A DNA stretch of 64,000 nucleotides from the IMG/VR virus record IMGVR_UViG_3300021600_000005, positions 26,169 through 90,168 of that record. One strand, 5' to 3'. Made by a program: the position numbers and the translations under genes. How positions within the stretch are numbered: the first letter of the stretch is position 1; every line of letters starts with the position of its first letter. The stretch is from a virus. Positions 1 to 64,000 of the stretch are shown piece after piece. The notes below the pieces were generated by a model. That model worked only from the letters and a program-made list of their open reading frames with translations, was not told the origin of the DNA and did no database searches.

Positions 1-241
1 ACCAGTAATGATAATCCTATGGTGGTTCAAAGTAGGTAGAAAAATAATTAAAACTTTTTCAGGGATGAAAAATGTTTTAAATCAAAAACCTAATATTGAG
101 ACCCCCCCAATTCATAATATAACAACGGAGCAAAAAATTGAACCTCCGTTAAAAAATCAACAACCACCTATGCCGGATATTGCTCAACTTATGGGGATGG
201 TGGACCAGTTTGGAAAAATGTTTGGAAACAATAGGAAATAA
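1..241 (+). CDS. Hypothetical protein, probably 5'-truncated by the window edge
   Basis: Frame is open back to the window start; Pro/Gln-rich C-terminus. Confidence 0.6.
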   Translation, partial: PVMIILWWFKVGRKIIKTFSGMKNVLNQKPNIETPPIHNITTEQKIEPPLKNQQPPMPDIAQLMGMVDQFGKMFGNNRK

Positions 242-242
242 T

Positions 243-470
243 ATGGAAATAATGATTTTAAAAAAAGAATATGAATGGGTTTTAAAAATATTAAACTCTT
301 CTATTAATTTATATCAAATAAAAACATCTGAAAATTTATTTAATGCGTTTATTAATAAATGGGATGATGAAATATCTGATGAAAAAAAAATAACTTTATT
401 TTATGAATTTAAAAAAAATAAGTTATCAAAATGTGATGAAATTGGTTTTTCAACCTTTAAAATTTATTAA
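243..470 (+). CDS. Hypothetical protein (MEIMILKKEY...)
   Basis: ATG at 243 directly follows the upstream stop; the longer 180 start overlaps the previous gene. Confidence 0.6.
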   Translation: MEIMILKKEYEWVLKILNSSINLYQIKTSENLFNAFINKWDDEISDEKKITLFYEFKKNKLSKCDEIGFSTFKIY

Positions 471-542
471 GGATAATTATTCATATGTAGGTATATAGTT
501 GAGGTAGTTATATAACCCTTCAAATTTAATGTTTCCTCCACC
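445..542 (-). repeat. Repeat-spacer-degenerate repeat unit at the 3' end of P1
   Basis: 36-nt GGTGGAGGAAACATTAAATTTGAAGGGTTATATAAC (507-542, minus), about 26 nt unique, then a copy whose 3' 22 nt (TAAATTTTAAAGGTTGAAAAAC) stay in register. Confidence 0.6.
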
Positions 543-775
543 CAGTCTTTTGTAATCGACTGAAGTTCTTTATATTCAAGTGAAAACATGGATTCTAAAA
601 ATGACCAAATTGTATCATAATCAAAATAAAATTGTTTATTTATCCTATCTATCTGAGCAAGTCTTTTTTTATTTTTAACATAATAAGAACCAATAATTTC
701 AACATCAGAAAACATATCGTTTAACCAATCCTTAACCAATCTTGCCCTTTGCGTTTTTGTTATGTTAATTTTCAT
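467..775 (-). CDS. Repeat-spacer-associated small protein, paralog P1 (MKINITKTQ family)
   Basis: One of five near-identical ~100-aa paralogs; TATTTATA motif just upstream. Confidence 0.9.
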   Translation of the reverse strand: MKINITKTQRARLVKDWLNDMFSDVEIIGSYYVKNKKRLAQIDRINKQFYFDYDTIWSFLESMFSLEYKELQSITKDWVEETLNLKGYITTSTIYLHMNNYP

Positions 776-777
776 TT

Positions 778-888
778 AATATAAATACTTTAAAATTTAA
801 CGACTCTTTCACCGATTATGTCCTCCATATAGTAGTATTGGGATTATAAGTAGTTTTATGGCCCTTCAAATTTAATGTTTCTTCCACC
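778..888 (-). repeat. Repeat-spacer-repeat unit at the 3' end of P2
   Basis: GGTGGAAGAAACATTAAATTTGAAGGGCCATAAAAC (853-888), 39-nt unique segment, GGTGAAAGAGTCGTTAAATTTTAAAGTATTTATATT (778-813). Confidence 0.75.
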
Positions 889-1121
889 CAGTCTTCTGTA
901 ATAGCTTGCAGTTCCCTATATTCAAGTGAAAACACGGATTCTAAAAATAACCAAATTGTATTATAATCAAACCAAAACTCCTTATTTTTTTTATCATGGA
1001 AACCAATGTTTTTTTTATTTTTAACATAATAAGACCCAAGTATTTCAGCATCAGAAAACATATCGTTTAACCAATCCTTAACCAATCTTGCCCTTTGTGT
1101 TTTTGTTATGTTAATTTTCAT
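816..1121 (-). CDS. Repeat-spacer-associated small protein, paralog P2
   Basis: Paralog of P1 and P3-P5. Confidence 0.9.
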   Translation of the reverse strand: MKINITKTQRARLVKDWLNDMFSDAEILGSYYVKNKKNIGFHDKKNKEFWFDYNTIWLFLESVFSLEYRELQAITEDWVEETLNLKGHKTTYNPNTTIWRT

Positions 1122-1128
1122 TTTCTTA

Positions 1129-1950
1129 TTAAGAAAGTGATGAATATATTTTTTTAAATTCTTTCAATCTATGGTCTAAACCTATTGTTCCACCATTTAC
1201 TCGTTTTGTTACAGCGATTACTGTAGAATCGTCAGAGCCTTTATCACAAATAGACCAAAGTTTATTAGAGTCAAAGAAAAACGCAGCTGACGCTAACGGA
1301 TATTTAGTTGCAACTAATTCTGGATTTTTCATAATATCGTCATCAACAGTTTTATCAAATTTTGAATAATTATCTTTACCGGTTAATTGAATATATCCTC
1401 TGCCGCAAAATAAATAACCTTCTTTAGTTAATTCATTACCATTACCCATTCTATTTCCATAAACAAGGGAGGCGATTTTTTCTGGATTACGAGCGTATGA
1501 TTCACTTAAATTACCCGGAAAATATTTAGGGAATATTTTTTTAAGTCCATCAGAGCTGTAATTTAAATTTTCTTTAACCGCTTTAAATCCTCCAGATTCA
1601 TGACTACATTGAGCCAAAAAATGAGACAATCTTAAATTGTTTGTAATATTAAATTTAATAGCCGTTTCAGGTATTTGAGAAATTACCAAATCTGGAATTA
1701 GGCCTTTTAATTTATCTAGTTTTAACCCTTCTACTTTTGGAGTAGATACAGTTTCATTTATGGGTGATAAATTAATTCCCATTTTTTCCAAAGTTGATTG
1801 ACCGGCAATCCCGTCTGAAATTAAACCGTTTTTAGTTTGCCATTCTTTTAATGTTTTTTCTGTGTTAGGGCCAAAGACACCATCAAGTGTTAACCCTAAT
1901 TTTGATTGAAGTTGTTTAACAATTTCACCATTTGAACCTAATTTTACCAT
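1129..1950 (-). CDS. Endolysin: N-terminal peptidoglycan-binding domain plus glycoside hydrolase family 19
   Basis: DGVFGPNT/DGIAG PG-binding motifs; GH19 motifs HFLAQCSHESGGF, GRGYIQLTGKDNY, TKRVNGG. Confidence 0.9.
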   Translation of the reverse strand: MVKLGSNGEIVKQLQSKLGLTLDGVFGPNTEKTLKEWQTKNGLISDGIAGQSTLEKMGINLSPINETVSTPKVEGLKLDKLKGLIPDLVISQIPETAIKFNITNNLRLSHFLAQCSHESGGFKAVKENLNYSSDGLKKIFPKYFPGNLSESYARNPEKIASLVYGNRMGNGNELTKEGYLFCGRGYIQLTGKDNYSKFDKTVDDDIMKNPELVATKYPLASAAFFFDSNKLWSICDKGSDDSTVIAVTKRVNGGTIGLDHRLKEFKKIYSSLS

Positions 1951-2095
1951 AAATAATTTTTATTAATAAATATCCAAATAATTTTTTTATGGTATTTAAT
2001 AAATTTTATAAAATTTTATGATTGTTTAATGTAATTTAAAATATTTATATGTAAATACTATAATTAAAAATTAATAAGAACTAAACACTAAAAAT

Positions 2096-2350
2096 ATGGA
2101 CGCACAAACTATAGTTATTATTACCGCTTTAATAGGAATTCTTAAAGGAAAGGATGTGTGGGAGTATTTTAAATTTAGAATTGAAAATAAAAGTAAAGGT
2201 AACGATAAAATTATTGACATTTATGAAAAAAGAATTTTATCTCTTGAATCAGAAATAAAAGAATTAAGGGATAAACAAGATGAATTACTTAAAAGAATGG
2301 AAAGTAAAATATTAAAAAGCCGAGGAACTAAAAAAGAGGTTTTAGGGTAA
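2096..2350 (+). CDS. Small protein with N-terminal hydrophobic helix and coiled coil (possible lysis accessory)
   Basis: TIVIITALIGIL followed by a heptad-rich region; divergent from the endolysin. Confidence 0.55.
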   Translation: MDAQTIVIITALIGILKGKDVWEYFKFRIENKSKGNDKIIDIYEKRILSLESEIKELRDKQDELLKRMESKILKSRGTKKEVLG

Positions 2351-2382
2351 TTTATTTGTCTTTGTCAAATGAATCATTGTCT

Positions 2383-2931
2383 TTATAATCCGGAATCAGC
2401 AATAGGGATGCCATTGCTAACGACATCGAAAACCGAAACAACCTGCACCCGACCAAAGTAAGTTTTAGGCTGCCACACCAATACATCAGACAAAAGAAAC
2501 TTCTCTTGTGCCTTTTTGTATGTTCCAGATGGATTTGCAGGGATAAACCAATGCTGAAAAATAATCCTTTTACTTGCTACTCTTGAAAGTTCAGTTAGTA
2601 AATCGTGATTCCATTGAAACTTTCCGTTGTATGGTGGGTCGCAAATAACCGTTTCAAATTCGTTATCCTTTACAAAGTCTTTCATATTTGAAGCATCGCA
2701 AATTATATCAGGTTTATTTTCAGCATCAGCATCTAATCGAACATCTCCAAGCATTGATTTACCACTACAAACGTGCAATGTTCTACCGATGAACAATCCT
2801 TGCAAAACATCTTCAATGCTATCGTTCCAAAGTTTCTTTTTAACTCTGTAAATGTGGCTCGTTCCTGCCAACGGCACACTTCCTTTTGTCTTGTCAATAG
2901 CAGGTTGATTTTTGTAAGTTACATTTCCCAT
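2383..2931 (-). CDS. Putative DNA amino-methyltransferase
   Basis: SAM-binding-like LHVCSGKS and catalytic DPPY; visibly more GC-rich than its flanks. Confidence 0.75.
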   Translation of the reverse strand: MGNVTYKNQPAIDKTKGSVPLAGTSHIYRVKKKLWNDSIEDVLQGLFIGRTLHVCSGKSMLGDVRLDADAENKPDIICDASNMKDFVKDNEFETVICDPPYNGKFQWNHDLLTELSRVASKRIIFQHWFIPANPSGTYKKAQEKFLLSDVLVWQPKTYFGRVQVVSVFDVVSNGIPIADSGL

Positions 2932-2973
2932 ATTTATTATTTATTTAAGTTTTCGTTTCAAAATCCGCAACGG

Positions 2974-3071
2974 CATATAACAGCGGTTTTGTGCTATTTG
3001 CCCCATCAACATTTGTGGTAACTTGAAACTTTGTGCAAGGGGCAAACAGACACAAAGTCAGTACGGTCATA
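2974..3071 (+). mobile_element. attC-like imperfect palindrome next to the methyltransferase
   Basis: ATATAAC-agcggt-TTTGTGCTaTTTGCCCC...GGGGCAAAcAGaCACAAA: long stem with extrahelical bases and an R''-like TAAC. Confidence 0.5.
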
Positions 3072-3099
3072 ATTATAGTTAATATTATTGTCACAACTT

Positions 3100-3351
3100 T
3101 TATTTTTTTATTATTGGATTAATTATTATCACTTCTGATTCGGTTTCAATTATTACTCTTGCCCCACAAGATAGTATTGGTTTAGCATCACACCCCTCAC
3201 CACCATATATTATTTTACTCGGACCTAAAATTTCAACTTCATTACAATAAGTATTTTTTTTACCTTGTTTAACTGTAATCACAGGTAAATCAGTTCCTTT
3301 AGTTTTGTTAGAACGAATATTATGTTGGTTAACATGTATTCTTGTTTTCAT
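3100..3351 (-). CDS. Hypothetical phage protein (IHVNQH...LSCGARV)
   Basis: Clean ORF in the operon; motif pattern recalled from small phage proteins. Confidence 0.7.
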   Translation of the reverse strand: MKTRIHVNQHNIRSNKTKGTDLPVITVKQGKKNTYCNEVEILGPSKIIYGGEGCDAKPILSCGARVIIETESEVIIINPIIKK

Positions 3352-3354
3352 AAC

Positions 3355-4572
3355 TTAATTACTTAAAGGGGCTTTAATTGTTGGGTGTGATTGATAGTTT
3401 ATAAGTTTGAAGTTATCATAAACATATTCATCAAACTTTAAATCAGGATTAGTGACCATAACTAAGGTTGGTAACTTAAATGATTCTCTACTGATTTGTT
3501 CTTTAGCTTGCTCAATATGATTGAGATACAAGTGAGTATCACCTAAGTTTCCAATTAGCTCATCAGGAACCATATTAACTTCTTTAGCAATAATTTCTAA
3601 TAACAATCCATAACTTGCAATGTTAAATGGTAAACCTAAGAATGTATCTACTGAACGTTGATTCCACATTAAAGAGATTGCTCTGGTTGGAATGTTATAA
3701 TCATCAAATAAACTATTCCACCCATTTTCATCCGTTGGGAAAACATCCTTAATCCAAGATGATTTGTCGTAAATGTTTTTACGTTCTTGTGAACTCAACT
3801 CTTTTGTATAAACTTGAAATCCATAATGACAAGGTGGAAGAGTCATTTGGTCTAATTCTCCAACATTCCAGCTTGAAACCATTAATCGTCTTGAGTCTGG
3901 ATTTGTTTTAAGGTCGTTGATTAGATTTGCGATTTGGTCTATTGAATTATTTTGGTGCGTTACTTTAACATCATATTTACTATAATCTCCACCATCACGA
4001 ATTAAGTCCATAACTTTAACTTTGTCAGAACTTTTTACATTTTCTAAATCATAATTTATTACGTTTTTTTTACCCCAACTTCTCCATTGCTTACCATAAA
4101 TTGGACCTAACTCACCCCACTTATTTTCCCATTCTTTATCTGTTTTAATTTTATTGACAAAATCTTCTTTACTATATGGAATCTTAACTTCAGGACTATT
4201 AACATATCTCTTATAAGCATCGCCGTCCCAAATATGACAATCATTATCAACTAAATACTTAATATTAGTATCTCCTTTTAAAAACCATAACAATTCAGTT
4301 ACAATAGTTTTAAATGCCATCTTCTTAGTTGTAAGCAATGGAAATCCTTCACTCATCTTATGACGTATCTGTCTTCCAAAGATACTGATTGTTCCAGTCC
4401 CTGTTCTGTCCGACTTGGTTACTCCATTATCTAAGATGTCTTGGAGTAGGTCTGTGTATTGTTTATCTAATTTATTCATAACTTTTTCTTTTTGTGCGTA
4501 AGATAATACAGATGGCATACCACTATAATGACACCACAACTCACCTAAATTATCTTCATTATCTTCTTTCAT
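3355..4572 (-). CDS. thyA: Thymidylate synthase with N-terminal extension and insertions
   Basis: DRTGTGT, FPLLTTKK, ELLWFL, LPPCH, QRSVD.FLGLPFNIASY, DTHLY; start at 4572 gives an ATGA overlap (alternative start 4479). Confidence 0.95.
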   Translation of the reverse strand: MKEDNEDNLGELWCHYSGMPSVLSYAQKEKVMNKLDKQYTDLLQDILDNGVTKSDRTGTGTISIFGRQIRHKMSEGFPLLTTKKMAFKTIVTELLWFLKGDTNIKYLVDNDCHIWDGDAYKRYVNSPEVKIPYSKEDFVNKIKTDKEWENKWGELGPIYGKQWRSWGKKNVINYDLENVKSSDKVKVMDLIRDGGDYSKYDVKVTHQNNSIDQIANLINDLKTNPDSRRLMVSSWNVGELDQMTLPPCHYGFQVYTKELSSQERKNIYDKSSWIKDVFPTDENGWNSLFDDYNIPTRAISLMWNQRSVDTFLGLPFNIASYGLLLEIIAKEVNMVPDELIGNLGDTHLYLNHIEQAKEQISRESFKLPTLVMVTNPDLKFDEYVYDNFKLINYQSHPTIKAPLSN

Positions 4573-4916
4573 TTTACAAACAATTGAATTCCTAGTATGG
4601 TAAGGGCTAATATTAAACAAATAATTGTTTTTGTATTAAAAGGTTCATTAAAAAGATACCAACTAAAGTAAGTAAATACTATTGCTCCTAATGAAAATCC
4701 TATTAATCTTGATGGCCACATTTGACCTTCATATGCAATTACCATATTCTTTACTGAATACATAAAAAACATTGATGCCGGTATACCCATTAAAACAACC
4801 AACCAGTAATTGTTTTTAAACCAATCATACTTCATTTGTCCCTGTAATTGAAAGAAAGTTACGATTTGAGCAAGAATGCCAAACACAATACCGATTATAA
4901 GTTTTCCTACGTTCAT
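4569..4916 (-). CDS. Four-TM membrane protein (SMR/DMT-like)
   Basis: Four hydrophobic segments and an LFNEP motif. Confidence 0.65.
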   Translation of the reverse strand: MNVGKLIIGIVFGILAQIVTFFQLQGQMKYDWFKNNYWLVVLMGIPASMFFMYSVKNMVIAYEGQMWPSRLIGFSLGAIVFTYFSWYLFNEPFNTKTIICLILALTILGIQLFVK

Positions 4917-4940
4917 TTTATTTTAATAACTTTCTATTAT

Positions 4941-5576
4941 TTAATCCCACCACCACGACATACGTTCATTTAAAATTTTAAACAAAAGACTATGAGCTTT
5001 TTGTTGGTTATAATGACCGATATTCATAGCGATTCTTTGTTTTATTTCAACTGTGTTTTCTTCTTCTCCTATTTTAATATTAAAAATTTGAAGTTTTTTG
5101 TTGGATAAAACTTTTTTATATGAAAGTGGGTACTTTTTAAAATACGAATCAAAGTCTTCGTGTATTATCTTTATGTCTAATGTTTTATTTTCAGTATCTC
5201 CAGGAATATCTAAAAAATTATATTCGGTTTTTTCATAGTCTGAGTATTCAATTGAATAGAAATCTTCTTGTACTCGTTGAATAAGATTCAAACATAAAGT
5301 CATATCTCGATTGTCTCGTTCAACTTCACTATGTCTATTAGACGTAACAATATATTTACGTTGTAGTTCAATCTTACGTTTTAACACTTCAAAAATATAA
5401 TTACTATCCCAATGTCTATCATTAAAAATAACTGAAAACCAATCAATAAGATTTTTTACACCTCTTAAAAATTCTAAAAACCATACCGGTAAATAATTTT
5501 TCCAGGAGTTTCTATCCCAAGCGCTATCTTTCGGCATTGGAAGTTTTTTGATTATTTTGTTATTATAAATGTCCAT
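4941..5576 (-). CDS. Hypothetical phage protein (C-terminal WWD)
   Basis: Clean 211-aa ORF in the operon. Confidence 0.7.
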   Translation of the reverse strand: MDIYNNKIIKKLPMPKDSAWDRNSWKNYLPVWFLEFLRGVKNLIDWFSVIFNDRHWDSNYIFEVLKRKIELQRKYIVTSNRHSEVERDNRDMTLCLNLIQRVQEDFYSIEYSDYEKTEYNFLDIPGDTENKTLDIKIIHEDFDSYFKKYPLSYKKVLSNKKLQIFNIKIGEEENTVEIKQRIAMNIGHYNQQKAHSLLFKILNERMSWWWD

Positions 5577-5632
5577 TTTTTACGTTAAATATTTTATAAA
5601 GATATGTAAAAAATATTAATAATCAAATAAAA

Positions 5633-6994
5633 TCATTTTTTTAAAAACACATTCAAATCTTCAGGAGTCCCCAGTCCCCACATTTTTTCAATATCAAAAG
5701 TTCTAATTTTTTTACAATCTTTAATTGCTTGGTTAAAAACGGGACAAATATAAAATTCATCATTCACTCTGATATTTTTCTTAATCATTTCTTCTGAGTA
5801 TTTTACATAGTCAGAACCTTTTTTCCAAAAATAAATTCCAGCGGTTGCAATATTTGATATTGGGTTTTTTTCTGCAACCTCTGTTACATAACCATTGTCA
5901 TCAATTTTAGCAAATGACCATTTTGGATGAGTGGAACGGAATGTAACAATACCTCCATCAGAATTTGTTTCCATCATTTTGTACATAAATTCATTTGAAT
6001 CCCATTCAATAAATTGGTCAGAATTCGCAATTAAAAGCGGATTTTCATTATTAATATAATCTTTGGTTAATAAAGTTGTGCAAGCGGCTCCTTCAGTTAA
6101 TTTATCTACCTCAACAATTTTACAATTAGGTGAAATTAATTTTAATAACGCGTCTAAGTTATATTTTTCCCTATGTGATTTTTGAACAATATAAATAAAA
6201 TTGGCATTAATATTAAGATTTTCGGTTACTACTTTAATCATTGGTTCTCCGTTAATTTCAATTAATGGTTTTGGAAAAGAATATCCGGCTTTTTCAAATC
6301 TTGAACCGGCTCCCGCCATCGGAATTAAAACGTTTAATTTATTGTCAGACCATTTTGGGATTATCATAATTTTGTTTTTGTTTAATTTATTTTTTATTTT
6401 TTCAATTGTTAAATCTGAAGGATTGTTAACCCTTAAAACATTTGCGTTACTTCTACCGGCAGCTAAAAGCCCTGGAGGGGAATCCTCAACAATTAAAGTT
6501 TCTTCAGGTAAAACTCCCATTGTACTCATGGTTTTCCAATACATTTCAGGATGAGGTTTACTATTTTTAACGTCTTCATTTGAAATAATTAAATCCATGT
6601 ATTCAATAATACCAATTTTTGATAACATAACCAACACAGACCTTCTAATTGAATTTGAAGCGCATGATAATCGATATCCCATTTTTCTTAATTCTTTGAA
6701 CAATTCAATCATTTTAATGTTTGGTTGTAATTCGGAAATTAAGTTAATTGTTAAATTTTGTTTTTGATTCCAAATATCATCATATGTATTTGGATTTAGA
6801 CCTTTATTAACTGTTAGTAATTCTAATTTTTGATAGGTTTTTAAACCGTCATATATTGATAAATGTTCTGTTTCGGATATAACATATTTTTCAGTATTGC
6901 AAACTTCTCTCAAAGATTGGTTTAATGTTTGAAAATGTATTTGTTTAGCGTCAACTAAAACCCCATCTAAATCAAATATTATTAATTTAATCAT
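5633..6994 (-). CDS. HAD-family phosphatase fused to a sugar nucleotidyltransferase
   Basis: FDLDGVL, KPHPE, VEDS (HAD); IPMAGAGSRF...PKPLI, EKNPISN, LGTPEDL (NTP-transferase). Confidence 0.88.
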   Translation of the reverse strand: MIKLIIFDLDGVLVDAKQIHFQTLNQSLREVCNTEKYVISETEHLSIYDGLKTYQKLELLTVNKGLNPNTYDDIWNQKQNLTINLISELQPNIKMIELFKELRKMGYRLSCASNSIRRSVLVMLSKIGIIEYMDLIISNEDVKNSKPHPEMYWKTMSTMGVLPEETLIVEDSPPGLLAAGRSNANVLRVNNPSDLTIEKIKNKLNKNKIMIIPKWSDNKLNVLIPMAGAGSRFEKAGYSFPKPLIEINGEPMIKVVTENLNINANFIYIVQKSHREKYNLDALLKLISPNCKIVEVDKLTEGAACTTLLTKDYINNENPLLIANSDQFIEWDSNEFMYKMMETNSDGGIVTFRSTHPKWSFAKIDDNGYVTEVAEKNPISNIATAGIYFWKKGSDYVKYSEEMIKKNIRVNDEFYICPVFNQAIKDCKKIRTFDIEKMWGLGTPEDLNVFLKK

Positions 6995-7421
6995 TTTTAT
7001 ATCTTTTAATAAAATCTGAGCAAATACCTTCGCATTTGTTCACATTTTCATTGTATAATTCTGGTTTGACAGCAATGCTACCAATAATTGGTTGAGTCCC
7101 AGGATAAGCCCATATGTAATTTTTAGAAGTTAATGTTACAGTATCTTCTTCATGCCAAAAATAATGTATATCATATTTTTTCATTTCCACTAACGCGTCC
7201 AAATTTTTGGCGTGGCACCATAATTTTTTATTCATCAAAAACTTATAATCCACATCATATTTTGCTTCATCATGTCCTAACATAAATTTTCCATTAATAT
7301 ACCAAACATCAATTTCAACATCGTAACCTAACTTAATTGCCGATTCAATATATGTAGGGGTATTTTCAAGTTCATGAAATTCACCATCAATATTTCCTCT
7401 GTGAGATATTAGTATTGTCAT
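6987..7421 (-). CDS. Glycerophosphodiester phosphodiesterase-like protein
   Basis: ISHRGN, EN, DVEIDV, LGHD, GICSD. Confidence 0.75.
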   Translation of the reverse strand: MTILISHRGNIDGEFHELENTPTYIESAIKLGYDVEIDVWYINGKFMLGHDEAKYDVDYKFLMNKKLWCHAKNLDALVEMKKYDIHYFWHEEDTVTLTSKNYIWAYPGTQPIIGSIAVKPELYNENVNKCEGICSDFIKRYKND

Positions 7422-8191
7422 ATTTTTGTTGGTATGTTTACATCAATATTTGGGGTTTTCCAAGGACTATCCCTTACATTTAACCTACGTAATAATCCCC
7501 AAGTAGCATATTCTAAACCATACGCATAAAGTTTAGTTTTTAACCCTAATTCTTCAGTTCTATATTTCCAAATAGCGTGGCAAGAGGTTATATTTGTTTC
7601 ATCCATTCCGTGATTTTTAATAAATTTAAAATAATCGTTTTCTAAATTAAAATAACTATCAAGTTTATCGTAAATTAATCCAATATTTTTCATGTTTTCA
7701 TAACCAGAAATAAACCATCCATCATTAAATCCCCACCCTTCGTCTAAAAGATGCCAATGACTAACGTAAAAATTTTCAGGGGATAACAAACTAAAATCAA
7801 TCTTCTCATAAAAAACAGTATCAAATCTTGAAATTAATACCATATCATATGAATCATCAATCAATTCCATTGTTTTTTTAAGTGAATAAAATCTTGAATA
7901 ATTGTTATTTAAATAATTTTTGGTATTCCAAGGACCATCCGGTACAAAATTGTAATCTTTGTACGGATGGTCAAACAATCTTTGTTTTTCAAGAATAAAT
8001 TTTTTTGGGTTAACTGTGCTAATTAATCTTTCGCTTTCTTGTGTAGAATCGTCCCATCCATGAAAAAATATGTCCGTATTTTCTGTAATTACATTTTTTT
8101 TTAAATAATCAAAAGGGATTTTAAATCCTTGTATTTCATCTCGACTATTTTTGCCTGTAAATTTACCGTAGAAACATAAAGCAATTTTCAT
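7418..8191 (-). CDS. Putative glycosyltransferase-like protein
   Basis: MKIALCFYG, FFHGW, YDMVLISRFD, ND motif; lies in the sugar cluster. Confidence 0.55.
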   Translation of the reverse strand: MKIALCFYGKFTGKNSRDEIQGFKIPFDYLKKNVITENTDIFFHGWDDSTQESERLISTVNPKKFILEKQRLFDHPYKDYNFVPDGPWNTKNYLNNNYSRFYSLKKTMELIDDSYDMVLISRFDTVFYEKIDFSLLSPENFYVSHWHLLDEGWGFNDGWFISGYENMKNIGLIYDKLDSYFNLENDYFKFIKNHGMDETNITSCHAIWKYRTEELGLKTKLYAYGLEYATWGLLRRLNVRDSPWKTPNIDVNIPTKI

Positions 8192-8212
8192 ATATAAACA
8201 ATTTAATATAAA

Positions 8213-9076
8213 TTATATTAATTCTTTTATTTCCTCAATAGTGAATTGTTCAACTTCAGATGAAAATGGACCGTCTTCTAATATTTTTTCATGAAAATTT
8301 TCTCCAGGTTGGAGACCAATAACATTTATTTTTTGTTTTGCGTTTTTTTGACCATATTTTTGATACATTGTTTCAAGTAAATTTTCAATACTCATTGATT
8401 TCATACCAGGGACATATGGTTTTGATGTGTTGCAATTATCTAAACAACTAAAAATTAAATCAATTGCTTGGTCAACTGTCCAAAAAAATCTTGTTGCTTT
8501 AGGTTCGGTAACTATTACAGGTTTATCATTTTGTATTAATTCTTTCCATTTACACAATACAGACCCTGTTGAATAAAGAACATTTCCATATCTAACTATT
8601 CTGTAATCACATTTAGGGTTTAATTCTTGATATTGTGAACAAAGTCTTTCCATTAATAATTTACTAGCCCCATAAACACCAACAACTTGAGCCGCCTTAT
8701 CCGTTGAAATACTAATAAAGAATTCTAAGTTTTCGTTTAGAGAACAATCTAATAGATTCATAGTACCTATTGTATTAGATTTAACGCATTCTCTAACTTG
8801 TTTTTCAGCTAAACCAACATGTTTTGATGCCGCCAAATGAAAAACGGCTTTAACATCTTTCATTGCTTGTTTTGAGTCAAATGGGTCAGAAATGTCCCCT
8901 GTTAAGATTTCAACATCAGGAAATTCTGATTTCAAATCAATTAATTTGCCTTCATTTCTGGCAATTGTCCGTACATTAGCTCCTAGTTTAAGTAATTCTT
9001 TTATTAAAGGTTTCCCTAAAAATCCTGAACCACCGGTTACTAAAACTAATTTGTTTTTTAAATCGTATTTTTCCAT
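8213..9076 (-). CDS. NDP-sugar 4,6-dehydratase (CapD/PseB-like SDR)
   Basis: VTGGSGFLG, HLAASKHV, ISTDKA, YGASK, VRYGNV, TRFF, GENFHE. Confidence 0.9.
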   Translation of the reverse strand: MEKYDLKNKLVLVTGGSGFLGKPLIKELLKLGANVRTIARNEGKLIDLKSEFPDVEILTGDISDPFDSKQAMKDVKAVFHLAASKHVGLAEKQVRECVKSNTIGTMNLLDCSLNENLEFFISISTDKAAQVVGVYGASKLLMERLCSQYQELNPKCDYRIVRYGNVLYSTGSVLCKWKELIQNDKPVIVTEPKATRFFWTVDQAIDLIFSCLDNCNTSKPYVPGMKSMSIENLLETMYQKYGQKNAKQKINVIGLQPGENFHEKILEDGPFSSEVEQFTIEEIKELI

Positions 9077-9089
9077 TTAAATTAAATTT

Positions 9090-9908
9090 TTATTTACCAA
9101 ATATTTCAATTTCCCAACCACCAAGAACATTATAAAACCAAGCATCGTTCATTAATGGTTCGAATTTTTTTATTCTATCATTTTCATGTTTTAATTTTTC
9201 CATTTGTTCGATATCTTCTTGTCTAATCGCTCTAACATTTATCATTCCGGGCCATTGATTACTTAAACATTCTATTTTTTTAATTGCCCATCTATCAACA
9301 GAACCAATAACTTTATATCCATCACCGTTTGCAAAAGACATACTTCCTATTGTTTCCCATCCCCAAGGTGTCCAATTTCTTTTAATATTTTTTAAAAACC
9401 ATTTTCGATTCCAGATAGAAAAAGCCGCTGCGTTTTGATATAAATTAACATTACCTGGTGCAGAGTCAATAAGAGATATAAATTCAATACCGTTTTTTTC
9501 AACGTATGGTTTTACATGATTTTTATCTCGAGCGTGTTGTAAAGAAGGTTGTAAATCAATTCTACCTACATTTTCGTTTAACAATTCCAAACAAGTTTCA
9601 AAAACTTCAATGTCAACAGGTCTTGCTATCATAAAATCATCTAATCCAAAAACAAAATATTCGTCTTTAATACTTGAAAAAAAATCAATTAAATAATTTG
9701 ACCAACCATCAGCTCCCCCAACCTGTTCTTTTCCCATTGAGATAAATTCAAAATTACTTTCTAATTTAAAATCTGGAGGGGTAAAACCTAAAATTTTAAC
9801 ATTTATATCTTTACTCCAATATTTGTTAAAAAAATATTGGAAATATTTTACAATGAATATATTACTATCACATGTTGAAATGTATACATTCAATTTATTG
9901 GTTGTCAT
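9090..9908 (-). CDS. Putative GT-A glycosyltransferase
   Basis: ISTCD, LDDF (DxD-like), SIWNR, TPWGWE. Confidence 0.6.
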   Translation of the reverse strand: MTTNKLNVYISTCDSNIFIVKYFQYFFNKYWSKDINVKILGFTPPDFKLESNFEFISMGKEQVGGADGWSNYLIDFFSSIKDEYFVFGLDDFMIARPVDIEVFETCLELLNENVGRIDLQPSLQHARDKNHVKPYVEKNGIEFISLIDSAPGNVNLYQNAAAFSIWNRKWFLKNIKRNWTPWGWETIGSMSFANGDGYKVIGSVDRWAIKKIECLSNQWPGMINVRAIRQEDIEQMEKLKHENDRIKKFEPLMNDAWFYNVLGGWEIEIFGK

Positions 9909-9918
9909 AACTTTTATA

Positions 9919-10344
9919 TTAATTTATTTTATTCATGTGTCTAATATAGTTTATTAATAAACTATCTATGTTTGCTTTACCAACTGGATTAGCTGATTGT
10001 ATATTGTATAATGGTAATGATTTATTATTATCTAAACAATAGTCAACTAACCATTTAGCACAATCAAACCCTGTTTTTTCTTTTTGTTTTAATAATCTTG
10101 ACTTTTTCTTAGTCATGCCTTTGGACCTTGCATCTAAAGACACGTCCATCCCTAAATCGTGGTCAAAACATATTGCTTCAGGTAATTCGTTATTTTTAAT
10201 CCAATTAATAAATTCGTTATAAGACTTAACCCATTCTATATGTTTTAAATCATCATTTAATATTGGACTAAATGTAACAACCCAGTGATTTTCAAACGGG
10301 TTTCTTACATCATCTAACCAAAGCAATGTCCCCTTATTTTTCAT
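9919..10344 (-). CDS. Cyclic-phosphate-processing receiver-domain protein
   Basis: LWLDDVR, FDHDLG, TGFDCAKWL, SANPVG. Confidence 0.75.
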   Translation of the reverse strand: MKNKGTLLWLDDVRNPFENHWVVTFSPILNDDLKHIEWVKSYNEFINWIKNNELPEAICFDHDLGMDVSLDARSKGMTKKKSRLLKQKEKTGFDCAKWLVDYCLDNNKSLPLYNIQSANPVGKANIDSLLINYIRHMNKIN

Positions 10345-11012
10345 AAGTTTTTTATTTCTTGTTTAACTTCATTCCAATAATTAAATCTTTTAGTTTCCCA
10401 TTGAACATTATCACTTCCATTCCAATTATAACATTCATTGATAATTTCGTAAACTGCGATTGTCGCCGCATGTTTACCACCATCTATTGTTAGGAGACAT
10501 TCGTTTTCGTATTTTTCAACTAGTTCTATTGCTTTTTCTTTTGGTGTCATAGTTTTATTTTCTTCAATATGTTCATATGCTCCATCTCTTTCTAATTCTT
10601 CAGGTGTTGCAAATGGTTTTAGACATTGTTCTTTCCAATATTGTTCTTCTAACTCCTCTGTCCAATCTTCAGTGTGTTCATATGCTCCATCTGGACCAAT
10701 TTGAAAGTCATCACTAATATATGGTTCATCTTCTAAACCATCATTTAACGTTACATCCCAATCCTTTAATTCAGATTCTTCAGGTGTAATTATCTTAGCG
10801 TATTTAGGAAAGTGCTCAGGTCCGTTGTTATCATAGCCAGCGACCATTTCAAATTCTACTTCTAAACCTTCATTAGAGTCGTATAGTTTTAACCCATCTA
10901 TATGGCCATTGTCTACTAATGGATACTGGTTGATTAGTTTAGCGTCTGGTCCTTCTTTAACCACTTGCTTTACTACCCACCCACGATTTGTTTTATTTAA
11001 TATTCCTTTCAT
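10341..11012 (-). CDS. Hypothetical mosaic acidic protein
   Basis: ORF with an internal DGAYEH duplication. Confidence 0.65.
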   Translation of the reverse strand: MKGILNKTNRGWVVKQVVKEGPDAKLINQYPLVDNGHIDGLKLYDSNEGLEVEFEMVAGYDNNGPEHFPKYAKIITPEESELKDWDVTLNDGLEDEPYISDDFQIGPDGAYEHTEDWTEELEEQYWKEQCLKPFATPEELERDGAYEHIEENKTMTPKEKAIELVEKYENECLLTIDGGKHAATIAVYEIINECYNWNGSDNVQWETKRFNYWNEVKQEIKNL

Positions 11013-11692
11013 ATTTCAATTATATTTCCGTTACTACTTAATTTACCAAACTTACCATCAGTTACTACACTTCCATTACTATAGATTGTATCACCTATTG
11101 ATAGTTTCATTGTTCCTGCATTAATGATGTCTTCGCTATTGTGGATATGACCAAACAAACATAGTTTAGGTTTTAAATTTAACATACGCTTTTTAAGTGA
11201 AGTATCACCACAAAATTCTAATTTACCAGTTACATCATAAGATAAGTCTAGTATTCCTTTTGGTGGTCCATGTACAACTACAATATTAGTATCATCAGGA
11301 ATATGTTTCCAAACCTCAGAAGTCTTAGCTCTATTCTTATTGAATGCCCATCCATTACCAAATGTTGGTGTGATTGGAGAACCCCATATTTTAATCCCTT
11401 CTATTTCAATCCAATCATTCTCCAAGTATATAATACCTGCTCTTTCAAAGTCATCTTTTTTAATAAAGTTTCTTTCAATACAAACGTCGTGATTACCTGC
11501 TACAAATACTTTATATTTGATTGGTAATAAGCTATACCAAGATATAAAACTTTGCATTTCATCTTCACTTAGGTAAGGGTCTCTTGGATTAGTAGCGTCT
11601 CCACTATGAATCACAATGTCAATATTTTCTGGAATATCTAATAACTCATGATATGTGTGAGTGTCCGATATATGCCATACTGTTTGTTTCAT
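11009..11692 (-). CDS. Calcineurin-like metallophosphoesterase
   Basis: ISDTH, HSGD, AGNHD, HGPP, FGHIH. Confidence 0.9.
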   Translation of the reverse strand: MKQTVWHISDTHTYHELLDIPENIDIVIHSGDATNPRDPYLSEDEMQSFISWYSLLPIKYKVFVAGNHDVCIERNFIKKDDFERAGIIYLENDWIEIEGIKIWGSPITPTFGNGWAFNKNRAKTSEVWKHIPDDTNIVVVHGPPKGILDLSYDVTGKLEFCGDTSLKKRMLNLKPKLCLFGHIHNSEDIINAGTMKLSIGDTIYSNGSVVTDGKFGKLSSNGNIIEI

Positions 11693-11693
11693 G

Positions 11694-12041
11694 TTATTTA
11701 GTTATTAGTTCGTAAGTTGAATTTTGTGTTTGAAATTTAATGTATCCTTCTCTTTGTTCCACTATCTCAGTAATTACCGTTGTAAGCCAAGTATAACTTA
11801 CTGGATGTGGATTTAATATTAATGACCTCCCAATAGACGGTTCATCATGTATTTCTTTACCTGTAGATTCACCAATTTCATTCCATTCAACCCAACCAAT
11901 ATTTGAACCTACATTAATTAAACCATCGTTTAATCTTTTTAAGGTATATTTTGACGGTTCATCTATTGGTACGATTGAATCGGATATTCTTGGTACGATT
12001 GAATCAGCATCATATTTATTTTGTTTTCCTATTTTGTTCAT
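11694..12041 (-). CDS. Hypothetical phage protein
   Basis: Clean ORF ending F.TQNSTY; short DSIVP tandem duplication. Confidence 0.7.
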   Translation of the reverse strand: MNKIGKQNKYDADSIVPRISDSIVPIDEPSKYTLKRLNDGLINVGSNIGWVEWNEIGESTGKEIHDEPSIGRSLILNPHPVSYTWLTTVITEIVEQREGYIKFQTQNSTYELITK

Positions 12042-12054
12042 ATTAGTCTTGTTT

Positions 12055-12156
12055 TTAAAATGACCATACTAAAAAAGGTATACTTAAAAATAACACTATT
12101 CCTAGTATTAATAATAAATGTGCTCCAACATATTCTATTTTTTCTTTTGTTATCAT
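12055..12156 (-). CDS. 33-aa single-TM microprotein
   Basis: MITKEKIEYVGAHLLLILGIVLFLSIPFLVWSF; ATGA coupling to the upstream ORF. Confidence 0.55.
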   Translation of the reverse strand: MITKEKIEYVGAHLLLILGIVLFLSIPFLVWSF

Positions 12157-12257
12157 TTTGTTATTAAATTTAATGAGTTTATTGATAAAAACAAAACACC
12201 AATAGTGGTAAAACCAATAATTAAAATTATTAGTATTTCAATCGGTGTTAAAAACAT
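12153..12257 (-). CDS. 34-aa single-TM microprotein
   Basis: MFLTPIEILIILIIGFTTIGVLFLSINSLNLITK. Confidence 0.55.
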   Translation of the reverse strand: MFLTPIEILIILIIGFTTIGVLFLSINSLNLITK

Positions 12258-12258
12258 T

Positions 12259-12369
12259 TTATTTATTTTCATATTTTCCAATTTTAATTAGTAATCCTAA
12301 AGATATTAACAATACCACAGCTCCAATTATTTTACTTGCGGCTTCATATGTATTATTAGATATTTCCAT
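12259..12369 (-). CDS. 36-aa single-TM microprotein
   Basis: MEISNNTYEAASKIIGAVVLLISLGLLIKIGKYENK; first gene after the promoter. Confidence 0.55.
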   Translation of the reverse strand: MEISNNTYEAASKIIGAVVLLISLGLLIKIGKYENK

Positions 12370-12396
12370 TTTAGTTTAACAATTAATTTATTCTTT

Positions 12397-12428
12397 CAAA
12401 GATACATTAAAATTTAAATATAAACAAA
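12397..12428 (-). promoter_or_regulatory. Bacteroidota housekeeping-type promoter for the leftward operon
   Basis: TTTG-N20-TATCTTTG on the minus strand. Confidence 0.7.
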
Positions 12429-12674
12429 TAAATTTATTTATAATTTAGTTCTTTTAACTTTTTTACCAACAGGCAGTTCGTTTGATTTATATTTTACCTC
12501 AACTTCATATGGGTTTATTGAACTTATTTTTGAATTATATTTCCATATGAATTTAGCAACGTCATTTTCAGAAATAACTTCCCATTTAAAATTATTTAAC
12601 GTTTTATTTTTTTCCATTTAACAATGATAGTTAAAAAATAGATAAAAACCTAATTAAATGTATTTATAAGAGGT

Positions 12675-13718
12675 ATGAATATTATAATTAAAGAACATCA
12701 ATATTTAAAAATATTAACTGAATCTTTAGGGGTTTCTAGAGCAAGTTTACATTATGTTAATGTGATTTATAAAATATTGGAACCTACGGTCTTAAAATTT
12801 TTAAATTCAAATCGTGATTTAAATGAAAAAATAAATATTGATTTAAATGATTTAAAGGAAGTTTATCAAGATTTTCCTGAAGATTATATTGAATTTCCAA
12901 TTGAACAAATTGTTATTAATCTTAATTGTAAAAAAATAAATAAAATTAATGACAATGCGAATTTTTTTTCTGGGGGAGGGGCTTATAGTATTAGACCAAA
13001 AAAAGAAAAAACAACCCATGTAAAAATTCCATCTAAATTCTTACCAAAATATGTTACAGACGAAATAAATAAAACTATTATTTCTGAGTTTGATTTTACG
13101 GTTACTATATTTAAAAACTATGAAGAAACTAATAAAGACGATTTATTGTTTTTATTACGTGATGCAATATCTCATGAATGTAACCATATGTTTGAGTATT
13201 ATAAAAGAAACGAAAACAATGCTCCCGATGTGGATAACAGATTTACCTGGTCAGGAGTTAAAAATTACAACGTACCTAAAAACATTTGGAATATTTGGGA
13301 ACAATTTACAACAATGCTTTATTTTTCTCAACCACAAGAAATGAATGCTATGACACAAGAAGTTTATAGTGTTAGTTTAAGGAAATCTTTTGAAGAATTT
13401 AAACAAGGTGGTTATTGGCGCTCCGCAATTGTTATGGAAAATTTTGACGCTGACGAATTTATGGACAATTTAGTTAATGAGATTAATAAATATAATCCAG
13501 ACTATATTAAACCTATACTAATAAATTTAAGAAATTGGTTTATAAAAGATTATGTAAATTATGGGGTTTCTGAAAAACTTCCAATAAATCAAAAACTTTT
13601 AAGTAAAAAAGAAATTTTTAGTTTGACAAAATTTTTTGAACCAAGAATACGGTTAGCCGGTAAAAAACTTAAATCTAATTTCATTAGGACTTTTTCTATC
13701 CCTAGAGAATCGATATAA
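12675..13718 (+). CDS. Hypothetical protein with zincin-like HExxH motif
   Basis: ISHECNH...EMNA; TATTTATA upstream. Confidence 0.65.
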   Translation: MNIIIKEHQYLKILTESLGVSRASLHYVNVIYKILEPTVLKFLNSNRDLNEKINIDLNDLKEVYQDFPEDYIEFPIEQIVINLNCKKINKINDNANFFSGGGAYSIRPKKEKTTHVKIPSKFLPKYVTDEINKTIISEFDFTVTIFKNYEETNKDDLLFLLRDAISHECNHMFEYYKRNENNAPDVDNRFTWSGVKNYNVPKNIWNIWEQFTTMLYFSQPQEMNAMTQEVYSVSLRKSFEEFKQGGYWRSAIVMENFDADEFMDNLVNEINKYNPDYIKPILINLRNWFIKDYVNYGVSEKLPINQKLLSKKEIFSLTKFFEPRIRLAGKKLKSNFIRTFSIPRESI

Positions 13719-13724
13719 TGACTG

Positions 13725-13760
13725 GTCAGAAGAAACATTAAATTTTAAGGTATTTATATA
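13725..13760 (+). repeat. Solo copy of the 36-nt repeat, fused to the TATTTATA motif upstream of P3
   Basis: GTCAGAAGAAACATTAAATTTTAAGGTATTTATATA. Confidence 0.75.
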
Positions 13761-13762
13761 AA

Positions 13763-14077
13763 ATGAAAATTAACATAACTAAAACACAAAGAGCAAGATT
13801 GGTTAAGGATTGGTTAAACGATATGTTTTCTGGTGCTGAAATAAAAAATACTGATTATGGTAATTCTTATTATATTAAAAATGAAAAAAACCTTGCTTTT
13901 CAGAATAAAAAAAATAAAGATTTTCGGTTTGATTACGACCTAATTTGGTCATTTTTAGAATCCATTTTTTCACTTGAATATGAAGAACTGCAATCTATCA
14001 CAAAAGACTGGTTGGACGAGACATTAAATTTGAAGGGATATACAACATCTTATTTACGCAACTTATCTTGGACATAG
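13763..14077 (+). CDS. Repeat-spacer-associated small protein, paralog P3
   Basis: Paralog family. Confidence 0.9.
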   Translation: MKINITKTQRARLVKDWLNDMFSGAEIKNTDYGNSYYIKNEKNLAFQNKKNKDFRFDYDLIWSFLESIFSLEYEELQSITKDWLDETLNLKGYTTSYLRNLSWT

Positions 14078-14112
14078 TTGGGCGAGACATTAAATTTGAA
14101 GGTATTTATATA
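14011..14112 (+). CRISPR. CRISPR-like mini-array (36-nt repeat, 30-nt spacer, repeat) overlapping the P3 3' end
   Basis: GTTGGACGAGACATTAAATTTGAAGGGATATACAAC / ATCTTATTTACGCAACTTATCTTGGACATA / GTTGGGCGAGACATTAAATTTGAAGGTATTTATATA. Confidence 0.55.
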
Positions 14113-14114
14113 AA

Positions 14115-14414
14115 ATGAAAATTAACATAACTAAAACACAAAGGGCAAGATTGGTTAAGGATTGGTTAAACGATATGTTTTCTGATACTGAAATAATTGA
14201 TTCTTATTATGTTAAAAATGGAAAAAAAATTGCTTTTCGGGAGAAAGAAAATAAAGAGTTTTGGTTTGATTATGACTTAATTTGGTCATTTTTAGAATCC
14301 ATGTTTTCACTTAAATATAAAGAACTGCAAGCTATTACAGAAGACTGGGTGGATGAAACATTAAATTTTAGGGGTTATACAACTTCGCCTCACATGTATC
14401 TCGAACAACGTTAG
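14115..14414 (+). CDS. Repeat-spacer-associated small protein, paralog P4
   Basis: Paralog family. Confidence 0.9.
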   Translation: MKINITKTQRARLVKDWLNDMFSDTEIIDSYYVKNGKKIAFREKENKEFWFDYDLIWSFLESMFSLKYKELQAITEDWVDETLNFRGYTTSPHMYLEQR

Positions 14415-14449
14415 GTGGATGAAACATTAAATTTGAAAGTAATTATATA
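14348..14449 (+). CRISPR. CRISPR-like mini-array overlapping the P4 3' end
   Basis: GGTGGATGAAACATTAAATTTTAGGGGTTATACAAC / TTCGCCTCACATGTATCTCGAACAACGTTA (30 nt) / GGTGGATGAAACATTAAATTTGAAAGTAATTATATA. Confidence 0.55.
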
Positions 14450-14451
14450 AA

Positions 14452-14757
14452 ATGAAAATTAACATAACAAAAACACAAAGAGCAAGATTGGTTAAGGAAT
14501 GGTTAAACGATATGTTTTCTGATGTTGAAATTATTGGTTCTTTTGATAATAGAGGAGTGACTTATAGTAAAAACGGAGAAAATATTGCTTTCCAGGATAA
14601 AAAAGATAAAGACTTTTGGTTTGATTATGATATAATTTGGTTATTTTTAGAATCTATGTTTTCGCTCGAATATGAAGAACTGCAATCCATTACAGAAGAC
14701 TGGTTGGAAAAAACATTAAATTTGAAAGGTTATAGAACGTCAGGGGCTCCAGTGTAA
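14452..14757 (+). CDS. Repeat-spacer-associated small protein, paralog P5
   Basis: Paralog family. Confidence 0.9.
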   Translation: MKINITKTQRARLVKEWLNDMFSDVEIIGSFDNRGVTYSKNGENIAFQDKKDKDFWFDYDIIWLFLESMFSLEYEELQSITEDWLEKTLNLKGYRTSGAPV

Positions 14758-14804
14758 TTAAACACATTTGTTGGATGAGACATTAAATTTAAGGGACAAA
14801 CAAG
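14703..14804 (+). CRISPR. CRISPR-like mini-array overlapping the P5 3' end
   Basis: GTTGGAAAAAACATTAAATTTGAAAGGTTATAGAAC / GTCAGGGGCTCCAGTGTAATTAAACACATTT (31 nt) / GTTGGATGAGACATTAAATTTAAGGGACAAACAAG. Confidence 0.55.
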
Positions 14805-14916
14805 TATATTAACTGACATTATGTCAGTTTTTTTATGCTTGGTATAATTTTTAATATGTGGGGTTTGTGCTTGACACATTAAAATTAAAAATATATATTT
14901 TAATAAAAAATTATTT

Positions 14917-16788
14917 ATGGGTAAAATTATTGGTATTGATTTAGGAACTACGAATTCGTGTGTTTCTGTAATGGAAAATGGGGAACCTGTTGTTATAACA
15001 AATAACGAAGGAAAAAGAACCACCCCCTCAATTGTTGGTTTTTTAAAAGATGGTGAAAGAAAAATTGGTGACCCGGCAAAAAGACAATCGGTTACAAATC
15101 CAACTAACACTGTTTATTCAATAAAAAGATTTATGGGGTTAAATTTTGACGAATCAAAATCAGAAATTAAAAAAGTACCTTATAAAGTTGTTAAAGGTGA
15201 TAATAATACAACTAGAGTTGATATTGACGGAAAATTATATTCTCCTCAAGAAATTTCATCAGTTATTTTACAAAAAATGAAACAAACTGCTGAAGATTAT
15301 TTAGGTCAAGAAGTGACTGAAGCGGTTATTACAGTTCCGGCTTATTTTAACGACGCTCAACGTCAATCAACAAAAGAAGCCGCAGAAATTGTTGGGTTAA
15401 AAGTTGCTAGAATTATTAATGAGCCTACAGCTGCCGCCTTAGCTTATGGTTTTGACAAAAAAGATAAAGATATGAAAATCGTTGTTTTTGATTGTGGTGG
15501 AGGAACTCACGATGTTTCAGTGTTACAATTAGGAGATGGTATTTTTGAAGTGTTATCTACTGACGGAAATACTCATTTAGGTGGAGATGATTTTGATGAC
15601 GTTATTATTGACTATTTAGTAAAAGAGTTTAAAAAAGATAATGGTATTGACCTTAAAAAAGATTCAATGGCGTTACAACGATTGAGAGAGGCGGCTGAAA
15701 AAGCTAAAATAGAACTTTCTTCGTCGATTTCAACTGAAATTAATTTACCTTACATTATGCCGGTAGACGGTATTCCTAAACATTTGGTTACTAATTTAAC
15801 AAGGTCAAAATTTGAACAATTAGTTAATGATTTAGTTAAAAAAACAATTAACCCATGTAAATCCGCTTTAGAAAAGGCTAAATTAAAAGTATCGGATATT
15901 GATGAAATTATTCTTGTTGGGGGGTCAACTCGTATTCCAGTTATTCAACAAGCGGTGAAAGACTTTTTTGGTAAAGAACCGTCAAAAAGTGTTAATCCTG
16001 ATGAAGTTGTTGCTCTTGGAGCCGCAATTCAAGGGGGAGTATTAGGTGGTGACGTTAAAGATGTTTTATTATTAGATGTTACTCCGTTATCCTTAGGTAT
16101 TGAAACTATGGGAGGTGTTTTTACTAAATTAATAGATTCAAATACAACTATTCCAACCAGACAGTCTCAAGTATTTTCGACAGCTGTTGATAATCAACCA
16201 AGTGTAGAAATACATGTTTTGCAAGGCGAACGTCCAATGTCATCCGATAACAAAACAATTGGAAGATTTCATTTAGATGGACTTCCTCCGGCTCGTAGAG
16301 GAACACCTCAAATTGAAGTGGTTTTTGATATTGACGCTAATGGTATTATAAATGTTTCAGCAATTGATAAAGCGACTGATAAAAAACAATCAATACGTAT
16401 TGAATCATCTACTGGTTTATCAAAAGAAGAAATTCAAAAAATGAAACAAGACGCTGAGTTAAACGCCGAATCAGACAAAAAGAAAAAAGAAGATGTTGAA
16501 ACGTTAAATACTGCGGACAACTTAATGTTTCAAACTGAGAAAACTTTAAATGAAAGTGAAACTAAAATTCCATCGGATAAAAAAACTGAAATTGATAACA
16601 CAATTAAAGAACTAAGACAACATCATTTAGAAAAAAATATTCCAATGGTTGAAAAATTAATGGGTGAACTTAATGAACAAATTCAAAAAGTTGTTAGTGT
16701 GATGTACGAATCAAAAGAACCTCAAGATAATTCCACAGAAAATTCTGGTGAAAACTTAACAGATGTTGAGTTTGAAAACGTTAAATAA
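14917..16788 (+). CDS. dnaK: Molecular chaperone DnaK (Hsp70)
   Basis: [61 protein letters not shown]. Confidence 0.98.
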
Positions 16789-16792
16789 AATG

Positions 16793-16820
16793 ACCCCTTC
16801 TTAAAAAAGAGGGGGTTTTT
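16793..16820. terminator. Intrinsic terminator between convergent genes
   Basis: ACCCCTTCTT-aaaa-AAGAGGGGGT followed by a T tract. Confidence 0.8.
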
Positions 16821-17034
16821 ATTTTTTCTTAGAGGTAAACTTATCAACTGATGAAAGTCCAAGACATCCAAATGCTAATAAAGCGACTGATTCTACTAAT
16901 ATATTAGAAGGAGCTTGGTCTAATGATGAAAATGAGTTATGATACATTGTAACACAAAGTGCTACCGTACAAAAAAGACCACAAACTCTTTTCATTGATA
17001 ATTTACCTGTTTCGTCAAAAAATAATTGCTTCAT
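16819..17034 (-). CDS. Two-TM small membrane protein (holin-like)
   Basis: GKLSMKR, two hydrophobic helices, GLSSVDKF and a basic tail. Confidence 0.6.
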   Translation of the reverse strand: MKQLFFDETGKLSMKRVCGLFCTVALCVTMYHNSFSSLDQAPSNILVESVALLAFGCLGLSSVDKFTSKKK

Positions 17035-17080
17035 AATGTTTTTTATTATAAATATTTACATTTTTTATTAAAGAACTATA

Positions 17081-17215
17081 TTAACGACCTTGTCCTTTAT
17101 ATTTTTTTGGTTTTTCCGATTTTGGACCAAAACTTTTTTTTAATTTTCCTGATTTTTTAACACCAAAAGTCACTTTCTTTGAGCCAGAGTCTTTTGAAAC
17201 TTTAGATTTTGCCAT
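17081..17215 (-). CDS. 44-aa Lys-rich basic protein ending YKGQGR (absent from the ORF track)
   Basis: MAKSKVSKDSGSKKVTFGVKKSGKLKKSFGPKSEKPKKYKGQGR; TATTTAT motif upstream. Confidence 0.7.
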   Translation of the reverse strand: MAKSKVSKDSGSKKVTFGVKKSGKLKKSFGPKSEKPKKYKGQGR

Positions 17216-17362
17216 AAATTATTTTTTTAAAATAAATATTGTTAAAACCATTTACTTTTAAAATATTGTTAAAATTATTTTATTTTTAATTAATATTTTT
17301 CAATTAATTTTTAATAAAATAAATTCAAACTATCATATATTTATTTAAAAAGAATTTCTTAA

Positions 17363-17863
17363 ATGAAAAAAAATATTTTTAATATAGTTGAACTTCGTAA
17401 AACTGTGAGAAAACACATTTTAGAACAAATAGAAAATAAAGAAGAAACAAAACAAAGATGTTTAACTTCTAATGTAATAGCTTTAGATAATATTGTAGGT
17501 CCTTCAAAAATTTTTACAAACTATAATTCAAACACATTGAAAAGAAATGGTGGTATTCATGGTATGGTGGACACTTTGGATTTATTAAAAACATTAAGAT
17601 TACATCCACATATTTCAGATTCCGGTGAACATTTAGCGTACGATTTAATGAATCATTTAAATACGTTTAGAAATAAACATTATTTAGATGAAACAAATTC
17701 TCAATGTCAAAAAGCAATGGATAAAGTTATTGAACTTTATAAAGAAAATGAACATGGTGAAGATTTAGTTAAAGATATCGAAAAAGTTTTATCCCACGCC
17801 CATCCAAGCCCTAGAGCTAAGGAATACTTAAAAAGGTGTATAATTTTAGTTAAAGAAAAATAG
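17363..17863 (+). CDS. Hypothetical protein
   Basis: Clean ORF with TATTTAT upstream. Confidence 0.7.
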   Translation: MKKNIFNIVELRKTVRKHILEQIENKEETKQRCLTSNVIALDNIVGPSKIFTNYNSNTLKRNGGIHGMVDTLDLLKTLRLHPHISDSGEHLAYDLMNHLNTFRNKHYLDETNSQCQKAMDKVIELYKENEHGEDLVKDIEKVLSHAHPSPRAKEYLKRCIILVKEK

Positions 17864-17909
17864 TCCCCTTTAATAAAGGGTTTAGGACCGTTATCGTTAT
17901 GGTAACAAA

Positions 17910-17941
17910 AAAGGGGAAAGCTCGCTACTGTCCCCTTTTTA
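17910..17941. terminator. Intrinsic terminator
   Basis: AAAGGGGA...TCCCCTTTTT. Confidence 0.65.
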
Positions 17942-17944
17942 AAT

Positions 17945-18130
17945 TTAGTCATCATTATTACTAATAACTATTTGTAACCAAATATCGAACGTTAAAAATA
18001 ATATCCACCAATTATTTTTTTGTTGGGTCATTTCATACGGACTATTATATGAGGTAATTAAAAATCTAAAAACCAAAATAAAAATAATGATTCGAACTAT
18101 AGTTAAGATTATTTTAAAAAAAATTTTCAT
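17945..18130 (-). CDS. Small two-TM protein
   Basis: Two hydrophobic segments. Confidence 0.5.
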   Translation of the reverse strand: MKIFFKIILTIVRIIIFILVFRFLITSYNSPYEMTQQKNNWWILFLTFDIWLQIVISNNDD

Positions 18131-18160
18131 GTTAATTAATTATAGGTATATTTATGAATA

Positions 18161-19132
18161 ATGACAAATAATTTTAATAATTTAATTCGTAAAGCAGTAA
18201 AAGAATATGTAAACCCCTCTATGTCATTATGTGAAAATGTAAAAATATCAAAAGATTTAAAATACCATTTAGATAATAAAATTACTTTAAGTGAAAATAT
18301 ATTTAGGGGGGGTTCTAAAAATTTTTTTAATTTAATTAAGGAAGTAAGAAGTTTATATAATAAAAATTTAATTAAATTAAATGATGACGATTGTTGGATT
18401 GTTGAATCTGATTTAAATAAAAACGTTATTTTAGAAAATGAGAACTTATTTAGAGTGTATGATAACAGCGCAGGAGTAAGAGTTAATGGTAATGATATAG
18501 ATTTGAGTTATTTTGAAAATATAAAAAAAATTTTACAAAAATTAATTAATAGGGAATTAATACCTAAATTAATAGAACAAAATAAAGTTTATGATGATTT
18601 TACGGACCTACAAATAAACATTAAAAAAATTTTGGTGGCTAAAAACCAGGATATGAATAGAAATTTGATTGTTATTGATATCATTCCGTGGTCTAATATT
18701 ACTTGGGGTAGAGTTATATCTGGAGTATGGGAATTATTAGAAATCCTTGGGATTTCAAAACATGATTTTGTAGTTGAATATCTTAAACCTACTCACAATC
18801 GAATAAGTAGATTATCTGATTATTATGCCGAAGAATATATAGTTGTTGAAAATAAACAATCTTTACCATTTAGTGAAGAAATTAAAGACGGTAAAAAAAT
18901 AAGAACATTTTTAGAAAATGTTAGTTTTGAAGAATTAAAATGGCGTTTTGATAATGAAGATAGAATTATACGACCTTTAAATGAAACTAACTGGCAATAC
19001 CAATCAGATAACAAATTGCCAATTTTATTAGAAAATAATAAAACTATATATATTCCAAAAGGAAAGTATCATAGACTTATTAAAGGTTCTGGAGAACTAA
19101 AAGTTGAAATTTCAACTAAAGGAACATATTAA
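18161..19132 (+). CDS. Hypothetical protein with C-terminal cupin-like domain
   Basis: C-terminal W..D.EDR...IYIPKGKYHRLIKG. Confidence 0.6.
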   Translation: MTNNFNNLIRKAVKEYVNPSMSLCENVKISKDLKYHLDNKITLSENIFRGGSKNFFNLIKEVRSLYNKNLIKLNDDDCWIVESDLNKNVILENENLFRVYDNSAGVRVNGNDIDLSYFENIKKILQKLINRELIPKLIEQNKVYDDFTDLQINIKKILVAKNQDMNRNLIVIDIIPWSNITWGRVISGVWELLEILGISKHDFVVEYLKPTHNRISRLSDYYAEEYIVVENKQSLPFSEEIKDGKKIRTFLENVSFEELKWRFDNEDRIIRPLNETNWQYQSDNKLPILLENNKTIYIPKGKYHRLIKGSGELKVEISTKGTY

Positions 19133-19281
19133 AAATATTCATAGATTTAATCCAAAGGTTAACAATTTTAATGTAACACCAATTATACGCATCGAAAAGT
19201 TTTTCTTTCATATTTACTATTTATAAGTAATTATAATTATGTTGTTAAAAAGAAATTTAATCAACATAAAAAAGAAATAAT

Positions 19282-19875
19282 ATGGATTTAAATAATAAAA
19301 TAAACATTACCGAATCTAAAATGTTGAGAGTCCCTATAAGGACAATTGTTAAAGACATTGTTGAAATTTTAAAACTTAAAAAAGTAGGGACTTTTAATTT
19401 ACCGTCAGATAGTTTTTATAGTTTTCAAAATTCAATGAGTGATTTTTCAGTAGAATTATATTTAAAAAAGAAAAAAAAATTACCGTTACCAATTATTACC
19501 GGTAATTACATTCATGAAGAGGACGTTATTGAAATTATTATATTTTATAATCCTGAAACAATTGAAAAAAATTTATACTTTGTAATTGGCGAATTAAATG
19601 ACATATTGGCTCATGAATTAACTCATATGAAGCAAGGATATAAAGGAGAATTACCTTCAGTTGAGCCAAATTTAACTCCGTTTGAGTACTATACACAAAA
19701 ACATGAGATTGAATCCCAAGTTGAGGGGTTTAAAAGGGTGTCCAAATTAACAAATAAAAATTTTGAAGATGTTGCAACACAATGGTTTGAGACTCATAGA
19801 GACATTCATCATTTAACAAAAAAAGAAGAGACGATAATTATAAATAAATTAATTGATTTTAAAAATGGAAATTGA
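19282..19875 (+). CDS. Zincin-like metallopeptidase-motif protein
   Basis: LAHELTHMKQ...HEIES. Confidence 0.65.
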   Translation: MDLNNKINITESKMLRVPIRTIVKDIVEILKLKKVGTFNLPSDSFYSFQNSMSDFSVELYLKKKKKLPLPIITGNYIHEEDVIEIIIFYNPETIEKNLYFVIGELNDILAHELTHMKQGYKGELPSVEPNLTPFEYYTQKHEIESQVEGFKRVSKLTNKNFEDVATQWFETHRDIHHLTKKEETIIINKLIDFKNGN

Positions 19876-20254
19876 ACAAGTAAATAAAAAATTAGAAATT
19901 CTTAAATATTTGTTTTGGTCATATACTCAAACAAAAAGTGAAGAATATGAGATTGATATTGAAACAAGTTACAATCCAGATAGTACAAATAATCTTTTTA
20001 ATTTTGAGGAGCTTTCGTGGAACATAAGAGTTACACTTATGTGTCCTCCAGAAATAACCAGAATAAGTTATAAATTAAAGAACGCCGAAAATATAATAGA
20101 AAGTTTTTTTAAAAAATATTCGTTTGATTCAAATAATCTTAAAATTTTAAATAGTCCTAGTGAAATGTACCCTATAATTTGTGAAAATTTAAATTATGAA
20201 TTTGGTGATGAAACTTTAAAATTTAATTTAAATTTTTTTATTAGTTGTAAATAA
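19866..20254 (+). CDS. Hypothetical protein
   Basis: Clean ORF; start approximate (MEIEQ). Confidence 0.55.
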
Positions 20255-20269
20255 TAATTTAAACTTTTT

Positions 20270-20902
20270 TTACTTATCGGAAAACTTTTTAAAAATTGTT
20301 TTTATTAAACTTTCAATAGTTGAGCTAGACGCGGTAATAAATCCATAAGATGCTAGTCTAATACCAATTTCAGTTATTTGTTTTTCATTTAAACTACCCG
20401 ATGTTGCAATATTAAATATAATTTCTAAAATTGGGATTATAAAAGTATAACTTAACATGTTTATTACTTTATGTATTGTAACTCCTAACCCGCTTAAAAA
20501 ATTTATAAATGTTGTTTTAAGTTCGTCGCTTTTTTCAAGAGAGATTTTAAATTGAGTTAATAAATTTTCAGATTTTATTTTTTCAAAAATTTTTAATAAA
20601 ATATCTTTATTATCTACATAATACGTACATATAATTGCAGTAACAATTAAACTTACATTTAAAGAAGATAATTCTGGAAATTTACCTTCAACAAAATCAG
20701 AAACAGGTTGAAAAAAACCCCCTATACCTGCACCCCAAGTAAATAAAAATTTAAAATCAAGTCCTGTTTGAGTTTCGGCTTTTTTTAAAATATTTTTAGC
20801 AAAACTATACTCGCGTTCAATTGAATCACCAAGTTTTTTACTTACATTTTCAATTAAAATTTTATTTTTTTGACTTTCGTTAATTAAAATTAATATTGAC
20901 AT
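20270..20902 (-). CDS. Hypothetical membrane protein
   Basis: Several hydrophobic helices; ILINESQ N-terminal motif. Confidence 0.65.
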   Translation of the reverse strand: MSILILINESQKNKILIENVSKKLGDSIEREYSFAKNILKKAETQTGLDFKFLFTWGAGIGGFFQPVSDFVEGKFPELSSLNVSLIVTAIICTYYVDNKDILLKIFEKIKSENLLTQFKISLEKSDELKTTFINFLSGLGVTIHKVINMLSYTFIIPILEIIFNIATSGSLNEKQITEIGIRLASYGFITASSSTIESLIKTIFKKFSDK

Positions 20903-20946
20903 ACAATAATAAATACTTCAAACATATTTATTTAAAAATAATTTTT

Positions 20947-21180
20947 ATGAATCCAGAATTAAATATAGGTGATAATGTAAGATGTCTTTATATGCCAGAT
21001 GAGCATAGTTCAGTACCCCCAGGTACTTTTGGCATTGTTAAAGGTGTTCATGTAATACTTGGAGTTAAACAATACGATGTAATCTGGGAAAATGGGTCTA
21101 AATTGGCGTTATTATCAGATGCTGATATCTGGGATAAAGGTGAAAGAACAAAAAAACACACAAATGAAAAATATAAATAA
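20947..21180 (+). CDS. Hypothetical SH3-like small protein (GTFGIV...WENGSKLAL...D.W)
   Basis: Start taken at MNPEL; motif pattern resembles DUF4314-like proteins. Confidence 0.6.
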   Translation: MNPELNIGDNVRCLYMPDEHSSVPPGTFGIVKGVHVILGVKQYDVIWENGSKLALLSDADIWDKGERTKKHTNEKYK

Positions 21181-21260
21181 CTATTTGAAAAAATGGTCAC
21201 GTAAAGTATTACTAACTTACGTAAATTTATTTTTTTAATATATTTATAATAAAATTAATT

Positions 21261-21851
21261 ATGAGCGCATACTTTTTTAAAATGACAAATGAGGAGAAAC
21301 AAAATATCCTTGACAAACATAAAACGGTTTATGATGGGTTTGTTACCAATTATATTAAACCTAAACAACAAGAACTATATGTTCAAGATTTTGCCAACGA
21401 TAAAGAAGGTATAACTATTAATAACAAAGGTGTTGTTACAAATTATAAAAATATGGGGATTAATGAAGGGATGGTTGAAAATGAAGAAAACGATTCTTAC
21501 ATGGTAAGTGTTGGAGAACAAATCGATATGATTGGCGACGGAGAAAATGATTTGAAACACGGCACAGTTGGCGATGACATCATGGACCCTGAGTTATTTA
21601 ACGATAATATAGAACAATGTGAACATTGTGGCGGTCTTGGCTATCATGAAGACACTGATGAGGAATGTGAAGAATGTGATGGAACTGGATTTTATGATAA
21701 ATTATATAATCTTAAGGATGAAGATTCATTAAATATGGATTTTCCTTATAGTGACGATATTAAATTAGATGTTGAAGAGGAATTACAAGAACCTTTAATG
21801 GAACAATTAGATAAAACATTAGATATGTTTAAAAGATTTAAAAATTACTAG
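21261..21851 (+). CDS. Acidic protein with a DnaJ-type CxxCxGxG zinc-finger pair
   Basis: CEHCGGLG and CEECDGTG. Confidence 0.7.
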   Translation: MSAYFFKMTNEEKQNILDKHKTVYDGFVTNYIKPKQQELYVQDFANDKEGITINNKGVVTNYKNMGINEGMVENEENDSYMVSVGEQIDMIGDGENDLKHGTVGDDIMDPELFNDNIEQCEHCGGLGYHEDTDEECEECDGTGFYDKLYNLKDEDSLNMDFPYSDDIKLDVEEELQEPLMEQLDKTLDMFKRFKNY

Positions 21852-21853
21852 TA

Positions 21854-22183
21854 ATGCAAATTAAAGATTTGGTGTCTTATTATATTAATGATTCAACTAA
21901 AACTATTGAAGTTGGATTTAAATTAGAAAACGACCTTGATGATGAAATTAGGGAAGATATTATTGAGTTACAAGAATGTGAAAATTTTGGTTATAAATTC
22001 ATTAAAAATAATATATCTGAAATAAAAGACCTTTATGATGAGGAATTCTTTGATGAGGATGATGAATTTTTTGAAGACGATGATGAAAATAATAGTGAAT
22101 TCAATAATCAAGAAGTCGCATCATTTTTAAATGAATATTATTTAATCTACCCTGACAAAATGCCTAAACCTGAATTATTTTAA
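21854..22183 (+). CDS. Acidic hypothetical protein
   Basis: Clean ORF in the operon. Confidence 0.7.
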   Translation: MQIKDLVSYYINDSTKTIEVGFKLENDLDDEIREDIIELQECENFGYKFIKNNISEIKDLYDEEFFDEDDEFFEDDDENNSEFNNQEVASFLNEYYLIYPDKMPKPELF

Positions 22184-22184
22184 T

Positions 22185-22421
22185 ATGAGCCTTAATATAG
22201 ACGAACTAATAAAATTAATGAAGAGATTTACCCCAAACGAAAATTTCAACGAATTTAATGAACAAGATTCTGCTGGGCAAACAACGGCTAGTAGTGAAAA
22301 ACCTGAATACCCGACAGTTACAAAATGGGCAACAGGAAGAAAATTTGGACCAACATATAACCCAGAACAAAAAACTTGGGCTTCAGGTGTTGTTAGAAGT
22401 AAAGCTAATACTTTACTATAA
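22185..22421 (+). CDS. Hypothetical protein
   Basis: Clean ORF with a duplicated KW..G motif. Confidence 0.65.
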   Translation: MSLNIDELIKLMKRFTPNENFNEFNEQDSAGQTTASSEKPEYPTVTKWATGRKFGPTYNPEQKTWASGVVRSKANTLL

Positions 22422-22528
22422 AAAAATTAAAATGAAAACGTTAAATAAAATGTTATCATAAAGATACTTTTTTGGGTAATAACCAATAAAGTTAAACCAT
22501 CTAAAAGAAAGGGGTGTTTAATATCTAG

Positions 22529-22562
22529 CAAAAAGGTGTCCAAAAGACATCTTTTTGTCTTT
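22529..22562 (+). terminator. Intrinsic terminator
   Basis: CAAAAAGGTGTC-caaaa-GACATCTTTTTG. Confidence 0.65.
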
Positions 22563-22613
22563 TATAACGTTTGGTTTAGTGATTATAAATGATTATTATT
22601 TAGTAATTAAATT

Positions 22614-22685
22614 GCCCCCGTAGGTAAAGGGATATACCAAAAATTTTCTAAATTTTCGTTTCTGGTTCGAGTCCAGACGGGGGTA
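22614..22685 (+). tRNA. tRNA-Arg(UCU)
   Basis: Acceptor GCCCCCG/CGGGGGT, anticodon arm AAAAT-TTTCTAA-ATTTT, T arm TCTGG-TTCGAGT-CCAGA. Confidence 0.88.
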
Positions 22686-22707
22686 CAAAAAATAAGTTTA
22701 AAATAAA

Positions 22708-22739
22708 TTTGGTGGTTTTAAATAAAATGACTAAATTTG
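22708..22739 (+). promoter_or_regulatory. Bacteroidota-type promoter
   Basis: TTTG-N20-TAAATTTG. Confidence 0.7.
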
Positions 22740-22744
22740 TATTG

Positions 22745-22835
22745 TGGTTGAGAAATCAACATAATTGAGACCGAATTAACTCAATTAGGGGTGAAAAAGA
22801 AAACGATTTAGATACTAAGTTCTCCCCCACATTTT
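22745..22835 (+). ncRNA. Candidate small RNA with three hairpins
   Basis: GTTGA-gaaa-TCAAC, TAATTGAG...CTCAATTA, GGGG...CCCC then a T tract; promoter upstream and no ORF. Confidence 0.45.
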
Positions 22836-23249
22836 TTAAATTTCAATAACATATTGATTTTCTGAGGTTCTAAATTGTAAATCTTCAGATTCCCTAAAAA
22901 CAGTAATTACAAATAAGGACCAATAATATCCAATATTATGAACTGGATTTATTGCCACGGCCAATTCTTTTTCTTTAGATTTAATGATAAAACGAGTTTG
23001 GTCTTTTATTAACCCGGTTAAAATACCTTCAGAGATTTGTTTTTTAGCCGCCTCAATAAAGTATTTAATTTCGCCATTTGTTATTTCTTTATCGTTATAG
23101 TCGTTAATGTCATCCCTTGTACTTCTTATAAATGCGTGTCTAGTCCTATGAATTTCAAACACAAAAGTTATTTCAGAAGTAGAAACAAATTGTCCTATTT
23201 TTTTTTCTAGTAATAATGATTGAGTACTAACGATATATTGAGCGTTCAT
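22836..23249 (-). CDS. Hypothetical protein
   Basis: Clean ORF. Confidence 0.6.
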   Translation of the reverse strand: MNAQYIVSTQSLLLEKKIGQFVSTSEITFVFEIHRTRHAFIRSTRDDINDYNDKEITNGEIKYFIEAAKKQISEGILTGLIKDQTRFIIKSKEKELAVAINPVHNIGYYWSLFVITVFRESEDLQFRTSENQYVIEI

Positions 23250-23305
23250 TATCTTAAATACTTTAAAAAATAAATTTGGTTAATTAAAAAAAAGTTTGTA
23301 ATTTT

Positions 23306-23602
23306 ATGGTTATGAATAATATCGGATTAATAGGCAGTTTATTTTTAACGTTCTGTGCTGTACCAGAACTCATTAGAACGATTAAAAACAAAAAGTGTCA
23401 CTTAGGGTGGGGTTTTCTTTTAATGTGGTTATTTGGGGAAGTATTTTGTTTTTTCTACGGGTTTCAATTAAATGAAATTCCCTTAATCATCAATTATACA
23501 TTTAATTTGTTAGTTGTGTCTTTAATGATGTTTTTTAAAATTAAAGAAAATTTGATTTATATAAAAAATATAATTATGTTTTCTACTCATAATAAAAATT
23601 AA
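23306..23602 (+). CDS. PQ-loop/SemiSWEET-like three-TM protein
   Basis: IGLIG...AVPELIRTIK.K, three TM helices, PLIINY. Confidence 0.75.
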   Translation: MVMNNIGLIGSLFLTFCAVPELIRTIKNKKCHLGWGFLLMWLFGEVFCFFYGFQLNEIPLIINYTFNLLVVSLMMFFKIKENLIYIKNIIMFSTHNKN

Positions 23603-23613
23603 AAAAAAACAAC

Positions 23614-23844
23614 ATGCAGACCCTTATTTTTGATACCACAAAAAAACAAGCAATTTTATTAAATGGAGCTAGAAGTTCTTCAACAGTTATCGAATCTTTT
23701 AACGATGTTTCAACAGTTAAAGTAAATGTTGCTCACTATGAAGTAATGCAAAAGATAGGTGAGGAATCAGATTGGCAAGACCGAAGTGCGATTCCTGTTA
23801 TGAGAGTACCAATTTCTAACACAAATATGATAATTTTAAAATAA
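23614..23844 (+). CDS. Hypothetical protein
   Basis: Clean ORF. Confidence 0.65.
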   Translation: MQTLIFDTTKKQAILLNGARSSSTVIESFNDVSTVKVNVAHYEVMQKIGEESDWQDRSAIPVMRVPISNTNMIILK

Positions 23845-23851
23845 CAATAAT

Positions 23852-24100
23852 ATGAAACATATCTTAAAACAAAATGAAAACGGAGACTTTATAATCATAG
23901 AGGAAAGTTTTGCCGAGCAACCAGATTTTTTATACACTACTTCATTAGAACATAAAGAAATTTGGAATAAAAATTTTATGAAAGATGTTGATGTATTTAA
24001 GGGGGTTAGTCTTATATTGGACAATGACTTTAGTTTAACTGAAACACAAATTGATGATGAGACATATCAAGTCATTGCTAATCCAATAATTAAATCGTAA
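23852..24100 (+). CDS. Hypothetical protein
   Basis: Clean ORF. Confidence 0.6.
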   Translation: MKHILKQNENGDFIIIEESFAEQPDFLYTTSLEHKEIWNKNFMKDVDVFKGVSLILDNDFSLTETQIDDETYQVIANPIIKS

Positions 24101-24182
24101 ATAAAATGATAAATAATTATAATTGGGTTTCAACAACCACGTTTGAAGGTGTTAATTTTACTTATCATATAATTTGAAAATT

Positions 24183-24515
24183 ATGAGCGGAGGTCATTTT
24201 GAATATAAACAACATTTTATCCAAGAAATTTACAATGAAATTGACTTTATTGTGGAAAAAAACGGTAAAGAAAAAACTCCGGAAGAAATAAATGAAGAAT
24301 GGGGGGATTCTAACTGGTATGAAAATTCAAATGAAGGTAAATTTTATCGGAAATTTCCAGTAGAAATTATTAATGAATTTAAAAACGCCCAAAAAATCTT
24401 AAAACTAGCCGAAATTTATACCACCCGAATTGATTGGTTATTATCGGGGGATGATAATGAATCTGATTTTTTAACTAGATTAAAAAAACAGATTAACGAA
24501 CCACCAAAAATTTAA
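24183..24515 (+). CDS. Hypothetical phage protein (MSGGHFEY...RIDWLLSGDD)
   Basis: Recognisable motif pattern; start at the ATG of MSGG. Confidence 0.7.
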   Translation: MSGGHFEYKQHFIQEIYNEIDFIVEKNGKEKTPEEINEEWGDSNWYENSNEGKFYRKFPVEIINEFKNAQKILKLAEIYTTRIDWLLSGDDNESDFLTRLKKQINEPPKI

Positions 24516-24524
24516 AAAAATAAA

Positions 24525-24556
24525 TTTGGCAGTTCGGAATTAAATTTATATATTTG
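24525..24556 (+). promoter_or_regulatory. Bacteroidota-type promoter
   Basis: TTTG-N20-TATATTTG. Confidence 0.75.
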
Positions 24557-24576
24557 TATCCTAAACTATATAAATT

Positions 24577-25317
24577 ATGACACAAGATACAATCACAAAA
24601 ATTACAAATTATCAAGGAAATAACTCATTTTTAATTAAAATGAAAGAATCCTTTCAGAAATACGGAAACTTAACTCCAAATCAACTAACCGCAGTTGAAA
24701 ATATCTTAGGTAAACCGACTCCAAAATCATTTGAGGAATTACCTGAAGAAGTGAAGGAAATCGCCTTATATAACGGTAATAATAAATTCTTAATTGATAT
24801 TAAAACCAAGTTAATTGAGAAACGTTCTTTAACTGAAAAACAAATTGAAGTGGCAATTAAACAAAATCGCCAGGAAAAAGACAAAAACAGAAAAGTGAAG
24901 ATGAAAGTTCCAACCATTGGGGAAACTATTAAAATTGGTCGTAAAGTTGGAACCGGTCTTAAAGAAAAATATTCTTTAAAATTTAACCCAATTTTAATTG
25001 ATATTACTAAAGTTCTTGCCTTAACTCCAAAATCAGTTTTATTCTCTGGTAAAATGACCATAAAACGTGGTGATGTTTGTATGATTTGTGCAAAAACATT
25101 AACTGACGAATTTTCAATGTTAACTCGTATGGGTAAAACATGTGCTAAACATCTTAAAGTAGAATATATTACCGATTCATCACAAGCAGAAAGATTCCGT
25201 AACGAATATTTAAAAAAAGTGAATGAAATTGGAGAAATGGAATTTTGGGTACCGATTTCACAAATTGTAAAATGGGATGGTGACTCTAAAGTTATTTTAG
25301 ATATTGTTCACGTTTAA
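24577..25317 (+). CDS. Hypothetical protein with duplicated N-terminal module and DUF6011-like zinc finger
   Basis: Y.GNN.FLI...LT..Q occurs twice; CMICAKTLTD..S....GKTCAKH. Confidence 0.7.
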   Translation: MTQDTITKITNYQGNNSFLIKMKESFQKYGNLTPNQLTAVENILGKPTPKSFEELPEEVKEIALYNGNNKFLIDIKTKLIEKRSLTEKQIEVAIKQNRQEKDKNRKVKMKVPTIGETIKIGRKVGTGLKEKYSLKFNPILIDITKVLALTPKSVLFSGKMTIKRGDVCMICAKTLTDEFSMLTRMGKTCAKHLKVEYITDSSQAERFRNEYLKKVNEIGEMEFWVPISQIVKWDGDSKVILDIVHV

Positions 25318-25329
25318 TTTTTATAAAAT

Positions 25330-25400
25330 AGTCAGGTGGCGGAATGGTAGACGCAGGTATCTCAAGATATGATTACAAGGTTCGATTCCTGTTCTGATTA
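25330..25400 (+). tRNA. tRNA-like element (Leu-type D arm, aberrant anticodon arm containing CAA)
   Basis: Acceptor AGTCAGG/TCTGATT, D arm GCG-GAATGGTAGA-CGC, GGTTCGATTCC T loop; the anticodon stem closes only a 4-nt loop; no long variable arm. Confidence 0.6.
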
Positions 25401-25401
25401 C

Positions 25402-25620
25402 ACAAGTCGAGTTGTGTTCGACTAATGTGCTCCCGCATGATAGAAGTGGTGTCACAACCACAGGGACCTGGGCTAACACTTGAATCTAAGTTGGTTGGTT
25501 GGTGTACCAGTAACAACAGTAAGTTAACACACAAGTCCTAACCTCCCATTTACGTGGGTTGCCGCTGAAGTCTCAAGAAACTATTCGGTATTAGGGACAG
25601 TCAGAAATGATTGGACGTTT
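25402..25620 (+). ncRNA. Candidate structured ncRNA
   Basis: GC-rich non-coding island with hairpins GTCGA..TCGAC, GTGGT..ACCAC, CCCA..TGGG, CAGTCA-gaaa-TGATTG and GTCCTAA/TTAGGGAC pairing. Confidence 0.5.
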
Positions 25621-25681
25621 ATTTTTTTAAATTGTTAAAAAAAAATTAGTTTTTAATTAATAAAATAGTATCTTTGTTGTT

Positions 25682-25855
25682 ATGGAAGAACAGTTAATAA
25701 GAAAAATAAAAGGTGGGTTAATGGGGATTAAAATGAAAACTAAACAACCTAAAGATGTTGCAGTGTTATTAAATAAGTTAAAACTTGTCAACAAATTAAT
25801 GTATGAAGATTTATTGAACGATTATAAACAAACTTTAAAATCGATTAATTTTTAA
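25682..25855 (+). CDS. 57-aa hypothetical protein (absent from the ORF track)
   Basis: MEEQLIRKIKGGLMGIKMKTK...; TATCTTTG just upstream. Confidence 0.65.
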   Translation: MEEQLIRKIKGGLMGIKMKTKQPKDVAVLLNKLKLVNKLMYEDLLNDYKQTLKSINF

Positions 25856-25906
25856 TTAGACATATCTTTTTTGTAATAAGTTATATTTATTATAAATTAT
25901 AAATTA

Positions 25907-26509
25907 ATGTCAACTCCCGTAATTGTAGCATTTATCACTGGTGTATTAGGTCCTATATTAGTATTATATATTAAAAGCTTTATAGATAAAAAAAACCCAA
26001 ATGATATGGTTAGAGACACTCTTCGTGTTAGTGAACTAGTAACCACAAAAATAGAACAAATTAAAGACGAATTTGATTCGGATAGAGTTTGGATAACTCA
26101 ATTTCATAATGGAGGTTCTTTTTACCCAACAGGTAAATCAATGGCCAAATTTAGTATTATTTATGAAAGCGTTGCTCCCGGAGCAACATCTATACAAAGT
26201 AATTTTCATAATATTCCAGTAAATTTATTTAGTAAATCAATAAATCAGTTATTAGAAAACGATTTAATTGAAGTTCCTGATTATAAAGATGAAGTAATTC
26301 ACACTTTTGGTTTAAGATATGTTGCTCAAGATACTGGTTGTAAATCAGGTTATTTATTCGCTATTAAAACTATTGAAGGAAAATTTATTGGGACTTTAGG
26401 TCTTGATTATACAAAGAAAAAACATAAACTAGACGAAGAGTCTATAATTCAGTTACAAGTACATGCATCTTCTTTAGGTGGGGTACTTATGACTCATTTA
26501 TTAGGATAA
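25907..26509 (+). CDS. N-terminal TM plus GAF-like domain (architecture like T4 holin T)
   Basis: TM at the N-terminus; DRVWITQFHNGG, IYE, FIGTLGLDY. Confidence 0.6.
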   Translation: MSTPVIVAFITGVLGPILVLYIKSFIDKKNPNDMVRDTLRVSELVTTKIEQIKDEFDSDRVWITQFHNGGSFYPTGKSMAKFSIIYESVAPGATSIQSNFHNIPVNLFSKSINQLLENDLIEVPDYKDEVIHTFGLRYVAQDTGCKSGYLFAIKTIEGKFIGTLGLDYTKKKHKLDEESIIQLQVHASSLGGVLMTHLLG

Positions 26510-26521
26510 AAAACAAATAAT

Positions 26522-27091
26522 ATGGATGATATAATAAGTAATATACTAATTGGGGTTAATCCAAAGGTAAAGTCCGGTAGTTTTGGGATTGGTGAGAATA
26601 CCGCAACTTATAATTGTAGTAGTAATGTTGATGTTTCATCACCAGTTGGCGGTAAAATTGAAAAAATAAATGGAACTGAGGTCATTATTGTATCTAATGC
26701 GGGAAATAAGTATACAATTAATGGAGTTTCTACTTCTTTGAGCGTAGGAGCCTCAGTATCTTCAGGGACTTCAATTGGTAAAACAAGTGGTAGACAGATA
26801 ACCTTAAAATCCAGACAAGATTTATCAAGTTTAGAGTCTACAGATGAAAAAAAAGAAAATAATGTTAATAATACTGAAAACTCAGGCGAGTTAGGGTTTA
26901 ATAGTGGTGAAACTCAAAAAATTTGGGATAAAACCGTAGGTAAGATGATTGGCATTTCAAACATACCATATGATGTTGCTTCAAAACGTATAAAAAAGGC
27001 AATTAAAAAGGTAACCTTAAAAAAAGAATCTATTGATATTAAAGATAATGTTTTATCTGAAGAATTAAAAAGAATCAAAAGTTTATTCTAA
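26522..27091 (+). CDS. Degenerate M23/hybrid-motif-like protein
   Basis: VSSPVGGKI...VGASVSSGTSIG without the zinc ligands. Confidence 0.5.
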   Translation: MDDIISNILIGVNPKVKSGSFGIGENTATYNCSSNVDVSSPVGGKIEKINGTEVIIVSNAGNKYTINGVSTSLSVGASVSSGTSIGKTSGRQITLKSRQDLSSLESTDEKKENNVNNTENSGELGFNSGETQKIWDKTVGKMIGISNIPYDVASKRIKKAIKKVTLKKESIDIKDNVLSEELKRIKSLF

Positions 27092-27145
27092 AAAAAATCC
27101 CCATTGTTAAATGAGGAATCAAAAAATCTATGTTTTTTTAAACTC

Positions 27146-27346
27146 TTAGTGAGTTGTGCTTGTAGCAACAACTGACATTGTTTCAACTGGTAGAACAACT
27201 GTAGAATCTACAACTTTGTTACAAGTGTCTTCACAACATGTAACTGTGGTTGAATCTGTTGTTGTTGGTTTAGTTGAATCACCACTTACACAAGATGCAA
27301 GTGAAAGTGCGGTTACTAGGACTGATGTTAAAATTACTTTTTTCAT
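27146..27346 (-). CDS. Small lipoprotein
   Basis: MKK, hydrophobic core and LASC lipobox; Thr/Asp-rich tail. Confidence 0.75.
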   Translation of the reverse strand: MKKVILTSVLVTALSLASCVSGDSTKPTTTDSTTVTCCEDTCNKVVDSTVVLPVETMSVVATSTTH

Positions 27347-27433
27347 TTTTTATATTGTTTTTATTTACTCAATAAATATACTATTTCACCCAATAAGTCA
27401 ACATTTATTAAAAAAATATTTTTTTTAATAAAA

Positions 27434-27733
27434 TTTGGTTTTTAATATAAAATGATTACATTTGTAGAACTTTGATAAAGTTTAATGTATTTATAAAACA
27501 CGTAAAATTTATTAAAAAAAGATTTGACAGTTTAAAAAAAATGTCTTATTTTTGTAAAAGAATTGATAGTTTTTAATGTATTTGTAAGACATAAAAAAAT
27601 ATTAAAAAAAGATTTGGTAAATCAAAAAACTTTACCTAACTTTGTAAAAGAATTGATAGTTTTTAATGTGTTTGTAAAACATAAAAAAAATTAAAAAAAG
27701 ATTTGGTAAATTAAAAAAAAATACCTAACTTTG
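27434..27733 (+). promoter_or_regulatory. Four tandem ~89-90-bp repeats, each a complete Bacteroidota promoter
   Basis: -33 TTTG at 27434, 27523, 27613, 27702; -7 TAnnTTTG at 27457, 27547, 27637, 27726. Confidence 0.85.
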
Positions 27734-27760
27734 TAAAAGATATCAGAAACGTCTGATTGT

Positions 27761-27771
27761 GTTCTTTGAAA
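27761..27771 (+). promoter_or_regulatory. boxA-like antitermination site
   Basis: GTTCTTTGAAA after a short hairpin (ATCAGA..TCTGAT), as in rRNA leaders. Confidence 0.55.
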
Positions 27772-27774
27772 TAT

Positions 27775-28640
27775 TATTATCCGTTTGACGGATTAAAATG
27801 AAACCTTCGGGTTAATTTTGAACTCCGTCAATAAATGATAATCGGCCGTGTATGGTCGTTAAATAAACCACGAAAGTGGGATAAAGTGAATTTACTTGTG
27901 TTAGTAAGTTTGCGGTTTCTTTAGAAACTCGAGTACACAAGTGGGATATCATCCGACCTTTATTACTGAGGGCGACGCTTTAAGGAAAGTGGTTGGATGG
28001 TTTGGGAATGTGGATTCTCAAACTGAGTTCGGAAGAACAATAAAAGTAACCCATAGGAATCAAGTAAAAAATGTGGCACCAACCATATAATTGCGGGTTC
28101 CAATGTTAAAGAGGACTTAAAACCGAAAGGTAAGATAAAGAACAAGTGGTGTTGTTATTATCCTTACATATCATCCGCCAAGATGTATGTTTGAAGTAAT
28201 CTTAAAATATTGAGATAGGGATATTTCACTGAGTAGAAAAGCATTTTGATTCTCAAAAGGAGTTGAAGCTTAAGATGGACCTCTACTTGGACGCATCCAC
28301 GACACATAAAACTTATACCAAATTTTAAGTAAAATTAAACTAAATATAAGCAAAAGTGTTCATCAGGTTTTGATGAAAGTCGCCTACATAGTCATGGGTT
28401 GTCCATGGCATACTAAGACCGCAAGTCGAAGTATATTTTTACCAAAAACCTCTAAGGAGTCGAATCCTGAGTTAACTCGCAAGGTTAAGGAGAGTGGAGT
28501 AGTAAAAGAGTAGTTGAAACCTTTAGGAGTGATTAGTCTAACTAATCGGCGATGAGACTTACCATTCAAAAGATGGTGGAAACAAAGGGAACTAATAATC
28601 CTTTAAAAGATTCTCACATATAGGTGTATTCTCAGCCTAA
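27775..28640 (+). ncRNA. Giant structured ncRNA, GOLLD-like
   Basis: ~860 nt, GC-elevated, no credible ORF; many GNRA/UUCG hairpins (AACC-TTCG-GGTT, CCAC-GAAA-GTGG, ACC-GAAA-GGT, GAC-CGCAA-GTC) and repeated GAGTA loop-E-like motifs; family call from recall. Confidence 0.72.
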
Positions 28641-29067
28641 ATTAAATATTGTAACAAAAATTGTTTATTAAATTAAACACTGGAGATGATACCTCATTAC
28701 AATACAAGTGGTTCCCAAGTTGTTTCCTTCATAACAACAGCAATGAACTAAAACTTGCAAAAATAAAATGAAAGGTTTTTTATTGGTGATTTAGTTAATT
28801 TATCACATTTTGGTACCACATCCAAAAAGATTAAAAAATAAACACTTTTTATGACTTCGGATGTCACAGGTTAGTTCAAACCAAAAAAACTCATGTCACT
28901 TTTGTTTAGAAAGTTTTGTTTTATAAACAGTCTTCTATTTTAGTGGTTAACTAAAAATGAAACAATTGAATAAACGGTTTTGTTAGAATTACCAAAAAAA
29001 AGTAACGTCACAAACTACTTTCGTATAATATCCAATTTACGTTCTAACAACTGGGTAAAGGCTAAAT

Positions 29068-29106
29068 AGGGAGGTTTGATTAGCCGTCAGACCTCCCTTT
29101 CTTTTT
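29068..29106 (+). terminator. Intrinsic terminator ending the ncRNA transcription unit
   Basis: AGGGAGGTTTGA-ttagccg-TCAGACCTCCCT followed by a T tract. Confidence 0.8.
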
Positions 29107-29165
29107 GAAAAATCTTTAATATTATTATGGTACCCTTGAGGTATAAAAACTAAAAATTTAATAGC

Positions 29166-29501
29166 ATGGAAATGTATTATTTTTCTTTAGGTATTCTTTC
29201 GATTATTAGTCTAATTTTTTGTAGTCTAATTGTTTGGGGTTTAGTTAAGGTGATTAAAACAAAAAATGATTTAGAAAATTTCAAAGAGTCTTATAAATGG
29301 GATTTAGAATGTAACCATAGAAGATTTGATGACAACAAAAGAGAGGTTAATCTTCATATGGAAGCTTTCAATAGAAATATTGAAGAGACCGTTAACAGTG
29401 TACACCGCTCAATTGATGAAAATTTTAATGAATCTAGAAGTTACACCGACAAACGAATTGACAAATTTTTAAACAAGTCAATTGACTCTGAAAAGAATTA
29501 A
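29166..29501 (+). CDS. TM plus coiled-coil hypothetical protein
   Basis: N-terminal TM; C-terminal SYTDKRIDK. Confidence 0.65.
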   Translation: MEMYYFSLGILSIISLIFCSLIVWGLVKVIKTKNDLENFKESYKWDLECNHRRFDDNKREVNLHMEAFNRNIEETVNSVHRSIDENFNESRSYTDKRIDKFLNKSIDSEKN

Positions 29502-29502
29502 C

Positions 29503-29530
29503 AAAAACCCCACTTATATGTGGGGTTTTT
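29503..29530. terminator. Bidirectional terminator
   Basis: AAAAACCCCAC-ttatat-GTGGGGTTTTT. Confidence 0.85.
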
Positions 29531-29534
29531 TAAT

Positions 29535-29927
29535 TGGTGGAGGCGGAGGGCTCCGACTCCCTCGTCCAAGTAACCCCGATTAACCAGGACTACACGCTTA
29601 GTATAAAGTTTTCTAACTTTCCAAAAATACTTAATTCTCTTATTTTATAGTGGTTCGATTTATCAAGAACTTAACTTCCACTTGTCTCTTTTTGGGTAGA
29701 GTCCACACCATTGCAAGGACTTCTGTTCCTAGGTTATATGTCCGCCGACCCGAAACTGTTACTTAATCTAATTAAGCTACAGCAACTTCCTCAGTACGGA
29801 TTAATCCAACTGATGAAAGTTTGTTGATGATGTTATCACCTGAAAAGTAAACCAGTTTTTACAAGGTTAGTTTAGCCTCGACGTGCCCCAATTAACAGAA
29901 AAAACCTGTCAAATCCAAAGCGCCCCC
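29535..29927 (-). ncRNA. ssrA: tmRNA
   Basis: 5' GGGGGCG/CGCCTCC-ACCA 3' acceptor stem with G3.U70, GGATTTGAC, pk1 and tag ORF GDNIINKLSSVGLIRTEEVAVA*. Confidence 0.93.
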
Positions 29928-29955
29928 AATATGTTAATGAACGATTATTAAGATA

Positions 29956-29986
29956 CAAATATAATTATAATTTGACAATTATCAAA
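29956..29986 (-). promoter_or_regulatory. Bacteroidota-type promoter of tmRNA
   Basis: TTTG-N19-TATATTTG on the minus strand. Confidence 0.75.
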
Positions 29987-30020
29987 TTTTTAATATTTAT
30001 TCTTAAACATATTTATAAAT

Positions 30021-31421
30021 ATGCCAGAACAAGAAGAAGAAAATAAAAACTTAGCTTATGAACATTCTAGGGTTTTATATGATACTGACGATTTGATGTT
30101 AGTTGAAGTTGAAAATTACGATGGGGCTAAGTATTTTGGACCTAATTTTGTAGAAAGAAATTATTTTAAAAATTATAATAATGGTGTCTTGTATTTTATT
30201 ATTAATAAAAAAGAAATAACTAAAGAGTCTTTTAAATCGTCAACCTATACAATTTATATTGAGGGTAAGGGCAATGAAACCCATATTTTTAATCCTTTGG
30301 GGGATAAAATTTCATTGTCTGAAATTATTAAAACATTTCCAGTTTTAGAAACTCGTTTAATAGAAATACTAGGTGTTAGTGGTATATATTCAGCATTATT
30401 ATCAATAAAGAATGGGAATGAAACGACTTCATACCAATTACAAAGACATGATGATTTAATATCTGGGTTTAAATTTAAAGAAAAATCTCCCGGTAATAGT
30501 ATGGTATCTTTAACGTTTGCTAATGAAAGTAAATTTTTTGAGTTATTTGGATTTGATGAAAATGACATGTGGGCTTTAAACGTAATTATGAGTAGATATG
30601 GAGCCGATGATGTATTTTACTCAAATGACTACGCATATTCAGATTTTAAAGAAGGATACCTTATTAGGGAGTTTTCTAATGAAAATATGGATAAAGTCAA
30701 AGAAATAATATCGTATTTAGAACCATCAATACTTCCTATAAATGATGAAAATGATAAATTAGAGAATGTTTCACAGATTTTATTTAAAACTTTTGAAAGT
30801 GAATGTGAATCATTTATTAATGATTATTCAAGTATGATGAATAACTGCAAACAAAGCGCAGCTCTTGACGATGTATACGATGATTTAGGGGATGTTTTAA
30901 TTAAATATGGAATGTTAACTAAAACACCACTATATAAATATTACACAACTGTATCAACTCTTTTAGCTCTATATGATATGACAGGAGTAAAAGATGGAAG
31001 TATAACTGATGTTTTAACTAAGTTACTAAATGATTCTCACGGCGGAGGATGGTCCGATAGTTTATATGAATACGATTGTAAAGATTTTGGTAGTGAAGAA
31101 TTTAATAACGGCGTTTCTTGGGAATTAGATAAAATGTTAGAACAACTTTTAGATTCTGATAAATTTGCTAATTTAGAAGTGTATAGAAAGGCTCTTTCAA
31201 TTTTAGATAAATACACTATAGGGTTTACCTATGAACTTCCAAGAAATAAAAAGGAAAAGTTTAAAATTATGAGTCTTGACCCGGCAACAAACAAATTTAC
31301 AATAAGATATTTTTCAAGCGAAAATACTTCTGGTATTGGGACTAGAAATAATCCTGGAGAATTAAGGTCATTCACTTTGGATGAATTTAACAATTTTTTA
31401 CATACACCAGAACTTTTTTAA
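30021..31421 (+). CDS. Hypothetical acidic protein
   Basis: 466-aa ORF, TATTTATA upstream, ends PELF. Confidence 0.75.
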   Translation: MPEQEEENKNLAYEHSRVLYDTDDLMLVEVENYDGAKYFGPNFVERNYFKNYNNGVLYFIINKKEITKESFKSSTYTIYIEGKGNETHIFNPLGDKISLSEIIKTFPVLETRLIEILGVSGIYSALLSIKNGNETTSYQLQRHDDLISGFKFKEKSPGNSMVSLTFANESKFFELFGFDENDMWALNVIMSRYGADDVFYSNDYAYSDFKEGYLIREFSNENMDKVKEIISYLEPSILPINDENDKLENVSQILFKTFESECESFINDYSSMMNNCKQSAALDDVYDDLGDVLIKYGMLTKTPLYKYYTTVSTLLALYDMTGVKDGSITDVLTKLLNDSHGGGWSDSLYEYDCKDFGSEEFNNGVSWELDKMLEQLLDSDKFANLEVYRKALSILDKYTIGFTYELPRNKKEKFKIMSLDPATNKFTIRYFSSENTSGIGTRNNPGELRSFTLDEFNNFLHTPELF

Positions 31422-31457
31422 TTATTAATTATTAAGATTTTTTAGTATATTTGTACT

Positions 31458-32291
31458 ATGGAAAGAAATTATGAATTATTAAAAAGTGTATTATCTGTAG
31501 CAACTCACACTTATCAGGAAGAATTAATGATTAATTTTATTGAAAATTGGTTAGTTGAAAATAATCTACCATATTTTGTTGATGATATGGGGAATATTTA
31601 TGTAACAAAACAAACTGACCAAAATATTAAATTTTTTCCATGTGTTGTCTCTCATACAGATACTGTACATAATATCGACACCATTAACATTCGAGAGACT
31701 ATATTACCAAACACTCAAAATATAATGAAACCATCTTTAAATGCCTTTAATAACGAAGGTAAACCAACTGGGATTGGCGGGGATGATAAATGTGGAGTTT
31801 ACGCTTGTTTAGAATTACTTAAAGAATTACCTAATTTAAAGGCGGCGTTTTTTGTTTCAGAAGAAACTGGGTGTTATGGTTCAAGGTCAGCAAATAAATC
31901 ATTTTTTGAAAATGTTGGTTATGCTATACAGTTTGACGCTCCTGGTAATAGAATGATTACTGAAATCTCTATGGGTACTAGGTTATTTGAACTAAATGGA
32001 GACTTTCATAAAATAACAAGTAATATTTTAAATGAAGAATTTAACGGTACTGGAGAATATGGTTCACATCCATATACCGATATATATGCTTTAAAACATT
32101 TATTTGATTTTTCATGTATTAACATCTCTATTGGGTATTATAGATACCATACAAGAAATGAGTACGTGGTTATTGAAGATGTTTATAACGGTATTAATGT
32201 TGGAAAAAAAATAATTGAAGGACTGTCGTATAAAAAATACAAATATTTACCAGATTCAAATTATTTATTTAATACAAAAAAACAGTTTTAA
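31458..32291 (+). CDS. M20/M28/M42-clan zinc peptidase
   Basis: SHTDTVH, GGDDKCG, SEETG, H near the C-terminus. Confidence 0.85.
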   Translation: MERNYELLKSVLSVATHTYQEELMINFIENWLVENNLPYFVDDMGNIYVTKQTDQNIKFFPCVVSHTDTVHNIDTINIRETILPNTQNIMKPSLNAFNNEGKPTGIGGDDKCGVYACLELLKELPNLKAAFFVSEETGCYGSRSANKSFFENVGYAIQFDAPGNRMITEISMGTRLFELNGDFHKITSNILNEEFNGTGEYGSHPYTDIYALKHLFDFSCINISIGYYRYHTRNEYVVIEDVYNGINVGKKIIEGLSYKKYKYLPDSNYLFNTKKQF

Positions 32292-34354
32292 TCAATCTTT
32301 TTTTTCTTTCTTGTTTTTTTTGGTTTTTCTTCAATTTCATTTTGATTATCAGGCAAAAGTATTTTAACCAAGTTGTTTTCTGAAGTCAAAGAATAGTTAC
32401 CATTTTCGATAATGTTACCTTTAATAATTTCTTCAGATATAAAATCTTCTATTTTATCCTGAATAGCTCTTTTTATTGGTCTTGCACCATATGTTTCATC
32501 AAACCCAACTTCAGAAATTAAATTTAAGACTGTTTCATCAAAAGTTATATTATAATTTAAACCAATTAACCTTTTAGATAGAACATCCAATTCTATAGTT
32601 ACTATTTTTTTAATATCTTCTTTAACCAACGCGTTAAAAATTACTATTTCATCAACTCTATTTAAAAATTCAGGAGAAAAAAAGTTTTTAAGTTCTTTTT
32701 TTAACACATCTCTACGATGTTCTTCTTCAGCATATGAATTATTAATAGTTTTAAATCCAACTCCAGTTCCAAAATCTTGTAATTTTTTTGAACCAATATT
32801 AGAGGTCATAATGATTACACAATTTTTAAAATTAATTTTTTTACCTAAACTATCCGTTAAATGTCCTTCATCTAGTACTTGAAGTAACGTTGAAAAAATA
32901 TCTTTATGGGCTTTTTCAACCTCATCAAATAAAATTACAGAATACGGTCTATTTTTAACTTGTTCAGTTAATTGTCCTCCATCTTCATAACCAACATACC
33001 CACTAGGAGCTCCAATTAATCTTGATATAGTGTGTTTTTCTTGATATTCTGACATATCCACACGAATTAAATTATCTTCACTACCAAACATTTCTTTTGC
33101 TAATTTTTTGGCCAATAACGTTTTACCAACACCTGTTGACCCGAGAAAAATAAAAGAACCAATTGGTTTATTAGGGTCTTTTATACCTAACCTATTTCTT
33201 CTAATTGATTTTGCAACTTTTAATACCGCTTCTTCCTGACCAATAACTTTACCAGATAAATTATCTGCCAATTTTGATAATAAAACTGTTTCGTCAAAAT
33301 TTAATTTTGTAATTGGAATTTTAGTCATATTTGATACGACCTCATAAACCAAGTCAATTGTGATTATTTTCTTTTTTATTAAGAGTTCTTCTTCAAATTT
33401 TTTCTTTTCAGAACTTAATTTATCTAAAATTTTCTTTTCTTTATCTCTAAGATTTGCGGCCTCTTCATAGTTTTGTTTTTTAACAACATCTATTTTTTGT
33501 TGTTTAATTTTTTGCGCCTGTTCTTTCAAATCGTCAATAACAAATGGCATTTTAACTTCAACCTGACTACGAGCTCCAACTTCATCAATAATATCAAATG
33601 CTTTATCTGGGAATTCTCTGTCTGTAATATATCTTTCAGACAAATCAACACATAACGATAAAACTTCATCACTATAGAGTACTTTATGAAAAGTTTCATA
33701 TTTATCCTTAACATTTTTAAGGATTTCTAAGGTTTCTTTTTTACTTGTTGGGTCAATTATTACTTTTTGAAAACGTCTTTCTAATGCTCCATCTTTTTCA
33801 AAGTTTTTTCTATACTCATCTAATGTTGTTGCTCCAACACATTGAATTTCACCTCTAGCTAACGCTGGTTTAAATATATTAGAAGCGTCTAAAGAACCTG
33901 AAGAATTACCGGCTCCAACGATTGTGTGTATTTCATCAATAAAAACAATAATATTAGATTGAGACTGAAGTTCATCTATAATAACTTTCATTCTTTCTTC
34001 AAATTGACCTCTGTATTTAGTTCCGGCAACAATTGAGGTCATATCTAATGAAACTACTCTTTTATCCGCTAAATTTCTTGGACAATCACCATTATATATT
34101 TTTATTGCTAACCCTTCAATAATAGCCGTTTTTCCACTTCCTGGAGCCCCAATAATAATTGGGTTATTTTTTTTACGTCTAGATAAAATTTGAGCAATTC
34201 TCATTATTTCACGTTCACGTCCAATTACCGGGTCAAGTTTACCTTCCTCCGCCAATTTTATTAAATCTCTACTAAAGTTATCTAAAACTGGTGTTGGGGA
34301 GTCAGAATCTTTTTTTGGTTTTTGTTTACCATCATTTTCTACAGAATCGGTCAT
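32288..34354 (-). CDS. clpC: ClpC-like AAA+ ATPase lacking the N-terminal domain
   Basis: LDPVIGR, GAPGSGKT, FIDEIH, GSTGVGKT, DMSEY, LFDEVEKAH, UVR-like YEEAANLRD, GVGF loop, YGARP. Confidence 0.9.
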   Translation of the reverse strand: MTDSVENDGKQKPKKDSDSPTPVLDNFSRDLIKLAEEGKLDPVIGREREIMRIAQILSRRKKNNPIIIGAPGSGKTAIIEGLAIKIYNGDCPRNLADKRVVSLDMTSIVAGTKYRGQFEERMKVIIDELQSQSNIIVFIDEIHTIVGAGNSSGSLDASNIFKPALARGEIQCVGATTLDEYRKNFEKDGALERRFQKVIIDPTSKKETLEILKNVKDKYETFHKVLYSDEVLSLCVDLSERYITDREFPDKAFDIIDEVGARSQVEVKMPFVIDDLKEQAQKIKQQKIDVVKKQNYEEAANLRDKEKKILDKLSSEKKKFEEELLIKKKIITIDLVYEVVSNMTKIPITKLNFDETVLLSKLADNLSGKVIGQEEAVLKVAKSIRRNRLGIKDPNKPIGSFIFLGSTGVGKTLLAKKLAKEMFGSEDNLIRVDMSEYQEKHTISRLIGAPSGYVGYEDGGQLTEQVKNRPYSVILFDEVEKAHKDIFSTLLQVLDEGHLTDSLGKKINFKNCVIIMTSNIGSKKLQDFGTGVGFKTINNSYAEEEHRRDVLKKELKNFFSPEFLNRVDEIVIFNALVKEDIKKIVTIELDVLSKRLIGLNYNITFDETVLNLISEVGFDETYGARPIKRAIQDKIEDFISEEIIKGNIIENGNYSLTSENNLVKILLPDNQNEIEEKPKKTRKKKKID

Positions 34355-34448
34355 ATGTTTTTTTTTAAAAATATAACTAATAAAAATAAAAAACTCAACC
34401 TATTAAAAATTAAGTTTATAATTTTATAAAATTTAATATATTTAAATT

Positions 34449-34691
34449 ATGGCAATTAAAAAAGAAACAATAGAAGGTACAAAGATTATTAATGAAATTG
34501 ATTCTAGTAACTTATCAAAAACCGAATACGATACTGAAACTAAAAAACTTTTAGTTGAGTTTAAAAATGGTTTAAAATATGAATATTATGAAGTCCCTCA
34601 TAAACTACACGTTCAATTTAGAATGTCTGAATCTCAAGGTAAATTTTTTAGTTTAAATATCTCAAAAACATATAAGTATAAAAAAATATAA
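34449..34691 (+). CDS. KTSC-domain protein
   Basis: SSNL...YD...L.VEFKNG..YEY..VP...SESQGKFF. Confidence 0.85.
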   Translation: MAIKKETIEGTKIINEIDSSNLSKTEYDTETKKLLVEFKNGLKYEYYEVPHKLHVQFRMSESQGKFFSLNISKTYKYKKI

Positions 34692-34721
34692 TATTAATAT
34701 TTATTATGATATTTATTGTCA

Positions 34722-36767
34722 ATGAGTAATTTAAAAAACATTTTATCTAGTTTTAAACTTAGAAATACTTTAAACCTTAAAATTTGGGAGTTATCAGATA
34801 AAGATAAGGATTCAAATAACACTACTAATAATTATAAAATTTACCCTGAAGTCAGAGAAAGACTTTTAGAAATTGCTTATCGTTTTATAGATAGTTTTGA
34901 CATTGAGGTTGTTATTGATGATATCATAATAACAGGTTCGTTAGTTAATTTTAACTGGTCAAAATTTTCAGATGTTGATTTACACGTTTTAATAAATTTT
35001 AAACAATTTCCAGAAAAACATAGACCTCTTTATGTTGAATTATTGGACCTTAAAAAAGTTCTATTTAATTTAAAGTATAATATAAAAGTTAAAGGATTTG
35101 ATGTTGAATTATACGCTCAAGATAAATCAGTAACTAGTTTTAGTTCTGGAGTTTATTCCGTATTGTTTGATAAGTGGGAAAGTTTCCCTAACAAAGAAAA
35201 AGTTGAAATTGATAAAGAAGCGATTTTGAATAAAACAAATCAATGGACACAAATTATTGATTCCGCAATTGAAGAGGCTTCCGATAAAAATTTAGAAGAC
35301 GGGTTAAAAATACTTAACAAATTTAAAGATAAATTAAAAAAATATAGAACAAGTGGATTAGAAGAAGGTGGTGAGTATTCAAATGAAAATTTAGTTTTTA
35401 AAGCCTTAAGAAGAAATGGGTACATTGGAAAATTATATGATTTTAAAAATAAGTTAATGAGTAATAAATTATCATTAACTGAATCTTATTTAAATGAAGC
35501 GAACACCTATGGTTTCCCTGAAGGTAATGTTGATTCGGGGAAGGTATTAACAGGCGGTGTTGGAGGTAATTGGGGTGGTTCTATGGATATTGCGTTAGAA
35601 ATATTAAGTTTTGCTAAAGATTGTAAAGGAGGGGATATAGTTGTTTCATCACAAAAAAGAAGTAGGAAAAAAACCGCATCTGGTAATGTTTCCGACCATT
35701 ACGTTGGTAATTTAGGGGCATATGCTGTAGATATACCTACGAGTGGGAAACAAGGAGATGAATTGCTCTCATGTATAATGGAAAAATGGAATGGGGGGTC
35801 TAATAAAGATTATAAGGGGGGTAAATGGTTAAACGTTAATGTTGGAGAATATAGATACCAATTTGGTTGGAGGGTTAAGGACCACTATGACCATATTCAT
35901 GTTGGGGTTAAAAAAAATAACATAAAGTCAGGAATTGATACTGATTCTGAAATAAAAAATGAATTAGTTACTGATGCAGAAAAATCAGAATTTTTAGAAG
36001 AACTTAAATCAATTGCAAATTCTGATAAAACATTTAAAAATCTTAAAACAGATGGTAATAGAATCCCATACGACCCTGATGTTGAAATAATTCAAACTTC
36101 ATTACAATTTTTAGGGTTTTTATTGCCAAAATGGGGTGTTGATGGAAAATTTGGACCTGAAACCGAAGCGTCGTCAAATGGATTTAAATCAAAGTATCTT
36201 CCAATACTTAAAAAATTTAAACATTTAATATCGTCTGAAAAAAATGTTTTAACAAGTGATGATATAAAAGTATTATACGCTTCTTTACTTGAAGAAGGTT
36301 TTGAAGAGTCTGATTTAACCGGTATACAAAAAAAGTCTGATTTTAGTAAAATGGATATTGGAGATGATAAAGAATTTTATGAACAAATTCTTAACTGTGT
36401 AGGAGCCCCAATAACGGAAGAAAATTTAAAATTTTTATATGCTTGGAGGCAAGCAGAAAATGCTAACGCTGCTAATAACCCTTTCAATACTACTATGCCA
36501 TTTAAAAACGCCACACTTTACGGAACAAATAAGGCAAAAGTAAAAGAATATCAAACACGTCAAGATGGTCTTGAAGCAACTTGTAAAACACTTAACTTAA
36601 GTTATTATACATGTATTGTTGATGGACTTGTTAATGACATTGGGGCTGAACTTATTTCAACAAAATGTGACTCCGCATTAAAAAAATGGGGGACTCATGC
36701 AACTACTCCATTAATAACAAAGGTATTAAAAGGTAAAATTGACCCACCACCAATTGCTACATCATAA
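34722..36767 (+). CDS. Multidomain protein: Pol-beta-type nucleotidyltransferase, M15-like peptidase, PG-binding and lysozyme-like domains
   Basis: GSLVNFNWSKFSDVDLH and DVELY; SDH..AVD..HYDHIHV; GVDGKFGPET; AWRQAE..NNPFNTT. Confidence 0.75.
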   Translation: MSNLKNILSSFKLRNTLNLKIWELSDKDKDSNNTTNNYKIYPEVRERLLEIAYRFIDSFDIEVVIDDIIITGSLVNFNWSKFSDVDLHVLINFKQFPEKHRPLYVELLDLKKVLFNLKYNIKVKGFDVELYAQDKSVTSFSSGVYSVLFDKWESFPNKEKVEIDKEAILNKTNQWTQIIDSAIEEASDKNLEDGLKILNKFKDKLKKYRTSGLEEGGEYSNENLVFKALRRNGYIGKLYDFKNKLMSNKLSLTESYLNEANTYGFPEGNVDSGKVLTGGVGGNWGGSMDIALEILSFAKDCKGGDIVVSSQKRSRKKTASGNVSDHYVGNLGAYAVDIPTSGKQGDELLSCIMEKWNGGSNKDYKGGKWLNVNVGEYRYQFGWRVKDHYDHIHVGVKKNNIKSGIDTDSEIKNELVTDAEKSEFLEELKSIANSDKTFKNLKTDGNRIPYDPDVEIIQTSLQFLGFLLPKWGVDGKFGPETEASSNGFKSKYLPILKKFKHLISSEKNVLTSDDIKVLYASLLEEGFEESDLTGIQKKSDFSKMDIGDDKEFYEQILNCVGAPITEENLKFLYAWRQAENANAANNPFNTTMPFKNATLYGTNKAKVKEYQTRQDGLEATCKTLNLSYYTCIVDGLVNDIGAELISTKCDSALKKWGTHATTPLITKVLKGKIDPPPIATS

Positions 36768-36846
36768 TAATTAATTTTAATTATAACAATTTGAATTAAT
36801 TATATATTTATATAAAAATAATTTATTTAAAAAAAAAATAAAAAAA

Positions 36847-38166
36847 ATGGGAAATTTAAGACCTATAGGAAGTGAAAAACTCACAGGAATGGAAAAAATT
36901 AATCGTATGATTGAAATTTCAAGATACAATGAGAGCATTCCTAAATCAATCAATGAAGATAAATCAGTTGAATTTAGTAAAACTTTAACTGATGGTAACA
37001 ATTATATCATCCAAAAAGAAAAAAGTGGATACGTAATTAAACGTACTATAACAGAATCAGATTCAAATTATGAGTATATTGAACCTATGAAAAATAGGAA
37101 ATATTATTCTTCATATTCAACAGCGCTAAAAAGGTTGAATCTTATTTCAAATGAAATTAATAAAATTGAAGGTTCTAATGAAAACTTATCTCTTTTTGGA
37201 GAAAGTGATGAATCTACAAAATATTTTTTAAAATTCGGAGAAAAAAACGAACAAACCGCTCCGGCAACAGCTCCAACCCCGGTTCCAGCTCCGGCTCCGG
37301 CTCCAGCACCAGTTCCAGAACCATTACCTACCGAAACCCCTTCACCTGAAGAAGATGAAGATTTAGATTTTGGTGATGAAATCGAAACTGATGATGATGA
37401 TATGTCAAACGACGACGAACCTGTTACATTAAAAACAATTCAAAAATTAACTGGTAAGTTAGCTCAAAAATTAAGAGCGTTTTCTTCAGACGAAGAAAAC
37501 AAAATGTCATCTAACGATGTTAAATACGTAATCAATTCTGTTTTATCAGCGTTAGATTTAAATTCATTAGAAGATGAAGATAAAGAAGAAATTATGTCAA
37601 AATTTGAAGGTGGTGATGAGTTATCAGACGAAGAACCAATGGATAATAATGATATGAATGATGAAGATGACGATACCGATATGGGTGGAGAAGAAGTAAC
37701 TTCTGAACCTCCGGCAAATCCTGAAGGTGAAATGGGCGAATCTAACCATTACCGTTCATTTGATAGTGATGATAATTTTGGACATGATGATTTTGACCAT
37801 AATGAGTTTGACACATACAAAAATTTACATCATAAATACGGTAACAATAAGAGAAATAACCCATTTAAAATGGGTCATCAAATGGATGATATTTTTTCAG
37901 AATCAAAAATTGAAAAAGTATTAAGTAAATATTTTTTATTAAGTAAAGATGAAAAACAATTAAATGAGTCAATTAAAAAAGAAAAAATTAACCTTAATAA
38001 AAAAATAAAAAATTTATCAGAATCTATTAGTCAAGAAGTTGTATCAAGACAAATTATTGAAAAAAACCCAAATGCGAAATTTTTAGGTAAAACTAAAAAA
38101 TCAATTTTGGTTTTTGAAGTAAAAAATCGTAAAATTGGTGTTTCTTCTAATGGTGAAATTATATGA
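36847..38166 (+). CDS. Probable virion/head-associated protein with a Pro-Ala linker and acidic tracts
   Basis: Composition and position upstream of the terminase. Confidence 0.65.
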   Translation: MGNLRPIGSEKLTGMEKINRMIEISRYNESIPKSINEDKSVEFSKTLTDGNNYIIQKEKSGYVIKRTITESDSNYEYIEPMKNRKYYSSYSTALKRLNLISNEINKIEGSNENLSLFGESDESTKYFLKFGEKNEQTAPATAPTPVPAPAPAPAPVPEPLPTETPSPEEDEDLDFGDEIETDDDDMSNDDEPVTLKTIQKLTGKLAQKLRAFSSDEENKMSSNDVKYVINSVLSALDLNSLEDEDKEEIMSKFEGGDELSDEEPMDNNDMNDEDDDTDMGGEEVTSEPPANPEGEMGESNHYRSFDSDDNFGHDDFDHNEFDTYKNLHHKYGNNKRNNPFKMGHQMDDIFSESKIEKVLSKYFLLSKDEKQLNESIKKEKINLNKKIKNLSESISQEVVSRQIIEKNPNAKFLGKTKKSILVFEVKNRKIGVSSNGEII

Positions 38167-38576
38167 GTTATTTAATTTATTTAAATGAATTAGGTCCAAA
38201 CTACAAAGGAGATAATATATACGAATTTATTTTTTCTGATAGTTTAGAAGATGTTTGGGGGGAATCTTGGGAATCAAATCCCGCAAATGGTTACCCACAA
38301 CCACCTGATTTGGAATTAATAAGTAAAGTAGCAGTTTTAAAAAACGACAAATTAAAATTTAATGTAATTCAAAATTCTGATTATTTTTCAATGATTGATT
38401 GTAAAGATGACATTATATCGTTGGGATGGGAAATAGAAAATGAATTTGTTAACTATAGTATTAATAAACGATTATCTTTTAGGTTTGGAGAATCTGAAGA
38501 AATTGTAAAAAATAAACTATATGAAAGAGATATAGTTTTAGAATTTGAAAAAAAAATAACATATGAAAGCAAGTAG
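38163..38576 (+). CDS. Hypothetical protein
   Basis: Translationally coupled ORF. Confidence 0.7.
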   Translation: MSYLIYLNELGPNYKGDNIYEFIFSDSLEDVWGESWESNPANGYPQPPDLELISKVAVLKNDKLKFNVIQNSDYFSMIDCKDDIISLGWEIENEFVNYSINKRLSFRFGESEEIVKNKLYERDIVLEFEKKITYESK

Positions 38577-39579
38577 ACAAATATTAGAACTGATTAATCA
38601 TGGTTTTAAAAGTAATCTTTTAATTAATTTAAATGAAAATCAAATAACTGCCTTACATAATAGATTAGTCGAGGTTAAAAAAGAAAGTAAAGAACAAGTT
38701 ACTCCAGTAGAAAAACCGGCGACAAAAAGTTATAAAATTGGAAATCAAGGGGGTAATATTCCACCAAGCTCGACAGGGTATGATATAACTAAAAGCCCAA
38801 GTGGTGAAATGATGGCAACACCTGAAATGAAAGAAAACAAAAATTTTATACAAAAAGCTAATTCAAAAATTAAAAAAAAAGGAACTGAAGGTAAATTTGG
38901 AGCTTGGTGTAAAAAACAAGGTTTAGATTTTAATGGTGAAGTAACTAAAAAATGTATAGATAAAGCCATGAAATCGGAGGATTCTTCCGTTGTTAAAATG
39001 GCAAATTTTGCAAATAACATTGGTGGGTTTCATAACGCTAAACATAAAAACGACACTAAAAAAGTTGAAAGTAAAGAAGGCTATTCAGACATTTTAAAAT
39101 CAACTTATTCAAGAGCGGTTGGAAATAACATTTCTAAAATGGTACCACATGTTAAATTTGGGGAAAATTTAGAAAAAAAGATTTCTAATTTATTAGAAAA
39201 ACATTTACCGGCAAAAATGAGTAAAAAAGATTTTATTAATCTTATAAATTATAAAAACAATATTTTAGAATCATCTAAGGAAACTGCTCCGGTTAAAACT
39301 CCTCCAAAAGTAAAACCAGGAACAAAACCAAATACTCCAGATACTCCTTACAAACCTAAACCTGGTGTTAAACCAGCTCCTAAGGCAGAAAAGAATGAAA
39401 TGGTTGAAAATGAAACTGCTCCAGTTAAAACTCCACCAAAAGTAAAACCAGGAACAAAACCAAATACCCCAGACACTCCTTACAAACCTAAACCGGGAAC
39501 TAAACCGGCACCTAAAGCTAAAAAGAATAATATGCCAAATTGGTTAACATATTCTTCAATAGGGTTAAATCTTAATTAA
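38563..39579 (+). CDS. Basic protein with a duplicated Pro/Lys-rich module
   Basis: ETAPVKTPPKVKPGTKPNTPDTPYKPKPG occurs twice. Confidence 0.7.
   Translation: MKASRQILELINHGFKSNLLINLNENQITALHNRLVEVKKESKEQVTPVEKPATKSYKIGNQGGNIPPSSTGYDITKSPSGEMMATPEMKENKNFIQKANSKIKKKGTEGKFGAWCKKQGLDFNGEVTKKCIDKAMKSEDSSVVKMANFANNIGGFHNAKHKNDTKKVESKEGYSDILKSTYSRAVGNNISKMVPHVKFGENLEKKISNLLEKHLPAKMSKKDFINLINYKNNILESSKETAPVKTPPKVKPGTKPNTPDTPYKPKPGVKPAPKAEKNEMVENETAPVKTPPKVKPGTKPNTPDTPYKPKPGTKPAPKAKKNNMPNWLTYSSIGLNLN
39280..39527 (+). repeat. Two-copy coding direct repeat, 132-bp period
   Basis: GAAACTGCTCC.GTTAAAACTCC... at 39280 and 39412, with mostly synonymous differences. Confidence 0.9.
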
Positions 39580-39580
39580 T

Positions 39581-40927
39581 ATGAGTTTAAATATAGATAT
39601 GGAAAAAAAAATTAAAGAAAGTCAAGGACTTAAACGTACATTAGTAAACGAAAGTTTAACAAAAAAAGAAAGAAATATTATTAACTCAGTTAAAAAAATG
39701 ATTTCTGAAGCTCCTATTGACTATGAAGGACCTGAAAGAATGGACCCAAATATCGAAAACACAATTACAAAAAAAGAAACCCCATTTCATGGAAACCCGG
39801 CTGTACCTAAAGAAAATCGTGATTTTCTTGAAGTTGTTTCTTCTAAAAGATTTAAAGATTCCGTAGAAAAAGTAAGACGTTATTTAGGAGATACTACTAT
39901 TTTACAAGGAAGAAATCCAGTTAATGATTTAATGCAAATGGCGATGGGTGGTCTTCAAAAAATTATGTCCATAGAATCTAGACATAAAGAATATCTTGAA
40001 AAATTAGCAGTTGAATTAGTTAAAAAAGAATTAGGTATTCCAAAAGGAAGTCTTCAATTTGATGCTAAATTAATACATGGAGGAATGTCAGCCGCTGAAG
40101 GTATGAGAGAAAAACCTGAAGAGCCGGATGAAGAAGAAATTGAAGATGCATTTAAAAATGCTGAAGAAAATCCAAATAAATTAAAAGATTTTGCGGATGA
40201 ATTTGAAAAGTTTAATTTAGAAAAAGCAAAACGAAGATTTATTAATTCTTTAATTCAAGGAGCCGCTTTTAAAGGTGGTCATATGTATGTTTTAATGTCA
40301 GATAAAATAAATCAACTAAACCCAGAATTAATGAACCTTTATGGTGTTACCCAATCATTAATGGAACACTTATATTGGATTTATCCGGATATGGAATCAA
40401 TGGCAGCGTCAGGTGGAGGTCAAATGGGACAATCTGAAATTGACGACGAAACCGACCCCCCAACAGTAATTGCAAGAGCTGGAACTTTTCCATTATTAGT
40501 ACATGAACTTGTTAAAGGTGTTTATGAAGTATTTGGTACACATGGTTTACCTGATGACCCTAAACAATCTGAAATGGTTCAAGGGGCTGAAGATACTTTA
40601 CCTGCAGAAATATGGGATTCTAGATTAGGTCCAATATTTTGGGAAAAATTGCAAGACACATATCCTGACGAACTTTTTGAAGAAGACACTAAATTTATTC
40701 AACATTATTTATTTGTTCGTTTTTCAAAAATTTCAGCGAAAGATTTTTTAAAATTAGCAAACTCAATTTTAAAAGGAGATAGTGCTGGTAAACAAGCCAT
40801 CCAAAGAATGGTAAATGAAATTATTGCAGATTTAAAAAAACAAGATTTAGAACAAGCATTAGGGTCTAGTAACGATGACAATGACGATGACGTTGATGAT
40901 GTTGACTTATCTTCATTAGGGCTGTAG
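39581..40927 (+). CDS. Hypothetical protein upstream of the terminase
   Basis: 448-aa ORF; KRRFINSLIQG, LVHELVKG. Confidence 0.75.
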   Translation: MSLNIDMEKKIKESQGLKRTLVNESLTKKERNIINSVKKMISEAPIDYEGPERMDPNIENTITKKETPFHGNPAVPKENRDFLEVVSSKRFKDSVEKVRRYLGDTTILQGRNPVNDLMQMAMGGLQKIMSIESRHKEYLEKLAVELVKKELGIPKGSLQFDAKLIHGGMSAAEGMREKPEEPDEEEIEDAFKNAEENPNKLKDFADEFEKFNLEKAKRRFINSLIQGAAFKGGHMYVLMSDKINQLNPELMNLYGVTQSLMEHLYWIYPDMESMAASGGGQMGQSEIDDETDPPTVIARAGTFPLLVHELVKGVYEVFGTHGLPDDPKQSEMVQGAEDTLPAEIWDSRLGPIFWEKLQDTYPDELFEEDTKFIQHYLFVRFSKISAKDFLKLANSILKGDSAGKQAIQRMVNEIIADLKKQDLEQALGSSNDDNDDDVDDVDLSSLGL

Positions 40928-40943
40928 TATATTACTACAAATT

Positions 40944-42713
40944 ATGTCTAATTTATCTAAAGAACAAGTTATTATGGAATACATACGATGTATGAGGGAC
41001 ACCCCTTATGCGTTAAAAACGTATTTACAGACTTACGACAATACGGTTTCAAAATACGTTCCATTAGAGTTATTTCCAGACCAAATATCGTTATTAACAG
41101 ATTATGAAAATTTTAACGAAAACATTGCTTTAAAATACAGACAAGCCGGAGTATCTACAGTTACCGCTGCCTGGGCCTCAAAAATAATTTCATTTGCTAA
41201 AAAAGAAAAACCTGAAAAAGTTCTTATAATTGCTAACAAACTTGATACTTCTCAAGAAATGGCAAACAAAATTAGAGCCTTTGTAGGACAGTGGCCACAA
41301 TGGGTTGGGATTGATTTTGCAAAAGAAAAAGATTCTCAAAAACATTTTAAATTAACTAACGGATGTGAAGTTAAAGCGGTTGCAACATCAAAAGATGCGT
41401 TACGTGGATTTACCCCAACAATTCTTATTTTTGACGAGGCCGCCTTTATTGAAGCGGATAATGATTTTTGGGCGGCTTGTATGGCATCACTTTCTACCGG
41501 TGGTAAAGTTATTGTGGTTTCAACACCTAATGGTTATGACGCAATTTATTATGAAATTTATGACCAAGCGTTAAGAAATATGAACGATTTTAAAATTTCT
41601 GAAATGTTTTGGTTTCGTGACCCTAGATACACTAAAGATTTATATTTGGTTAAAACAAACGATATTATTCATTATTTGTTAAATAAAGAAGAATATCCTA
41701 CAGATAATATTATTAGTTGGGAAAAGATTCCTTTTTTAAAAAGAGATTATACTGACTTAAAAATTATAATGGACAGCGGTTATAAACCATCATCTTCTTG
41801 GTTTGAAGGTATGGTTAAAAAACTTAAATACGATAAAAGAAAAGTATCACAAGAATTAGAATGCAATTTTCTTGGGTCCGGAGATAATGTATTTGATTCT
41901 ACCTTATTATTAAAAATTAGAGAAAATTATATTAGAGAACCTCAAAACAAAATGATGGGGAACGCTCTTTGGATATGGAAAGAACCTGTTATTGGTAATA
42001 AATACGTAATGGGTGTTGACGTAAGCAGAGGGGATAGTGAAGATTTTAGTTCGTTTCAAATTATTGATTTTGATACAAGAGAACAAGTTGCGGAATACGT
42101 TGGAAAACTACCTCCAGACACAATGGCCGAAGTTTGTTATAAATGGGCCAATATGTATTCTTGTTTTGTTGTAATAGATATAACTGGAGGAATGGGAGTT
42201 TCAACAGCTAGAAAAATGCAAGAACTTGGTTATAAAAATTTATATGTTGATGGTGTTGATGTTAATAATAAATGGAAATACGATTCTAAAATAGGAGAAA
42301 AAATTCCAGGAATAAATTTTAATAATAAACGAGTTCAAATTATTGCCGCATTTGAAGAATCAATGAGACATGAATTTAAAATTTATAGTTCTCGTTTATT
42401 CAATGAAATGAATACGTTTATTTATATTAGTGGTAGACCTGACCATCAAAAAGGACACCATGATGATTTAATTATGTCTATTTCAATGGCTTGTTATGTT
42501 GCCGAATCGTCATTTTCAAATTTAACAAAAGTTACTGAACACACAAAAGCCATGTTAGAGTCTTGGTCTGTTAGTAATAATGATTTTCAAACTAATTTAT
42601 TGTCCTTTAATCCGGTAATTCCAAATTTACAAGAAAAAATTAACCAAACTAACTCACAAAATGTTTCTAAAGACGATTATATGAAATATGGTTGGTTATT
42701 TGGTAAAAGGTAA
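40944..42713 (+). CDS. gp17: Terminase large subunit (T4 gp17-like)
   Basis: KYRQAGVST Walker A, ILIFDEAAF Walker B, VSTPNG, QELEC.F, GVDVSRG, HDDLIMS. Confidence 0.95.
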   Translation: MSNLSKEQVIMEYIRCMRDTPYALKTYLQTYDNTVSKYVPLELFPDQISLLTDYENFNENIALKYRQAGVSTVTAAWASKIISFAKKEKPEKVLIIANKLDTSQEMANKIRAFVGQWPQWVGIDFAKEKDSQKHFKLTNGCEVKAVATSKDALRGFTPTILIFDEAAFIEADNDFWAACMASLSTGGKVIVVSTPNGYDAIYYEIYDQALRNMNDFKISEMFWFRDPRYTKDLYLVKTNDIIHYLLNKEEYPTDNIISWEKIPFLKRDYTDLKIIMDSGYKPSSSWFEGMVKKLKYDKRKVSQELECNFLGSGDNVFDSTLLLKIRENYIREPQNKMMGNALWIWKEPVIGNKYVMGVDVSRGDSEDFSSFQIIDFDTREQVAEYVGKLPPDTMAEVCYKWANMYSCFVVIDITGGMGVSTARKMQELGYKNLYVDGVDVNNKWKYDSKIGEKIPGINFNNKRVQIIAAFEESMRHEFKIYSSRLFNEMNTFIYISGRPDHQKGHHDDLIMSISMACYVAESSFSNLTKVTEHTKAMLESWSVSNNDFQTNLLSFNPVIPNLQEKINQTNSQNVSKDDYMKYGWLFGKR

Positions 42714-42736
42714 TGTTATTGTTATGGGATTAACGG
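42684..42736 (+). repeat. Left copy of a ~53-bp direct repeat flanking the hydrolase gene
   Basis: AAATATGGTTGGTTATTTGGTAAAAGGTAATGTTATTGTTATGGGATTAACGG. Confidence 0.9.
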
Positions 42737-42819
42737 AGCCCAAACTTGTTAGTATATTTTTAAATAACTAAGTTTTTTTTATTATGGTATATTTATAATA
42801 AAACTAAAATTAGTTTGAA

Positions 42820-44415
42820 ATGAAAAATTTGATTAATGAGGAAATAATTAGGGTTAAAGAATTAATGGGAATCCTCAATGAGAATATTACTGTTAATATT
42901 CCAGAAATTATTAAATCTAAATTAAGGTCGGTTGAAACAAAATACAATGTTAAAATTACCGATACCAATGTTAACGACGAGTTAAATCAAGAAAATCAAT
43001 ACTACGAAGATAATGGTGGTGAGGACACAAAGGCAAGAGAACAAATAGATAAGTTAGTTAGTAAACTTAAACAAACTTTCCCAAAGATTAATAAAGGAGT
43101 TGTTTCTGCATATAGAAGTTATGATAAACAAGTTGATACTTTTGGTAGTAACATCGCAAGAGATGGTGGAGTTAGTAAAAGACAAAAATATTCAGCGTTA
43201 CCAGGATTTTCACAACATCATACAGGTAAAACTTTTGATATTGTAAGCGTTGAACCTAGTTGGTGGAATAAAAACTCTGATGTTAAAAAATGGGTTGTTA
43301 ATAACTGTGGTGACTTTGGTTTTAAAATATCATATCCGATTGATGGGGTTTTACGTAAAGCTGAACCTTGGCATTTATATTATGTAGGGGGAGAATCAAG
43401 TGGTTCAATTATTACCAAACAAACTATATTAAATACAAAGGTTGATGATTATTATTCAAGTGATAAAGTTGACCCAAAATTAGAAAAAGAAACAGTTAAA
43501 CAATTTAAGAAAGTTGGTTGTAATTCAACCAAAGAGTATAGTGAATCTCCCACATTTGATGAGATAATGAAAAATGATTCAAAAGTTATTAGAATTGGAC
43601 ATAAAGGAAAACCTGTAACCGAACTACAAACAATACTTAATGGTTTGGGTTATGATTTAGGTAAGTGTGGTATTGATGGTTTATTTGGTCCAAAGACTAA
43701 AAAAGCTCTAGAACAATTCCAATCAGATAAAGAATTAAACGTATCATCATCAGTTAATAAAGAAACGTTAGATAAGTTAAAGAATCCTGGTGAAAAAATA
43801 AAATCTATAATACCAAAGGAAAATAATAATAGTGAGGTTTCTGCCGATGTAACAAATGACAACGAGTATTCAATTATTAAATCGGACTACAAGGGTAAAA
43901 ATGTCCACGTATTATTTGGTGGGGCTAGTACTTCATCATATAATAAAGGCGGAGCGAACCCTCAAGCAATTCAAAAGTATGTTAAATTTTTAAAACCATA
44001 TAGTAATAACGCAATAATTGTTATTACCCATCATATGAATACCCTTGACAATGTTCGTAAGTATGTTAAAGAAAAGTTTGATGGGGCGGATGTAACATCT
44101 ATTGCAGGGTTCTCACAAGGAGGTAGAGAAACTTGGGAACATGCTGATGATTCATCATTAAAGTTGGTAGGTTTAATTGACCCATCAACATATAAAACAG
44201 ATGTAACATTTGGGGCAAACACTTATTTAGTTTGTGACCCAAACAACTGGGGGTCTAACGGATTCTACGGAGCTGTTAAAAATAGATTAATGTGGTATTG
44301 TAAAAATAAAGACGAATCAAAGTATGTTGGACATGTTGAATGTACAAAAGGTATACAACATATGAATTTTGCTATCTTGGAATACTTTTACCAAAAGTAC
44401 GGGTCTAAAATATAA
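42820..44415 (+). CDS. M15B (VanY-like) peptidase with PG-binding and alpha/beta-hydrolase-like domains
   Basis: SAYRSYDKQ, PGFSQHHTG..FD, EPWH; GIDGLFGPKT..AL..FQ; GFSQGG. Confidence 0.85.
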   Translation: MKNLINEEIIRVKELMGILNENITVNIPEIIKSKLRSVETKYNVKITDTNVNDELNQENQYYEDNGGEDTKAREQIDKLVSKLKQTFPKINKGVVSAYRSYDKQVDTFGSNIARDGGVSKRQKYSALPGFSQHHTGKTFDIVSVEPSWWNKNSDVKKWVVNNCGDFGFKISYPIDGVLRKAEPWHLYYVGGESSGSIITKQTILNTKVDDYYSSDKVDPKLEKETVKQFKKVGCNSTKEYSESPTFDEIMKNDSKVIRIGHKGKPVTELQTILNGLGYDLGKCGIDGLFGPKTKKALEQFQSDKELNVSSSVNKETLDKLKNPGEKIKSIIPKENNNSEVSADVTNDNEYSIIKSDYKGKNVHVLFGGASTSSYNKGGANPQAIQKYVKFLKPYSNNAIIVITHHMNTLDNVRKYVKEKFDGADVTSIAGFSQGGRETWEHADDSSLKLVGLIDPSTYKTDVTFGANTYLVCDPNNWGSNGFYGAVKNRLMWYCKNKDESKYVGHVECTKGIQHMNFAILEYFYQKYGSKI

Positions 44416-44468
44416 AATATGGTTGGTTATTTAGTAAAAGGTAATATTTATTGTTATGGGATTAACGG
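44415..44468 (+). repeat. Right copy of the direct repeat
   Basis: AAATATGGTTGGTTATTTAGTAAAAGGTAATATTTATTGTTATGGGATTAACGG. Confidence 0.9.
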
Positions 44469-44602
44469 CAAGAAAAAAATCTGGTAAAAAAATAGGGGGT
44501 AGTAAATTAATTGTTCCAGGACAAAACGTACAAACGTTTAATGTTAGTGGCAATGTAAATGGACAAGGAACAGGTCAAAATAATGTAAGCCCAAAAAAAT
44601 AA
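44456..44602 (+). CDS. 48-aa basic protein (absent from the ORF track)
   Basis: MGLTARKKSGKKIGGSKLIVPGQ...; TATTTAT just upstream. Confidence 0.6.
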   Translation: MGLTARKKSGKKIGGSKLIVPGQNVQTFNVSGNVNGQGTGQNNVSPKK

Positions 44603-44660
44603 AAATAACTGAATAAGTTAAACTATTTAATTAATAATATTAAAGGTTAAATTTTAAGGG

Positions 44661-46496
44661 ATGGAAAATAACAATAAAAATAAAATGACAGTTTGGCAAA
44701 GGTTACAAAACGCTTTTGGACCAAACGCTTTACTAAATCAAGACTACCCGACTTATAAATTTGATAAAAAAGAACTTCTTAAAACTAACTCAAAAGAAGA
44801 ATACGAAAAAGAAAAATTACAAGCCCAACAAACTTTCTATTTGTCTAATCAATGGACTAAAATTGAAAGTAATCTTTATACTCAGGCCGTTTATTATGAG
44901 CCAACCCGTTTAGCATCATTTTATGATTACGAATCTATGGAATACACACCCGAAATTTCTGCGGCGTTAGACATTTATGGTGAAGAATCAACAACTGTTG
45001 ACCAAAATGGATATATGTTACAAATCTATTCTGAATCAAAACGTATTAAATCAATATTAACAGATTTATTTAATAATTCATTAGATATTAACACAAATTT
45101 ACCAATGTGGACAAGAAACACCTGCAAGTATGGTGATAATTTTGTTTATTTAAAATTAGATTCTACTAAAGGGATTGTCGGATGTATGCAACTTCCAAAT
45201 ATTGAAATTGAACGTTTAGAAAGAGGGTTAGCAGTTAAAGCACATAATGTTGAAGAACTTCCTGAAAATAAAGGATTGAGATTTAAATGGAAAACTAAAG
45301 ACATGGAGTTTAATTCTTGGGAAATTGCTCACTTTAGATTATTAGGCGACGATAGAAAATTACCGTACGGTACTTCAATGTTAGAAAAAGCCAGACGTAT
45401 TTGGAAACAATTATTACTTTCGGAAGATGCTATGTTAATATATAGAACATCAAGAGCGCCTGAAAGAAGGGTATTTAAAGTGTTTGTTGGTAATATGGAT
45501 GATAAAGACGTTGAAGGATATGTTCAACGTGTGGCAAATAAGTTTAAACGAGACCAAGTTGTTGATTCAAAAACCGGAAACGTTGACATGAGATTTAATC
45601 AAATGGCAGTTGACCAAGATTATTTTATACCAGTTAGAGACCCCGCACAAGCATCTCCAATAGAAACTTTACCAGGAGCAACTAATCTATCTGAAATTGC
45701 CGATATTGAGTACATTCAAAAGAAATTAGTTACCGCTCTTAGAGTTCCTAAAGCGTTTTTAGGTTTTGAAGAACCAGTTGGTGGAGGTAAAGATTTAGCG
45801 TTAATGGATATTAGATTTGCAAGAACTATTAATAGAATACAAAAATGTATGATTGCGGAAATGAATAAAATTGCAATTATTCATTTATTTTTATTAGGAT
45901 TTGAAGATGAATTATCAAATTTTACAATAGGTCTTACTAACCCTTCAACACAAGCTGACTTATTAAAGATTGACGCAATGAAAGAAAAAATGTTGCTTTA
46001 CAAGGACGCTGTAGCCGCTTCCCAGGAAGGAATCGCTCCTGTATCAGCAACTTGGGCTAAAAAACACATTCTTAATTTTTCAGATGAAGAAATTAAATTA
46101 GATTTACAACAACAAAGGATTGAAAGAGCCGTTGGAGCTGAATTAATTAATACCGCAACAATCATTACCCATACCGGTGTTTTTGATAATATTGACAAAT
46201 TATATGGTAATAAAAAACCAGGCAGTCCAGAAGCCGCAACATCAACACCACCTCCAGGACCTGAAGGTGGAGCTCCTGAAGGAGGAGGAGCGCCTGAAGG
46301 AGAAATGCCACCACCACCTGGACCACCTCCTGGAGGACCGGCAGGAGTAACACCTGAATCATTCCAAAAAGATAATTTAAAAATTTTACTTGAAAGTGAA
46401 AACTTAACTGATGACGATTCATTTATTGATTTGTCAAGAGGTAAAAATCAACTTGGAGAAATGTCAAATGAATTGAACAGAATCTTAGGTGACTAA
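44661..46496 (+). CDS. gp20: Portal protein (T4 gp20-like)
   Basis: PEI.AALDI, IAHFR, YGTSMLEKAR, EDAMLIYR.SRAPERRVF, DYFIP, IETLPG. Confidence 0.95.
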   Translation: MENNNKNKMTVWQRLQNAFGPNALLNQDYPTYKFDKKELLKTNSKEEYEKEKLQAQQTFYLSNQWTKIESNLYTQAVYYEPTRLASFYDYESMEYTPEISAALDIYGEESTTVDQNGYMLQIYSESKRIKSILTDLFNNSLDINTNLPMWTRNTCKYGDNFVYLKLDSTKGIVGCMQLPNIEIERLERGLAVKAHNVEELPENKGLRFKWKTKDMEFNSWEIAHFRLLGDDRKLPYGTSMLEKARRIWKQLLLSEDAMLIYRTSRAPERRVFKVFVGNMDDKDVEGYVQRVANKFKRDQVVDSKTGNVDMRFNQMAVDQDYFIPVRDPAQASPIETLPGATNLSEIADIEYIQKKLVTALRVPKAFLGFEEPVGGGKDLALMDIRFARTINRIQKCMIAEMNKIAIIHLFLLGFEDELSNFTIGLTNPSTQADLLKIDAMKEKMLLYKDAVAASQEGIAPVSATWAKKHILNFSDEEIKLDLQQQRIERAVGAELINTATIITHTGVFDNIDKLYGNKKPGSPEAATSTPPPGPEGGAPEGGGAPEGEMPPPPGPPPGGPAGVTPESFQKDNLKILLESENLTDDDSFIDLSRGKNQLGEMSNELNRILGD

Positions 46497-46517
46497 TATT
46501 TATTAAATAAAAAAAAG

Positions 46518-47234
46518 ATGAAAATAGGAATTTTAAAATCAAACGTAGATAAGTTTTTAACTGAATCATATTCAAAAGGAACTTTTAAAAACGAAGTTAT
46601 TAATTTTAATAAATTAGTATTAACTAAAAAAAATGTTGCAAAATTATTTTATATTTATGATGATTTAAAAACCAATAAAGGTCTTAATGAGTCTATTGCA
46701 ACTGAATATTTAAACGAAACAATTTTTTCATTTGAAAGTACTTTAAAAAAAGTAAAACAAAGTGATTTAGAAAAAATTAAAAAATGGGTAGGAAAAACAA
46801 ATTCAATTAATTCTTATTCTGAAGTCGATTATTTATTATATCCAACACTTTCAAAGTTAGAAGAAAAAATAGAATCAAAAAAAATAATTATTGAAACTCT
46901 TAAACAATCCCCAGTGGTTGAAAATAAAGAACTTATAAATTTACCAATGCAAACAATGGTAAATGTGGCAAATAGAACTATTTCAAATTATATTGATAAT
47001 TTAAACGAATCTGAAAAAGATGAATTATTTAAATTTTTATCAATGGATAATTCCGAGTTAAATAATAAATTTAACGATTTAAAAGAAAACATTAAAACAA
47101 AGTTATCAGTTTTAAATGAATCTTCTGACGAAGAAACAAATAAGAAAATTAACGAAACTTTGCAAATGGTTGAATCAGAAAAATGTGAGTTAATTAATTT
47201 TTTTAAACTTAAAAATCTTAACGATAGTCTTTAA
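46518..47234 (+). CDS. Head-module hypothetical protein
   Basis: Follows the portal gene; repeated LNES motifs. Confidence 0.7.
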   Translation: MKIGILKSNVDKFLTESYSKGTFKNEVINFNKLVLTKKNVAKLFYIYDDLKTNKGLNESIATEYLNETIFSFESTLKKVKQSDLEKIKKWVGKTNSINSYSEVDYLLYPTLSKLEEKIESKKIIIETLKQSPVVENKELINLPMQTMVNVANRTISNYIDNLNESEKDELFKFLSMDNSELNNKFNDLKENIKTKLSVLNESSDEETNKKINETLQMVESEKCELINFFKLKNLNDSL

Positions 47235-47425
47235 ATTTCGTTACTAGTTTTTAATTTCTGAATATATTTCGCCTTTAAAATTTGTTTTCTTTTAATTACC
47301 GACTTTTTTTCAAATTTTTTCCTGGAAATTAATTCATTATTTTGTTTAATTTTTATAAGTTTACTCTTATAAAGTCTTAAAGCTTTTTCAATTGAAATGT
47401 TTTTATCTAATTTAATGATTATCAT
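47231..47425 (-). CDS. rpsU: Ribosomal protein bS21 homolog
   Basis: I...SIEKALR.YK.K......EL..RK.FEKKSV.KR matches the bS21 consensus; antisense within the head module. Confidence 0.85.
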   Translation of the reverse strand: MIIIKLDKNISIEKALRLYKSKLIKIKQNNELISRKKFEKKSVIKRKQILKAKYIQKLKTSNEI

Positions 47426-47518
47426 ATATTACATATAGTCTATTTTATTAATTTTTTTGACTATGAGTACAAATATACTTACTTTTTTGTTAATAAACGA
47501 AAAAAAATATGGATACTA

Positions 47519-47992
47519 ATGAAAAAAGGCAAAACAGCCAAAATTATCGGTTTTAAAACCGCTAAAGTTACCTATGGAACAGTCGATTCCGTAAATTTTA
47601 AATCTATTTACTTAAATATTCAAACTTGGGTTGAACCAAAAAAAGAAGTCGAAAATTGGGAACGAGTCGTCTTAAATTTAAGTAGAGATATTAAACACAC
47701 ATTATTTAATAAATTAGATAAACAAATTTTTGAAGAAAACATTATTGTTGACTTAGACTTAAGGCCTAGTGGTATTAGTATGAACAAAAAATCCTTTTCA
47801 AATTTAGAAATTAATTTTTATTTTAGACCAGGAGTGCGTTGCACAGACAATCATTTGGAATTTAAATCAAAAAAATTAAAAGAAACTTTAAAAAAAATAG
47901 CTAAACAAATTTTTAATGATAATTTTTCTAAAAACGAATATTTTAAACTTCATTTAACCAAATCTACTAAAGAAAAAAATATTATAGTTTAA
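47519..47992 (+). CDS. Hypothetical protein
   Basis: Clean ORF divergent from bS21. Confidence 0.7.
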   Translation: MKKGKTAKIIGFKTAKVTYGTVDSVNFKSIYLNIQTWVEPKKEVENWERVVLNLSRDIKHTLFNKLDKQIFEENIIVDLDLRPSGISMNKKSFSNLEINFYFRPGVRCTDNHLEFKSKKLKETLKKIAKQIFNDNFSKNEYFKLHLTKSTKEKNIIV

Positions 47993-48059
47993 ATCAACAT
48001 TTGTTAATATTTATTTGTTAACCGAAATGGTTATAAATGTCAATTTATAAAATTAATTA

Positions 48060-48791
48060 ATGGATTATCAAATAAATAATAACAATATTTTTGGAAAAAA
48101 AACTATTCTAATTGAAGAAGATGCGGGATATATTTCTCCAAAACATGAATTCAATCAAAAAGTTATTAATGAATCAAAAAACCTTATGGACTACTCAAAA
48201 CCATTTGAATTTTATGCGGTTCTTCAAAAATATAATGTTCCCAATAGAAATGGTAGAATATACCCCGAAAAAATCTTAAAAAGAGAATCTGAGAACTATA
48301 AAAAAGCAATCAATAAAGGTACATCACTTTCTGAATTAAATCACCCTGAGTCATCTTTAATCGATTTAGATAGAGTTTCTCACATTATCAATGAAATTTG
48401 GTGGGAAGGAAACGTTTTAATGGGAAAACTTAAGTTACTTACAAGTCCAGGTTTTCATGAAAGAGGGGTTTGCTCAACAAAAGGAGATTTAGCCGCAAAT
48501 TATCTTAGACAAGGTGTTACTTTAGGAATTTCTTCAAGAGGAGTTGGTTCATTAAAAAAAGTTGGCGAACAAAATGAAGTTCAAGACGATTTTGAATTAA
48601 TATGTTTTGATTTAGTATCTTCACCATCAACACCTGGAGCTTATCTTTTTAATAATCCTGATGATAGAATGAAATATGATGAAAATCTTGAAGAAGAGAA
48701 AAAAATAAGTATAGAAACGTCAAATAATGGAAATGGAACCAAATCACTTGACTTAATGAAAAAATTAAACGATTATTTGGGAAATCGTTAA
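48060..48791 (+). CDS. gp21: Prohead protease (T4 gp21-like)
   Basis: NRNGRIYP, ELNHP, VSHII, GISSRGVGS, FDLVSSPS. Confidence 0.95.
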   Translation: MDYQINNNNIFGKKTILIEEDAGYISPKHEFNQKVINESKNLMDYSKPFEFYAVLQKYNVPNRNGRIYPEKILKRESENYKKAINKGTSLSELNHPESSLIDLDRVSHIINEIWWEGNVLMGKLKLLTSPGFHERGVCSTKGDLAANYLRQGVTLGISSRGVGSLKKVGEQNEVQDDFELICFDLVSSPSTPGAYLFNNPDDRMKYDENLEEEKKISIETSNNGNGTKSLDLMKKLNDYLGNR

Positions 48792-48804
48792 AAAATAAAT
48801 AATC

Positions 48805-49014
48805 ATGGATGAAAAGTATTTTATTGCAAAAATTACCGTTGATATGGTAGATTCTGAATCAGGAAAAATTAAAAAACAAAGAGAAGAAAAATTAGTTAAA
48901 GGGTATTCACCAACAGACGTGGAAGCCAAAGTAACTAAAGTTTTTGAATCGTATTCTCAAGATTGGAGAATTACCGCAATTGTTGAAAGCAAAATTAATG
49001 AAGTTATTGATTAA
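48805..49014 (+). CDS. Small hypothetical protein (DUF4494-like)
   Basis: GKIKK.RE..LV...S.TD.EA...I.EV. Confidence 0.65.
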   Translation: MDEKYFIAKITVDMVDSESGKIKKQREEKLVKGYSPTDVEAKVTKVFESYSQDWRITAIVESKINEVID

Positions 49015-49036
49015 TCTTTAAAATCAAAATCAATTT

Positions 49037-49064
49037 AAAAGGAGGGAATTACCCTCCTTTTTTT
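49037..49064 (+). terminator. Intrinsic terminator
   Basis: AAAAGGAGGG-aatta-CCCTCCTTTTTTT. Confidence 0.85.
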
Positions 49065-49195
49065 GTTTATATACATTTTTAAATTTTATTTATATAACAA
49101 TAATTAAAAGTTTAAATCTAAAAATTCTTTATTATTTTTTATTTTTTGAATTTTTTTGCATTTGTACATATTTATTAAGAAAATCTAAAAGAAAA

Positions 49196-50713
49196 ATGTC
49201 AAACAAAAAATCTCTAGTAGAAGAAGCTATTATCCAAATGAAAAATTTGGAGGAAACCGTAGCTCAAAACGCAAAAGGAATACTTGCTTCAACAATGAAG
49301 AAAGAAATCAAAGACTTAGTTAAAGAATCTATCGTATCTGAAAAAGATGACGATGAGATTGACTCTAATGTCAAAATGGATATGGATACCAATTCTGATG
49401 AAGATGACGTTGAAGTAGATATGAATGTTGATTCTGATGAAGATGATACTGACATGGATATGAACATGGATTCTGATAAAGATGACATGGATATGGACAT
49501 GGATGTTAATTCTAATGAAGATGATATGGATATGGACGAACCTATCGACCTTACAAAACATTCTGATGAAGAAGTTATGAAAGTTTTCAAACTTATGGGA
49601 CCTAATGACCAAATTATTGTTACTAAAGATAATTCAGGAAATATTAACCTCAAAGATGGGGGTAATGATACTGAATATATGTTAGTTGGCGAAAATGAGG
49701 AAGAATATTATAACCAAGAAATGAGTGAAGATGATGAAGATGATGACGATTCAGATGACATGTATATGAGTAATGTTGATAATCAAGATATGGATATGGG
49801 AACAAATGACTCATCAATTGAAGATATCATTAATGATGTTTTTGGTAGCTCTGAAGAAATGGGAGAACAAGAAGATGAATTTTTAGATGATGAAGATTCA
49901 GAAGTTGTTTATGAAATTGAAATGGATGAAGAAGATGATTCTATGGAAATGGATGAAGATGATGATTCTATGGAAATGGATGAAGAAGAAGAAGACGAAG
50001 AATATATGTCTGAATCTAAAATGTCTATTAAACCTAAAGGCGTTGGAATGGGAAGTCCAAAATTCAAATATTCGTCTAAACCAAATCAAGGTCAAGGTTT
50101 TAAAACAAAAATGAAGCAAGGTAACCTTAAAATGGGTACTGGTAAACCTAAATTCGAATTCAAAGAAGGTGAAAATCTTGATATGGAAATGACTGAAGTT
50201 AAACCAAAATTCAAAAAGTTTGAAACTAAAGAAGCATCACGTACTTACGGAAATGGGTCTAAATCTGGTCGTGGTTTAAGAAAAGGTCACACACCAAATA
50301 GAAACTTAACTTTCGAAAGTAAAACAAATAATGAAATTCAAATTCTTAGAGAGAAAAATGAAGAGTACAGAAAAGCACTTAACGTTTTTCGTAATAAATT
50401 GACTGAAGTTGCGGTTTTCAATTCAAACTTAGCTTACGCTACACGTTTGTTCACTGAACACACAACCTCAAAACACGAAAAAATCAATATCCTTAGACGA
50501 TTTGATGGTGTTGAATCAATTAAAGAATCTAAAAATTTGTACAAATCAATAAAGGACGAATTATTAAATACAACAAACCAAACAATGAATGAATCAATTG
50601 AAAGAAAAATTGAAAACACTCCTGTTACCGGTTCAGTTAATTTAATTGAGTCAAAAACATATGAAAACCCTCAATTCGCAAGAATGAAGGACCTTATGTC
50701 AAAAATAAAATAA
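49196..50713 (+). CDS. Prohead scaffold/core protein (T4 gp22 position)
   Basis: Very acidic Met/Asp repeats and coiled-coil C-terminus; lies between protease and capsid genes. Confidence 0.8.
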   Translation: MSNKKSLVEEAIIQMKNLEETVAQNAKGILASTMKKEIKDLVKESIVSEKDDDEIDSNVKMDMDTNSDEDDVEVDMNVDSDEDDTDMDMNMDSDKDDMDMDMDVNSNEDDMDMDEPIDLTKHSDEEVMKVFKLMGPNDQIIVTKDNSGNINLKDGGNDTEYMLVGENEEEYYNQEMSEDDEDDDDSDDMYMSNVDNQDMDMGTNDSSIEDIINDVFGSSEEMGEQEDEFLDDEDSEVVYEIEMDEEDDSMEMDEDDDSMEMDEEEEDEEYMSESKMSIKPKGVGMGSPKFKYSSKPNQGQGFKTKMKQGNLKMGTGKPKFEFKEGENLDMEMTEVKPKFKKFETKEASRTYGNGSKSGRGLRKGHTPNRNLTFESKTNNEIQILREKNEEYRKALNVFRNKLTEVAVFNSNLAYATRLFTEHTTSKHEKINILRRFDGVESIKESKNLYKSIKDELLNTTNQTMNESIERKIENTPVTGSVNLIESKTYENPQFARMKDLMSKIK

Positions 50714-50745
50714 AATAAAAAATAAAAAAACAAAACAAAACTAAA

Positions 50746-52602
50746 ATGGGAGCATTATTAGAATCAGGTCTTGTTGGTAACATAGGTTTAAAACACCTTA
50801 AGGTTATTAAAGAAGATACTATTAACAAATGGGACAAATTAGGGTTCCTTGAAGGTCTTAAAGGCCACCTAAAAGAAAATGTTGCGCAGTTATATGAAAA
50901 CCAAGCGTCACATTTAATAAACGAAGCGACTTCAGATGGTGCATCAGGTTCTTTTGAAACTGTTGTATTTCCAATTGTAAGACGTGTGTTTTCTAAATTA
51001 TTAGCTAACGATATTGTATCTGTACAAGCTATGAACTTACCTATTGGTAAATTATTCTTCTTTATTCCTAAAATTCAAGGATATAGTGGAGCAACTGGAG
51101 CTAACGCTCAATACAACCCAGATTCTGGAGACCATTATTCACCTTTAGGTTCTAATGGAGCACCAGCATCAAACACTGCGGGTTACACAGGTGCTGGAAC
51201 TTACGCTAAGAATCTTTATGATTTATATTATGAAGGTACTGAACCAGGTCTTGACCCAGGTGGACTTTTTGACTACTCAAAAGGTCGTTGGTCAGCAATT
51301 ACTGCTGCAGCATCAATCCAAAAATGGTATAATGGTTCTTTACAAGACGCTGTTATTTCAGGAACTAGTAATGCTAGTGGACTTATTGCTGGTGGTAACA
51401 TAAGAAAAGTTATTATCAAAATGAATGGTTTTGCTGATACCGGAGCTGGTAAATTAATCGGTCCTGATGGTAATGAAATGGACACTGAATCTTTCCTTTC
51501 TGACTTAATTGTTTATACTGGAGCTGGTTTATCAATGGTAGCAGGTACTCCTTGTACTGTTTCTACTGGTCCATTATTATATAGAGTTGTTACTCAACAA
51601 TATGGTAGCGGTATCGTTAACGGAATAAATACAACAACATCAACTTCATGGCCTTCTACAGGTAATGGTGGTTCATTCAGAAATGTTTGTAACGCAAATG
51701 GTGAAATTTATTTAGAAGTTGACTTATCTTGTCCAGTTTGTGCTGATTGTAACGCAACATCTTTAGATGGTTACACTGGTACAACTATATCAACTGGTCA
51801 AACTAGTACTTCATTCTATTGTGCATGGAAACGTTACGAAACTCTTGAATTTGAAGACAAAATCGGTGAGGTTTCTTTTGATTTAGATTCTGTTACAGTT
51901 TCTGTGACTGAAAGAAAATTAAGAGCTCAGTGGTCTCCAGAATTAGCTCAAGACGTTGCGGCTTTCCACAACATTGATGCTGAAGCTGAATTAACCGCTT
52001 TATTATCTGAACAAGTTGCAGCTGAAATCGACCGTGAAATCCTTCGTGATTTACGTAAAGGTGCAGCTTGGCAATTACGTTGGGATTATAATGGTTGGAG
52101 AAGAATTTCTGCAACAACCTCTTATACTCAAAAAGATTGGAACCAAACATTAATTACAACAATTAACCAATTATCTGCTCAAATTCACAAGTCAACTCTT
52201 CGTGGTGGAGCTAACTGGATTGTTGTATCAAGTGAGGTTTCTGCAATCTTTGATGATTTAGAATACTTCCACGTATCTAACGCTTCACCTGAGCAAGACC
52301 AATACAACATGGGTATTGAAAGAGTAGGTACATTAGCAGGTCGTTACCAAGTGTATCGTGACCCTTATTTCCCAGCTAACCAAGTGTTAATTGGACATAA
52401 AGGTACTTCGTTACTTGATACTGGTTACATCTACGCACCGTACGTACCATTACAATTAACACCTACAATGTATAACCCGTTTAATTTTACTCCAATAAAA
52501 GGAATAATGACAAGGTATGCTAAGAAGATGGTTAATAACAGATTCTACGCTAGAATTACCGTTGACGGTGTTCGTACTTTTGATTTAAGAGAATTAAGAT
52601 AA
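50746..52602 (+). CDS. gp23: Major capsid protein (T4 gp23-like)
   Basis: PIVRRV, VQAMNLP.G, RKLRAQWSPELAQD..A.H.IDAEAEL, EIDREI, YAPYVPL, MTRYA. Confidence 0.97.
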   Translation: MGALLESGLVGNIGLKHLKVIKEDTINKWDKLGFLEGLKGHLKENVAQLYENQASHLINEATSDGASGSFETVVFPIVRRVFSKLLANDIVSVQAMNLPIGKLFFFIPKIQGYSGATGANAQYNPDSGDHYSPLGSNGAPASNTAGYTGAGTYAKNLYDLYYEGTEPGLDPGGLFDYSKGRWSAITAAASIQKWYNGSLQDAVISGTSNASGLIAGGNIRKVIIKMNGFADTGAGKLIGPDGNEMDTESFLSDLIVYTGAGLSMVAGTPCTVSTGPLLYRVVTQQYGSGIVNGINTTTSTSWPSTGNGGSFRNVCNANGEIYLEVDLSCPVCADCNATSLDGYTGTTISTGQTSTSFYCAWKRYETLEFEDKIGEVSFDLDSVTVSVTERKLRAQWSPELAQDVAAFHNIDAEAELTALLSEQVAAEIDREILRDLRKGAAWQLRWDYNGWRRISATTSYTQKDWNQTLITTINQLSAQIHKSTLRGGANWIVVSSEVSAIFDDLEYFHVSNASPEQDQYNMGIERVGTLAGRYQVYRDPYFPANQVLIGHKGTSLLDTGYIYAPYVPLQLTPTMYNPFNFTPIKGIMTRYAKKMVNNRFYARITVDGVRTFDLRELR

Positions 52603-52628
52603 TTAATTTTTTAAAATAATTAACAAAT

Positions 52629-52654
52629 AAAAAGGGACTTATAGTCCCTTTTTT
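52629..52654. terminator. Bidirectional terminator
   Basis: AAAAAGGGACT-tat-AGTCCCTTTTT. Confidence 0.85.
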
Positions 52655-52655
52655 G

Positions 52656-54269
52656 TTATAATAACATTTCGTATTTTAAATTTCCAGTGTCCCAAATTTT
52701 ATCATAACCTAATTCGGACATTATTTGTGATTCGCTTTTATTTTTATTATGTCCCATTTTGACTAATTTATCTTTACGATAATTAAATCTATGTTCTCTA
52801 ATGTCGTATTTTTTAGTGTAAGAATAATTTGGTTTAGTTTCACCAATAAAATTAAAACCTATCTTAGAATAAAAACAATAATCGTTTGTTGGTGACCAGT
52901 TTCTATTTGAATATGTAATTATTTTTTTTGGTGAATAATTTTTAATAAAAAAATTTAATAATTTTGTAAATCCGCCAACAACATTATTTGAACAAAACCT
53001 ATATAGTTCATATTCGTTTTCATTTTTAATTTTATTACCTAAAACATTTCTTAATTTACCAAACGACATTACACTTACTATTTCATCATTATGTTTTAAT
53101 CCTAAATAAATTGAAGACTTATCATTACCCTGTAAATGGTTTTTATTAAGGAAGTCGCTTTTTTGTTTACTAGTTAAAATAATTATTTTACAATTTCTAG
53201 CATATAATTTAAAATTATTTTTATGTAATAAGTTAATAATTCTATCTTTTACTATGTTCTTTTTCATTAACCATTCATCCGAAAAAATGTGTATTAAATG
53301 TATTTTTTTATTAACGCATTTAATTGTTTTATCAATATGGTAATTTTTATGTTTTCCTCTTTTTTCTGAATGCCAATATAAACCATTGTATTCTATTGCA
53401 ACATTATATTCGGGTAAAAATAAATCTAACTCAACACCTCCCAATTGTTTTTTATCACATACTTTGACAACAACACCTAAATCACTTATAAATTTTTCAA
53501 TTTCTTTTTCAGAGTTACTCCTATAAGAATGATTAATTTCACAATTATTTAAATTAGTAATAAATTCATTTTTGGTATTATTAGAAATTAATGAATTTTC
53601 ACCAAATTTATTTTTATAATCATTAATTGTTGTCTCATGTAATAACAAATGGGTGTTAGATATTGTTTTAAATTGTTCTCCGCATAAATTACAAGTAATG
53701 TAATTTTCAGAATCTGAAAATAAAACTTCTCTGTCTATTAAATTTGAATATGTTGTGAATAACTTTAATTCCGATGGAAATTTTTTAACGTATTCGCTAA
53801 TCGATGTGTGATTTTTTTCAATATGTTTAGATAATGCTCCGGTCTTATTAGTAATGTCTTTAGTTGACCAATTACATTCTAAACAATTAATTACATTATC
53901 GTTAATTTTAGGAACAAGGTTAAAATAATTAAAATGCCAATATTTTCCTGTGTCATTTAAATACATTCTTCTTTTAAACGATGAAGGTATTTTTTCATTT
54001 GGGGAGCATTTTTTAATATGTGTTATTATACCACCACTTTTATTTTCTATATCGTCGTATTTTTTACCACATGTTTTACAAGACAATATTAAATTTGAGT
54101 ATTCAACTTTTTCAATAAAAATATGTTTTATTTGACCTCCTTTAGATTTTATTGGAATGTTGTTTTCTAATAAAATTTTTTTAAGTTTTAATTTTCCTAT
54201 ATTAAATTCTTTACATAATGTCTCAATAGAAACGTTTGTTTTGTACTTTTCAATTATTTTATTTATCAT
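52656..54269 (-). CDS. Free-standing homing-endonuclease-like protein (C2H2 fingers plus Hef/Vsr-like PD-(D/E)xK domain)
   Basis: CKTC..H, CLEC..H..H, CNLC..H..H; ELDLFLPEYNVAIEYNGLYWHS; IWDTG tail. Confidence 0.78.
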   Translation of the reverse strand: MINKIIEKYKTNVSIETLCKEFNIGKLKLKKILLENNIPIKSKGGQIKHIFIEKVEYSNLILSCKTCGKKYDDIENKSGGIITHIKKCSPNEKIPSSFKRRMYLNDTGKYWHFNYFNLVPKINDNVINCLECNWSTKDITNKTGALSKHIEKNHTSISEYVKKFPSELKLFTTYSNLIDREVLFSDSENYITCNLCGEQFKTISNTHLLLHETTINDYKNKFGENSLISNNTKNEFITNLNNCEINHSYRSNSEKEIEKFISDLGVVVKVCDKKQLGGVELDLFLPEYNVAIEYNGLYWHSEKRGKHKNYHIDKTIKCVNKKIHLIHIFSDEWLMKKNIVKDRIINLLHKNNFKLYARNCKIIILTSKQKSDFLNKNHLQGNDKSSIYLGLKHNDEIVSVMSFGKLRNVLGNKIKNENEYELYRFCSNNVVGGFTKLLNFFIKNYSPKKIITYSNRNWSPTNDYCFYSKIGFNFIGETKPNYSYTKKYDIREHRFNYRKDKLVKMGHNKNKSESQIMSELGYDKIWDTGNLKYEMLL

Positions 54270-54354
54270 ATAATAAAATTATACCTAAAATAGGAATAAA
54301 GTCAAATAATTAACTTATTTTTAAATTATTAATTAAAATTGGGATAAATAATAA

Positions 54355-54756
54355 TTATAAATTAGTATTTAACCAACTTTTGTAATTATTACATTCTACC
54401 GATAAATAAATAGAAGAATTGTAAACCACGTCAAAACCAATTGTTAATTGAAATACTGATAATATTGTATCTTTAATTGTTTTTTCATTAATTTTATCTC
54501 CAGAACACTTATTAAAACTCCAACAACTCATATACCAAGTATCATCATGTAAAGTTTCGTCATAACATTTAATATCAAGATTTTCAACCCACCAATCTTT
54601 ATCAATAACTAACGATATTGTTAAAGTGGGAGAATGTTTAAATTTATAGTCAATTAAATCAACATTAACATTGGAGATAAAAGAATATTCTTTTTGTAAT
54701 ATTTTTGTTAAAAGTTTGCCAAATTTTAAATTTTCCGGAATATTTTTACCTCTCAT
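54355..54756 (-). CDS. Hypothetical protein
   Basis: Clean ORF. Confidence 0.6.
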   Translation of the reverse strand: MRGKNIPENLKFGKLLTKILQKEYSFISNVNVDLIDYKFKHSPTLTISLVIDKDWWVENLDIKCYDETLHDDTWYMSCWSFNKCSGDKINEKTIKDTILSVFQLTIGFDVVYNSSIYLSVECNNYKSWLNTNL

Positions 54757-54800
54757 AGTAATAAATAGTTAACCTGGGGATATTTATAAATAAAAATGTT

Positions 54801-55226
54801 ATGATAAAGAATTATAATTTCAATATATCGGAAGAAGAAAAAAGACAAATTTTAAATCTTCATGAATCAAGAACTAAACGTCATTATTTGATTAATGAAC
54901 AAAAAATTCATTTTAATGATGCAATGGAACTGGAAAATGTAAAAAAAATTCAAGCTCAATTAGGATTTACGGGGGCGGACCTTGATGGTAAACTTGGACC
55001 TAAAACATTGGCGGCAATTACCGCTAAGTTGACTTCACCGGCAGCAGAAGTTAAAAAAGACGATAAAGTAACACCGGCAGCAGAAGTTAAAAAAGACGAT
55101 AAAGTAACACCGGCAGCAGAAGTTAAAAAAGACGATAAAGTAACACCGGCAGCAGAAGTTAAAAAAGACGATAAAGTAACACCTGAAACTCCAAAAATTG
55201 ATTTTTTTAATGATGATAATTATTAA
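54801..55226 (+). CDS. PG-binding-domain protein with tandem repeats
   Basis: IQAQLG....DGKLGPKT; four copies of PAAEVKKDDKVT. Confidence 0.75.
   Translation: MIKNYNFNISEEEKRQILNLHESRTKRHYLINEQKIHFNDAMELENVKKIQAQLGFTGADLDGKLGPKTLAAITAKLTSPAAEVKKDDKVTPAAEVKKDDKVTPAAEVKKDDKVTPAAEVKKDDKVTPETPKIDFFNDDNY
55036..55183 (+). repeat. Perfect 36-bp coding tandem repeat, four copies
   Basis: CACCGGCAGCAGAAGTTAAAAAAGACGATAAAGTAA at 55036, 55072, 55108, 55144. Confidence 0.95.
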
Positions 55227-55367
55227 TTAATCAAAAATATCTTTTTTATTTTTATACAATTCATTAATTCTTTCAGGTAATCCCTGTAAACATTTGTGAA
55301 ATGTCATTAAATTATTAACACCATAAATACTTAATTTTTCTTCAGGGTATACCGAGTCAAGTTATAG

Positions 55368-55682
55368 TTAATTTGAATTTAATAAGTCATTAAATAATTT
55401 TTCATCAAAAGGTTTAATTATTAATTCTTTATCTTCAAATAAAAATTTAAACAAATTTTCTTGTTCAAATTTTGTTAATTCTTTATCCTCAATCATTTTT
55501 TCAATACAATCTGAAATATTAAAAAAAGGTTTTTTAATTATTTTTGAAACAGGAAAACATTTTGTTTTTAAACCTTGAGTAAAAATCACTGTTTCATTTT
55601 CAAAAATTTCTATTGATTCAATAGTATGTTCGGTATTATCAACTAAGTAAATAATTTTTTCACCAATATTAAAGTTTTCCAT
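55368..55682 (-). CDS. Hypothetical protein
   Basis: Clean ORF. Confidence 0.6.
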   Translation of the reverse strand: MENFNIGEKIIYLVDNTEHTIESIEIFENETVIFTQGLKTKCFPVSKIIKKPFFNISDCIEKMIEDKELTKFEQENLFKFLFEDKELIIKPFDEKLFNDLLNSN

Positions 55683-55744
55683 AAAACAAAATTACTAATT
55701 TTTTTTATATAAAACAAACTATTTATAATAAAAAATATTTTAGA

Positions 55745-56812
55745 ATGGATGTTAAATACGTTATAAGTGATTTAGAGAAAATACGTTTATTAATAGAATA
55801 TGACATAAGTAAAACACGTTTTGAAAACAACCAGTTTATTAGTGAACAATCAGATTTAAGGGCGGTAACATCATCTGCCGGGGCAACGGCATCATATTAT
55901 GATGGACCATATTTTTCACCTGGAGATTGGGACACTCATGATTTTTTAAACTGTGTTGAAATCACATCGTCTGTGTTAGGTATGTTACCAACACCATTGG
56001 CACCTCTTTTTTGGGGAATTTCGACAATTGCGGGAGTAGCTGACGCTGTAACATATTTTCAGGAAGATGACCCTTATATGGGAACTATGATGATGGCATT
56101 AAGTGTAATTCCAGGTGGTGAACTTTTAAAAATATTCAAATCTAGTAAAGTATTTCAAAAAATTGGAGTTAACGGACTTAAAAAGTTAATTAAATCATAT
56201 AAATCAGGTAATTTACAAAAAGAATCTGTAAAATACTTAAAAGAATTTACAAACATTTTTAAAGAGCCTTCAGTTATTAAACAAGTTAATAAGGGGATTA
56301 TTGAAGCGTCACTATTAGAATTAAAAAATAATTTAAAAAATAAATCGTCAAAATTTTTAATAAACTTTTTAATTTATTTATATAAATTCTCTAAAGGGGT
56401 AGGAAAAATAACATTCAAAGTAGGCGGAACCGTATTTGGTATAGATAAACTATATCTTCTTATTTTTGCGGACAATGAAAAATATTTTAATAGCCGTCAA
56501 AAAAATGAATTACGAATGTTAATAAATAAAACATTGGGAATTACAAGTGCGGTAAAAGATTATGAAAACAATTCTGAAGTTAAAAAACAATTATTGGATA
56601 ATATTGATAAACAATTAAAAAATCCTGAAATGATTGAAGAGGTACTTGGTGATTTAAAAAATGCTACAGTGAAGGATTATGAAAATTTTAACCCTTCAAG
56701 TTTTGATTCAATTCCTAACGCAACAGAAATTGATAATAAACCAAACGCAACAGAAATTGATAATAAACCAAACGTAACTAATTTAAGAAGTGTTAATTCT
56801 TTTATAAAATAA
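55745..56812 (+). CDS. Probable virion/ejection protein with a hydrophobic hairpin
   Basis: Hydrophobic segments (GVADAVTY...ALSVIPGG); 27-bp tandem repeat PNATEIDNK. Confidence 0.65.
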   Translation: MDVKYVISDLEKIRLLIEYDISKTRFENNQFISEQSDLRAVTSSAGATASYYDGPYFSPGDWDTHDFLNCVEITSSVLGMLPTPLAPLFWGISTIAGVADAVTYFQEDDPYMGTMMMALSVIPGGELLKIFKSSKVFQKIGVNGLKKLIKSYKSGNLQKESVKYLKEFTNIFKEPSVIKQVNKGIIEASLLELKNNLKNKSSKFLINFLIYLYKFSKGVGKITFKVGGTVFGIDKLYLLIFADNEKYFNSRQKNELRMLINKTLGITSAVKDYENNSEVKKQLLDNIDKQLKNPEMIEEVLGDLKNATVKDYENFNPSSFDSIPNATEIDNKPNATEIDNKPNVTNLRSVNSFIK

Positions 56813-56836
56813 TTAAAATAAAGATATTTATATATT

Positions 56837-58276
56837 ATGGAAAAAAAAATAATTAACGAAATAACAAGAATCCAAGAATTAATAGGTAAAAAAATACTAG
56901 TAGAAGGAGGCACTCCTACATTGTTTACTAAACTAATTAAATTTTTTGAAAAAAACGTAGGCGACGATGGACTGCCTTTTATGGGGCCATCGAACCCAGA
57001 CCTTAAATTACTAAAAGCTGAAAAAAGTTTATTAAAAAAATTTGATATAATTTTAGATTACGCTAATCATAGTTCGATGATTCGTGAACAATTAATTAAA
57101 TTTATTAATGCAGGAATGCCTCCAGCTGAATTACAAAAACTTAATGATTTTAAAACTTTTTTAATTACATATTCAAATAAAGATAAAACAATCCTTAAAA
57201 ACGCTGTCAATAAAAAATTAGATTTAATGATACCTGATTCTAAGATTAGAGAAATTTATAAACTTGATTTTGATGATTATGTTGACAATTTAAAACCAAC
57301 ACCAATACCGCCTAAAAAAATACCGGTTAAAAAAGTTAAAAAAGTTAAACCCGCGCCAACTAATGTTCCAAAAGATGATAAAATGTTAGGAGATGAAATT
57401 AATAAATCAATTGATGATGCTTTTGTTAATAAAAAAATTCCATTAAAACACATTCGAAGATTTAAAACTGAATTTGAAAAAGCCGTCATTAAACAAGTAG
57501 ATAAAATTCCAAAAGAAACTATTGATAAACTTAATTTTTGTATTAAGGAGTTAGAAAAAATACCAGGTTTGGAACGTCAAAAATTAGTAGAAACTATAGT
57601 AAGTGATTATGAGAGATTATCAGGTAAAAAAATGCCTTTAAGGGAGACACAAAGAATTAAAAACTTTTTATTAGGAAAAAATTTTAATAAAGCGGAATTT
57701 GATGGCACATTTTTTGGGACATTAGGAGCCATTCAGGACAACGCAGTGTCGTTTTTAATACATTGGTTTAGTAAATGTTTGTTATCAACTGGAATTTATG
57801 GTGCAAGTTATGCTGCCGATGCGTTTGCAGAGTTTCATGGTAATGAAAAAGCAAAACAATTAATGTATGACAAAGGTGATACTGCATGGGGAGCGTTTTT
57901 TATTCGAATATTAGGAGGTCCATTTGGACTTCTTTATACAATCATAGCGGATTTTATCCCATCAATGTGGAACTCACTTGTGGCGTTTAAAAACCATAAT
58001 AAAGATGACAGAGGATTTATAAAACGTAAAATTGACAATTTCGGAATGTGGACTTTTAAAAAAGAACTAAAATACAAATATGATGTATTAGACGTTTATA
58101 TTAATCTAATAACAATTAATAAAGACGGATTTCCAGTTTATGATTACAAAGGTACTCAATATGAAATTTATAATGTAGACTTAACAGACGTTAACAAAGC
58201 TCATATAATTATTAAAGGTGAAACACCTGAAGATGATAAAACGTTTTATTTAACGGGACCACAATTTAAAAAATAA
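56837..58276 (+). CDS. Probable virion/ejection protein with C-terminal TM segments
   Basis: IINEITRIQELIG leader; hydrophobic helices. Confidence 0.65.
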   Translation: MEKKIINEITRIQELIGKKILVEGGTPTLFTKLIKFFEKNVGDDGLPFMGPSNPDLKLLKAEKSLLKKFDIILDYANHSSMIREQLIKFINAGMPPAELQKLNDFKTFLITYSNKDKTILKNAVNKKLDLMIPDSKIREIYKLDFDDYVDNLKPTPIPPKKIPVKKVKKVKPAPTNVPKDDKMLGDEINKSIDDAFVNKKIPLKHIRRFKTEFEKAVIKQVDKIPKETIDKLNFCIKELEKIPGLERQKLVETIVSDYERLSGKKMPLRETQRIKNFLLGKNFNKAEFDGTFFGTLGAIQDNAVSFLIHWFSKCLLSTGIYGASYAADAFAEFHGNEKAKQLMYDKGDTAWGAFFIRILGGPFGLLYTIIADFIPSMWNSLVAFKNHNKDDRGFIKRKIDNFGMWTFKKELKYKYDVLDVYINLITINKDGFPVYDYKGTQYEIYNVDLTDVNKAHIIIKGETPEDDKTFYLTGPQFKK

Positions 58277-58286
58277 TTTTAAAAAT

Positions 58287-58961
58287 ATGAAAAACAGATT
58301 AATAATAACCAATGAAGAAAAAAATAGAATTTTATCAATACATAAAATTGCTATTAACGAATCTAACATGTCCAAATTTTTAAAAAAAAGTTTGGTAATT
58401 AAAGAACAAGATTTAGATAATGCTCCAAGTGAAAAAAACCCACCCCCTTCAAAAACTAAGGACAAAATTGATAATGTTAAAAAAAAAGGAAAAGAGATTA
58501 TCGATAAAATTAAAGATGTTAAAGATGAAGTAATTGACGACCCAAATAATAATGGTAGTAAGATATCCAGATGGTGGGAGGGGATTCAAGATGACCCAGA
58601 AAATGATGGTACAGTATTAAACAGAAAAAAAACTCCAGGGCAAACTAAAATAGAAAATGCGTGGCAATCTGTTAAATTATATGCTATTCAAAATAAATTA
58701 AAAAGTCATACAGAAACAACTGGCACTCATGATGATGCTAAAACATATTATGATATTAAAGGGACAAAGTTTTACGAAGACGGTTATAAAATGGGAACAG
58801 ATAAAAAACTTGTTCCGTATTTTGAAGATGATGATGCGTTAACAATTGTTTATCCAGATAACAAATCAGAAACTAAAACAGAAACTAAACCAGTTACAAC
58901 ACCTACTCCAACAGTAATTCAAAAACCAACATACACATCTACTGAAGATAAAGACTTTTAA
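58287..58961 (+). CDS. Hypothetical probable virion protein
   Basis: ITNEEKNRILSIH leader. Confidence 0.65.
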   Translation: MKNRLIITNEEKNRILSIHKIAINESNMSKFLKKSLVIKEQDLDNAPSEKNPPPSKTKDKIDNVKKKGKEIIDKIKDVKDEVIDDPNNNGSKISRWWEGIQDDPENDGTVLNRKKTPGQTKIENAWQSVKLYAIQNKLKSHTETTGTHDDAKTYYDIKGTKFYEDGYKMGTDKKLVPYFEDDDALTIVYPDNKSETKTETKPVTTPTPTVIQKPTYTSTEDKDF

Positions 58962-58972
58962 TACAATATATT

Positions 58973-59779
58973 ATGAAAACAGAAATAGGTAGAATAAAAA
59001 TAAAACAAATATTAAAGTCGTATATTAAAGAAAATAAAACGTCTAATGTTATTTTAGAGCAAAACAATGATACACAATTAGTGAGTAAATTAAAAGGGTT
59101 GATTAAATGTTTTAACTCTACATTAGTACCTACTGTAACTAAGATGGGTGGTGAGGGGGATTATAAATTTGCAATTAGAACAACTGGAAAGTTAGGAGGT
59201 TATCGATATTTTTTTATAAATGGAAAGGCGGCACAACAACCAAAAGATGGAGTTTTAAAATACGTCTCTGATTGGAATCCTAGTGAATGCGCTCCATCAC
59301 AACAATCTGCATCATATACAACACAACAAAAGTCATTTATTGAAAGTTGGAAATCCAAACATCCTGGAGCTAAATTTCAAGATGATTTACGAGGAGAAGA
59401 ACAAAGCTCATATACCGAACAACTAGTTAGTCCAAAATCTGACGGTATATTTACCGAAGATTTATACATGTGGTTACCACCCGCAAATTTAAAATTGGGT
59501 AGTACGATTACCGACGCGTTTAAATTACAGGCGGACGCTCAAACACCAACAGATAATAAAGGTTGTAAAGAGGCAGTTAAAACTTTTTATGACGCATATA
59601 AAAACCAACTTGCAATTGACCCAAGTGTGGTATCATCTTTAAACAAACAAGTTAAAGCATGTAGAACCCGTTACTATCAAAAATGGGGATTTTTACAAGG
59701 AGGAAATAAGTTAGATAAAATGTTAGAAGAGTTAGCTGGAGTAACTTCAACTGAGCCTTGGTATGTAAGTGCTCGTTAA
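58973..59779 (+). CDS. Hypothetical probable virion protein
   Basis: Clean ORF in the operon. Confidence 0.65.
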   Translation: MKTEIGRIKIKQILKSYIKENKTSNVILEQNNDTQLVSKLKGLIKCFNSTLVPTVTKMGGEGDYKFAIRTTGKLGGYRYFFINGKAAQQPKDGVLKYVSDWNPSECAPSQQSASYTTQQKSFIESWKSKHPGAKFQDDLRGEEQSSYTEQLVSPKSDGIFTEDLYMWLPPANLKLGSTITDAFKLQADAQTPTDNKGCKEAVKTFYDAYKNQLAIDPSVVSSLNKQVKACRTRYYQKWGFLQGGNKLDKMLEELAGVTSTEPWYVSAR

Positions 59780-59994
59780 TCGTTATTTTTTTTTGTTAAA
59801 CATCTAAGTGATTTTGATAATATTTCAGCTTCAGCAAAAGTATACATTCCTGTTTTAAGTCCGTAATTAAGAGCTTGTCCAATAATATACATTGCGGTTT
59901 CAGGTGTTAACGTATTAAGAATAACATCAAGATGATTTTCATCTGATAAAGGTATATTATCAAAAAGTTTTCCAAAAATTTTAGTTTCTTCCAT
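59776..59994 (-). CDS. Hypothetical protein
   Basis: Clean ORF. Confidence 0.6.
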   Translation of the reverse strand: MEETKIFGKLFDNIPLSDENHLDVILNTLTPETAMYIIGQALNYGLKTGMYTFAEAEILSKSLRCLTKKNND

Positions 59995-60053
59995 AATATT
60001 AAAGATAAGTTAAAAAAAATTTTAAATCAATTAATAAGATATTTATATTTTAA

Positions 60054-60692
60054 ATGGATAAAAAAACAATAATTGATATTGCTTTTGATAGTATAATTCA
60101 AAGAACAAATTCTATTGATGAAGTTTCAACTATAAATAGGGGGTCTTATAGTCTTCCTTTAACACCAGGTGTTAAGTATTTTAAAAAAAATGAATTAGCT
60201 CCATATGAGATTCAAGTGTCAAAGTATGATAGTGCGGATTTGGCTTTTGATAGTTATGATGGGTCACTTGACGTATCAAAATCTAAAGCGTCCAAAATTG
60301 AAAAAATTTCTAAAAAAATATCAAAATATTTAAAAAACCATCCAAATAATAATGATGATGATGGTGACGTATTAAATCAATCGCCCGGTAAAATCAATGA
60401 AGACTTGGGGGTTTGGTTTGGGACAAAAACTAAACCTAAGGGGAGTTCTGAACCAAAAGGTCCTTGGGTTAACATATGTAAAAAGGTCGACGGAAAACAC
60501 CCTCCTTGTGGACGTAATCAGGCGACTGACAAAGCATATCCTAAATGTAGAGCGTCCGGGGTTGCGGGTAAGATGAGTGATTCACAAAAAAGGTCCGCAT
60601 GTTCACAAAAAAGAAAAGCGGAAAAATCCCATCCTAAAACAGGAACTGGGAATTCTCCTAAAATGGTGTCATATCGGCCAAGAAAAAAATAA
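60054..60692 (+). CDS. Hypothetical protein with a basic Cys-containing C-terminal domain
   Basis: EDLGVWFG..GPWVNIC..PPCGR..YPKCR. Confidence 0.7.
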   Translation: MDKKTIIDIAFDSIIQRTNSIDEVSTINRGSYSLPLTPGVKYFKKNELAPYEIQVSKYDSADLAFDSYDGSLDVSKSKASKIEKISKKISKYLKNHPNNNDDDGDVLNQSPGKINEDLGVWFGTKTKPKGSSEPKGPWVNICKKVDGKHPPCGRNQATDKAYPKCRASGVAGKMSDSQKRSACSQKRKAEKSHPKTGTGNSPKMVSYRPRKK

Positions 60693-60698
60693 CAATAT

Positions 60699-61280
60699 TT
60701 AATGATTATAAGCGTTTACTGCAATTATTCTTTTGGATGGGGGTAAAGGTGTGTTTAACGGAAAATTATGTTTTTTAGTTGAGTCTACGGTGTATTTAAC
60801 ATCATGGTCAAAATTACCGTAAAATTTAGTTAATTTACCAACGTATTTCATGTCATCAGTAACTGCATATAAAAAGTCAATTTGAGTTTCAGTGTTGTCT
60901 TGACTAATAGTTAACCACATCTTTCTAAAGTCACCAGTAGTGTCTCTATCTTCATATATAACATCAACAAGACCATATGTTTGTGGAGTATTAATTTGTA
61001 AAATAGGCGCGGTTTCATCTTGAATTACTTTTTTATTTTCATTAAATAAAAATCTTACTGTTTTATTATTTAAATTAACTATTACTGTTTTTACATATTT
61101 TTTTGGAATAATAATCATTTCTTTTCTTTCTAAATTATCATTATCTAAGGCATTTTCGTAAGTTTTAAATTTGATATCGTAATTATAACATAAAAACGTA
61201 TCAATACTTAACGTATAAATTTGACTTTTGATTAGGTTAGTTCCTAGTAATAGTAATATTGTTAAAATTAAATTTTTCAT
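60699..61280 (-). CDS. Secreted protein with Bacteroidota-style signal peptide
   Basis: MKNLILTILLLLGTNLIKS-Q; TATATTTG upstream. Confidence 0.7.
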   Translation of the reverse strand: MKNLILTILLLLGTNLIKSQIYTLSIDTFLCYNYDIKFKTYENALDNDNLERKEMIIIPKKYVKTVIVNLNNKTVRFLFNENKKVIQDETAPILQINTPQTYGLVDVIYEDRDTTGDFRKMWLTISQDNTETQIDFLYAVTDDMKYVGKLTKFYGNFDHDVKYTVDSTKKHNFPLNTPLPPSKRIIAVNAYNH

Positions 61281-61388
61281 ATGTATTTTTTTTTATTTGG
61301 TTAATAATCAATACAAATATAATAATTATTTTTTTAATCGGATGATTTTTTTAAAAAAATTTATATTTATTAATAAATTATTAATATA

Positions 61389-61793
61389 ATGAAAAAAATT
61401 ATAAAATTAACTGAAAACGATTTAATTAATTTAGTAAAAAAAATTATAAAAGAACAAATTGTTACTCCTAAACCTTATGTTGTTATTGGTGGGGTTACAT
61501 ATAAAAATAAAAAGTTAACAACAAAAAGAAAAGTTGAAAGGTTTTTAGAATATAGTTTTCCTACTGATTTAGGTTTAGATTCTAACTATTTAAAACATAT
61601 TAAACAAACTGATGTTGATAGTATGTTAAATTATGTGGCCAGAACTGGTGGCGATTTTAAGAATTCTAATGGTTATACAAAATTAATAACTTATTTTAAA
61701 GATATTAAAGGTCCTCTTGAAAAATTTAACGAAAAAATATCACAATTTGTTAAGATGCAATATTCAGCCGCTAACTTGACAGTATCAATTTAG
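61389..61793 (+). CDS. Hypothetical protein with IKLTE.DL..LVKKIIKEQ leader
   Basis: Shared leader motif. Confidence 0.7.
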   Translation: MKKIIKLTENDLINLVKKIIKEQIVTPKPYVVIGGVTYKNKKLTTKRKVERFLEYSFPTDLGLDSNYLKHIKQTDVDSMLNYVARTGGDFKNSNGYTKLITYFKDIKGPLEKFNEKISQFVKMQYSAANLTVSI

Positions 61794-61907
61794 ATTTACA
61801 GGAGTGAATCAAAAGGTAATTTTAATAGGAAAAACAACTAATGATTTACTTTTTTTAAAGAATAATTTTATTTGTTTGTTACTGTATAAACGTTCTTGTT
61901 TATAAAA

Positions 61908-62219
61908 TTATTTAATCATTACAGAATCTAAATTATTAGACCGAACACGATTAATAGTTGTATCTGTAATTAATTTTGGTATAGAATCTTGTTTAATTTT
62001 AATTTTTTTAACTGTTTTTTTAACAACTTTAACACTATCAACATTAATTAATGATTTAATTACAGGACTTATTACTTTAACCGTATCAAACACAATTATT
62101 TTTTTTCCATTACTGTTTAATCTCGAATTACTACTACATATTATCACAATAATAAGTAAAAATATAGGGATTATTGTAAATAAAATACCGGTATAAAATA
62201 GTTTATCAAACTTTGTCAT
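61908..62219 (-). CDS. Membrane-anchored hypothetical protein
   Basis: N-terminal TM. Confidence 0.55.
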   Translation of the reverse strand: MTKFDKLFYTGILFTIIPIFLLIIVIICSSNSRLNSNGKKIIVFDTVKVISPVIKSLINVDSVKVVKKTVKKIKIKQDSIPKLITDTTINRVRSNNLDSVMIK

Positions 62220-62634
62220 TGAATAGATTTTGATATATGTTAGTTAATGAATGTTTAACATTAGATTTAATTTCCATTTCCATTTTTTCTCGTCTACGTT
62301 CTACTTCATGGTCAAATATATGGGTTAATTTCTCATAAGGCCTACCCCAAATATCAATATTATAACTGTAGTTATGGTTAACGATTGTCATTTGATTGGG
62401 TTCAATAATAATAAAAATTTGAGTTTCATCGCTTTTAATATATCTTTTTTTTGAAATTGGAGAAATTAATAAACTAGTTGATTCTTTTTCCATTAAATTA
62501 TGACATATTGCAAAACATTCATAATCATACTCACCTCGTTTTTTTAACTCTTTTGGGGTCAGCATTTTATAATACTTAATCGATAAAGATTGTAAAAATC
62601 TTCTAAATTTGTGTTTATTAATATTGGTTTTCAT
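62206..62634 (-). CDS. Hypothetical protein
   Basis: Clean ORF; host-type promoter at 62653-62684. Confidence 0.7.
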   Translation of the reverse strand: MKTNINKHKFRRFLQSLSIKYYKMLTPKELKKRGEYDYECFAICHNLMEKESTSLLISPISKKRYIKSDETQIFIIIEPNQMTIVNHNYSYNIDIWGRPYEKLTHIFDHEVERRREKMEMEIKSNVKHSLTNIYQNLFNDKV

Positions 62635-62696
62635 TTGTAATAGAATATACTACAAATATAAGAAGTTTTTTTGATTAAACCAAAAAATAAATTTTA

Positions 62697-63182
62697 TTAT
62701 TTTTTAACCCAGTTTCCGCCTTTACTATTGTAATGTTTAACTGCGGCTCCATTACAATAAGCACTTGGACAAACTTTGTATCTAGATTTTGCCCAAGCCA
62801 ACGACGCTTTCCATAATTTTTGATTTGTTGCGGTGTTTTTTTTCTTTTTTTCTGTTAATTCTTCTGATTCTCCCATAATATCTTCATGGTGATTCATATC
62901 GTCAGTAAAGTTATTTTCAGTCGATTTGGTTTCATTCATTAAAAAATCAAATACTTGGTCAATAGATTCTTTTGCGGTTGCAATATGGTCTTGAGCCCAA
63001 TCATGTCCATTTTCTAATATATTATGAATTTGTTCTTCATTTTCTTGTAATAAAATTTCGGTTTGTCTATGAATTTGTTCTAAATTTGAAAAAAACATAT
63101 ATCTATCATTGTTTTTTTCATGAGTTTCATTTAATACTTTTTTAACAAGTTTTTTAATAAGTGAATTTTCAAAATTTTTCAT
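62697..63182 (-). CDS. Hypothetical protein
   Basis: GHDWAQDHI module and C-terminal PSAY.NG....Y..KGG.W module. Confidence 0.7.
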   Translation of the reverse strand: MKNFENSLIKKLVKKVLNETHEKNNDRYMFFSNLEQIHRQTEILLQENEEQIHNILENGHDWAQDHIATAKESIDQVFDFLMNETKSTENNFTDDMNHHEDIMGESEELTEKKKKNTATNQKLWKASLAWAKSRYKVCPSAYCNGAAVKHYNSKGGNWVKK

Positions 63183-63203
63183 AATATTAATTAAGGTATT
63201 GGT

Positions 63204-63524
63204 TTAATCTTCAGTTATATCAAATTCATCAATTACTGTTTTGGCGTCAATCATGTTTAATTTTATTAAACGTTTTGTTAATTGAGCTTTTCCCATTTTT
63301 CTAAGATATCTAACAACAATTGGAGGAATATCGTCTTGATATTTACCAAAAAGTTGAGACATAATTTCACTTTCTTTAGGTAATGGTTCAAAATCGGCTT
63401 TTGACCTTGCGGCTCTCATTCCAGATTTACCTTTTTCGTAATTAGGAGTTTCTTCAGTTTCGTTAATTATTTTTTGAACTAATTTTGTTAAATCCGTTTC
63501 TGTTAATCTAATCGTTTTTTTCAT
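63204..63524 (-). CDS. Hypothetical protein with IRLTETDL..LV.KIINE leader
   Basis: Shared leader motif. Confidence 0.7.
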   Translation of the reverse strand: MKKTIRLTETDLTKLVQKIINETEETPNYEKGKSGMRAARSKADFEPLPKESEIMSQLFGKYQDDIPPIVVRYLRKMGKAQLTKRLIKLNMIDAKTVIDEFDITED

Positions 63525-63538
63525 TTTATTTTAAATAT

Positions 63539-64000
63539 TTAACCGTTTAATCCGTTTCCGCCAATAACGACAGCATTTAATTGTACCACCGCTTTACCAA
63601 GTTCGTTTGTGTAAATAGGTGATGGTGCGTAAACTTTACTTGCAGTGTTTCCAGTGTAAGTATCTTGATTACAAAAAATTGAACCGTTTTGTGATGTATC
63701 TGCACTTAATGGGGTGTAACATTCAGTACAACTATTATAAGGACCATATGAAAACGACATTGTTGCTGATTGTGTGGTACGAGCCCCAGTATTTAATGTT
63801 ACACAAATTCCGTTACTTAGTTGATAAACTTTTGTATCTGTTATCTCTCGACTATCAATAACATAATTTATGACTTCACCATGACATGTTGTAGCAGTAA
63901 CTAACACGTTATATAATGGTGTTGCTGATGGAGTAGGTGTTGGAGTATGAGTTGGAGTAACAGAAATAGTTGGAGTTATTGTTGGAGTTGTAGTTTTTGT
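63539..64000 (-). CDS. Pro/Thr-repeat, Cys-rich probable virion surface protein, 5'-truncated by the window edge
   Basis: Frame is open to 64000 (TKTTTPTITPTISVTPTHTPTPTPSATPL...). Confidence 0.7.
   Translation of the reverse strand, partial: TKTTTPTITPTISVTPTHTPTPTPSATPLYNVLVTATTCHGEVINYVIDSREITDTKVYQLSNGICVTLNTGARTTQSATMSFSYGPYNSCTECYTPLSADTSQNGSIFCNQDTYTGNTASKVYAPSPIYTNELGKAVVQLNAVVIGGNGLNG

Follow-up and report, generated by a model that had tools for sequence, protein, structure and literature searches.

Six genes in a 90-kb record of a T4-like lake jumbo phage (gp23, gp20 and terminase were found) carry at their 3' ends a CRISPR-like repeat, a unique insert and a second repeat copy, and the first repeat together with the insert encodes the end of the protein. 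Our preferred reading, to which we give a probability of about 0.58, is that these gene ends are minimal CRISPR-type arrays held in frame, at which an integrase-type insertion, probably by host Cas1-Cas2 supplied in trans, rewrites the tail of the protein. The window analyzed here is a stretch of 64,000 nucleotides (positions 26,169 to 90,168 of record IMGVR_UViG_3300021600_000005). Three of the six genes lie in tandem (P3-P5), two are located at 467-1121 (P1 and P2), and one is found upstream in the same record.

The original prediction described three tandem paralogs of ~100 aa, each ending in a 36-nt coding repeat followed by an insert of 30, 30 or 31 nt and a second repeat copy. All of these coordinates were re-derived and agree (Table 1). 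The gene bodies of P3-P5 share 79-92% DNA identity and their inserts are mutually unrelated, with the stop codon at varying positions, as had been claimed. P3 and P4 stop at a TAG that spans the junction between the insert (its last two bases) and the next repeat (its G); P1 and P5 stop at TAA. Recoding of TAG as an amino acid was considered, since an in-frame repeat follows the TAG in P3 and P4; it was dropped because P1 and P5 end in TAA, and because read-through past the TAG stops 11 codons on, at a TAA just before the next ATG. The claim of conserved insert length holds for 21 of 28 inserts (30 nt in 14, 31 nt in 7), but the P1 insert is 39 nt and the geometry is thus not perfectly rigid. 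The P1 ortholog, L014, carries the same insert at 30 nt; the 9 nt were therefore added to P1 later. The second repeat copy is also present as described, but only its first ~26 nt are common where another paralog follows, the 3' end being replaced by GTATTTATATAAA and an ATG. Second copies lie mostly past the stop codon and are sometimes out of frame. The TAAATTTG element in the second copy of P3 fits the Bacteroidota -7 promoter consensus TAnnTTTG, and the downstream copies in the window would probably act as promoters of the next paralog; the TAAATTTT variant 5' to P3 is probably a weaker promoter box. Repeat ends are GTTG...CAAC in P3 and P5 and GGTG...AAC in P1, P2 and P4. A 19-nt repeat core occurs nine times in the window against 0.17 expected, and none of 100 shuffles reached nine. 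As in CRISPR arrays generally, near-identical direct repeats within the 23-47-nt range alternate with unique spacers of near-constant length. A search of 13600-14900 against Rfam returned no CRISPR-DR and no other credible match.

Table 1. Coordinates of the paralogs, their repeats and inserts, and adjoining elements in the window
Feature	Positions	Strand	Remarks
P2 second repeat copy	~445-476	-	Strongly decayed
P2 gene	467-775	-	102 aa
P2 repeat	507-542	-	Followed by insert
P1 second repeat copy	778-813	-	
P1 insert	814-852	-	39 nt
P1 gene	816-1121	-	101 aa; adjoins endolysin gene
P1 repeat	853-888	-	
Partial repeat copy 5' to P3	13725-13750	+	First ~26 nt, then GTATTTATATAAA and ATG; TAAATTTT where other copies have TAAATTTG
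P3 gene	13763-14077	+	104 aa; the conserved domain is followed by WLDETLNLKGYTT from the repeat and the tail SYLRNLSWT from the insert; AlphaFold2 pLDDT 92.5
P3 coding repeat	14011-14046	+	36 nt, GTTG...CAAC
P3 unique insert	14047-14076	+	30 nt; last two bases and G of next repeat form TAG stop
P3 second repeat copy	14077-14102	+	26 nt kept; in frame with first copy; TAAATTTG ~13 nt before P4 ATG
P4 gene	14115-14414	+	99 aa; tail SPHMYLEQR
P4 coding repeat	14348-14383	+	36 nt
P4 unique insert	14384-14413	+	30 nt
P4 second repeat copy	14414-14439	+	Directly 5' to P5 start region
P5 gene	14452-14757	+	101 aa; tail SGAPV; TAA stop within insert
P5 coding repeat	14703-14738	+	36 nt
P5 unique insert	14739-14769	+	31 nt; found also in related locus L013, there distal to a different insert
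Terminal repeat of P3-P5 cluster	14770-14805	+	More complete than internal second copies; 3' third decayed
Hairpin CTGACAT/ATGTCAG, then T-run	14813-14835	+	Read from the sequence; likely intrinsic terminator closing the P3-P5 cluster

The sixth gene has three identical repeats with the same 36+30 period and a different repeat sequence; repeats of two loci in the record differ at 12 of 36 positions. The period recurs, again with different repeat sequences, at loci L009 and L010 and in three complete or near-complete sister genomes, G404, G405 (complete) and G406, and at least 10 array-bearing genes are present in G405. In the survey of homologs that the original prediction had proposed, 146 family representatives were examined, and the repeat-insert-repeat period is exactly 22 residues in all 31 that have an internal repeat. 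Simple duplication of gene ends, the outcome that the prediction had set against itself, is excluded because homologs keep this geometry. Arrays are mostly of one or two units; long arrays in relatives are fully open in frame and are common among the family representatives. In G406 the ORF stays open across at least seven units; repeats one to three are identical to one another, and those farther along show progressive decay. Such CRISPR-like polarity is seen in G406 (7 units), at the upstream locus of the 90-kb record and in the terminal copies of the window. In the polarity data, real gain events are indistinguishable from unequal crossing-over.

Adjacent units with repeats identical at 36 of 36 positions carry wholly unrelated inserts, both in the upstream gene of the record and in G406. 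Slippage duplication of whole 66-nt units was rejected as a source of the arrays, neighbouring inserts being never alike. Locus L011 has an extra repeat and a 32-nt insert upstream, on the gene side, of the P4 insert, and a contig from a lake RNA-library run (X15) has the same extra unit 5' to the P4 insert; a variant from this run has a full repeat at the position of the cluster's terminal repeat, followed by a further insert. The evidence from X15 consists of assembled contigs, which give no transcript ends, strand or expression level. L018 likewise has an extra unit gene-proximal to the old insert, and P0008 shows this arrangement at the protein level. Unequal crossing-over between alleles is another possible source of the apparent proximal gains in L011, L018 and P0008. 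L013 has a two-insert array whose hybrid middle repeat is most readily accounted for if repeat-by-repeat recombination deleted a paralog body.

In the protein, the coding repeat supplies the last helix and turn of a ~90-residue, phage-only domain that is confidently folded by AlphaFold2, and the final 4-10 residues, usually with the stop, come from the insert. The predicted fold is a small alpha/beta domain (~100 aa) whose last strand takes in the first tail residues. This fold is found in uncultured phage proteins only; it has no family or PDB match, and the protein matches no nuclease in Pfam, PHROG or PDB. The family comprises 1693 cluster representatives, and its design persists among members with as little as 21% protein identity; repeats are altogether missing from more distant paralogs with this fold. 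Values of dN/dS are 0.08-0.5; together with the confident fold and the scarcity of very short tails (below), they indicate that the protein itself is of consequence. These phage proteins may be virion-packaged or early.

The tails turn over by replacement. Among 112 homologs there are 55 distinct tails, and tail similarity is bimodal, the tails being either the same or unrelated with essentially no intermediates. On this ground neutral drift of the tail was rejected. Unrelated tails occur in 41% of pairs at 95-98% body identity, and in 1-4% of pairs diverged bodies share a tail. Very short tails (0-3 residues) are rarer than expected, with 1 observed against ~13; in-frame stops within inserts show no clear depletion. 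In the window's clade dS is 0.70 for the repeat and 0.31 for the body, and the repeat is thus not extra-conserved at synonymous sites. In G405 third codon positions of the repeat do show extra conservation (90%, against 72% upstream).

Nine phage repeat variants were aligned to 36-nt Flavobacteriaceae repeats taken from PMC5395568 (Table 4) and from genome G395, whose genus consists of only six genomes. As the original prediction had suggested, the phage repeats resemble type VI-B repeats: they align at 20-26 of 36 positions, on a scale where true VI-B-type repeats score 28-29 against each other, and the phage scores were reached by 0 of 3000 shuffles for eight variants and by 3 of 3000 for the G406 variant. 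A strict VI-B-like pattern was found in 1 of 401 Flavobacteriaceae genomes. The phage units thus have the length of 36 nt, the 5' GTTG and 3' CAAC ends, the 30-nt spacers and the sequence likeness to documented VI-B-type repeats, but not the stable fold with a terminal stem and an internal hairpin. That hairpin (CCCUU/AAGGG), which had been taken as partly preserved, is absent. When folded, the phage repeat RNAs give 0 to -2.1 kcal/mol (z > 0), except for the G406 variant at -5.6 kcal/mol (z -0.28), whereas Flavobacteriaceae VI-B-type repeats give -10.1 to -12.2 kcal/mol (z -2.5 to -3.7).

No cas gene was found in the window, in agreement with the original prediction: it contains no ORF longer than 700 aa, the 90-kb record has no match to Cas1 or Cas2 profiles, and G404-G406 have none to Cas1. 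PADLOC found no cas effector among seven large ORFs of G405. The inserting enzyme is therefore hypothetical. The reverse transcriptase profile RVT_1 had no match in the record or in G404-G406. Inserts have a GC content of 37.7% versus 28.0% for the phage, a value reached in 0 of 20,000 resamples. This, and the absence of insert matches in the rest of the record and of G405, speak for foreign inserts; the G405 inserts have the GC content of the phage itself. The proposed search for insert targets found none: there was no match elsewhere in the 90-kb record or in the complete G405 genome, none in INPHARED (cultured phages), and, for four inserts searched as exact 22-24-mers, none in IMG/VR. When the upstream array's three inserts were compared with 401 Flavobacteriaceae genomes, partial matches did not rise above chance level (best 23/24, per-genome E 5e-4). 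The 19-nt repeat core, searched against 185,579 bacterial species representatives, identified no array and 76 single matches with random flanks.

The analysis demonstrates the architecture and its generality, the polarity, the saltatory turnover of tails, the likeness to VI-B repeats and a lack of detectable cas genes; for the inserting enzyme, the insert source and the benefit to the phage we infer the following scheme. The first 36-nt repeat serves as the last helix and turn of the domain and the 30-31-nt insert as its tail, usually with the stop; the downstream repeat copy would be a remnant of repeat duplication upon insertion. New units would arise beside the gene body through an integrase-type reaction with staggered cuts, in which the 36-nt site is duplicated and ~30 nt of unrelated DNA is inserted. 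The most plausible agent would be host Cas1-Cas2 supplied in trans, which is how VI-B arrays of Flavobacterium that have no Cas1, and whose repeats look alike, are filled. Older units would be lost or decay distally, and repeat-by-repeat recombination would shuffle or delete units. The outcome would be a wholesale swap of the C-terminal tail; sister phages would in addition gain extended translated stretches built of 22-residue units. Among paralogs of one phage the repeats vary, maybe too much for one sequence-specific integrase, a point against integrase-type insertion. We propose only tentatively that spacer capture, by host Cas1-Cas2 or an unknown phage enzyme, is a writing device of lake jumbo phages that places foreign ~30-nt pieces in frame as new 10-residue cassettes on a large family of small phage proteins, whose tails would have to go on changing. 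Against our preferred reading speak the searches that found neither an insert source nor a bacterial array with the repeat core, the lack of Cas1, Cas2 and cas effector matches in the genomes and ORFs searched, the phage-like GC content of the G405 inserts, the lack of extra synonymous conservation in the repeat of the window's clade, and the fact that L013 and the proximal gains are explicable by recombination.

The original interpretation is partly supported. Of the three options it offered, a coding repeat acting as an insertion site that varies the tail fits best, because the 36+30 period recurs with different repeats, long in-frame arrays have CRISPR-like polarity, and tails are replaced instead of drifting. 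A rather unlikely alternative dispenses with any CRISPR enzyme: a conserved 12-residue motif would alternate with hypervariable 10-residue segments that are exchanged, duplicated or deleted by T4-like recombination at the motif. In the T-even adhesin gp38, hypervariable segments are swapped in this manner between glycine-rich motifs. The T4-like character of the phage, the hybrid repeat of L013, the sharing of one tail by diverged bodies, the fully open long arrays, the repeats that track protein divergence, and the failure of the searches made to find a cas gene or an insert source all suit such a mosaic. However, recombination shuffles inserts and cannot create them, yet neighbouring identical repeats hold unrelated inserts; the unit is exactly 36+30 nt across lineages with different repeats, and all repeat variants resemble VI-B repeats beyond chance. 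Moreover, second copies usually lie past the stop, sometimes in another frame, where selection on the protein does not maintain them.

Insertion into a coding repeat must also be weighed against a function at the level of RNA, which had been another of the three options and which we now consider improbable. The mRNA would be processed by host Cas13b (or Cas9) as a working mini-array or decoy, giving crRNAs against competitors or host transcripts, or an effector sink like Racr. The 36/30 geometry, the GTTG...CAAC ends, the VI-B-like sequence and the third-position conservation in G405 are consistent with this, as is the presence of the stretch in lake RNA libraries, seen as assembled contigs with no processed ends. 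The repeat that Cas13b uses lies 3' of the spacer, and in the window the copy 3' of the insert lacks the last 10 nt, including CAAC. In addition, the effector-binding hairpin is missing, no targets were found in the phages' own genomes, INPHARED or (for four inserts) IMG/VR, and frames are kept open through up to 7 units in relatives. Cas1-Cas2 is known to integrate off target into repeat-like sites, and a host-repeat-like gene end might be hit occasionally with no benefit to the phage. The lack of clear depletion of in-frame stops in inserts agrees with such a neutral by-product. This reading is very improbable given a design conserved throughout the family, its presence in at least 10 genes of one genome (G405), the selection against very short tails and the frequency of long open arrays. 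The remaining option, a tiny protein that, like TnpB, is paired with a guide RNA encoded at the 3' end of its gene, is close to refuted: in its favour is only the position of a guide-like element across the end of the ORF, but the protein matches no known family of nucleases, its repeat RNA lacks structure, and distant paralogs of the same fold lack repeats. A TnpB/OMEGA-type element was rejected on these grounds, neither a RuvC-type nuclease nor a structured guide scaffold being found.

If CRISPR adaptation does insert these units, this would be the first case of spacer capture editing protein-coding sequence instead of immune memory, a natural, site-specific and frame-preserving form of protein variation in phages without cas genes. 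Such phages would present their own genes as substrates to the host adaptation machinery, which bears on the origin of orphan and viral arrays, and array finders that mask ORFs, such as SRUFinder, would overlook a whole class of arrays. Even if recombination alone were responsible, the family would be unusual for its 1693 cluster representatives, at least 10 copies per genome and a strict, 22-residue modular hypervariable tail in abundant freshwater jumbo phages. The literature searched contained no paper describing CRISPR-style units read as phage protein tails.

Several known systems share part of this organization. Like the units described here, T-even gp38 has short conserved motifs flanking short hypervariable segments in a T4-like phage, with recombination at the motifs, but there is no fixed nucleotide period in gp38, there are no identical repeats beside unrelated inserts and no untranslated extra copies, and the protein and its fold differ. 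Diversity-generating retroelements also direct variation to the C-terminal end of a phage protein and have a second, non-coding repeat copy nearby. Such an element was rejected: the four genomes gave no reverse transcriptase match, and the inserts are mutually unrelated, not copies of a template repeat that differ at adenines.

The VI-B (Cas13b) arrays of Flavobacterium share with the phage units the 36-nt repeats with a GTTG start and CAAC end, the 30-nt spacers, a common 3' repeat half, TTTGAAGGG(N)AT(N)TACAAC, that scores far above shuffles, the lack of adjacent adaptation genes and the decay of distal repeats. The F. columnare VI-B array has no cas1 or cas2; the type II-C adaptation machinery supplies its spacers in trans, taking them from both host and phage DNA (Hoikkala et al. 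2021, PMC8092290). The phage units gave no protospacer in the collections searched; their repeat has no hairpin and drifts in sequence with the protein, they number mostly one or two, and they sit inside protein-coding genes, where they are in frame and translated. Virus-borne mini-arrays, solitary repeat units and RNA anti-CRISPRs (Racr; PMC10651486), as well as viral crRNA-like regulatory RNAs (bioRxiv 10.1101/2024.10.29.618823), give precedent for phage-borne units without cas genes that resemble host CRISPR repeats. SRUFinder masks confident ORFs before its search, and units inside genes would therefore have been skipped. All of these virus-borne elements are small RNAs without coding function, with the structure of the repeat retained and a fixed target, whereas the phage repeat described here is unstructured and codes for part of a conserved ORF, and its insert is hypervariable, with at least 55 tails.

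Re-reading of the sequence bore out the coordinates of the original prediction for the tandem genes, repeats and inserts, and its repeat-insert-repeat observation now extends to two more paralogs in the window, to a paralog upstream and to sister phages (see the table). The products of the tandem genes P3-P5 are 99-104 aa long and 72-75% identical to P3. In the window paralogs, translation stops inside the first insert or right at its edge. Chance would predict 0.17 copies of the 19-nt repeat core, and the window has 9. Where a second repeat copy precedes a following paralog, only its first ~26 nt are retained, followed by GTATTTATATAAA-ATG. This segment contains TAAATTTG, a match to the Bacteroidota -7 promoter consensus TAnnTTTG, and because of this fit the second copy is likely, from its sequence, to be the predicted promoter of the next gene. 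The ORF of the sixth paralog passes three identical 36-nt repeats, which differ in sequence from the window repeat and have a 66-nt period; its three inserts are all free of stop codons, and the ORF ends in a decayed fourth repeat copy. Directly upstream of the P3-P5 cluster lies a 347-aa ORF (12675-13718) with an HExxH-like motif (SHECNH) and no family match, and the partial repeat copy starts 7 nt past its stop codon. The gene directly 3' of the cluster encodes a full-length DnaK (623 aa, 14917-16788), and a ClpB-like double AAA+ protein (688 aa, 32288-34354) is also phage-encoded.

Coordinates of the repeat-insert features (window positions unless a genome is named)
Feature	Position	Strand	Description
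Partial repeat copy	13725-13750		ahead of the first tandem gene
P3	13763-14077	+	tandem paralog gene
P4	14115-14414	+	tandem paralog gene
P5	14452-14757	+	tandem paralog gene
Coding repeats of P3, P4, P5	starting 14011, 14348, 14703		36 nt, at gene ends; encode (W)LDETLNLKGYTT
Inserts of P3, P4, P5	after coding repeats		30, 30, 31 nt; mutually unrelated
Second repeat copies	starting 14077, 14414, 14770
Hairpin and T-run	14813-14835		closes the cluster
P1, P2	467-1121	-	two further paralogs, identical design
Sixth paralog	G000:C1:4665-5132 (L097:666-1133)		155 aa, 21% identical; 21 kb upstream of window
Six tandem family paralogs	G405:C1:238754-242671	-	five of 148-149 aa, one fused to the end of a 507-aa protein

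The window spans positions 26169-90168 of an IMG/VR virus record of 90 kb (28% GC, estimated completeness ~30%), whose genes include those for a T4-type major capsid, portal and terminase. Relatives of the capsid at 75-86% identity are present on more than 590 IMG/VR contigs, among them two genomes estimated complete (321 and 296 kb) and a third of 273 kb estimated 93% complete; these are the sister phages G404, G405 and G406. Given the T4-type proteins and the 273-321-kb genomes of the capsid relatives, the source is a jumbo T4-like phage of lake water. In 14 freshwater DNA runs from 13 studies, 50% or more of the words sampled from the stretch were present. A ~240-nt stretch at ~4225-4465 has ~70-75% DNA identity to many of 401 sampled Flavobacteriaceae genomes, and 99 nt at 2962-3060 match a single one, G388, at 89%; both probably belong to genes that are highly conserved or came from the host, and could aid host placement. 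In the complete sister phage G405, an intein lies within the portal gene (Intein_splicing and Portal_T4; G405:C1:162864-165965, L210:2864-5965).

The principal result is the generality of the geometry across relatives, in which the homolog check proposed earlier found the repeat-~30 nt-repeat arrangement to recur. Two related phage loci at 40% protein identity (L009 and L010) have another repeat sequence with an identical 66-nt period. G405 has a further 36-nt repeat sequence, found at the ends of at least 10 genes and with inserts 23-33 nt long; most of the six tandem paralogs have their own repeat-insert unit, and a 23-nt insert is common to that cluster and an array at 31801. A 293-codon open frame in G406 crosses at least seven units in frame, with repeats 1-3 identical and decay growing distally, and G404 has a comparable frame of 319 codons. 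An internal peptide repeat was found in 31 of 146 distant representatives, with a period of exactly 22 residues in all 31. Insert length was 30 nt in 14 of 28 cases and 31 nt in 7; the 39-nt insert of P1, judged from its ortholog L014, was originally 30 nt long and grew by 9 nt.

The subfamily profile matched 123 metagenome proteins, and a wider profile matched 1693 representatives of 50%-identity clusters (E < 1e-10 in 366). Structure prediction with AlphaFold2 gave a confident alpha/beta fold (pLDDT 92.5), in which the repeat-encoded residues complete the last helix and form the turn, and the final strand (residues 94-98) consists of TT and the first residues encoded by the insert. The repeat is thus an integral part of a real gene, with dN/dS of 0.23, compared with 0.08 for the N-terminal part and 0.5 for the gene body. 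A search of the PDB with the modelled fold was without match; its structural relatives are uncharacterised proteins from uncultured freshwater phages only. Distant same-fold paralogs elsewhere in the record (G000:C1:9900-10256, 11647-12012 and 15656-16030, upstream of the window), beginning MKYIISE, MKFIITE and MKYIINE, carry no repeat-insert units, and the arrays are therefore limited to one subfamily. An MK-x-I-I-T/S-E start is common to many proteins of these phages.

The window repeat begins with GTTG, finishes with CAAC, and has its 3' half in common with two published 36-nt repeats, those of F. columnare CRISPR-2 (30-nt spacers) and F. branchiophilum (29-30-nt spacers; PMC5395568), and with a repeat from one sampled Flavobacteriaceae genome. 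All nine phage variants aligned with the bacterial repeats at 20-26 of 36 positions, against 28-29 among the bacterial repeats themselves; this likeness is beyond that of shuffled sequences, which attained the score of eight variants in 0 of 3000 trials and of the ninth in 3. The defining hairpin of the Cas13b handle is absent, since the phage repeats lack a stable fold (0 to -2 kcal/mol) whereas the bacterial repeats form the expected hairpin at -10 to -12 kcal/mol.

Selection had been proposed to act on RNA or DNA geometry rather than on the peptide tail. Overall, the inserts show no clear depletion of in-frame stops. Tails of 0-3 residues are depleted (1 observed, ~13 expected), and many relatives keep the frame open across several units. 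Because short tails are depleted, the modelled last strand needs tail residues, frames stay open and the repeat RNA is unstructured, we conclude that selection maintains a protein with a variable tail rather than a crRNA. The repeat may have an additional role as RNA or DNA: its third codon positions are extra-conserved in G405, though not in the window's clade.

The 112 homologs carry 55 distinct tails. Compared in pairs, tails are either the same or unrelated, a bimodal pattern with intermediates essentially absent, and 41% of pairs at 95-98% body identity have unrelated tails; tails therefore turn over by replacement and not by mutating away. Inserts of the window's clade are compositionally foreign (37.7% GC versus 28.0%; 0 of 20,000 resamples as high), while those of G405 are not. 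The spacer-target search proposed with the original prediction yielded no source: it covered the phage's own DNA, the complete G405 genome included, cultured phages, 401 Flavobacteriaceae genomes and, for four inserts, IMG/VR.

Our preferred reading, with a probability of roughly 0.58, is that integrase-type insertion, with a putative enzyme and an unproven insert source, writes a CRISPR-type array in frame and thereby replaces the tail of the protein. Cas1 profiles and reverse transcriptase had no match in the 90-kb record or G404-G406, nor did the Cas2 profile in the 90-kb record. Seven large G405 ORFs comprise sheath, portal with intein, PolB, LRR and GEVED/fibronectin-repeat proteins and two without family match, none with a PADLOC cas match. 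The main rival, shuffling of a cassette pool by recombination without any CRISPR enzyme, we consider unlikely. Recombination is clearly at work in these arrays: for a two-insert array with a hybrid middle repeat (L013), the best interpretation is that repeat-by-repeat recombination removed a paralog body. Apparent gains, in which an extra unit lies gene-side and the old insert is retained distally (L011, a P4 ortholog; L018, an ortholog of an L012 gene; and, at the protein level, P0008), could likewise reflect unequal crossing-over between alleles. The L011 form also occurs in a contig from a lake RNA library, and that library has another variant with a further insert beyond the terminal repeat of P5. 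Recombination cannot, however, create new inserts.

Scanning the repeat core across the whole bacterial collection gave chance matches only and no host array. Phage mini-arrays, solitary repeat units and viral crRNA-like RNAs are on record, and the literature found on phage mini-arrays and repeat units does not describe translation of arrays into protein. SRUFinder would skip units that lie within ORFs, since confident ORFs are masked ahead of its search. Among known systems, the nearest precedent for arrays whose writing enzymes are encoded elsewhere is the VI-B array of F. columnare; it has neither cas1 nor cas2, and the II-C machinery supplies it in trans with both host and phage DNA (PMC8092290).

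Follow-up and report, generated by a model that had tools for sequence, protein, structure and literature searches.

The window analysed here is a 64,000-nt stretch (positions 26,169 to 90,168 of IMG/VR record IMGVR_UViG_3300021600_000005) of the genome of a T4-like lake phage; most of this stretch is contained in about 14 runs from 13 freshwater studies. The phage carries a multi-copy family of genes for proteins of about 100 aa, and the paralogues of this family in the window (P1 to P5, Table 1) share a 3' end consisting of a 36-nt repeat, a spacer of about 30 nt and a terminal repeat. At 14011-14449, there are two such repeat pairs, those of P3 and P4. The start-to-start distance within a pair is 66 nt for both P3 and P4, 67 nt for P5 and 75 nt for the minus-strand P2. 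The 17-nt core of the repeat matches at 9 places in the window, where 0.93 would be expected by chance, and at least 16 copies of the repeat are present in the 90 kb of phage sequence analysed. The arrangement has the generic geometry of CRISPR, namely direct repeats that are nearly identical and uniform in length, with unrelated spacers of near-constant length between them, and, as in CRISPR arrays, the terminal repeats are degenerate, diverging in the last ~11 nt. Each repeat pair is thus the first and the terminal repeat of a one-spacer CRISPR-type mini-array located at the 3' end of a gene. A simple 66-nt tandem duplication was rejected because what follows the second repeat bears no relation to the spacer. 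A TAAATTTG box lies inside the repeat.

Table 1. Coordinates of the mini-arrays, the genes that carry them and adjacent elements in the window
Feature	Position	Strand	Remarks
Solo degenerate repeat	13725..13760	+	5' part repeat-like; TATTTATA at end; preceded by GACTG as in true arrays; PSSM scan
P3 paralogue ORF, 104 aa	13763..14077	+	Repeat and spacer encode last 22 codons
P3 first (leader-side) repeat, 36 nt	14011..14046	+	Encodes (W)LDETLNLKGYT
P3 spacer, 30 nt	14047..14076	+	Tail SYLRNLSWT; TAG stop spans the spacer/terminal-repeat junction
P3 terminal repeat	14077..14112	+	First 26 nt match 14011-14036 with 1 mismatch; last 10 nt are the TATTTATATA gene-start motif of P4
P4 paralogue ORF, 99 aa	14115..14414	+	
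P4 first repeat, 36 nt	14348..14383	+	Private variant TTTTAGGGG, duplicated in the two-spacer allele of L011
P4 spacer, 30 nt	14384..14413	+	Retained as distal (older) spacer in L011, and in L016 with one mismatch
P4 terminal repeat	14414..14449	+	First 21 nt identical to 14348-14368; TAATTATATA at end, then ATG of P5
P5 paralogue ORF, 101 aa	14452..14757	+	
P5 first repeat	14703..14738	+	
P5 spacer, 31 nt	14739..14769	+	Common to L013 and L016
P5 terminal repeat	14770..14805	+	Degenerate, without TATTTATA ending; no paralogue after it
Terminator-like hairpin and T-run	14811..14829	+	Closes the cassette cluster
TTGACA-17-TATATT site	14871-14899		Between the terminator-like hairpin and dnaK
P2 paralogue ORF, 101 aa	816..1121	-	Repeat 853-888, 39-nt spacer 814-852, terminal repeat 778-813
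P1 region	445..775	-	ORF 467-775 (102 aa), repeat 507-542, 26-nt spacer 481-506, decayed terminal repeat 445-480

The ORFs that bear the arrays are real genes: dN/dS is 0.24-0.62 in 9 of the 10 paralogue pairs (0.94 in the P3/P4 pair, at low divergence), with values of 0.24-0.94 for P3 compared to its paralogues, and 123 homologues of the paralogue were found. The 36-nt repeat begins within the Trp codon of a conserved DW(L/V)(D/E)ETLNLKGYT helix and, because 36 plus 30 nt amount to 22 codons, inserted units remain in frame. Searches of Pfam, PHROGs and PADLOC gave no match for the paralogue or for the neighbouring 347-aa protein, and comparison with the PDB using Foldseek and VIA-align gave no clear fold match, the best being the N-terminal domains of MCM (Z 4.8). 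Two AlphaFold2 models were nevertheless confident (pLDDT 92 and pTM 0.84 for P3; pLDDT 90.6 for the second), and in both the last beta strand comprises two repeat-coded and three spacer-coded residues. Tails of three or fewer amino acids occur in one of 55 clusters versus 24% expected (p = 6e-6); early stops are nearly absent, apparently because a beta strand is finished by the first three residues that the spacer encodes. Recoding of TAG was considered and dropped, since P2 and P5 stop at TAA, as was translational bypassing.

The original prediction held that each repeat pair is closer to itself than to the other unit, and this is borne out. The P3 copies start with GTTGGACGAGAC and GTTGGGCGAGAC, both P4 copies start with GGTGGATGAAAC, and these variants are private to each pair. 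Among 16 non-identical arrays from the window phage and its relatives, identity over 25 nt was 0.87 between the first and last repeat of one array and 0.76 between arrays (permutation p ~1e-5, an optimistic value given that some of the arrays are orthologues counted as independent). The P5 and P2 pairs agree less well (76% each over 25 nt), as had also been noted. Concordance is confined to the first ~25 nt of the repeat; the last ~11 nt sort by position, being TATACAAC-like in first or internal repeats and TATTTATATA in those terminal repeats that have a paralogue downstream. The downstream copies end in GTATTTATATAAAATG (P3) and GTAATTATATAAAATG (P4), followed by the ATG of the next paralogue, so that the predicted run from repeat into promoter-like motif and gene start is present, as is the predicted solo repeat ahead of P3. 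Such a solo copy was also detected by PSSM scan ahead of the first paralogue in L011, L013, L016, L017, L018 and L020. The 8-mer TATTTATA, in which the terminal repeats preceding a paralogue end, is found 19 times in the 60 nt preceding ORFs, where 1.5 occurrences would be expected, and is spread genome-wide, which makes it a general gene-start motif and a putative promoter. The opposite outcome, in which repeat copies cluster by position and spacers do not vary among close relatives, was not observed: the pairs are concordant and the spacers are polymorphic.

The spacers are of uniform size, with 13 of the 17 unique ones exactly 30 nt long and the others 31, 31, 32 and 39 nt, the last of these, in P2, corresponding to the 30-nt form of L014 plus 9 nt. 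They share no similarity with one another or with the rest of the 90 kb, where no self-match was found, and their GC content (37.6%) exceeds that of the genome (28%; p ~1e-4). When both array regions were compared by blastn to 50,697 phage records, only chance AT-rich matches were returned, and exact 22-24-nt cores of four spacers had no match in IMG/VR. Searches of bacterial genomes, which scored only the few best candidates of each genome and had low sensitivity, were likewise negative for the spacers of the G000:4898 array (301 Bacteroidota genomes and 170 genomes from the family of a Cas13b-bearing genome) and for those of the P3-P5 arrays (401 genomes from the order of that same genome). 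As no protospacer was found for any spacer searched, it is the composition of the spacers that suggests their foreign origin.

For comparison, ten genuine Cas13b arrays were extracted beside matches to NF038190. In their 3' 22 nt, the phage repeats share 65-79% identity with the ten genuine repeats, compared to 52 +/- 6% for shuffled sequences and 81% for host repeats against one another, and in the closest case, the first repeat of L014 and the G128 repeat, the last ~22 nt are identical except for one 1-nt gap. The phage arrays and the type VI-B arrays of Bacteroidota have in common 36-nt repeats with similar 3' two-thirds (conserved TTTGAAGGGTA..ACAAC) and GTTG...ACAAC ends, although several phage copies start with GGTG or end with AGAAC or AAAAC, as well as spacers of about 30 nt, the lack of adjacent cas1 and cas2, addition of units at one end and a degenerate terminal repeat. 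Unlike VI-B arrays, those described here reside on a phage, hold one to three spacers and differ in repeat sequence between arrays of one genome, and translation of their first repeat and spacers yields the end of a folded protein. Furthermore, the hairpin is missing: all ten genuine repeats form it, at -5.8 to -12.2 kcal/mol, through a terminal stem and an internal CCCTT/AAGGG stem, compared to 0 to -2.3 kcal/mol and no VI-B hairpin in 11 of 11 phage repeats. In the 90 kb, which represent about 30% of the genome, there was no match to Cas1 (PF01867), Cas2 (PF09827) or Cas13b (NF038190) and no ORF longer than 700 aa. Rfam CRISPR-DR families did not match the region 13500-15000 at E-values up to 10. 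A two-core pattern of the phage repeat retrieved from genome contigs only type-II-like arrays in Clostridia and Filifactor and an unrelated 66-nt repeat in a Bacteroidetes MAG, and repeat patterns run across viral contigs yielded unrelated single copies and unrelated tandem repeats.

Given these resemblances, the loci could be working guide-RNA arrays, with phage spacers loaded into host Cas13b or another Cas protein and directed against rival phages or host genes, a role already put forward for the mini-arrays of viruses and the arrays of huge phages. The 36 plus 30 nt geometry, the GTTG...ACAAC ends, the VI-B-like 3' part in crRNA-sense orientation and the location of the arrays on a predicted mRNA closed by a terminator-like hairpin right after the last repeat are all in line with such a role, and there are precedents in Cas-less phage arrays, some with host-targeting spacers (PMC7162821), and in interviral mini-arrays, to judge from their citation in PMC10651486. 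We nevertheless consider this role unlikely, in view of the loss of the hairpin that all ten genuine Cas13b repeats possess, the variation of repeats between arrays of one genome and the failure to find protospacers in the phages, IMG/VR and Bacteroidota genomes searched. A further point against it is that, in Cas13b crRNAs, the spacer precedes the repeat, and in one-spacer arrays the downstream repeat is the terminal copy, in which it is exactly the repeat-like 3' part that is lost.

Another explanation invokes decoys that, similarly to Racrs, titrate host Cas13b with repeat RNA or DNA or divert the integrase, the spacers being accidental and tolerated in-frame. Partial mimicry of VI-B repeats, the many copies in the 90 kb and the shortness of the arrays would suit a decoy; moreover, solitary-repeat RNA anti-CRISPRs are known for all types but VI (PMC10651486), and crRNA-like regulators have been described in phages (10.1101/2024.10.29.618823). 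However, Racrs mimic the structure of the repeat, which is precisely what the phage repeats have lost, and the repeats lie inside the coding part of a conserved folded protein instead of following a promoter of their own. The persistence of the repeat-spacer architecture down to 22-40% protein identity also suggests that the inserts themselves matter, and the decoy hypothesis accordingly appears improbable.

Relatives whose flanks are ~98-99% identical to those of the window differ from it in having additional leader-side units, in the spacer found at a given position, or in lacking one or two whole cassettes. The P4 orthologue in L011 contains one more repeat-spacer unit, located on the side of the ORF, in which the new repeat carries the private P4 variant TTTTAGGGG, the old spacer being distal; the P0009 and P0058 proteins from other assemblies have the same tail as this orthologue. 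In L013, a new spacer is proximal and the P5 spacer distal, and the P0008 protein displays the same new-proximal, shared-distal pattern for the P2 type. Gain of units is thus polarised and accompanied by duplication of the leader-side repeat, with modest support from three polarised cases (L011, L013 and P0008). At the P1 position, L014 has an orthologue whose terminal repeat is intact and whose 30-nt spacer is not that of the window. Array length varies from one to three spacers. At greater distances, the pair of L009, a single-copy homologue with 40% identity, is identical in 25 of 25 nt at a spacing of 66 nt, and three in-frame, almost identical repeats recur at a spacing of exactly 66 nt in a paralogue with 22% identity (G000:4665-5132). 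Whole cassettes turn over as well: L016 lacks the 352-bp P3 cassette but otherwise corresponds to the window, with flanks 99% identical, and L013 retains a single ORF between the gene for the 347-aa protein and dnaK. Gain and loss of cassettes can use the near-identical 5' ends of the ORFs within the ~350-bp tandem homology.

These comparisons qualify two further elements of the original prediction. Duplication of the repeat at spacer insertion is visible in the relatives that combine a duplicated repeat with a new leader-side spacer, but it cannot by itself produce the observed concordance: integration copies all 36 nt, the terminal copy agrees only in its 5' 25 nt, and subsequent recombination or conversion between repeats is therefore required. 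Similarly, cassettes are indeed gained and lost, as predicted, but the whole ~350-bp homology is usable for this, not the repeats alone.

Could recombination suffice, without any CRISPR machinery? The arrays would then be hypervariable C-terminal cassettes, bordered by conserved codons and shuffled among paralogues and co-infecting phages by homologous recombination of the phage, with local gene conversion explaining the concordance. The units are translated and under protein-level selection, one spacer varies by a 9-nt in-frame indel and point changes, ordinary unequal recombination alters cassette number, and T4-type phages are known to shuffle small cassettes at repeated promoter motifs, the PeSLs (PMC2839356, PMC4122927). 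But this scheme provides no source for dozens of unrelated inserts, nearly all exactly 30 nt long and above the genome in GC, and leaves unexplained the sharp contrast between 36 near-identical and 30 unrelated nt, the leader-side polarity, the degenerate terminal repeat and the likeness to Cas13b repeats; we regard it as quite improbable. The PeSLs share with the window a T4-like genome, short repeated regulatory motifs flanking small ORFs (of unknown function) and recombinational gain and loss of cassettes among close relatives, but are promoter-terminator motifs without spacers, whereas the cassettes here are paralogues of one gene with a CRISPR-type repeat. A PeSL-type cassette proper was rejected since the flanking element has no stem-loop and the ORFs are paralogous, leaving only cassette gain and loss in common. 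A diversity-generating retroelement was rejected as well, the repeats being too short and the changes showing no adenine-specific pattern. Recombination between existing arrays could yield some alleles without integration by Cas1-Cas2.

The explanation that we consider probable is that translated mini-arrays are built through integration by a Cas1-Cas2-type integrase, likeliest that of the host, acting in trans, together with recombination between repeats and unequal recombination of cassettes. A Cas1-Cas2-type integrase would write new units, copying the first repeat; its likeliest source would be the host, by analogy with the VI-B arrays of Flavobacterium columnare, which lack cas1 and cas2 and are filled in trans by adaptation proteins of the type II-C system (PMC8092290). 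Recombination between repeats would remove units, and a crossover involving the terminal repeat would overwrite its 5' ~25 nt with the array's own variants while retaining its 3' end. Cycles of gain and loss would thereby homogenise repeats within an array and not between arrays, giving rise to the private variants. The P5 and P2 pairs, whose units of spacer plus terminal repeat also occur in relatives (unchanged for P5, with the 9-nt difference for P2), are the least concordant. Tandem cassettes would arise by unequal recombination over the ~350-bp unit, and this would leave terminal repeats ending in the TATTTATA and ATG of the next gene and a solo repeat before the first cassette. As for the protein, only spacers open for at least about four codons survive.

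We lean towards the view that the variable tail is useful in itself rather than merely tolerated because the architecture persists in family members down to 22-40% identity. A possible, although distinctly tentative, extension is that CRISPR integration, by host or phage enzymes, writes captured 30-nt DNA in-frame into a multi-copy gene family as a means of diversifying a protein, and not for immunity or guide RNA. Each capture would then exchange the final beta strand and tail of the protein, which is small and folded, and the cassettes would multiply through recombination.

CRISPR arrays on phages that lack cas genes have precedents. The compact arrays of huge phages (PMC7162821) are short, lack Cas1, Cas2 and Cas4 and often an effector, and host Cas proteins are presumed to serve them; the virus-borne mini-CRISPR arrays (Medvedeva 2019, cited in PMC10651486) are, as presented there, also short and devoid of acquisition genes and often of an effector, and are likewise presumed to rely on host Cas proteins. 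Both kinds are, as far as these accounts go, intergenic and stand-alone, with repeats matching host arrays, whereas the arrays in the window are built in-frame into the members of a multi-copy gene family, and the search for a host array with a matching repeat found none. Solitary repeat units (PMC10651486), which the solo copy at 13725 resembles, and crRNA-like regulators (10.1101/2024.10.29.618823) likewise feature repeat-like units, one-spacer mini-arrays and a degenerate second repeat, but they are non-coding and follow promoters, in contrast to the window repeats, which are coding and structurally unlike the host repeat; the Racr survey found none for type VI (PMC10651486). In the literature searched, we found no published description of arrays that supply the 3' coding end of a multi-copy gene for a folded protein and that turn over between near-identical relatives.

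If an integrase does write these units, CRISPR adaptation can act on phage DNA, repeats lacking the effector hairpin can serve adaptation, and the product can be a protein segment instead of a guide RNA. The loci also offer a model for the concerted evolution of repeats within an array, with duplication as gain and recombination as loss, and since the family is abundant, both in homologues and in freshwater runs, read-level tests are feasible. A record of DNA kept in the phage genome may help host assignment in lake viromes. Should the protein-diversifying reading prove true, the phage would possess a heritable, fast-changing repertoire of C-termini that is at the same time a record of the DNA it has met.

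The window encodes five paralogous proteins of 99-104 aa (P1 to P5), and each ORF contains a 36-nt repeat whose first position is the final base of the Trp codon in the conserved motif DW(L/V)(D/E)ETLNLKGYT. The second copy follows 66 (P3 and P4), 67 (P5) or 75 nt (P2) downstream, start to start; P1 retains only a decayed second copy (445-480), 62 nt from the first and separated from it by a 26-nt spacer. The copies of the P3 pair open with GTTGGACGAGAC and GTTGGGCGAGAC, and both P4 copies with GGTGGATGAAAC. The original prediction that the members of a pair share private variants is borne out by a permutation test on 16 non-identical arrays of this phage and related ones: within an array, the first and last repeats are 87% identical over 25 nt vs 76% between arrays (p ~1e-5, an optimistic value given that some arrays are orthologous). 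The lower agreement predicted for the P5 and P2 pairs (76%) and the solo repeat preceding P3 (at 13725) were also recovered, and the downstream copies of P3 and P4 (at 14077 and 14414) indeed run through (T/A)ATTATATAAA-type 3' ends directly into the next ATG. The concordance of the pairs is, however, limited to the 5' ~25 nt; the last ~11 nt track position instead.

Coordinates of the analyzed features (window positions unless indicated otherwise)
Feature	Position	Strand	Remarks
P1 ORF	467-775	-	
P2 ORF	816-1121	-	
347-aa ORF	12675-13718	+	HExxH motif (HECNH); no family match
P3 ORF	13763-14077	+	
P4 ORF	14115-14414	+	
P5 ORF	14452-14757	+	
Terminator-like hairpin	14811-14829		end of cassette cluster
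DnaK	14917-16788	+	
tRNA-Arg(TCT)	22614-22686	+	
Weak tRNA-like match	25330-25400	+	31 bits, barely over gathering score; no ARAGORN call
GOLLD RNA	28229-28638	+	Rfam RF02032, 306.8 bits (gathering score 150), full model matched
Phage-encoded tmRNA	29535-29927	-	RF00023, 98.6 bits; no ARAGORN call
ClpB-type disaggregase	32288-34354	-	
Distant paralogue	G000:C1:4665-5132 (= L039:666-1133)		outside the window; 22% identity

Comparison with related metagenome contigs, which carry added or different units, identifies each pair as the first and terminal repeats of a one-spacer array. The array of the P4 orthologue in contig L011 has two spacers, a new one of 32 nt and then the P4 spacer of the window; each is preceded by a full repeat, both of which include the private TTTTAGGGG of P4, and the terminal repeat closes the array. 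In L013, a new spacer between two repeats likewise comes before the P5 spacer of the window and the terminal repeat, and protein P0008 has a new unit ahead of the P2-type spacer. The P1 orthologue of L014 contains a wholly different 30-nt spacer followed by an intact terminal repeat, and L017 and L018 have two spacers each. Thus, as anticipated, spacers are polymorphic among close relatives. Thirteen of the 17 unique spacers are exactly 30 nt long; the spacers show no relation to each other or to other parts of the genome. Their mean GC content is 37.6% vs 28% for the genome (p ~1e-4). In the distant paralogue, the reading frame stays open across three near-identical repeats of 36 nt, spaced by exactly 66 nt, a fourth, degenerate copy and three unrelated spacers of ~30 nt, and a single-copy homologue from another phage (L009, 40% identity) includes, within the ORF, a pair identical at 25 of 25 positions, 66 nt apart. 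By anatomy and turnover, these are CRISPR-type arrays.

Repeat duplication at spacer insertion, proposed as the source of the private variants, explains part of this pattern. Integration copies the whole first repeat and accounts for the identical internal repeats in L011 and the distant paralogue, but integration alone cannot yield a terminal copy that agrees in the 5' part only. The simplest account is a cycle of gain and loss, in which a unit would be gained on the leader side with copying of the first repeat, and a unit would then be lost when an internal repeat recombined with the terminal one, the crossover falling within the shared 25 nt; the outcome would be a chimeric terminal repeat combining the array's own 5' variants with the old 3' end. 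Alleles of the same array with two spacers and with one, the intermediates of such a cycle, were both observed. Consistent with this cycle, the least concordant arrays, P5 and P2, have units of spacer and terminal repeat that also occur in relatives, unchanged and with a 9-nt difference, respectively.

The number of cassettes is polymorphic as well, because L016 differs from the window by the loss of precisely the 352-bp P3 cassette (flanks 99% identical) and in L013 only one ORF separates the 347-aa gene from dnaK. The predicted gain and loss of cassettes is supported, but the crossover need not fall in the repeat: any part of the tandem homology could serve, such as the near-identical first ~100 nt of the ORFs. 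The 347-aa ORF is located immediately 5' of the cluster in the window and in all relatives that reach that far (L011, L013, L016, L017 and L020).

Of the 40 copies of TATTTATA in the genome, 19 (e.g., 12661-12668, 30010-30017 and 56825-56832) precede an ORF start by no more than 60 nt, mostly by 3-17 nt, compared with 1.5 expected. Judging from this distribution, TATTTATA is a genuine genome-wide gene-start motif; the promoter role originally proposed for it, late timing included, is putative. Because the motif is so near the ATG, it would imply leaderless or very-short-leader transcripts, or else a translation-initiation signal. In addition, TAAATTTG inside the repeat matches the Bacteroidota -7 box TAnnTTTG, 16 nt ahead of the next ATG, and this box is about three-fold enriched upstream of ORFs.

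The window comprises bases 26169-90168 of a 90-kb IMG/VR virus record (28% GC, estimated to be ~30% complete) and encodes a T4-type major capsid protein, portal and large terminase. DnaK and a ClpB-type disaggregase are both present on this T4-like phage, and its dnaK shows ~69% DNA identity to dnaK of uncultured phages of 460-735 kb. Thirteen freshwater or lake studies contribute ~14 runs that contain about 70% of the words sampled from the window, and six lake metatranscriptomes contain 12-32%.

The ORFs are real genes and the spacers belong to the protein. The paralogue bodies show dN/dS of 0.24-0.62 in 9 of 10 pairs (0.94 for P3/P4, at low divergence), and 123 homologues were detected in public data. 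Searches with Pfam, PHROGs, PADLOC, Foldseek/PDB and VIA-align yielded no known family and no clear match to a known fold. Confident AF2 models of P3 and P1 (pLDDT 92 and 90.6) share an alpha/beta fold, in which the last strand is built from two residues encoded by the repeat and three encoded by the spacer. Of the 55 distinct tails, a single one has 3 aa or fewer vs 24% expected for random spacers (p = 6e-6), and tails of 4-9 aa are in excess (p = 1e-10). Selection thus filters spacers by the encoded residues, which would hold whether the tail is useful or just tolerated.

To characterize the repeats, we collected genuine type VI-B arrays from Bacteroidota genomes. The pattern GTTG-N27-ACAAC led to an array adjoining an ORF of 1144 aa with a Cas13b match (NF038190, E = 1.7e-246); screening 401 genomes of the same order as this genome for the protein family revealed Cas13b in 20, from which 10 repeats were recovered. 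Over the 3' 22 nt, the phage repeats are 65-79% identical to these repeats (shuffles, 52 +/- 6%; host repeats to each other, 81%), and in the best case, the first repeat of L014 equals the repeat of the Cas13b-bearing genome G128 over the last ~22 nt save one 1-nt gap. A two-stem hairpin is formed by all 10 genuine repeats (-5.8 to -12.2 kcal/mol) and by not one of the 11 from the phages (0 to -2.3 kcal/mol). The phage repeats thus resemble type VI-B repeats in size, ends and 3' sequence without being bona fide Cas13b repeats. Use of the arrays as guide RNA by Cas13b is accordingly unlikely, also because the repeat 3' of the spacer in one-spacer arrays no longer has the repeat-like 3' part; the arrays may instead act as decoys or have no role.

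G128 has a second, orphan array on another contig (L058:276-737, G128:C8), with the same repeat as its Cas13b array, variable at positions 28-30 among copies, and no adjoining large ORF. A freshwater Bacteroidetes MAG contig (L028:6716-6824) ends within a repeat of at least 44 nt with a 66-nt period that contains ATTGGTTATATAAAG.

In the 90-kb record (~30% of the genome), cas1, cas2 and cas13b are absent and every ORF is at most 700 aa long; a search of genome contigs recovered no host array that has the phage repeat. The closest known working model is F. columnare, in which a VI-B array without cas1/2 is filled in trans by II-C proteins, the VI-B and II-C repeats both being 36 bp (PMC8092290). 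Phage arrays without cas genes (PMC7162821), solitary repeats and Racrs, with none reported for type VI (PMC10651486), phage crRNA-like regulators (10.1101/2024.10.29.618823) and PeSL cassettes (PMC2839356, PMC4122927) are known; our literature search found arrays translated as part of a phage protein in none of these reports. Collectively, we conclude that the arrays are CRISPR-type, probably written in trans and edited by recombination, and that their retained products are protein tails.

Follow-up and report, generated by a model that had tools for sequence, protein, structure and literature searches.

Four tandem host-type promoters and a boxA-like leader precede the GOLLD RNA of a probable Bacteroidota phage

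In the 64-kb stretch of viral DNA analyzed here (the window), four head-to-tail repeat units, each carrying a complete promoter of the Bacteroidota type, stand before a small hairpin, a boxA-like word and GOLLD, which is among the largest non-coding RNAs of bacteria and phages. It is likely that the array consists of tandem copies of one promoter module that serves RNA polymerase with the primary sigma factor of the host, and that all four copies read into one non-coding unit with a boxA leader. Tandem promoters followed by boxA are the textbook design of rRNA (rrn) operons; the trick is known, the cargo, GOLLD, is new. GOLLD is probably made in bulk by the rRNA-style transcription machinery of the host. 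The initial annotation had proposed that a multiplied host promoter and an rRNA-type boxA leader serve a highly expressed RNA. This core reading is supported by the strand-specific recurrence of the arrangement at other loci, by the identity of the boxA-like word with a word in host rrn operons, by covariation in the hairpin and by the presence of GOLLD in four lake metatranscriptomes.

The promoter array and its counterparts at related loci

The four units of 89-90 bp occupy positions 27409-27741 (Table 1). Tandem Repeats Finder returned a 90-bp period at 27481-27740 with 2.9 copies, 84% matches and a score of 357, the more diverged first unit lying to the left of this span. Every unit contains an A-tract before a -33 TTTG, a spacer of 19-20 nt (19, 20, 20 and 20 nt in units 1-4) and a -7 TAnnTTTG, with steps of 90, 90 and 89 bp between the ends of successive -7 boxes. 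Repeat finding and a pattern scan together confirmed the four ~89-90-bp repeats with A-tract, -33 and -7 elements that the initial annotation had described. The combination of TTTG at -33 and TAnnTTTG at -7 is the published consensus of the Bacteroidota primary sigma factor (PMC7366714, PMC2483708), and all four units match both boxes exactly and at the usual distance.

When the window was scanned for TTTG-N18-21-TAnnTTTG, 13 matches were obtained in comparison to 4.96 ± 2.04 in shuffled sequence, and none of 100 shuffles reached 13; four matches within 300 bp are therefore far beyond chance. Five of the nine matches outside the array lie directly upstream of a correctly oriented gene, among them tmRNA and the ORFs that start at 24577, 55682 and 62634, which indicates that the phage uses the Bacteroidota word as a promoter. 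Matches to a sigma-70-type promoter were no more frequent in a scan than in shuffles. Judged from its motifs, the lake phage most likely infects a member of the Bacteroidota. The source virus record comprises 90 kb and is estimated by CheckV to be only ~30% complete, which points to a very large phage.

Table 1 Features of the array, the GOLLD unit and its surroundings (window positions)
Feature	Position	Strand	Description
ORF of 66 aa	27146-27346	-	lipoprotein-type signal (LASC lipobox); read away from the array
Unit 1 (most diverged)	27409-27508	+	A-tract; TTTG 27434-27437; TAcaTTTG 27457-27464; motif match 27434-27464; predicted start ~27470
Sole exact TATTTAT in the array	27489-27495	+	position homologous to the unit 4 boxA segment
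Unit 2	27509-27598	+	A-tract; TTTG 27523-27526; TAttTTTG 27547-27554; motif match 27523-27554; predicted start ~27560
Unit 3	27599-27687	+	A-tract; TTTG 27613-27616; TAacTTTG 27637-27644; motif match 27613-27644; predicted start ~27650
Unit 4 (proximal promoter)	27688-27741	+	A-tract; TTTG 27702-27705; TAacTTTG 27726-27733; motif match 27702-27733; predicted start ~27739-27741
boxB-like 5' hairpin	27742-27757	+	6-bp stem, loop AACG, -4.8 kcal/mol
boxA-like word GTTCTTTGAAA, then TATT	27761-27771	+	identical to the Bacteroidia 16S leader word
GOLLD RNA, variable 5' domain	27775-28228	+	ORF-free, raised G+C, many hairpins
GOLLD RNA, conserved 3' domain	28229-28638	+	Rfam RF02032, 306.8 bits (gathering 150), model positions 1-416, full model
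Second abundant RNA, between GOLLD and terminator	28717-29073	+ (inferred from terminator)	RNA contig cover
First + strand intrinsic terminator after the array	29068-29107	+	13-bp stem and T-run
tmRNA	29535-29927	-	Rfam, 98.6 bits; converges on the GOLLD unit
tmRNA promoter	29956-29986	-	exact Bacteroidota type, ~29 nt upstream; no boxA

For comparison, 84 GOLLD loci were fetched from viral contigs by a conserved GOLLD word, and the order A-tract, -33 box, -7 box, hairpin and boxA-like word was plainly visible in related ones. Across 32 distinct loci, the 700 nt before boxA contained 54 exact promoter motifs on the GOLLD strand versus 2 on the opposite strand. The GOLLD bodies contained none in 28.9 kb, and shuffles gave 0.5 ± 0.7. 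Two to four promoters, differing in spacing and sequence, were present in 28 of the 32 distinct loci when TTG was accepted at -33 and the upstream scan was extended to 1,300 nt. At 22 of the 32 loci, 26-28 nt separate the end of the nearest -7 box from the boxA-like word; the distance from unit 4 in the window is 27 nt. Some loci carry a tRNA-Met between the promoter and the boxA-like word. Copy-number variation, which the initial annotation had named as a check, was looked for, and no near-identical relatives were found; the only two relatives found share 73% identity and have three irregularly spaced promoters each.

The published sequence of an uncultured 635-kb phage (LR745206.1; L115, 1812-3338) was found to contain an unannotated GOLLD at 287 bits. 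Its arrangement resembles the present one, with a promoter, a boxA-like word, a tRNA, two promoters, a further tRNA, boxA and GOLLD in succession. The window differs in holding the most regular array seen here, with four 89-90 bp units and no intervening tRNA.

One could argue that only unit 4 matters and that units 1-3, left over from a recent tandem duplication, are in decay and serve no function themselves. Units 1-3 possess neither the hairpin nor an intact boxA, so that they may contribute little, and at the boxA place they keep only the degenerate words TGTATTTATAA, TGTATTTGTAA and TGTGTTTGTAA, which align with TGTGTTCTTTGAA of unit 4. Divergence is greatest in unit 1, and neither of the two nearest relatives has a neat array. 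However, when the four units were aligned with four units from two other loci (L026 and L006), the columns of the A-tract, of TTTG and of TA..TTTG were invariant in all eight at a mean column identity of 62%. Invariant promoter columns in units that otherwise diverge point to selection on each promoter. The stacks at 28 of the 32 loci, with their differing spacings and sequences, also speak against relics, as do the likewise stacked promoters of host rRNA operons. Overall, we consider it unlikely that units 1-3 are mere remnants.

The hairpin, the boxA-like word and host rRNA operons

Both the hairpin and the boxA word that the initial annotation had placed after the array were found there (Table 1). 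Among 23 distinct leaders of related loci the pairing of the hairpin is kept while the sequence of its stem varies, with 82.5% of cells paired. Four of the six base pairs were changed on both sides, and none of 500 shuffles reached the covariation score. The word GTTCTTTGAAA occurs as a single exact copy in the 64-kb window, which is not significant alone, and its weight rests on the comparison with other loci only. Allowing one mismatch at most, it occurred upstream of the 3' domain, at a constant distance, in ~50 of the 84 GOLLD loci.

A search of 185,579 genomes with the leader pattern retrieved three MAG contigs only. One of them, from a Bacteroidetes MAG, contains GOLLD itself at a score over the cut-off; the other two gave no GOLLD match, and no host rRNA promoter was among the matches. 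Host 16S loci (L089-L109) were taken from the class of this Bacteroidetes MAG. At 14 of 19 distinct Bacteroidia rRNA loci, GTTCTTTGAA[A/G/T] (GATCTTTGAAA in one) was found 85-144 nt before the 16S 27F site. The word is often trailed by ATATTG; upstream of it stand one to three promoters of this same Bacteroidota type and, as a rule, a hairpin. A second copy, GTTCTTTGACA, is located in the 16S-23S spacer of 11 Bacteroidia genomes; GTTCTTTGAAA is one letter off this spacer copy, and both forms occur in phage leaders. Two copies per operon, one in the leader and one in the spacer, are the classical boxA layout of rrn operons. NusB was present in 40 of 41 and Rho in all 41 sampled genomes of the host class. 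We found no paper on boxA or boxA-based anti-termination in Bacteroidota or their phages.

The phage copy of the rrn design is incomplete: after the -7 box, the phage promoters have 8 A-rich nt (typically TAAAACAA, G+C 0.21) and the host rrn promoters 8 C-rich nt (typically CAGCCCGT, 0.71). In E. coli, the region after the -7 box governs sensitivity to stringent control. By analogy, the A-rich start region may let the phage promoters escape this control. In the host rRNA promoters of the same set (L089-L109), the -33 box reads TTTGG, the spacer contains an A-run, and C-rich sequence (e.g., CAGCCC) immediately follows the -7 box; the upstream promoters are often trailed by a boxA-like word of their own.

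The boxA leader is a trait of the Bacteroidota-phage branch and not of GOLLD as such. In 24 loci of another GOLLD class, no boxA of Bacteroidia or E. coli type was present within ~2 kb upstream of GOLLD, and the Acinetobacter phage Bestia likewise had neither type over that distance. GOLLD in general therefore does not need boxA, and these loci rule it out as a general GOLLD feature; by the same token, they yielded no host-matched boxA from another phylum. The GOLLD of Bestia (MW316733.1, ~26528-26894; L114, 2404-2770) is unannotated, scores 221.8 bits and is located between tRNA-Asn and tRNA-Asp. As Bestia is a cultured phage with GOLLD inside its tRNA array, it could serve as a laboratory GOLLD system.

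The confinement of the word to one GOLLD class, with its absence from the 24 other-class loci and from the Acinetobacter phage, would also suit a different role, in which GTTCTTTGAAA and the hairpin serve the structure or processing of the GOLLD precursor, e.g., as a nuclease site or a portion of its fold, and not the loading of Nus factors. Such an element would have to account for the same word in both the leader and the spacer of Bacteroidia rRNA operons. No conserved pairing partner of the boxA-like word was found inside GOLLD, and the word was unpaired in the local fold and partly paired in one longer minimum-energy fold. An rRNA-like helix between leader and trailer was unsupported, the duplex reaching -32 kcal/mol versus -34.8 ± 5.3 kcal/mol for shuffled leaders. 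We rate a purely structural or processing function as improbable, slightly more so than the decay of units 1-3. The one recurrent stretch complementary to boxA, ~300 nt before the GOLLD anchor, was discarded as a partner, since it forms the 3' arm of a local hairpin and covaries with the opposite arm.

The likely GOLLD transcription unit, its RNA and the neighboring genes

Between the boxA-like word and the terminator extend ~1.3 kb without long ORFs. The transcription unit likely runs from ~27740 to ~29107, spanning ~1.37 kb and ending at the intrinsic terminator, and the second RNA is probably part of it. For this second RNA, no Rfam family, no ORF and no homologue among 87 other GOLLD loci was found; its fold has a z-score of -2.78, terminator included.

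In six lake metatranscriptomes, about half of the words sampled from 27300-29200 are present, and contig cover was examined in four of these metatranscriptomes, one each from four studies. GOLLD was covered in all four, as would be expected of the expressed RNA for which the initial annotation had suggested a look at metatranscriptome coverage. The cover extended from 27816 or 27861 to 28587 or 28618 at word depths of 48-5971; since these are assembled contigs, starts, strand and expression level are not readable from such depths, which give no strict ranking of genes. The second RNA was represented by error-free contigs in all four metatranscriptomes at word depths of 43-12397, and was deeper than GOLLD in two of them. 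The coding stretch 26900-27113 beside the GOLLD unit had zero contig cover, which argues for real RNA and against DNA carry-over, and small flanking ORFs reached depths of 3-44 in the runs that covered them. The contig depths are compatible with high expression of GOLLD. Contig cover was almost nil over the array and over the leader's first 75 nt, which is uninformative on the firing of units 1-3 and on leader cutting. In three studies contigs start at 27861-27862, which at most hints weakly at 5' processing. Junctions with adapter sequence, found at 27816, 28587, 28618, 28721 and 29073, were not counted as true ends.

Each of the four runs yielded RNA contigs over the tmRNA gene. The 66-aa ORF on the other side of the array has low-depth RNA contig cover and a TATTTAT on its own strand (27372-27378 on the + strand) that starts 32 nt before its ATG. 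Farther upstream, 25330-25400 (+) gave a weak Rfam tRNA match (31 bits, threshold 29) that was not called by ARAGORN and is followed by a G+C-rich, ORF-poor stretch.

TATTTAT is the most enriched 7-mer before start codons, being found at 43 of 120 genes versus 5.7 expected, mostly 11-30 nt before the ATG and often as aTATTTATa/t (e.g., at window positions 30021, 42820, 49196 and 25907). It probably marks a phage-specific promoter or transcription system. Only few genes, together with RNA genes, carry a host-type promoter instead. The initial annotation had pointed to TATTTAT-like motifs between the host promoters, which are indeed present (TATTTATA at 27489, TATTTGTA and TGTTTGTA), and had suggested that the downstream RNA is possibly made both early and late. 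The strong enrichment of the word and its one exact copy in the array lend themselves to that idea, with phage-type promoters interspersed among the host promoters. However, only one of the three motifs is exact, where 0.2-0.6 exact copies are expected by chance from the genome-wide word frequency and the base composition of the array itself, and in the alignment all three fall on the boxA segment of unit 4, of which they seem to be degraded versions. The early-and-late proposal was therefore not borne out, and we regard it as quite improbable. The further suggestion of the initial annotation, that the phage may titrate host RNA polymerase, gained no support either.

Replication-origin iterons or binding sites of a phage regulator would also be regularly spaced direct repeats in very AT-rich intergenic DNA (here 14-20% G+C), but this reading is highly improbable, given that the conserved columns are exactly the -33 box, the -7 box and the A-tract of a known promoter type, that the motifs show a strand bias of 54 to 2 across loci and keep a fixed distance to hairpin and boxA, that cumulative GC skew has no turn at the array, and that relatives carry one to four copies at irregular spacings.

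Related systems and a model for GOLLD transcription

In E. coli, rrn operons are transcribed from the promoters P1 and P2 and carry a boxB-boxA-boxC leader, on which an anti-termination complex of Nus factors, SuhB and S4 assembles. As in bacterial rrn operons, the phage locus has stacked promoters on the same strand with A-tract upstream elements, and a small hairpin followed by boxA near the 5' end of a long, untranslated and highly folded RNA. It differs from them in its cargo, the phage GOLLD, in the A-rich region after the -7 box and in that no leader-trailer helix was found. The rrn operons of B. subtilis likewise carry a 5' hairpin directly before boxA (AUGAUCUUUGAAA), which binds NusB (PMC13753749).

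Phage T7 provides a second precedent, in which a functional boxA comes after the host promoters A0-A3, arranged in tandem (PMC3709561, citing Savalia et al. 2010). Both phages line up strong promoters for the host polymerase before a host boxA, an arrangement suited to reading on without termination. T7 is an E. coli phage and its unit encodes early proteins, whereas the unit described here is purely non-coding, comprising GOLLD and the second RNA; it is headed by Bacteroidota-type promoters in a genuine tandem repeat of 90 bp. A boxA is also found before suhB and other genes (PMC5725501) and before CRISPR operons (cited in PMC13753749). Like these, the phage boxA precedes a transcript without ribosome protection, where its presumed role is to block Rho. 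The suhB and CRISPR examples are cellular gamma-proteobacterial genes with the form GYTCTTTAANA, whereas the present word is phage-borne and of the Bacteroidia form.

The structure of GOLLD cages has been solved by cryo-EM (bioRxiv 10.1101/2024.12.08.627333, PMC12990946). In line with described GOLLD RNAs, the present one is full-length (307 bits), is encoded by a phage and lies near tRNA and tmRNA genes. The searchable GOLLD papers deal with its structure and with its setting in phages and near tRNAs, and not with a promoter or leader. Among the papers searched, none connected GOLLD with boxA, and those that name GOLLD together with antitermination were not relevant.

On the preferred reading of the array as a duplicated host promoter module, host polymerase would load early in infection, using as many as four promoters that are close to consensus and have A-tracts as upstream elements. 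The spacing of 89-90 bp would correspond to about one polymerase footprint, and several promoters could be occupied simultaneously. The nascent RNA would then expose the hairpin, followed by the rRNA boxA of the host clade, and boxA would recruit NusB-S10 and other Nus factors, resulting in a termination-resistant polymerase as on rRNA operons. The polymerase modified in this way would keep Rho off the ~1.3 kb of untranslated RNA and may aid co-transcriptional folding, and the leader would be removed afterwards. In this sequence of events we infer where transcription starts, that units 1-3 are active, that Nus factors bind, that termination is suppressed and that the leader is removed. More tentatively, the Nus complex might also chaperone GOLLD folding or cage assembly, while the A-rich start would evade growth-rate and stringent control of the host, giving rRNA-like amounts of GOLLD and the second RNA in the dying cell; we regard this extension as possible but doubtful.

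An rRNA-operon-like leader implies that GOLLD is wanted in bulk and that it is made by the host polymerase and not by a phage polymerase. To survive Rho across ~1.3 kb of untranslated RNA, GOLLD probably depends on Nus factors. The finding would extend boxA-based anti-termination to the Bacteroidota and their phages, and the combination of promoter, hairpin and boxA offers a simple search key for other phage RNAs that are made in bulk.

Follow-up and report, generated by a model that had tools for sequence, protein, structure and literature searches.

The stretch of viral DNA analysed here, hereafter the window, comprises 64,000 nucleotides, positions 26169-90168 of a 90,168-bp IMG/VR virus record that is about 30% complete according to CheckV. 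The window encodes a terminase large subunit, a portal protein, a major head protein and an endolysin. A ClpB/ClpC-like two-ring AAA ATPase and an M20-like peptidase are encoded near a block, positions 27775-28640, in which the longest open reading frame is 61 aa and which is overlapped by short reading frames of 46-61 aa. The GC content of the block is 36.6%, compared with 22.5% and 28.0% in its flanks and 28.5% in the window as a whole. Folded as a single sequence, its plus strand has a z-score of -3.7 relative to shuffled sequences. The initial description of the block as GC-elevated, free of reading frames and dense in hairpins is thus accurate.

The block contains a match to the GOLLD family of RNAs (Rfam RF02032) on the plus strand at 28229-28638, with a score of 306.8 bits and an E-value of 7e-87 in a search of the whole window against Rfam 15. 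The score is twice the gathering cut-off of the family, 150 bits, and the match covers model positions 1-416 of 416, which is the full length of the model without truncation. The same match is found in a record-wide search and in a permissive local search of positions 27400-29560. ROOL, the other family considered, gives no match at the gathering score in the whole window, nor at E<=1 in 27400-29560. Besides GOLLD, the permissive search of that region returns only sub-threshold matches, which are probably due to chance, and the spacer and trailing region downstream of the block match no family. The GOLLD-like identity, proposed in the first-pass annotation together with a search of this kind as its test, is therefore confirmed, and the model score leaves practically no doubt about the family. 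The E-value and the fold z-score exclude a chance origin of the block. Its proposed limits are good as well: the outer 5' stem begins at 27775 and the Rfam match ends at 28638. The total length of the RNA, comprising a 5' domain, a linker and a 3' domain, is about 865 nt.

The GOLLD family was described in 2009, carries 'lake-derived' in its name and is among the largest non-coding RNAs of bacteria and phages. The standard model detects the present copy at twice the cut-off; it is an ordinary, well-conserved member of this family. The plus strand of the window from about 27740 to 28640 is very probably a complete, intact GOLLD gene of a large lake phage, the host of which is probably a member of the Bacteroidota. 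The features of the locus are collected in the table.

Table. Features of the GOLLD locus and extent of the matching contigs from RNA libraries (window coordinates)
Feature	Positions	Strand	Basis and remarks
Degenerate extra promoter copy (weaker fourth)	27434-27464	+	Motif scan
Tandem repeat, 90 nt x 2.9 copies, promoter in each	27481-27740	+	Tandem Repeats Finder: period 90, 84% matches, score 357
Promoter copy 1, TTTG(ACA)-N20-TAnnTTTG	27523-27554	+	Motif scan; sigma-70 scan: TTGACA-17-TATTTT
Promoter copy 2, TTTG-N20-TAACTTTG	27613-27644	+	Motif scan
Promoter copy 3 (proximal), TTTG-N20-TAACTTTG	27702-27733	+	Motif scan
Small leader hairpin ATCAGA/TCTGAT, boxB-like position	27742-27757	+	
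BoxA-like word GTTCTTTGAAA	27761-27771	+	
GOLLD 5' domain	27775-28290	+	Outer hairpin 27775-27842 variable; some 20 conserved helices follow; Rfam model begins with the last stem, 28229-28290
A-rich variable linker	28291-28364	+	Unpaired positions 63-136 of the Rfam model
GOLLD conserved 3' domain	28365-28638	+	Rfam RF02032 match; ends in AGGTGTATTCTCAGCCT
Spacer, 67 nt	28639-28705	+	7-bp ATTGTAA/TTACAAT stem resembling an acceptor stem; alignment of relatives
Conserved trailing non-coding region, about 400 nt	28706-29108	+	Iterated nhmmer; intrinsic terminator 29068-29098 and T run
RNA-library contig, run X16	27816-28587		3 differences; sequencing adapters at both ends
RNA-library contig, run X17	27788-28602		4 differences
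RNA-library contigs (overlapping), run X15	27862-28654		
RNA-library contigs (overlapping), run X18	27862-28582		

The Rfam model spans the 3' domain, the A-rich linker and, of the 5' domain, only the last stem. About 450 nt further upstream (27775-28228) lie outside the model and hence needed a test of their own. In a blastn search against phage records, the element is found over query positions 77-827 in LR756502 (642 kb) and LR745206 (634 kb) with 64-69% identity; these are the closest named records, and both have a GOLLD Rfam match where it is expected. A loose pattern for the 3' domain retrieved 11 loci, only two of which have GOLLD; a more stringent one, based on the invariant 3' end, retrieved 97 viral stretches. 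Using nhmmer profiles built from a five-sequence alignment, a homologue of the 5' domain was found directly adjoining the 3' domain in about 47 viral loci of these stretches.

The fold of the 5' domain was derived from an alignment of 24 non-redundant copies. The RNAalifold consensus has 123 pairs, 91 of them with compensatory changes. In a version of the fold with 137 pairs, 96.2% of the cells are paired, compared with 80.9% in column shuffles and 36-43% in a slid control, in which the partners were moved by 1-3 columns. Double (compensatory) changes occur at 94 of the 137 pairs, compared with 57 in the shuffles, and the covariation score over the 24 copies is 0.511, compared with 0.07-0.11 in the controls. 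A lack of covariation had been named at the outset as grounds for rejecting the RNA; the covariation is strong. The many invariant G-U pairs identify the plus strand as the RNA strand. The window copy retains almost every consensus helix of the 5' domain intact.

The outer 5' stem pairs ATTATC at 27777-27782 with GATAAT, which lies just before CGGCCG at 27843. Two long-range pairings proposed in the first-pass annotation fared differently. TTGACGGA at 27785 and TCCGTCAA at 27824 do pair in the single-sequence fold, as part of the variable outer hairpin, the inner stem of which, below a UUCG loop, visibly covaries among the relatives. ACTTGTGT at 27894 and ACACAAGT at 27935 are both present, but the conserved fold pairs these bases differently, 27886-27894 with 27905-27913 and 27848-27853 with 27933-27938, both with compensatory changes. 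The pairing of ACTTGTGT with ACACAAGT is therefore probably not native.

The A-rich linker, first placed at about 28305-28350, lies within the linker of the Rfam model, and the recognition of two domains around it agrees with the published GOLLD layout (10.1101/2024.12.08.627333). ARAGORN finds no tRNA embedded in the linker. Every GOLLD copy compared ends in AGGTGTAnTCTCAGCC. The 3' domain has a hairpin at 28455-28468, whose loop in the window copy and in the copies of loci L104, L051, L013 and L014 is GUCGAA (28459-28464) and contains the self-complementary UCGA. The remaining 19 copies have a four-base loop in this hairpin, GCAA in 17 of them. Through the GUCGAA loop, subunits could gain a symmetric loop-loop contact or exchange one for another. 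By eye, nine bases of the trailing RNA (around 28888) were seen to be complementary to GCAAAAGUG, a conserved sequence of the linker. This complementarity was rejected; it is at chance level in AT-rich sequence and is not conserved.

The region upstream of GOLLD is occupied by the tandem repeat, each copy of which carries a promoter. The TTTG-N20-TAnnTTTG words correspond to the promoter consensus of Bacteroidota. The promoter word followed by TAAAAC is present in 18 of the 24 non-redundant relatives, about 10 of which have at least two tandem copies. Transcription would start at about 27738-27742. The leader hairpin recurs at the same place in the relatives with other sequences, such as TTCGG/CCGAA, ATCGG/CCGAT or TCAGG/CCTGA, and 22 of the 24 contain GTTCTTTGA exactly. 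The boxA-like word together with the preceding T matches the E. coli rrn boxA at 9 of 12 positions, the E. coli sequence being derived from the Aquifex 12-mer and three stated differences (PMC3177189). The leader hairpin and boxA-like word probably mark the start of the RNA unit, which would then lie about 35 nt before 27775. The layout of promoter, hairpin and boxA is kept upstream of GOLLD in most of the 24 loci, even where GOLLD follows a tRNA (L014).

Downstream, the position of the spacer is occupied in relatives by tRNA-Met, which begins 14-16 nt after GOLLD (L027, L049 and L056), or by a tRNA-like mini-helix with a TTCAAGT T-loop (L053). Neither ARAGORN nor the permissive Rfam search calls a tRNA in the spacer of the window, which may be a decayed remnant of a tRNA kept as a processing signal. 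The trailing region is found by iterated nhmmer downstream of GOLLD and on the same strand in about 30 loci, and has no reading frame longer than 39 aa. It was also considered as an ornate RNA in its own right. This was rejected, because it folds no better than shuffled sequences on either strand (z-scores of -0.6 and -0.4) and its consensus structure is weak, with 22 pairs and few conserved hairpins. The first terminator 3' of GOLLD found in a terminator scan is the strong one at 29068-29098, and no promoter word is seen between 28640 and 28716. In many relatives an intrinsic terminator or a tRNA follows after the end of GOLLD. On balance, co-transcription of GOLLD and the trailing RNA is moderately favoured.

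Two proteins recur around the element. The 111-aa protein encoded at 29166-29501 (+) has a membrane helix at its N-terminus and belongs to no Pfam or PHROG family; it occurs just after the trailing-RNA terminator in about 15 related loci with 37-50% identity. Positions 25907-26509 (+) encode a 200-aa protein of no assigned function with a weak match to PHROG 38864. Its conservation is unusually high: about 18 related loci have it at a distance of 1-2.5 kb from GOLLD, with 64-73% identity in most and 52% in two. The phages are related to one another, so that common gene order alone shows no functional link.

The stretch is present in 20 public sequencing runs from 18 studies, all of lakes or freshwater, and six of the runs are metatranscriptomes. 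Contigs from four RNA runs of four studies were compared, and their main extents are given in the table. The near-identical contigs include those at 28114-28654 and 28114-28582, and others of 770-815 nt. Separate contigs cover 28716-29023 in three runs from three studies and the tmRNA (see below) in two runs, and no contig among the four RNA runs bridges GOLLD and the trailing RNA. The absence of a transcript had been named beforehand as evidence against the RNA. The sequence does occur in lake RNA libraries, over almost its full length, with the proviso that such libraries can contain DNA and that the contigs record presence there, not strand, ends, level or transcription. Contig depths, likewise, cannot rank genes. 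The leader (27740-27787), the promoter repeats and the coding flanks 26500-27035 and 29984-30500 have no contig cover, which is no evidence of their absence. The orientation of the adapters on two X16 contigs would fit an RNA of the plus strand if the library were stranded, and is given no weight.

GOLLD RNAs frequently, though not always, lie beside or inside tRNA clusters. This usual neighbourhood is missing from the present copy, next to which neither ARAGORN nor Rfam finds a tRNA. The sole tRNA of the 90-kb record, Arg-tct at 22614-22686, lies about 5 kb upstream. A borderline tRNA match at 25330-25400 (+), with 31 bits against a cut-off of 29, is not called by ARAGORN. In relatives, tRNA-Met lies either 14-21 nt or a few hundred nucleotides from GOLLD. 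On the other side, 0.9 kb downstream of GOLLD, Rfam finds a tmRNA on the minus strand at 29535-29927 (98.6 bits) that ARAGORN misses. Loci L006 and L008 likewise have a tmRNA at a distance of 1-2 kb from GOLLD.

The two named records have full-length GOLLD copies flanked by tRNA, at 2918-3822 in LR756502 (locus L013) and at 2915-3840 in LR745206 (L014). Huge phages with genomes of more than 634 kb have been predicted to infect Bacteroidetes in a paper in which GOLLD is nowhere mentioned (PMC7162821). This prediction for phages of the size of LR756502 and LR745206, together with the promoter type, indicates that the host of the present phage is probably also a member of the Bacteroidota. In the literature searched there is no paper linking GOLLD to tmRNA neighbourhoods or to huge phages.

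Other interpretations of the block were weighed against an intact GOLLD gene. The flanking tRNA of the relatives is absent from this copy or degenerate in it, as might be expected of a decayed, non-functional relic carried along by the phage. Such decay is, however, difficult to reconcile with a high-scoring match to the entire model, with 5' domain helices that are nearly all intact, with the conservation of the promoters and leader, and with the occurrence of the sequence in the RNA libraries of four studies, and a relic is highly improbable. Translation of the block, or its service as a long leader of the neighbouring gene, is scarcely conceivable: short reading frames do overlap it, but none of them is long, the substitutions among relatives preserve base pairs and not a reading frame, and the next gene (29166-29501) lies behind the strong terminator.

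A new class of large RNA that merely resembles GOLLD might be suspected from the 5' half, which lies outside the Rfam model. This possibility is already refuted by a match at twice the gathering score and retains a negligible probability. The published definition of the family already permits a variable 5' domain (10.1101/2024.12.08.627333; PMC12990946), and the 5' half of the window copy is common to other loci that also have the Rfam-type 3' domain.

The arrangement of these features suggests a pathway by which the RNA may be produced. Host RNA polymerase would transcribe GOLLD strongly from the three or four tandem promoters. The leader hairpin and the boxA-like word would then recruit host anti-termination factors of the rRNA type (Nus), and the long untranslated transcript would thereby escape Rho. 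The primary transcript is envisaged to continue through the spacer, the place of tRNA-Met in relatives, and through the trailing RNA of about 400 nt to the terminator at 29068-29098, and to be cut subsequently into separate RNAs, GOLLD and the trailing RNA. By analogy with other GOLLD RNAs studied by cryo-EM, the two domains of the mature RNA of about 865 nt would fold into a 'cap' (5') and a 'ring' (3'), and about 12-14 copies would self-assemble without protein into a closed cage with the A-rich linker directed inward. Cage formation by the lake-phage copy is thus predicted from its relatives.

To our knowledge, no function of the cage has been established for any GOLLD. A tentative proposal, possible but short of probable, is that GOLLD serves the takeover or protection of translation in infected cells, where it would hold or shield tRNAs, tmRNA or factors bound to ribosomes. 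It is favoured by the tRNA-Met neighbours in relatives, by the nearby phage tmRNA and protease components, and by the published ribosome pull-down and increase of expression during lysis (10.1101/2024.12.08.627333). A further and rather unlikely idea is that the trailing RNA is a working partner or the cargo of the GOLLD cage, both being produced from a phage RNA operon resembling an rRNA operon. If true, GOLLD would be the first cistron of a unit consisting of the promoter stack, the boxA leader, GOLLD, a tRNA-Met-derived spacer, the trailing RNA and the terminator.

The locus is a clean, full-length and perhaps well-expressed example of GOLLD from a lineage of lake phages of which many relatives have been sequenced. 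At least 24 non-redundant copies are available for an alignment of the 5' domain, which is poorly modelled. Experiments on the production and possible partners of the RNA could start from the promoter stack of host type, the leader with its boxA-like word, the spacer or the tRNA-Met in its place, and the conserved trailing RNA. The presence of GOLLD in phage genomes of 642 and 634 kb, which are among the largest known, had also gone unremarked.

Published GOLLD RNAs have a variable 5' domain, a variable linker (J13/15) and a conserved 3' domain; in the solved cages, the cap consists of the 5' domain and the ring of the 3' domain, and the linker faces the interior (10.1101/2024.12.08.627333; PMC12990946). 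The metagenomic env-38 GOLLD, which is 833 nt long and lies downstream of tRNA-Met, forms a 14-mer cage by cryo-EM (10.1101/2024.12.08.627333), and the 700-nt GOLLD of Streptococcus agalactiae forms a 12-mer (PMC12990946). The lake-phage copy, with its length of about 865 nt and large 5' domain, appears to resemble the env-38 type. Both have a full 3' domain, a structured 5' domain and an A-rich unstructured linker, both are phage-encoded and come from aquatic metagenomes, and tRNA-Met is a neighbour of env-38 as well as of the close relatives of the lake-phage copy. The lake-phage copy differs from env-38 in that it has no adjacent tRNA and has its own tandem promoters, boxA-like leader and trailing RNA of about 400 nt. 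Its 3'-domain hairpin loop at 28459-28464 is GUCGAA, whereas most relatives have GCAA. The copies of S. agalactiae, of Lactobacillales and of Mycobacterium tRNA arrays belong to the same family and share the conserved 3' domain, but they are shorter, lack several 5' helices and reside in prophages or tRNA arrays of Gram-positive hosts. Some copies of Gram-positive hosts carry a tRNA within the linker, whereas the linker of the lake-phage copy is plain.

ROOL RNAs are likewise large, ornate, phage-associated, often near tRNAs and capable of forming cages of RNA only. They have no Rfam match at this locus, and their published sequence and fold are unrelated. The order of a promoter stack, hairpin, boxA-like word, structured RNA, spacer or (in relatives) tRNA, second RNA and terminator is that of a bacterial rRNA operon, with its tandem promoters, boxB-boxA leader, Nus anti-termination and tRNA spacer. 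The lake-phage unit differs from such an operon in carrying GOLLD and an unnamed trailing RNA in place of rRNA, and its binding of Nus factors is putative.
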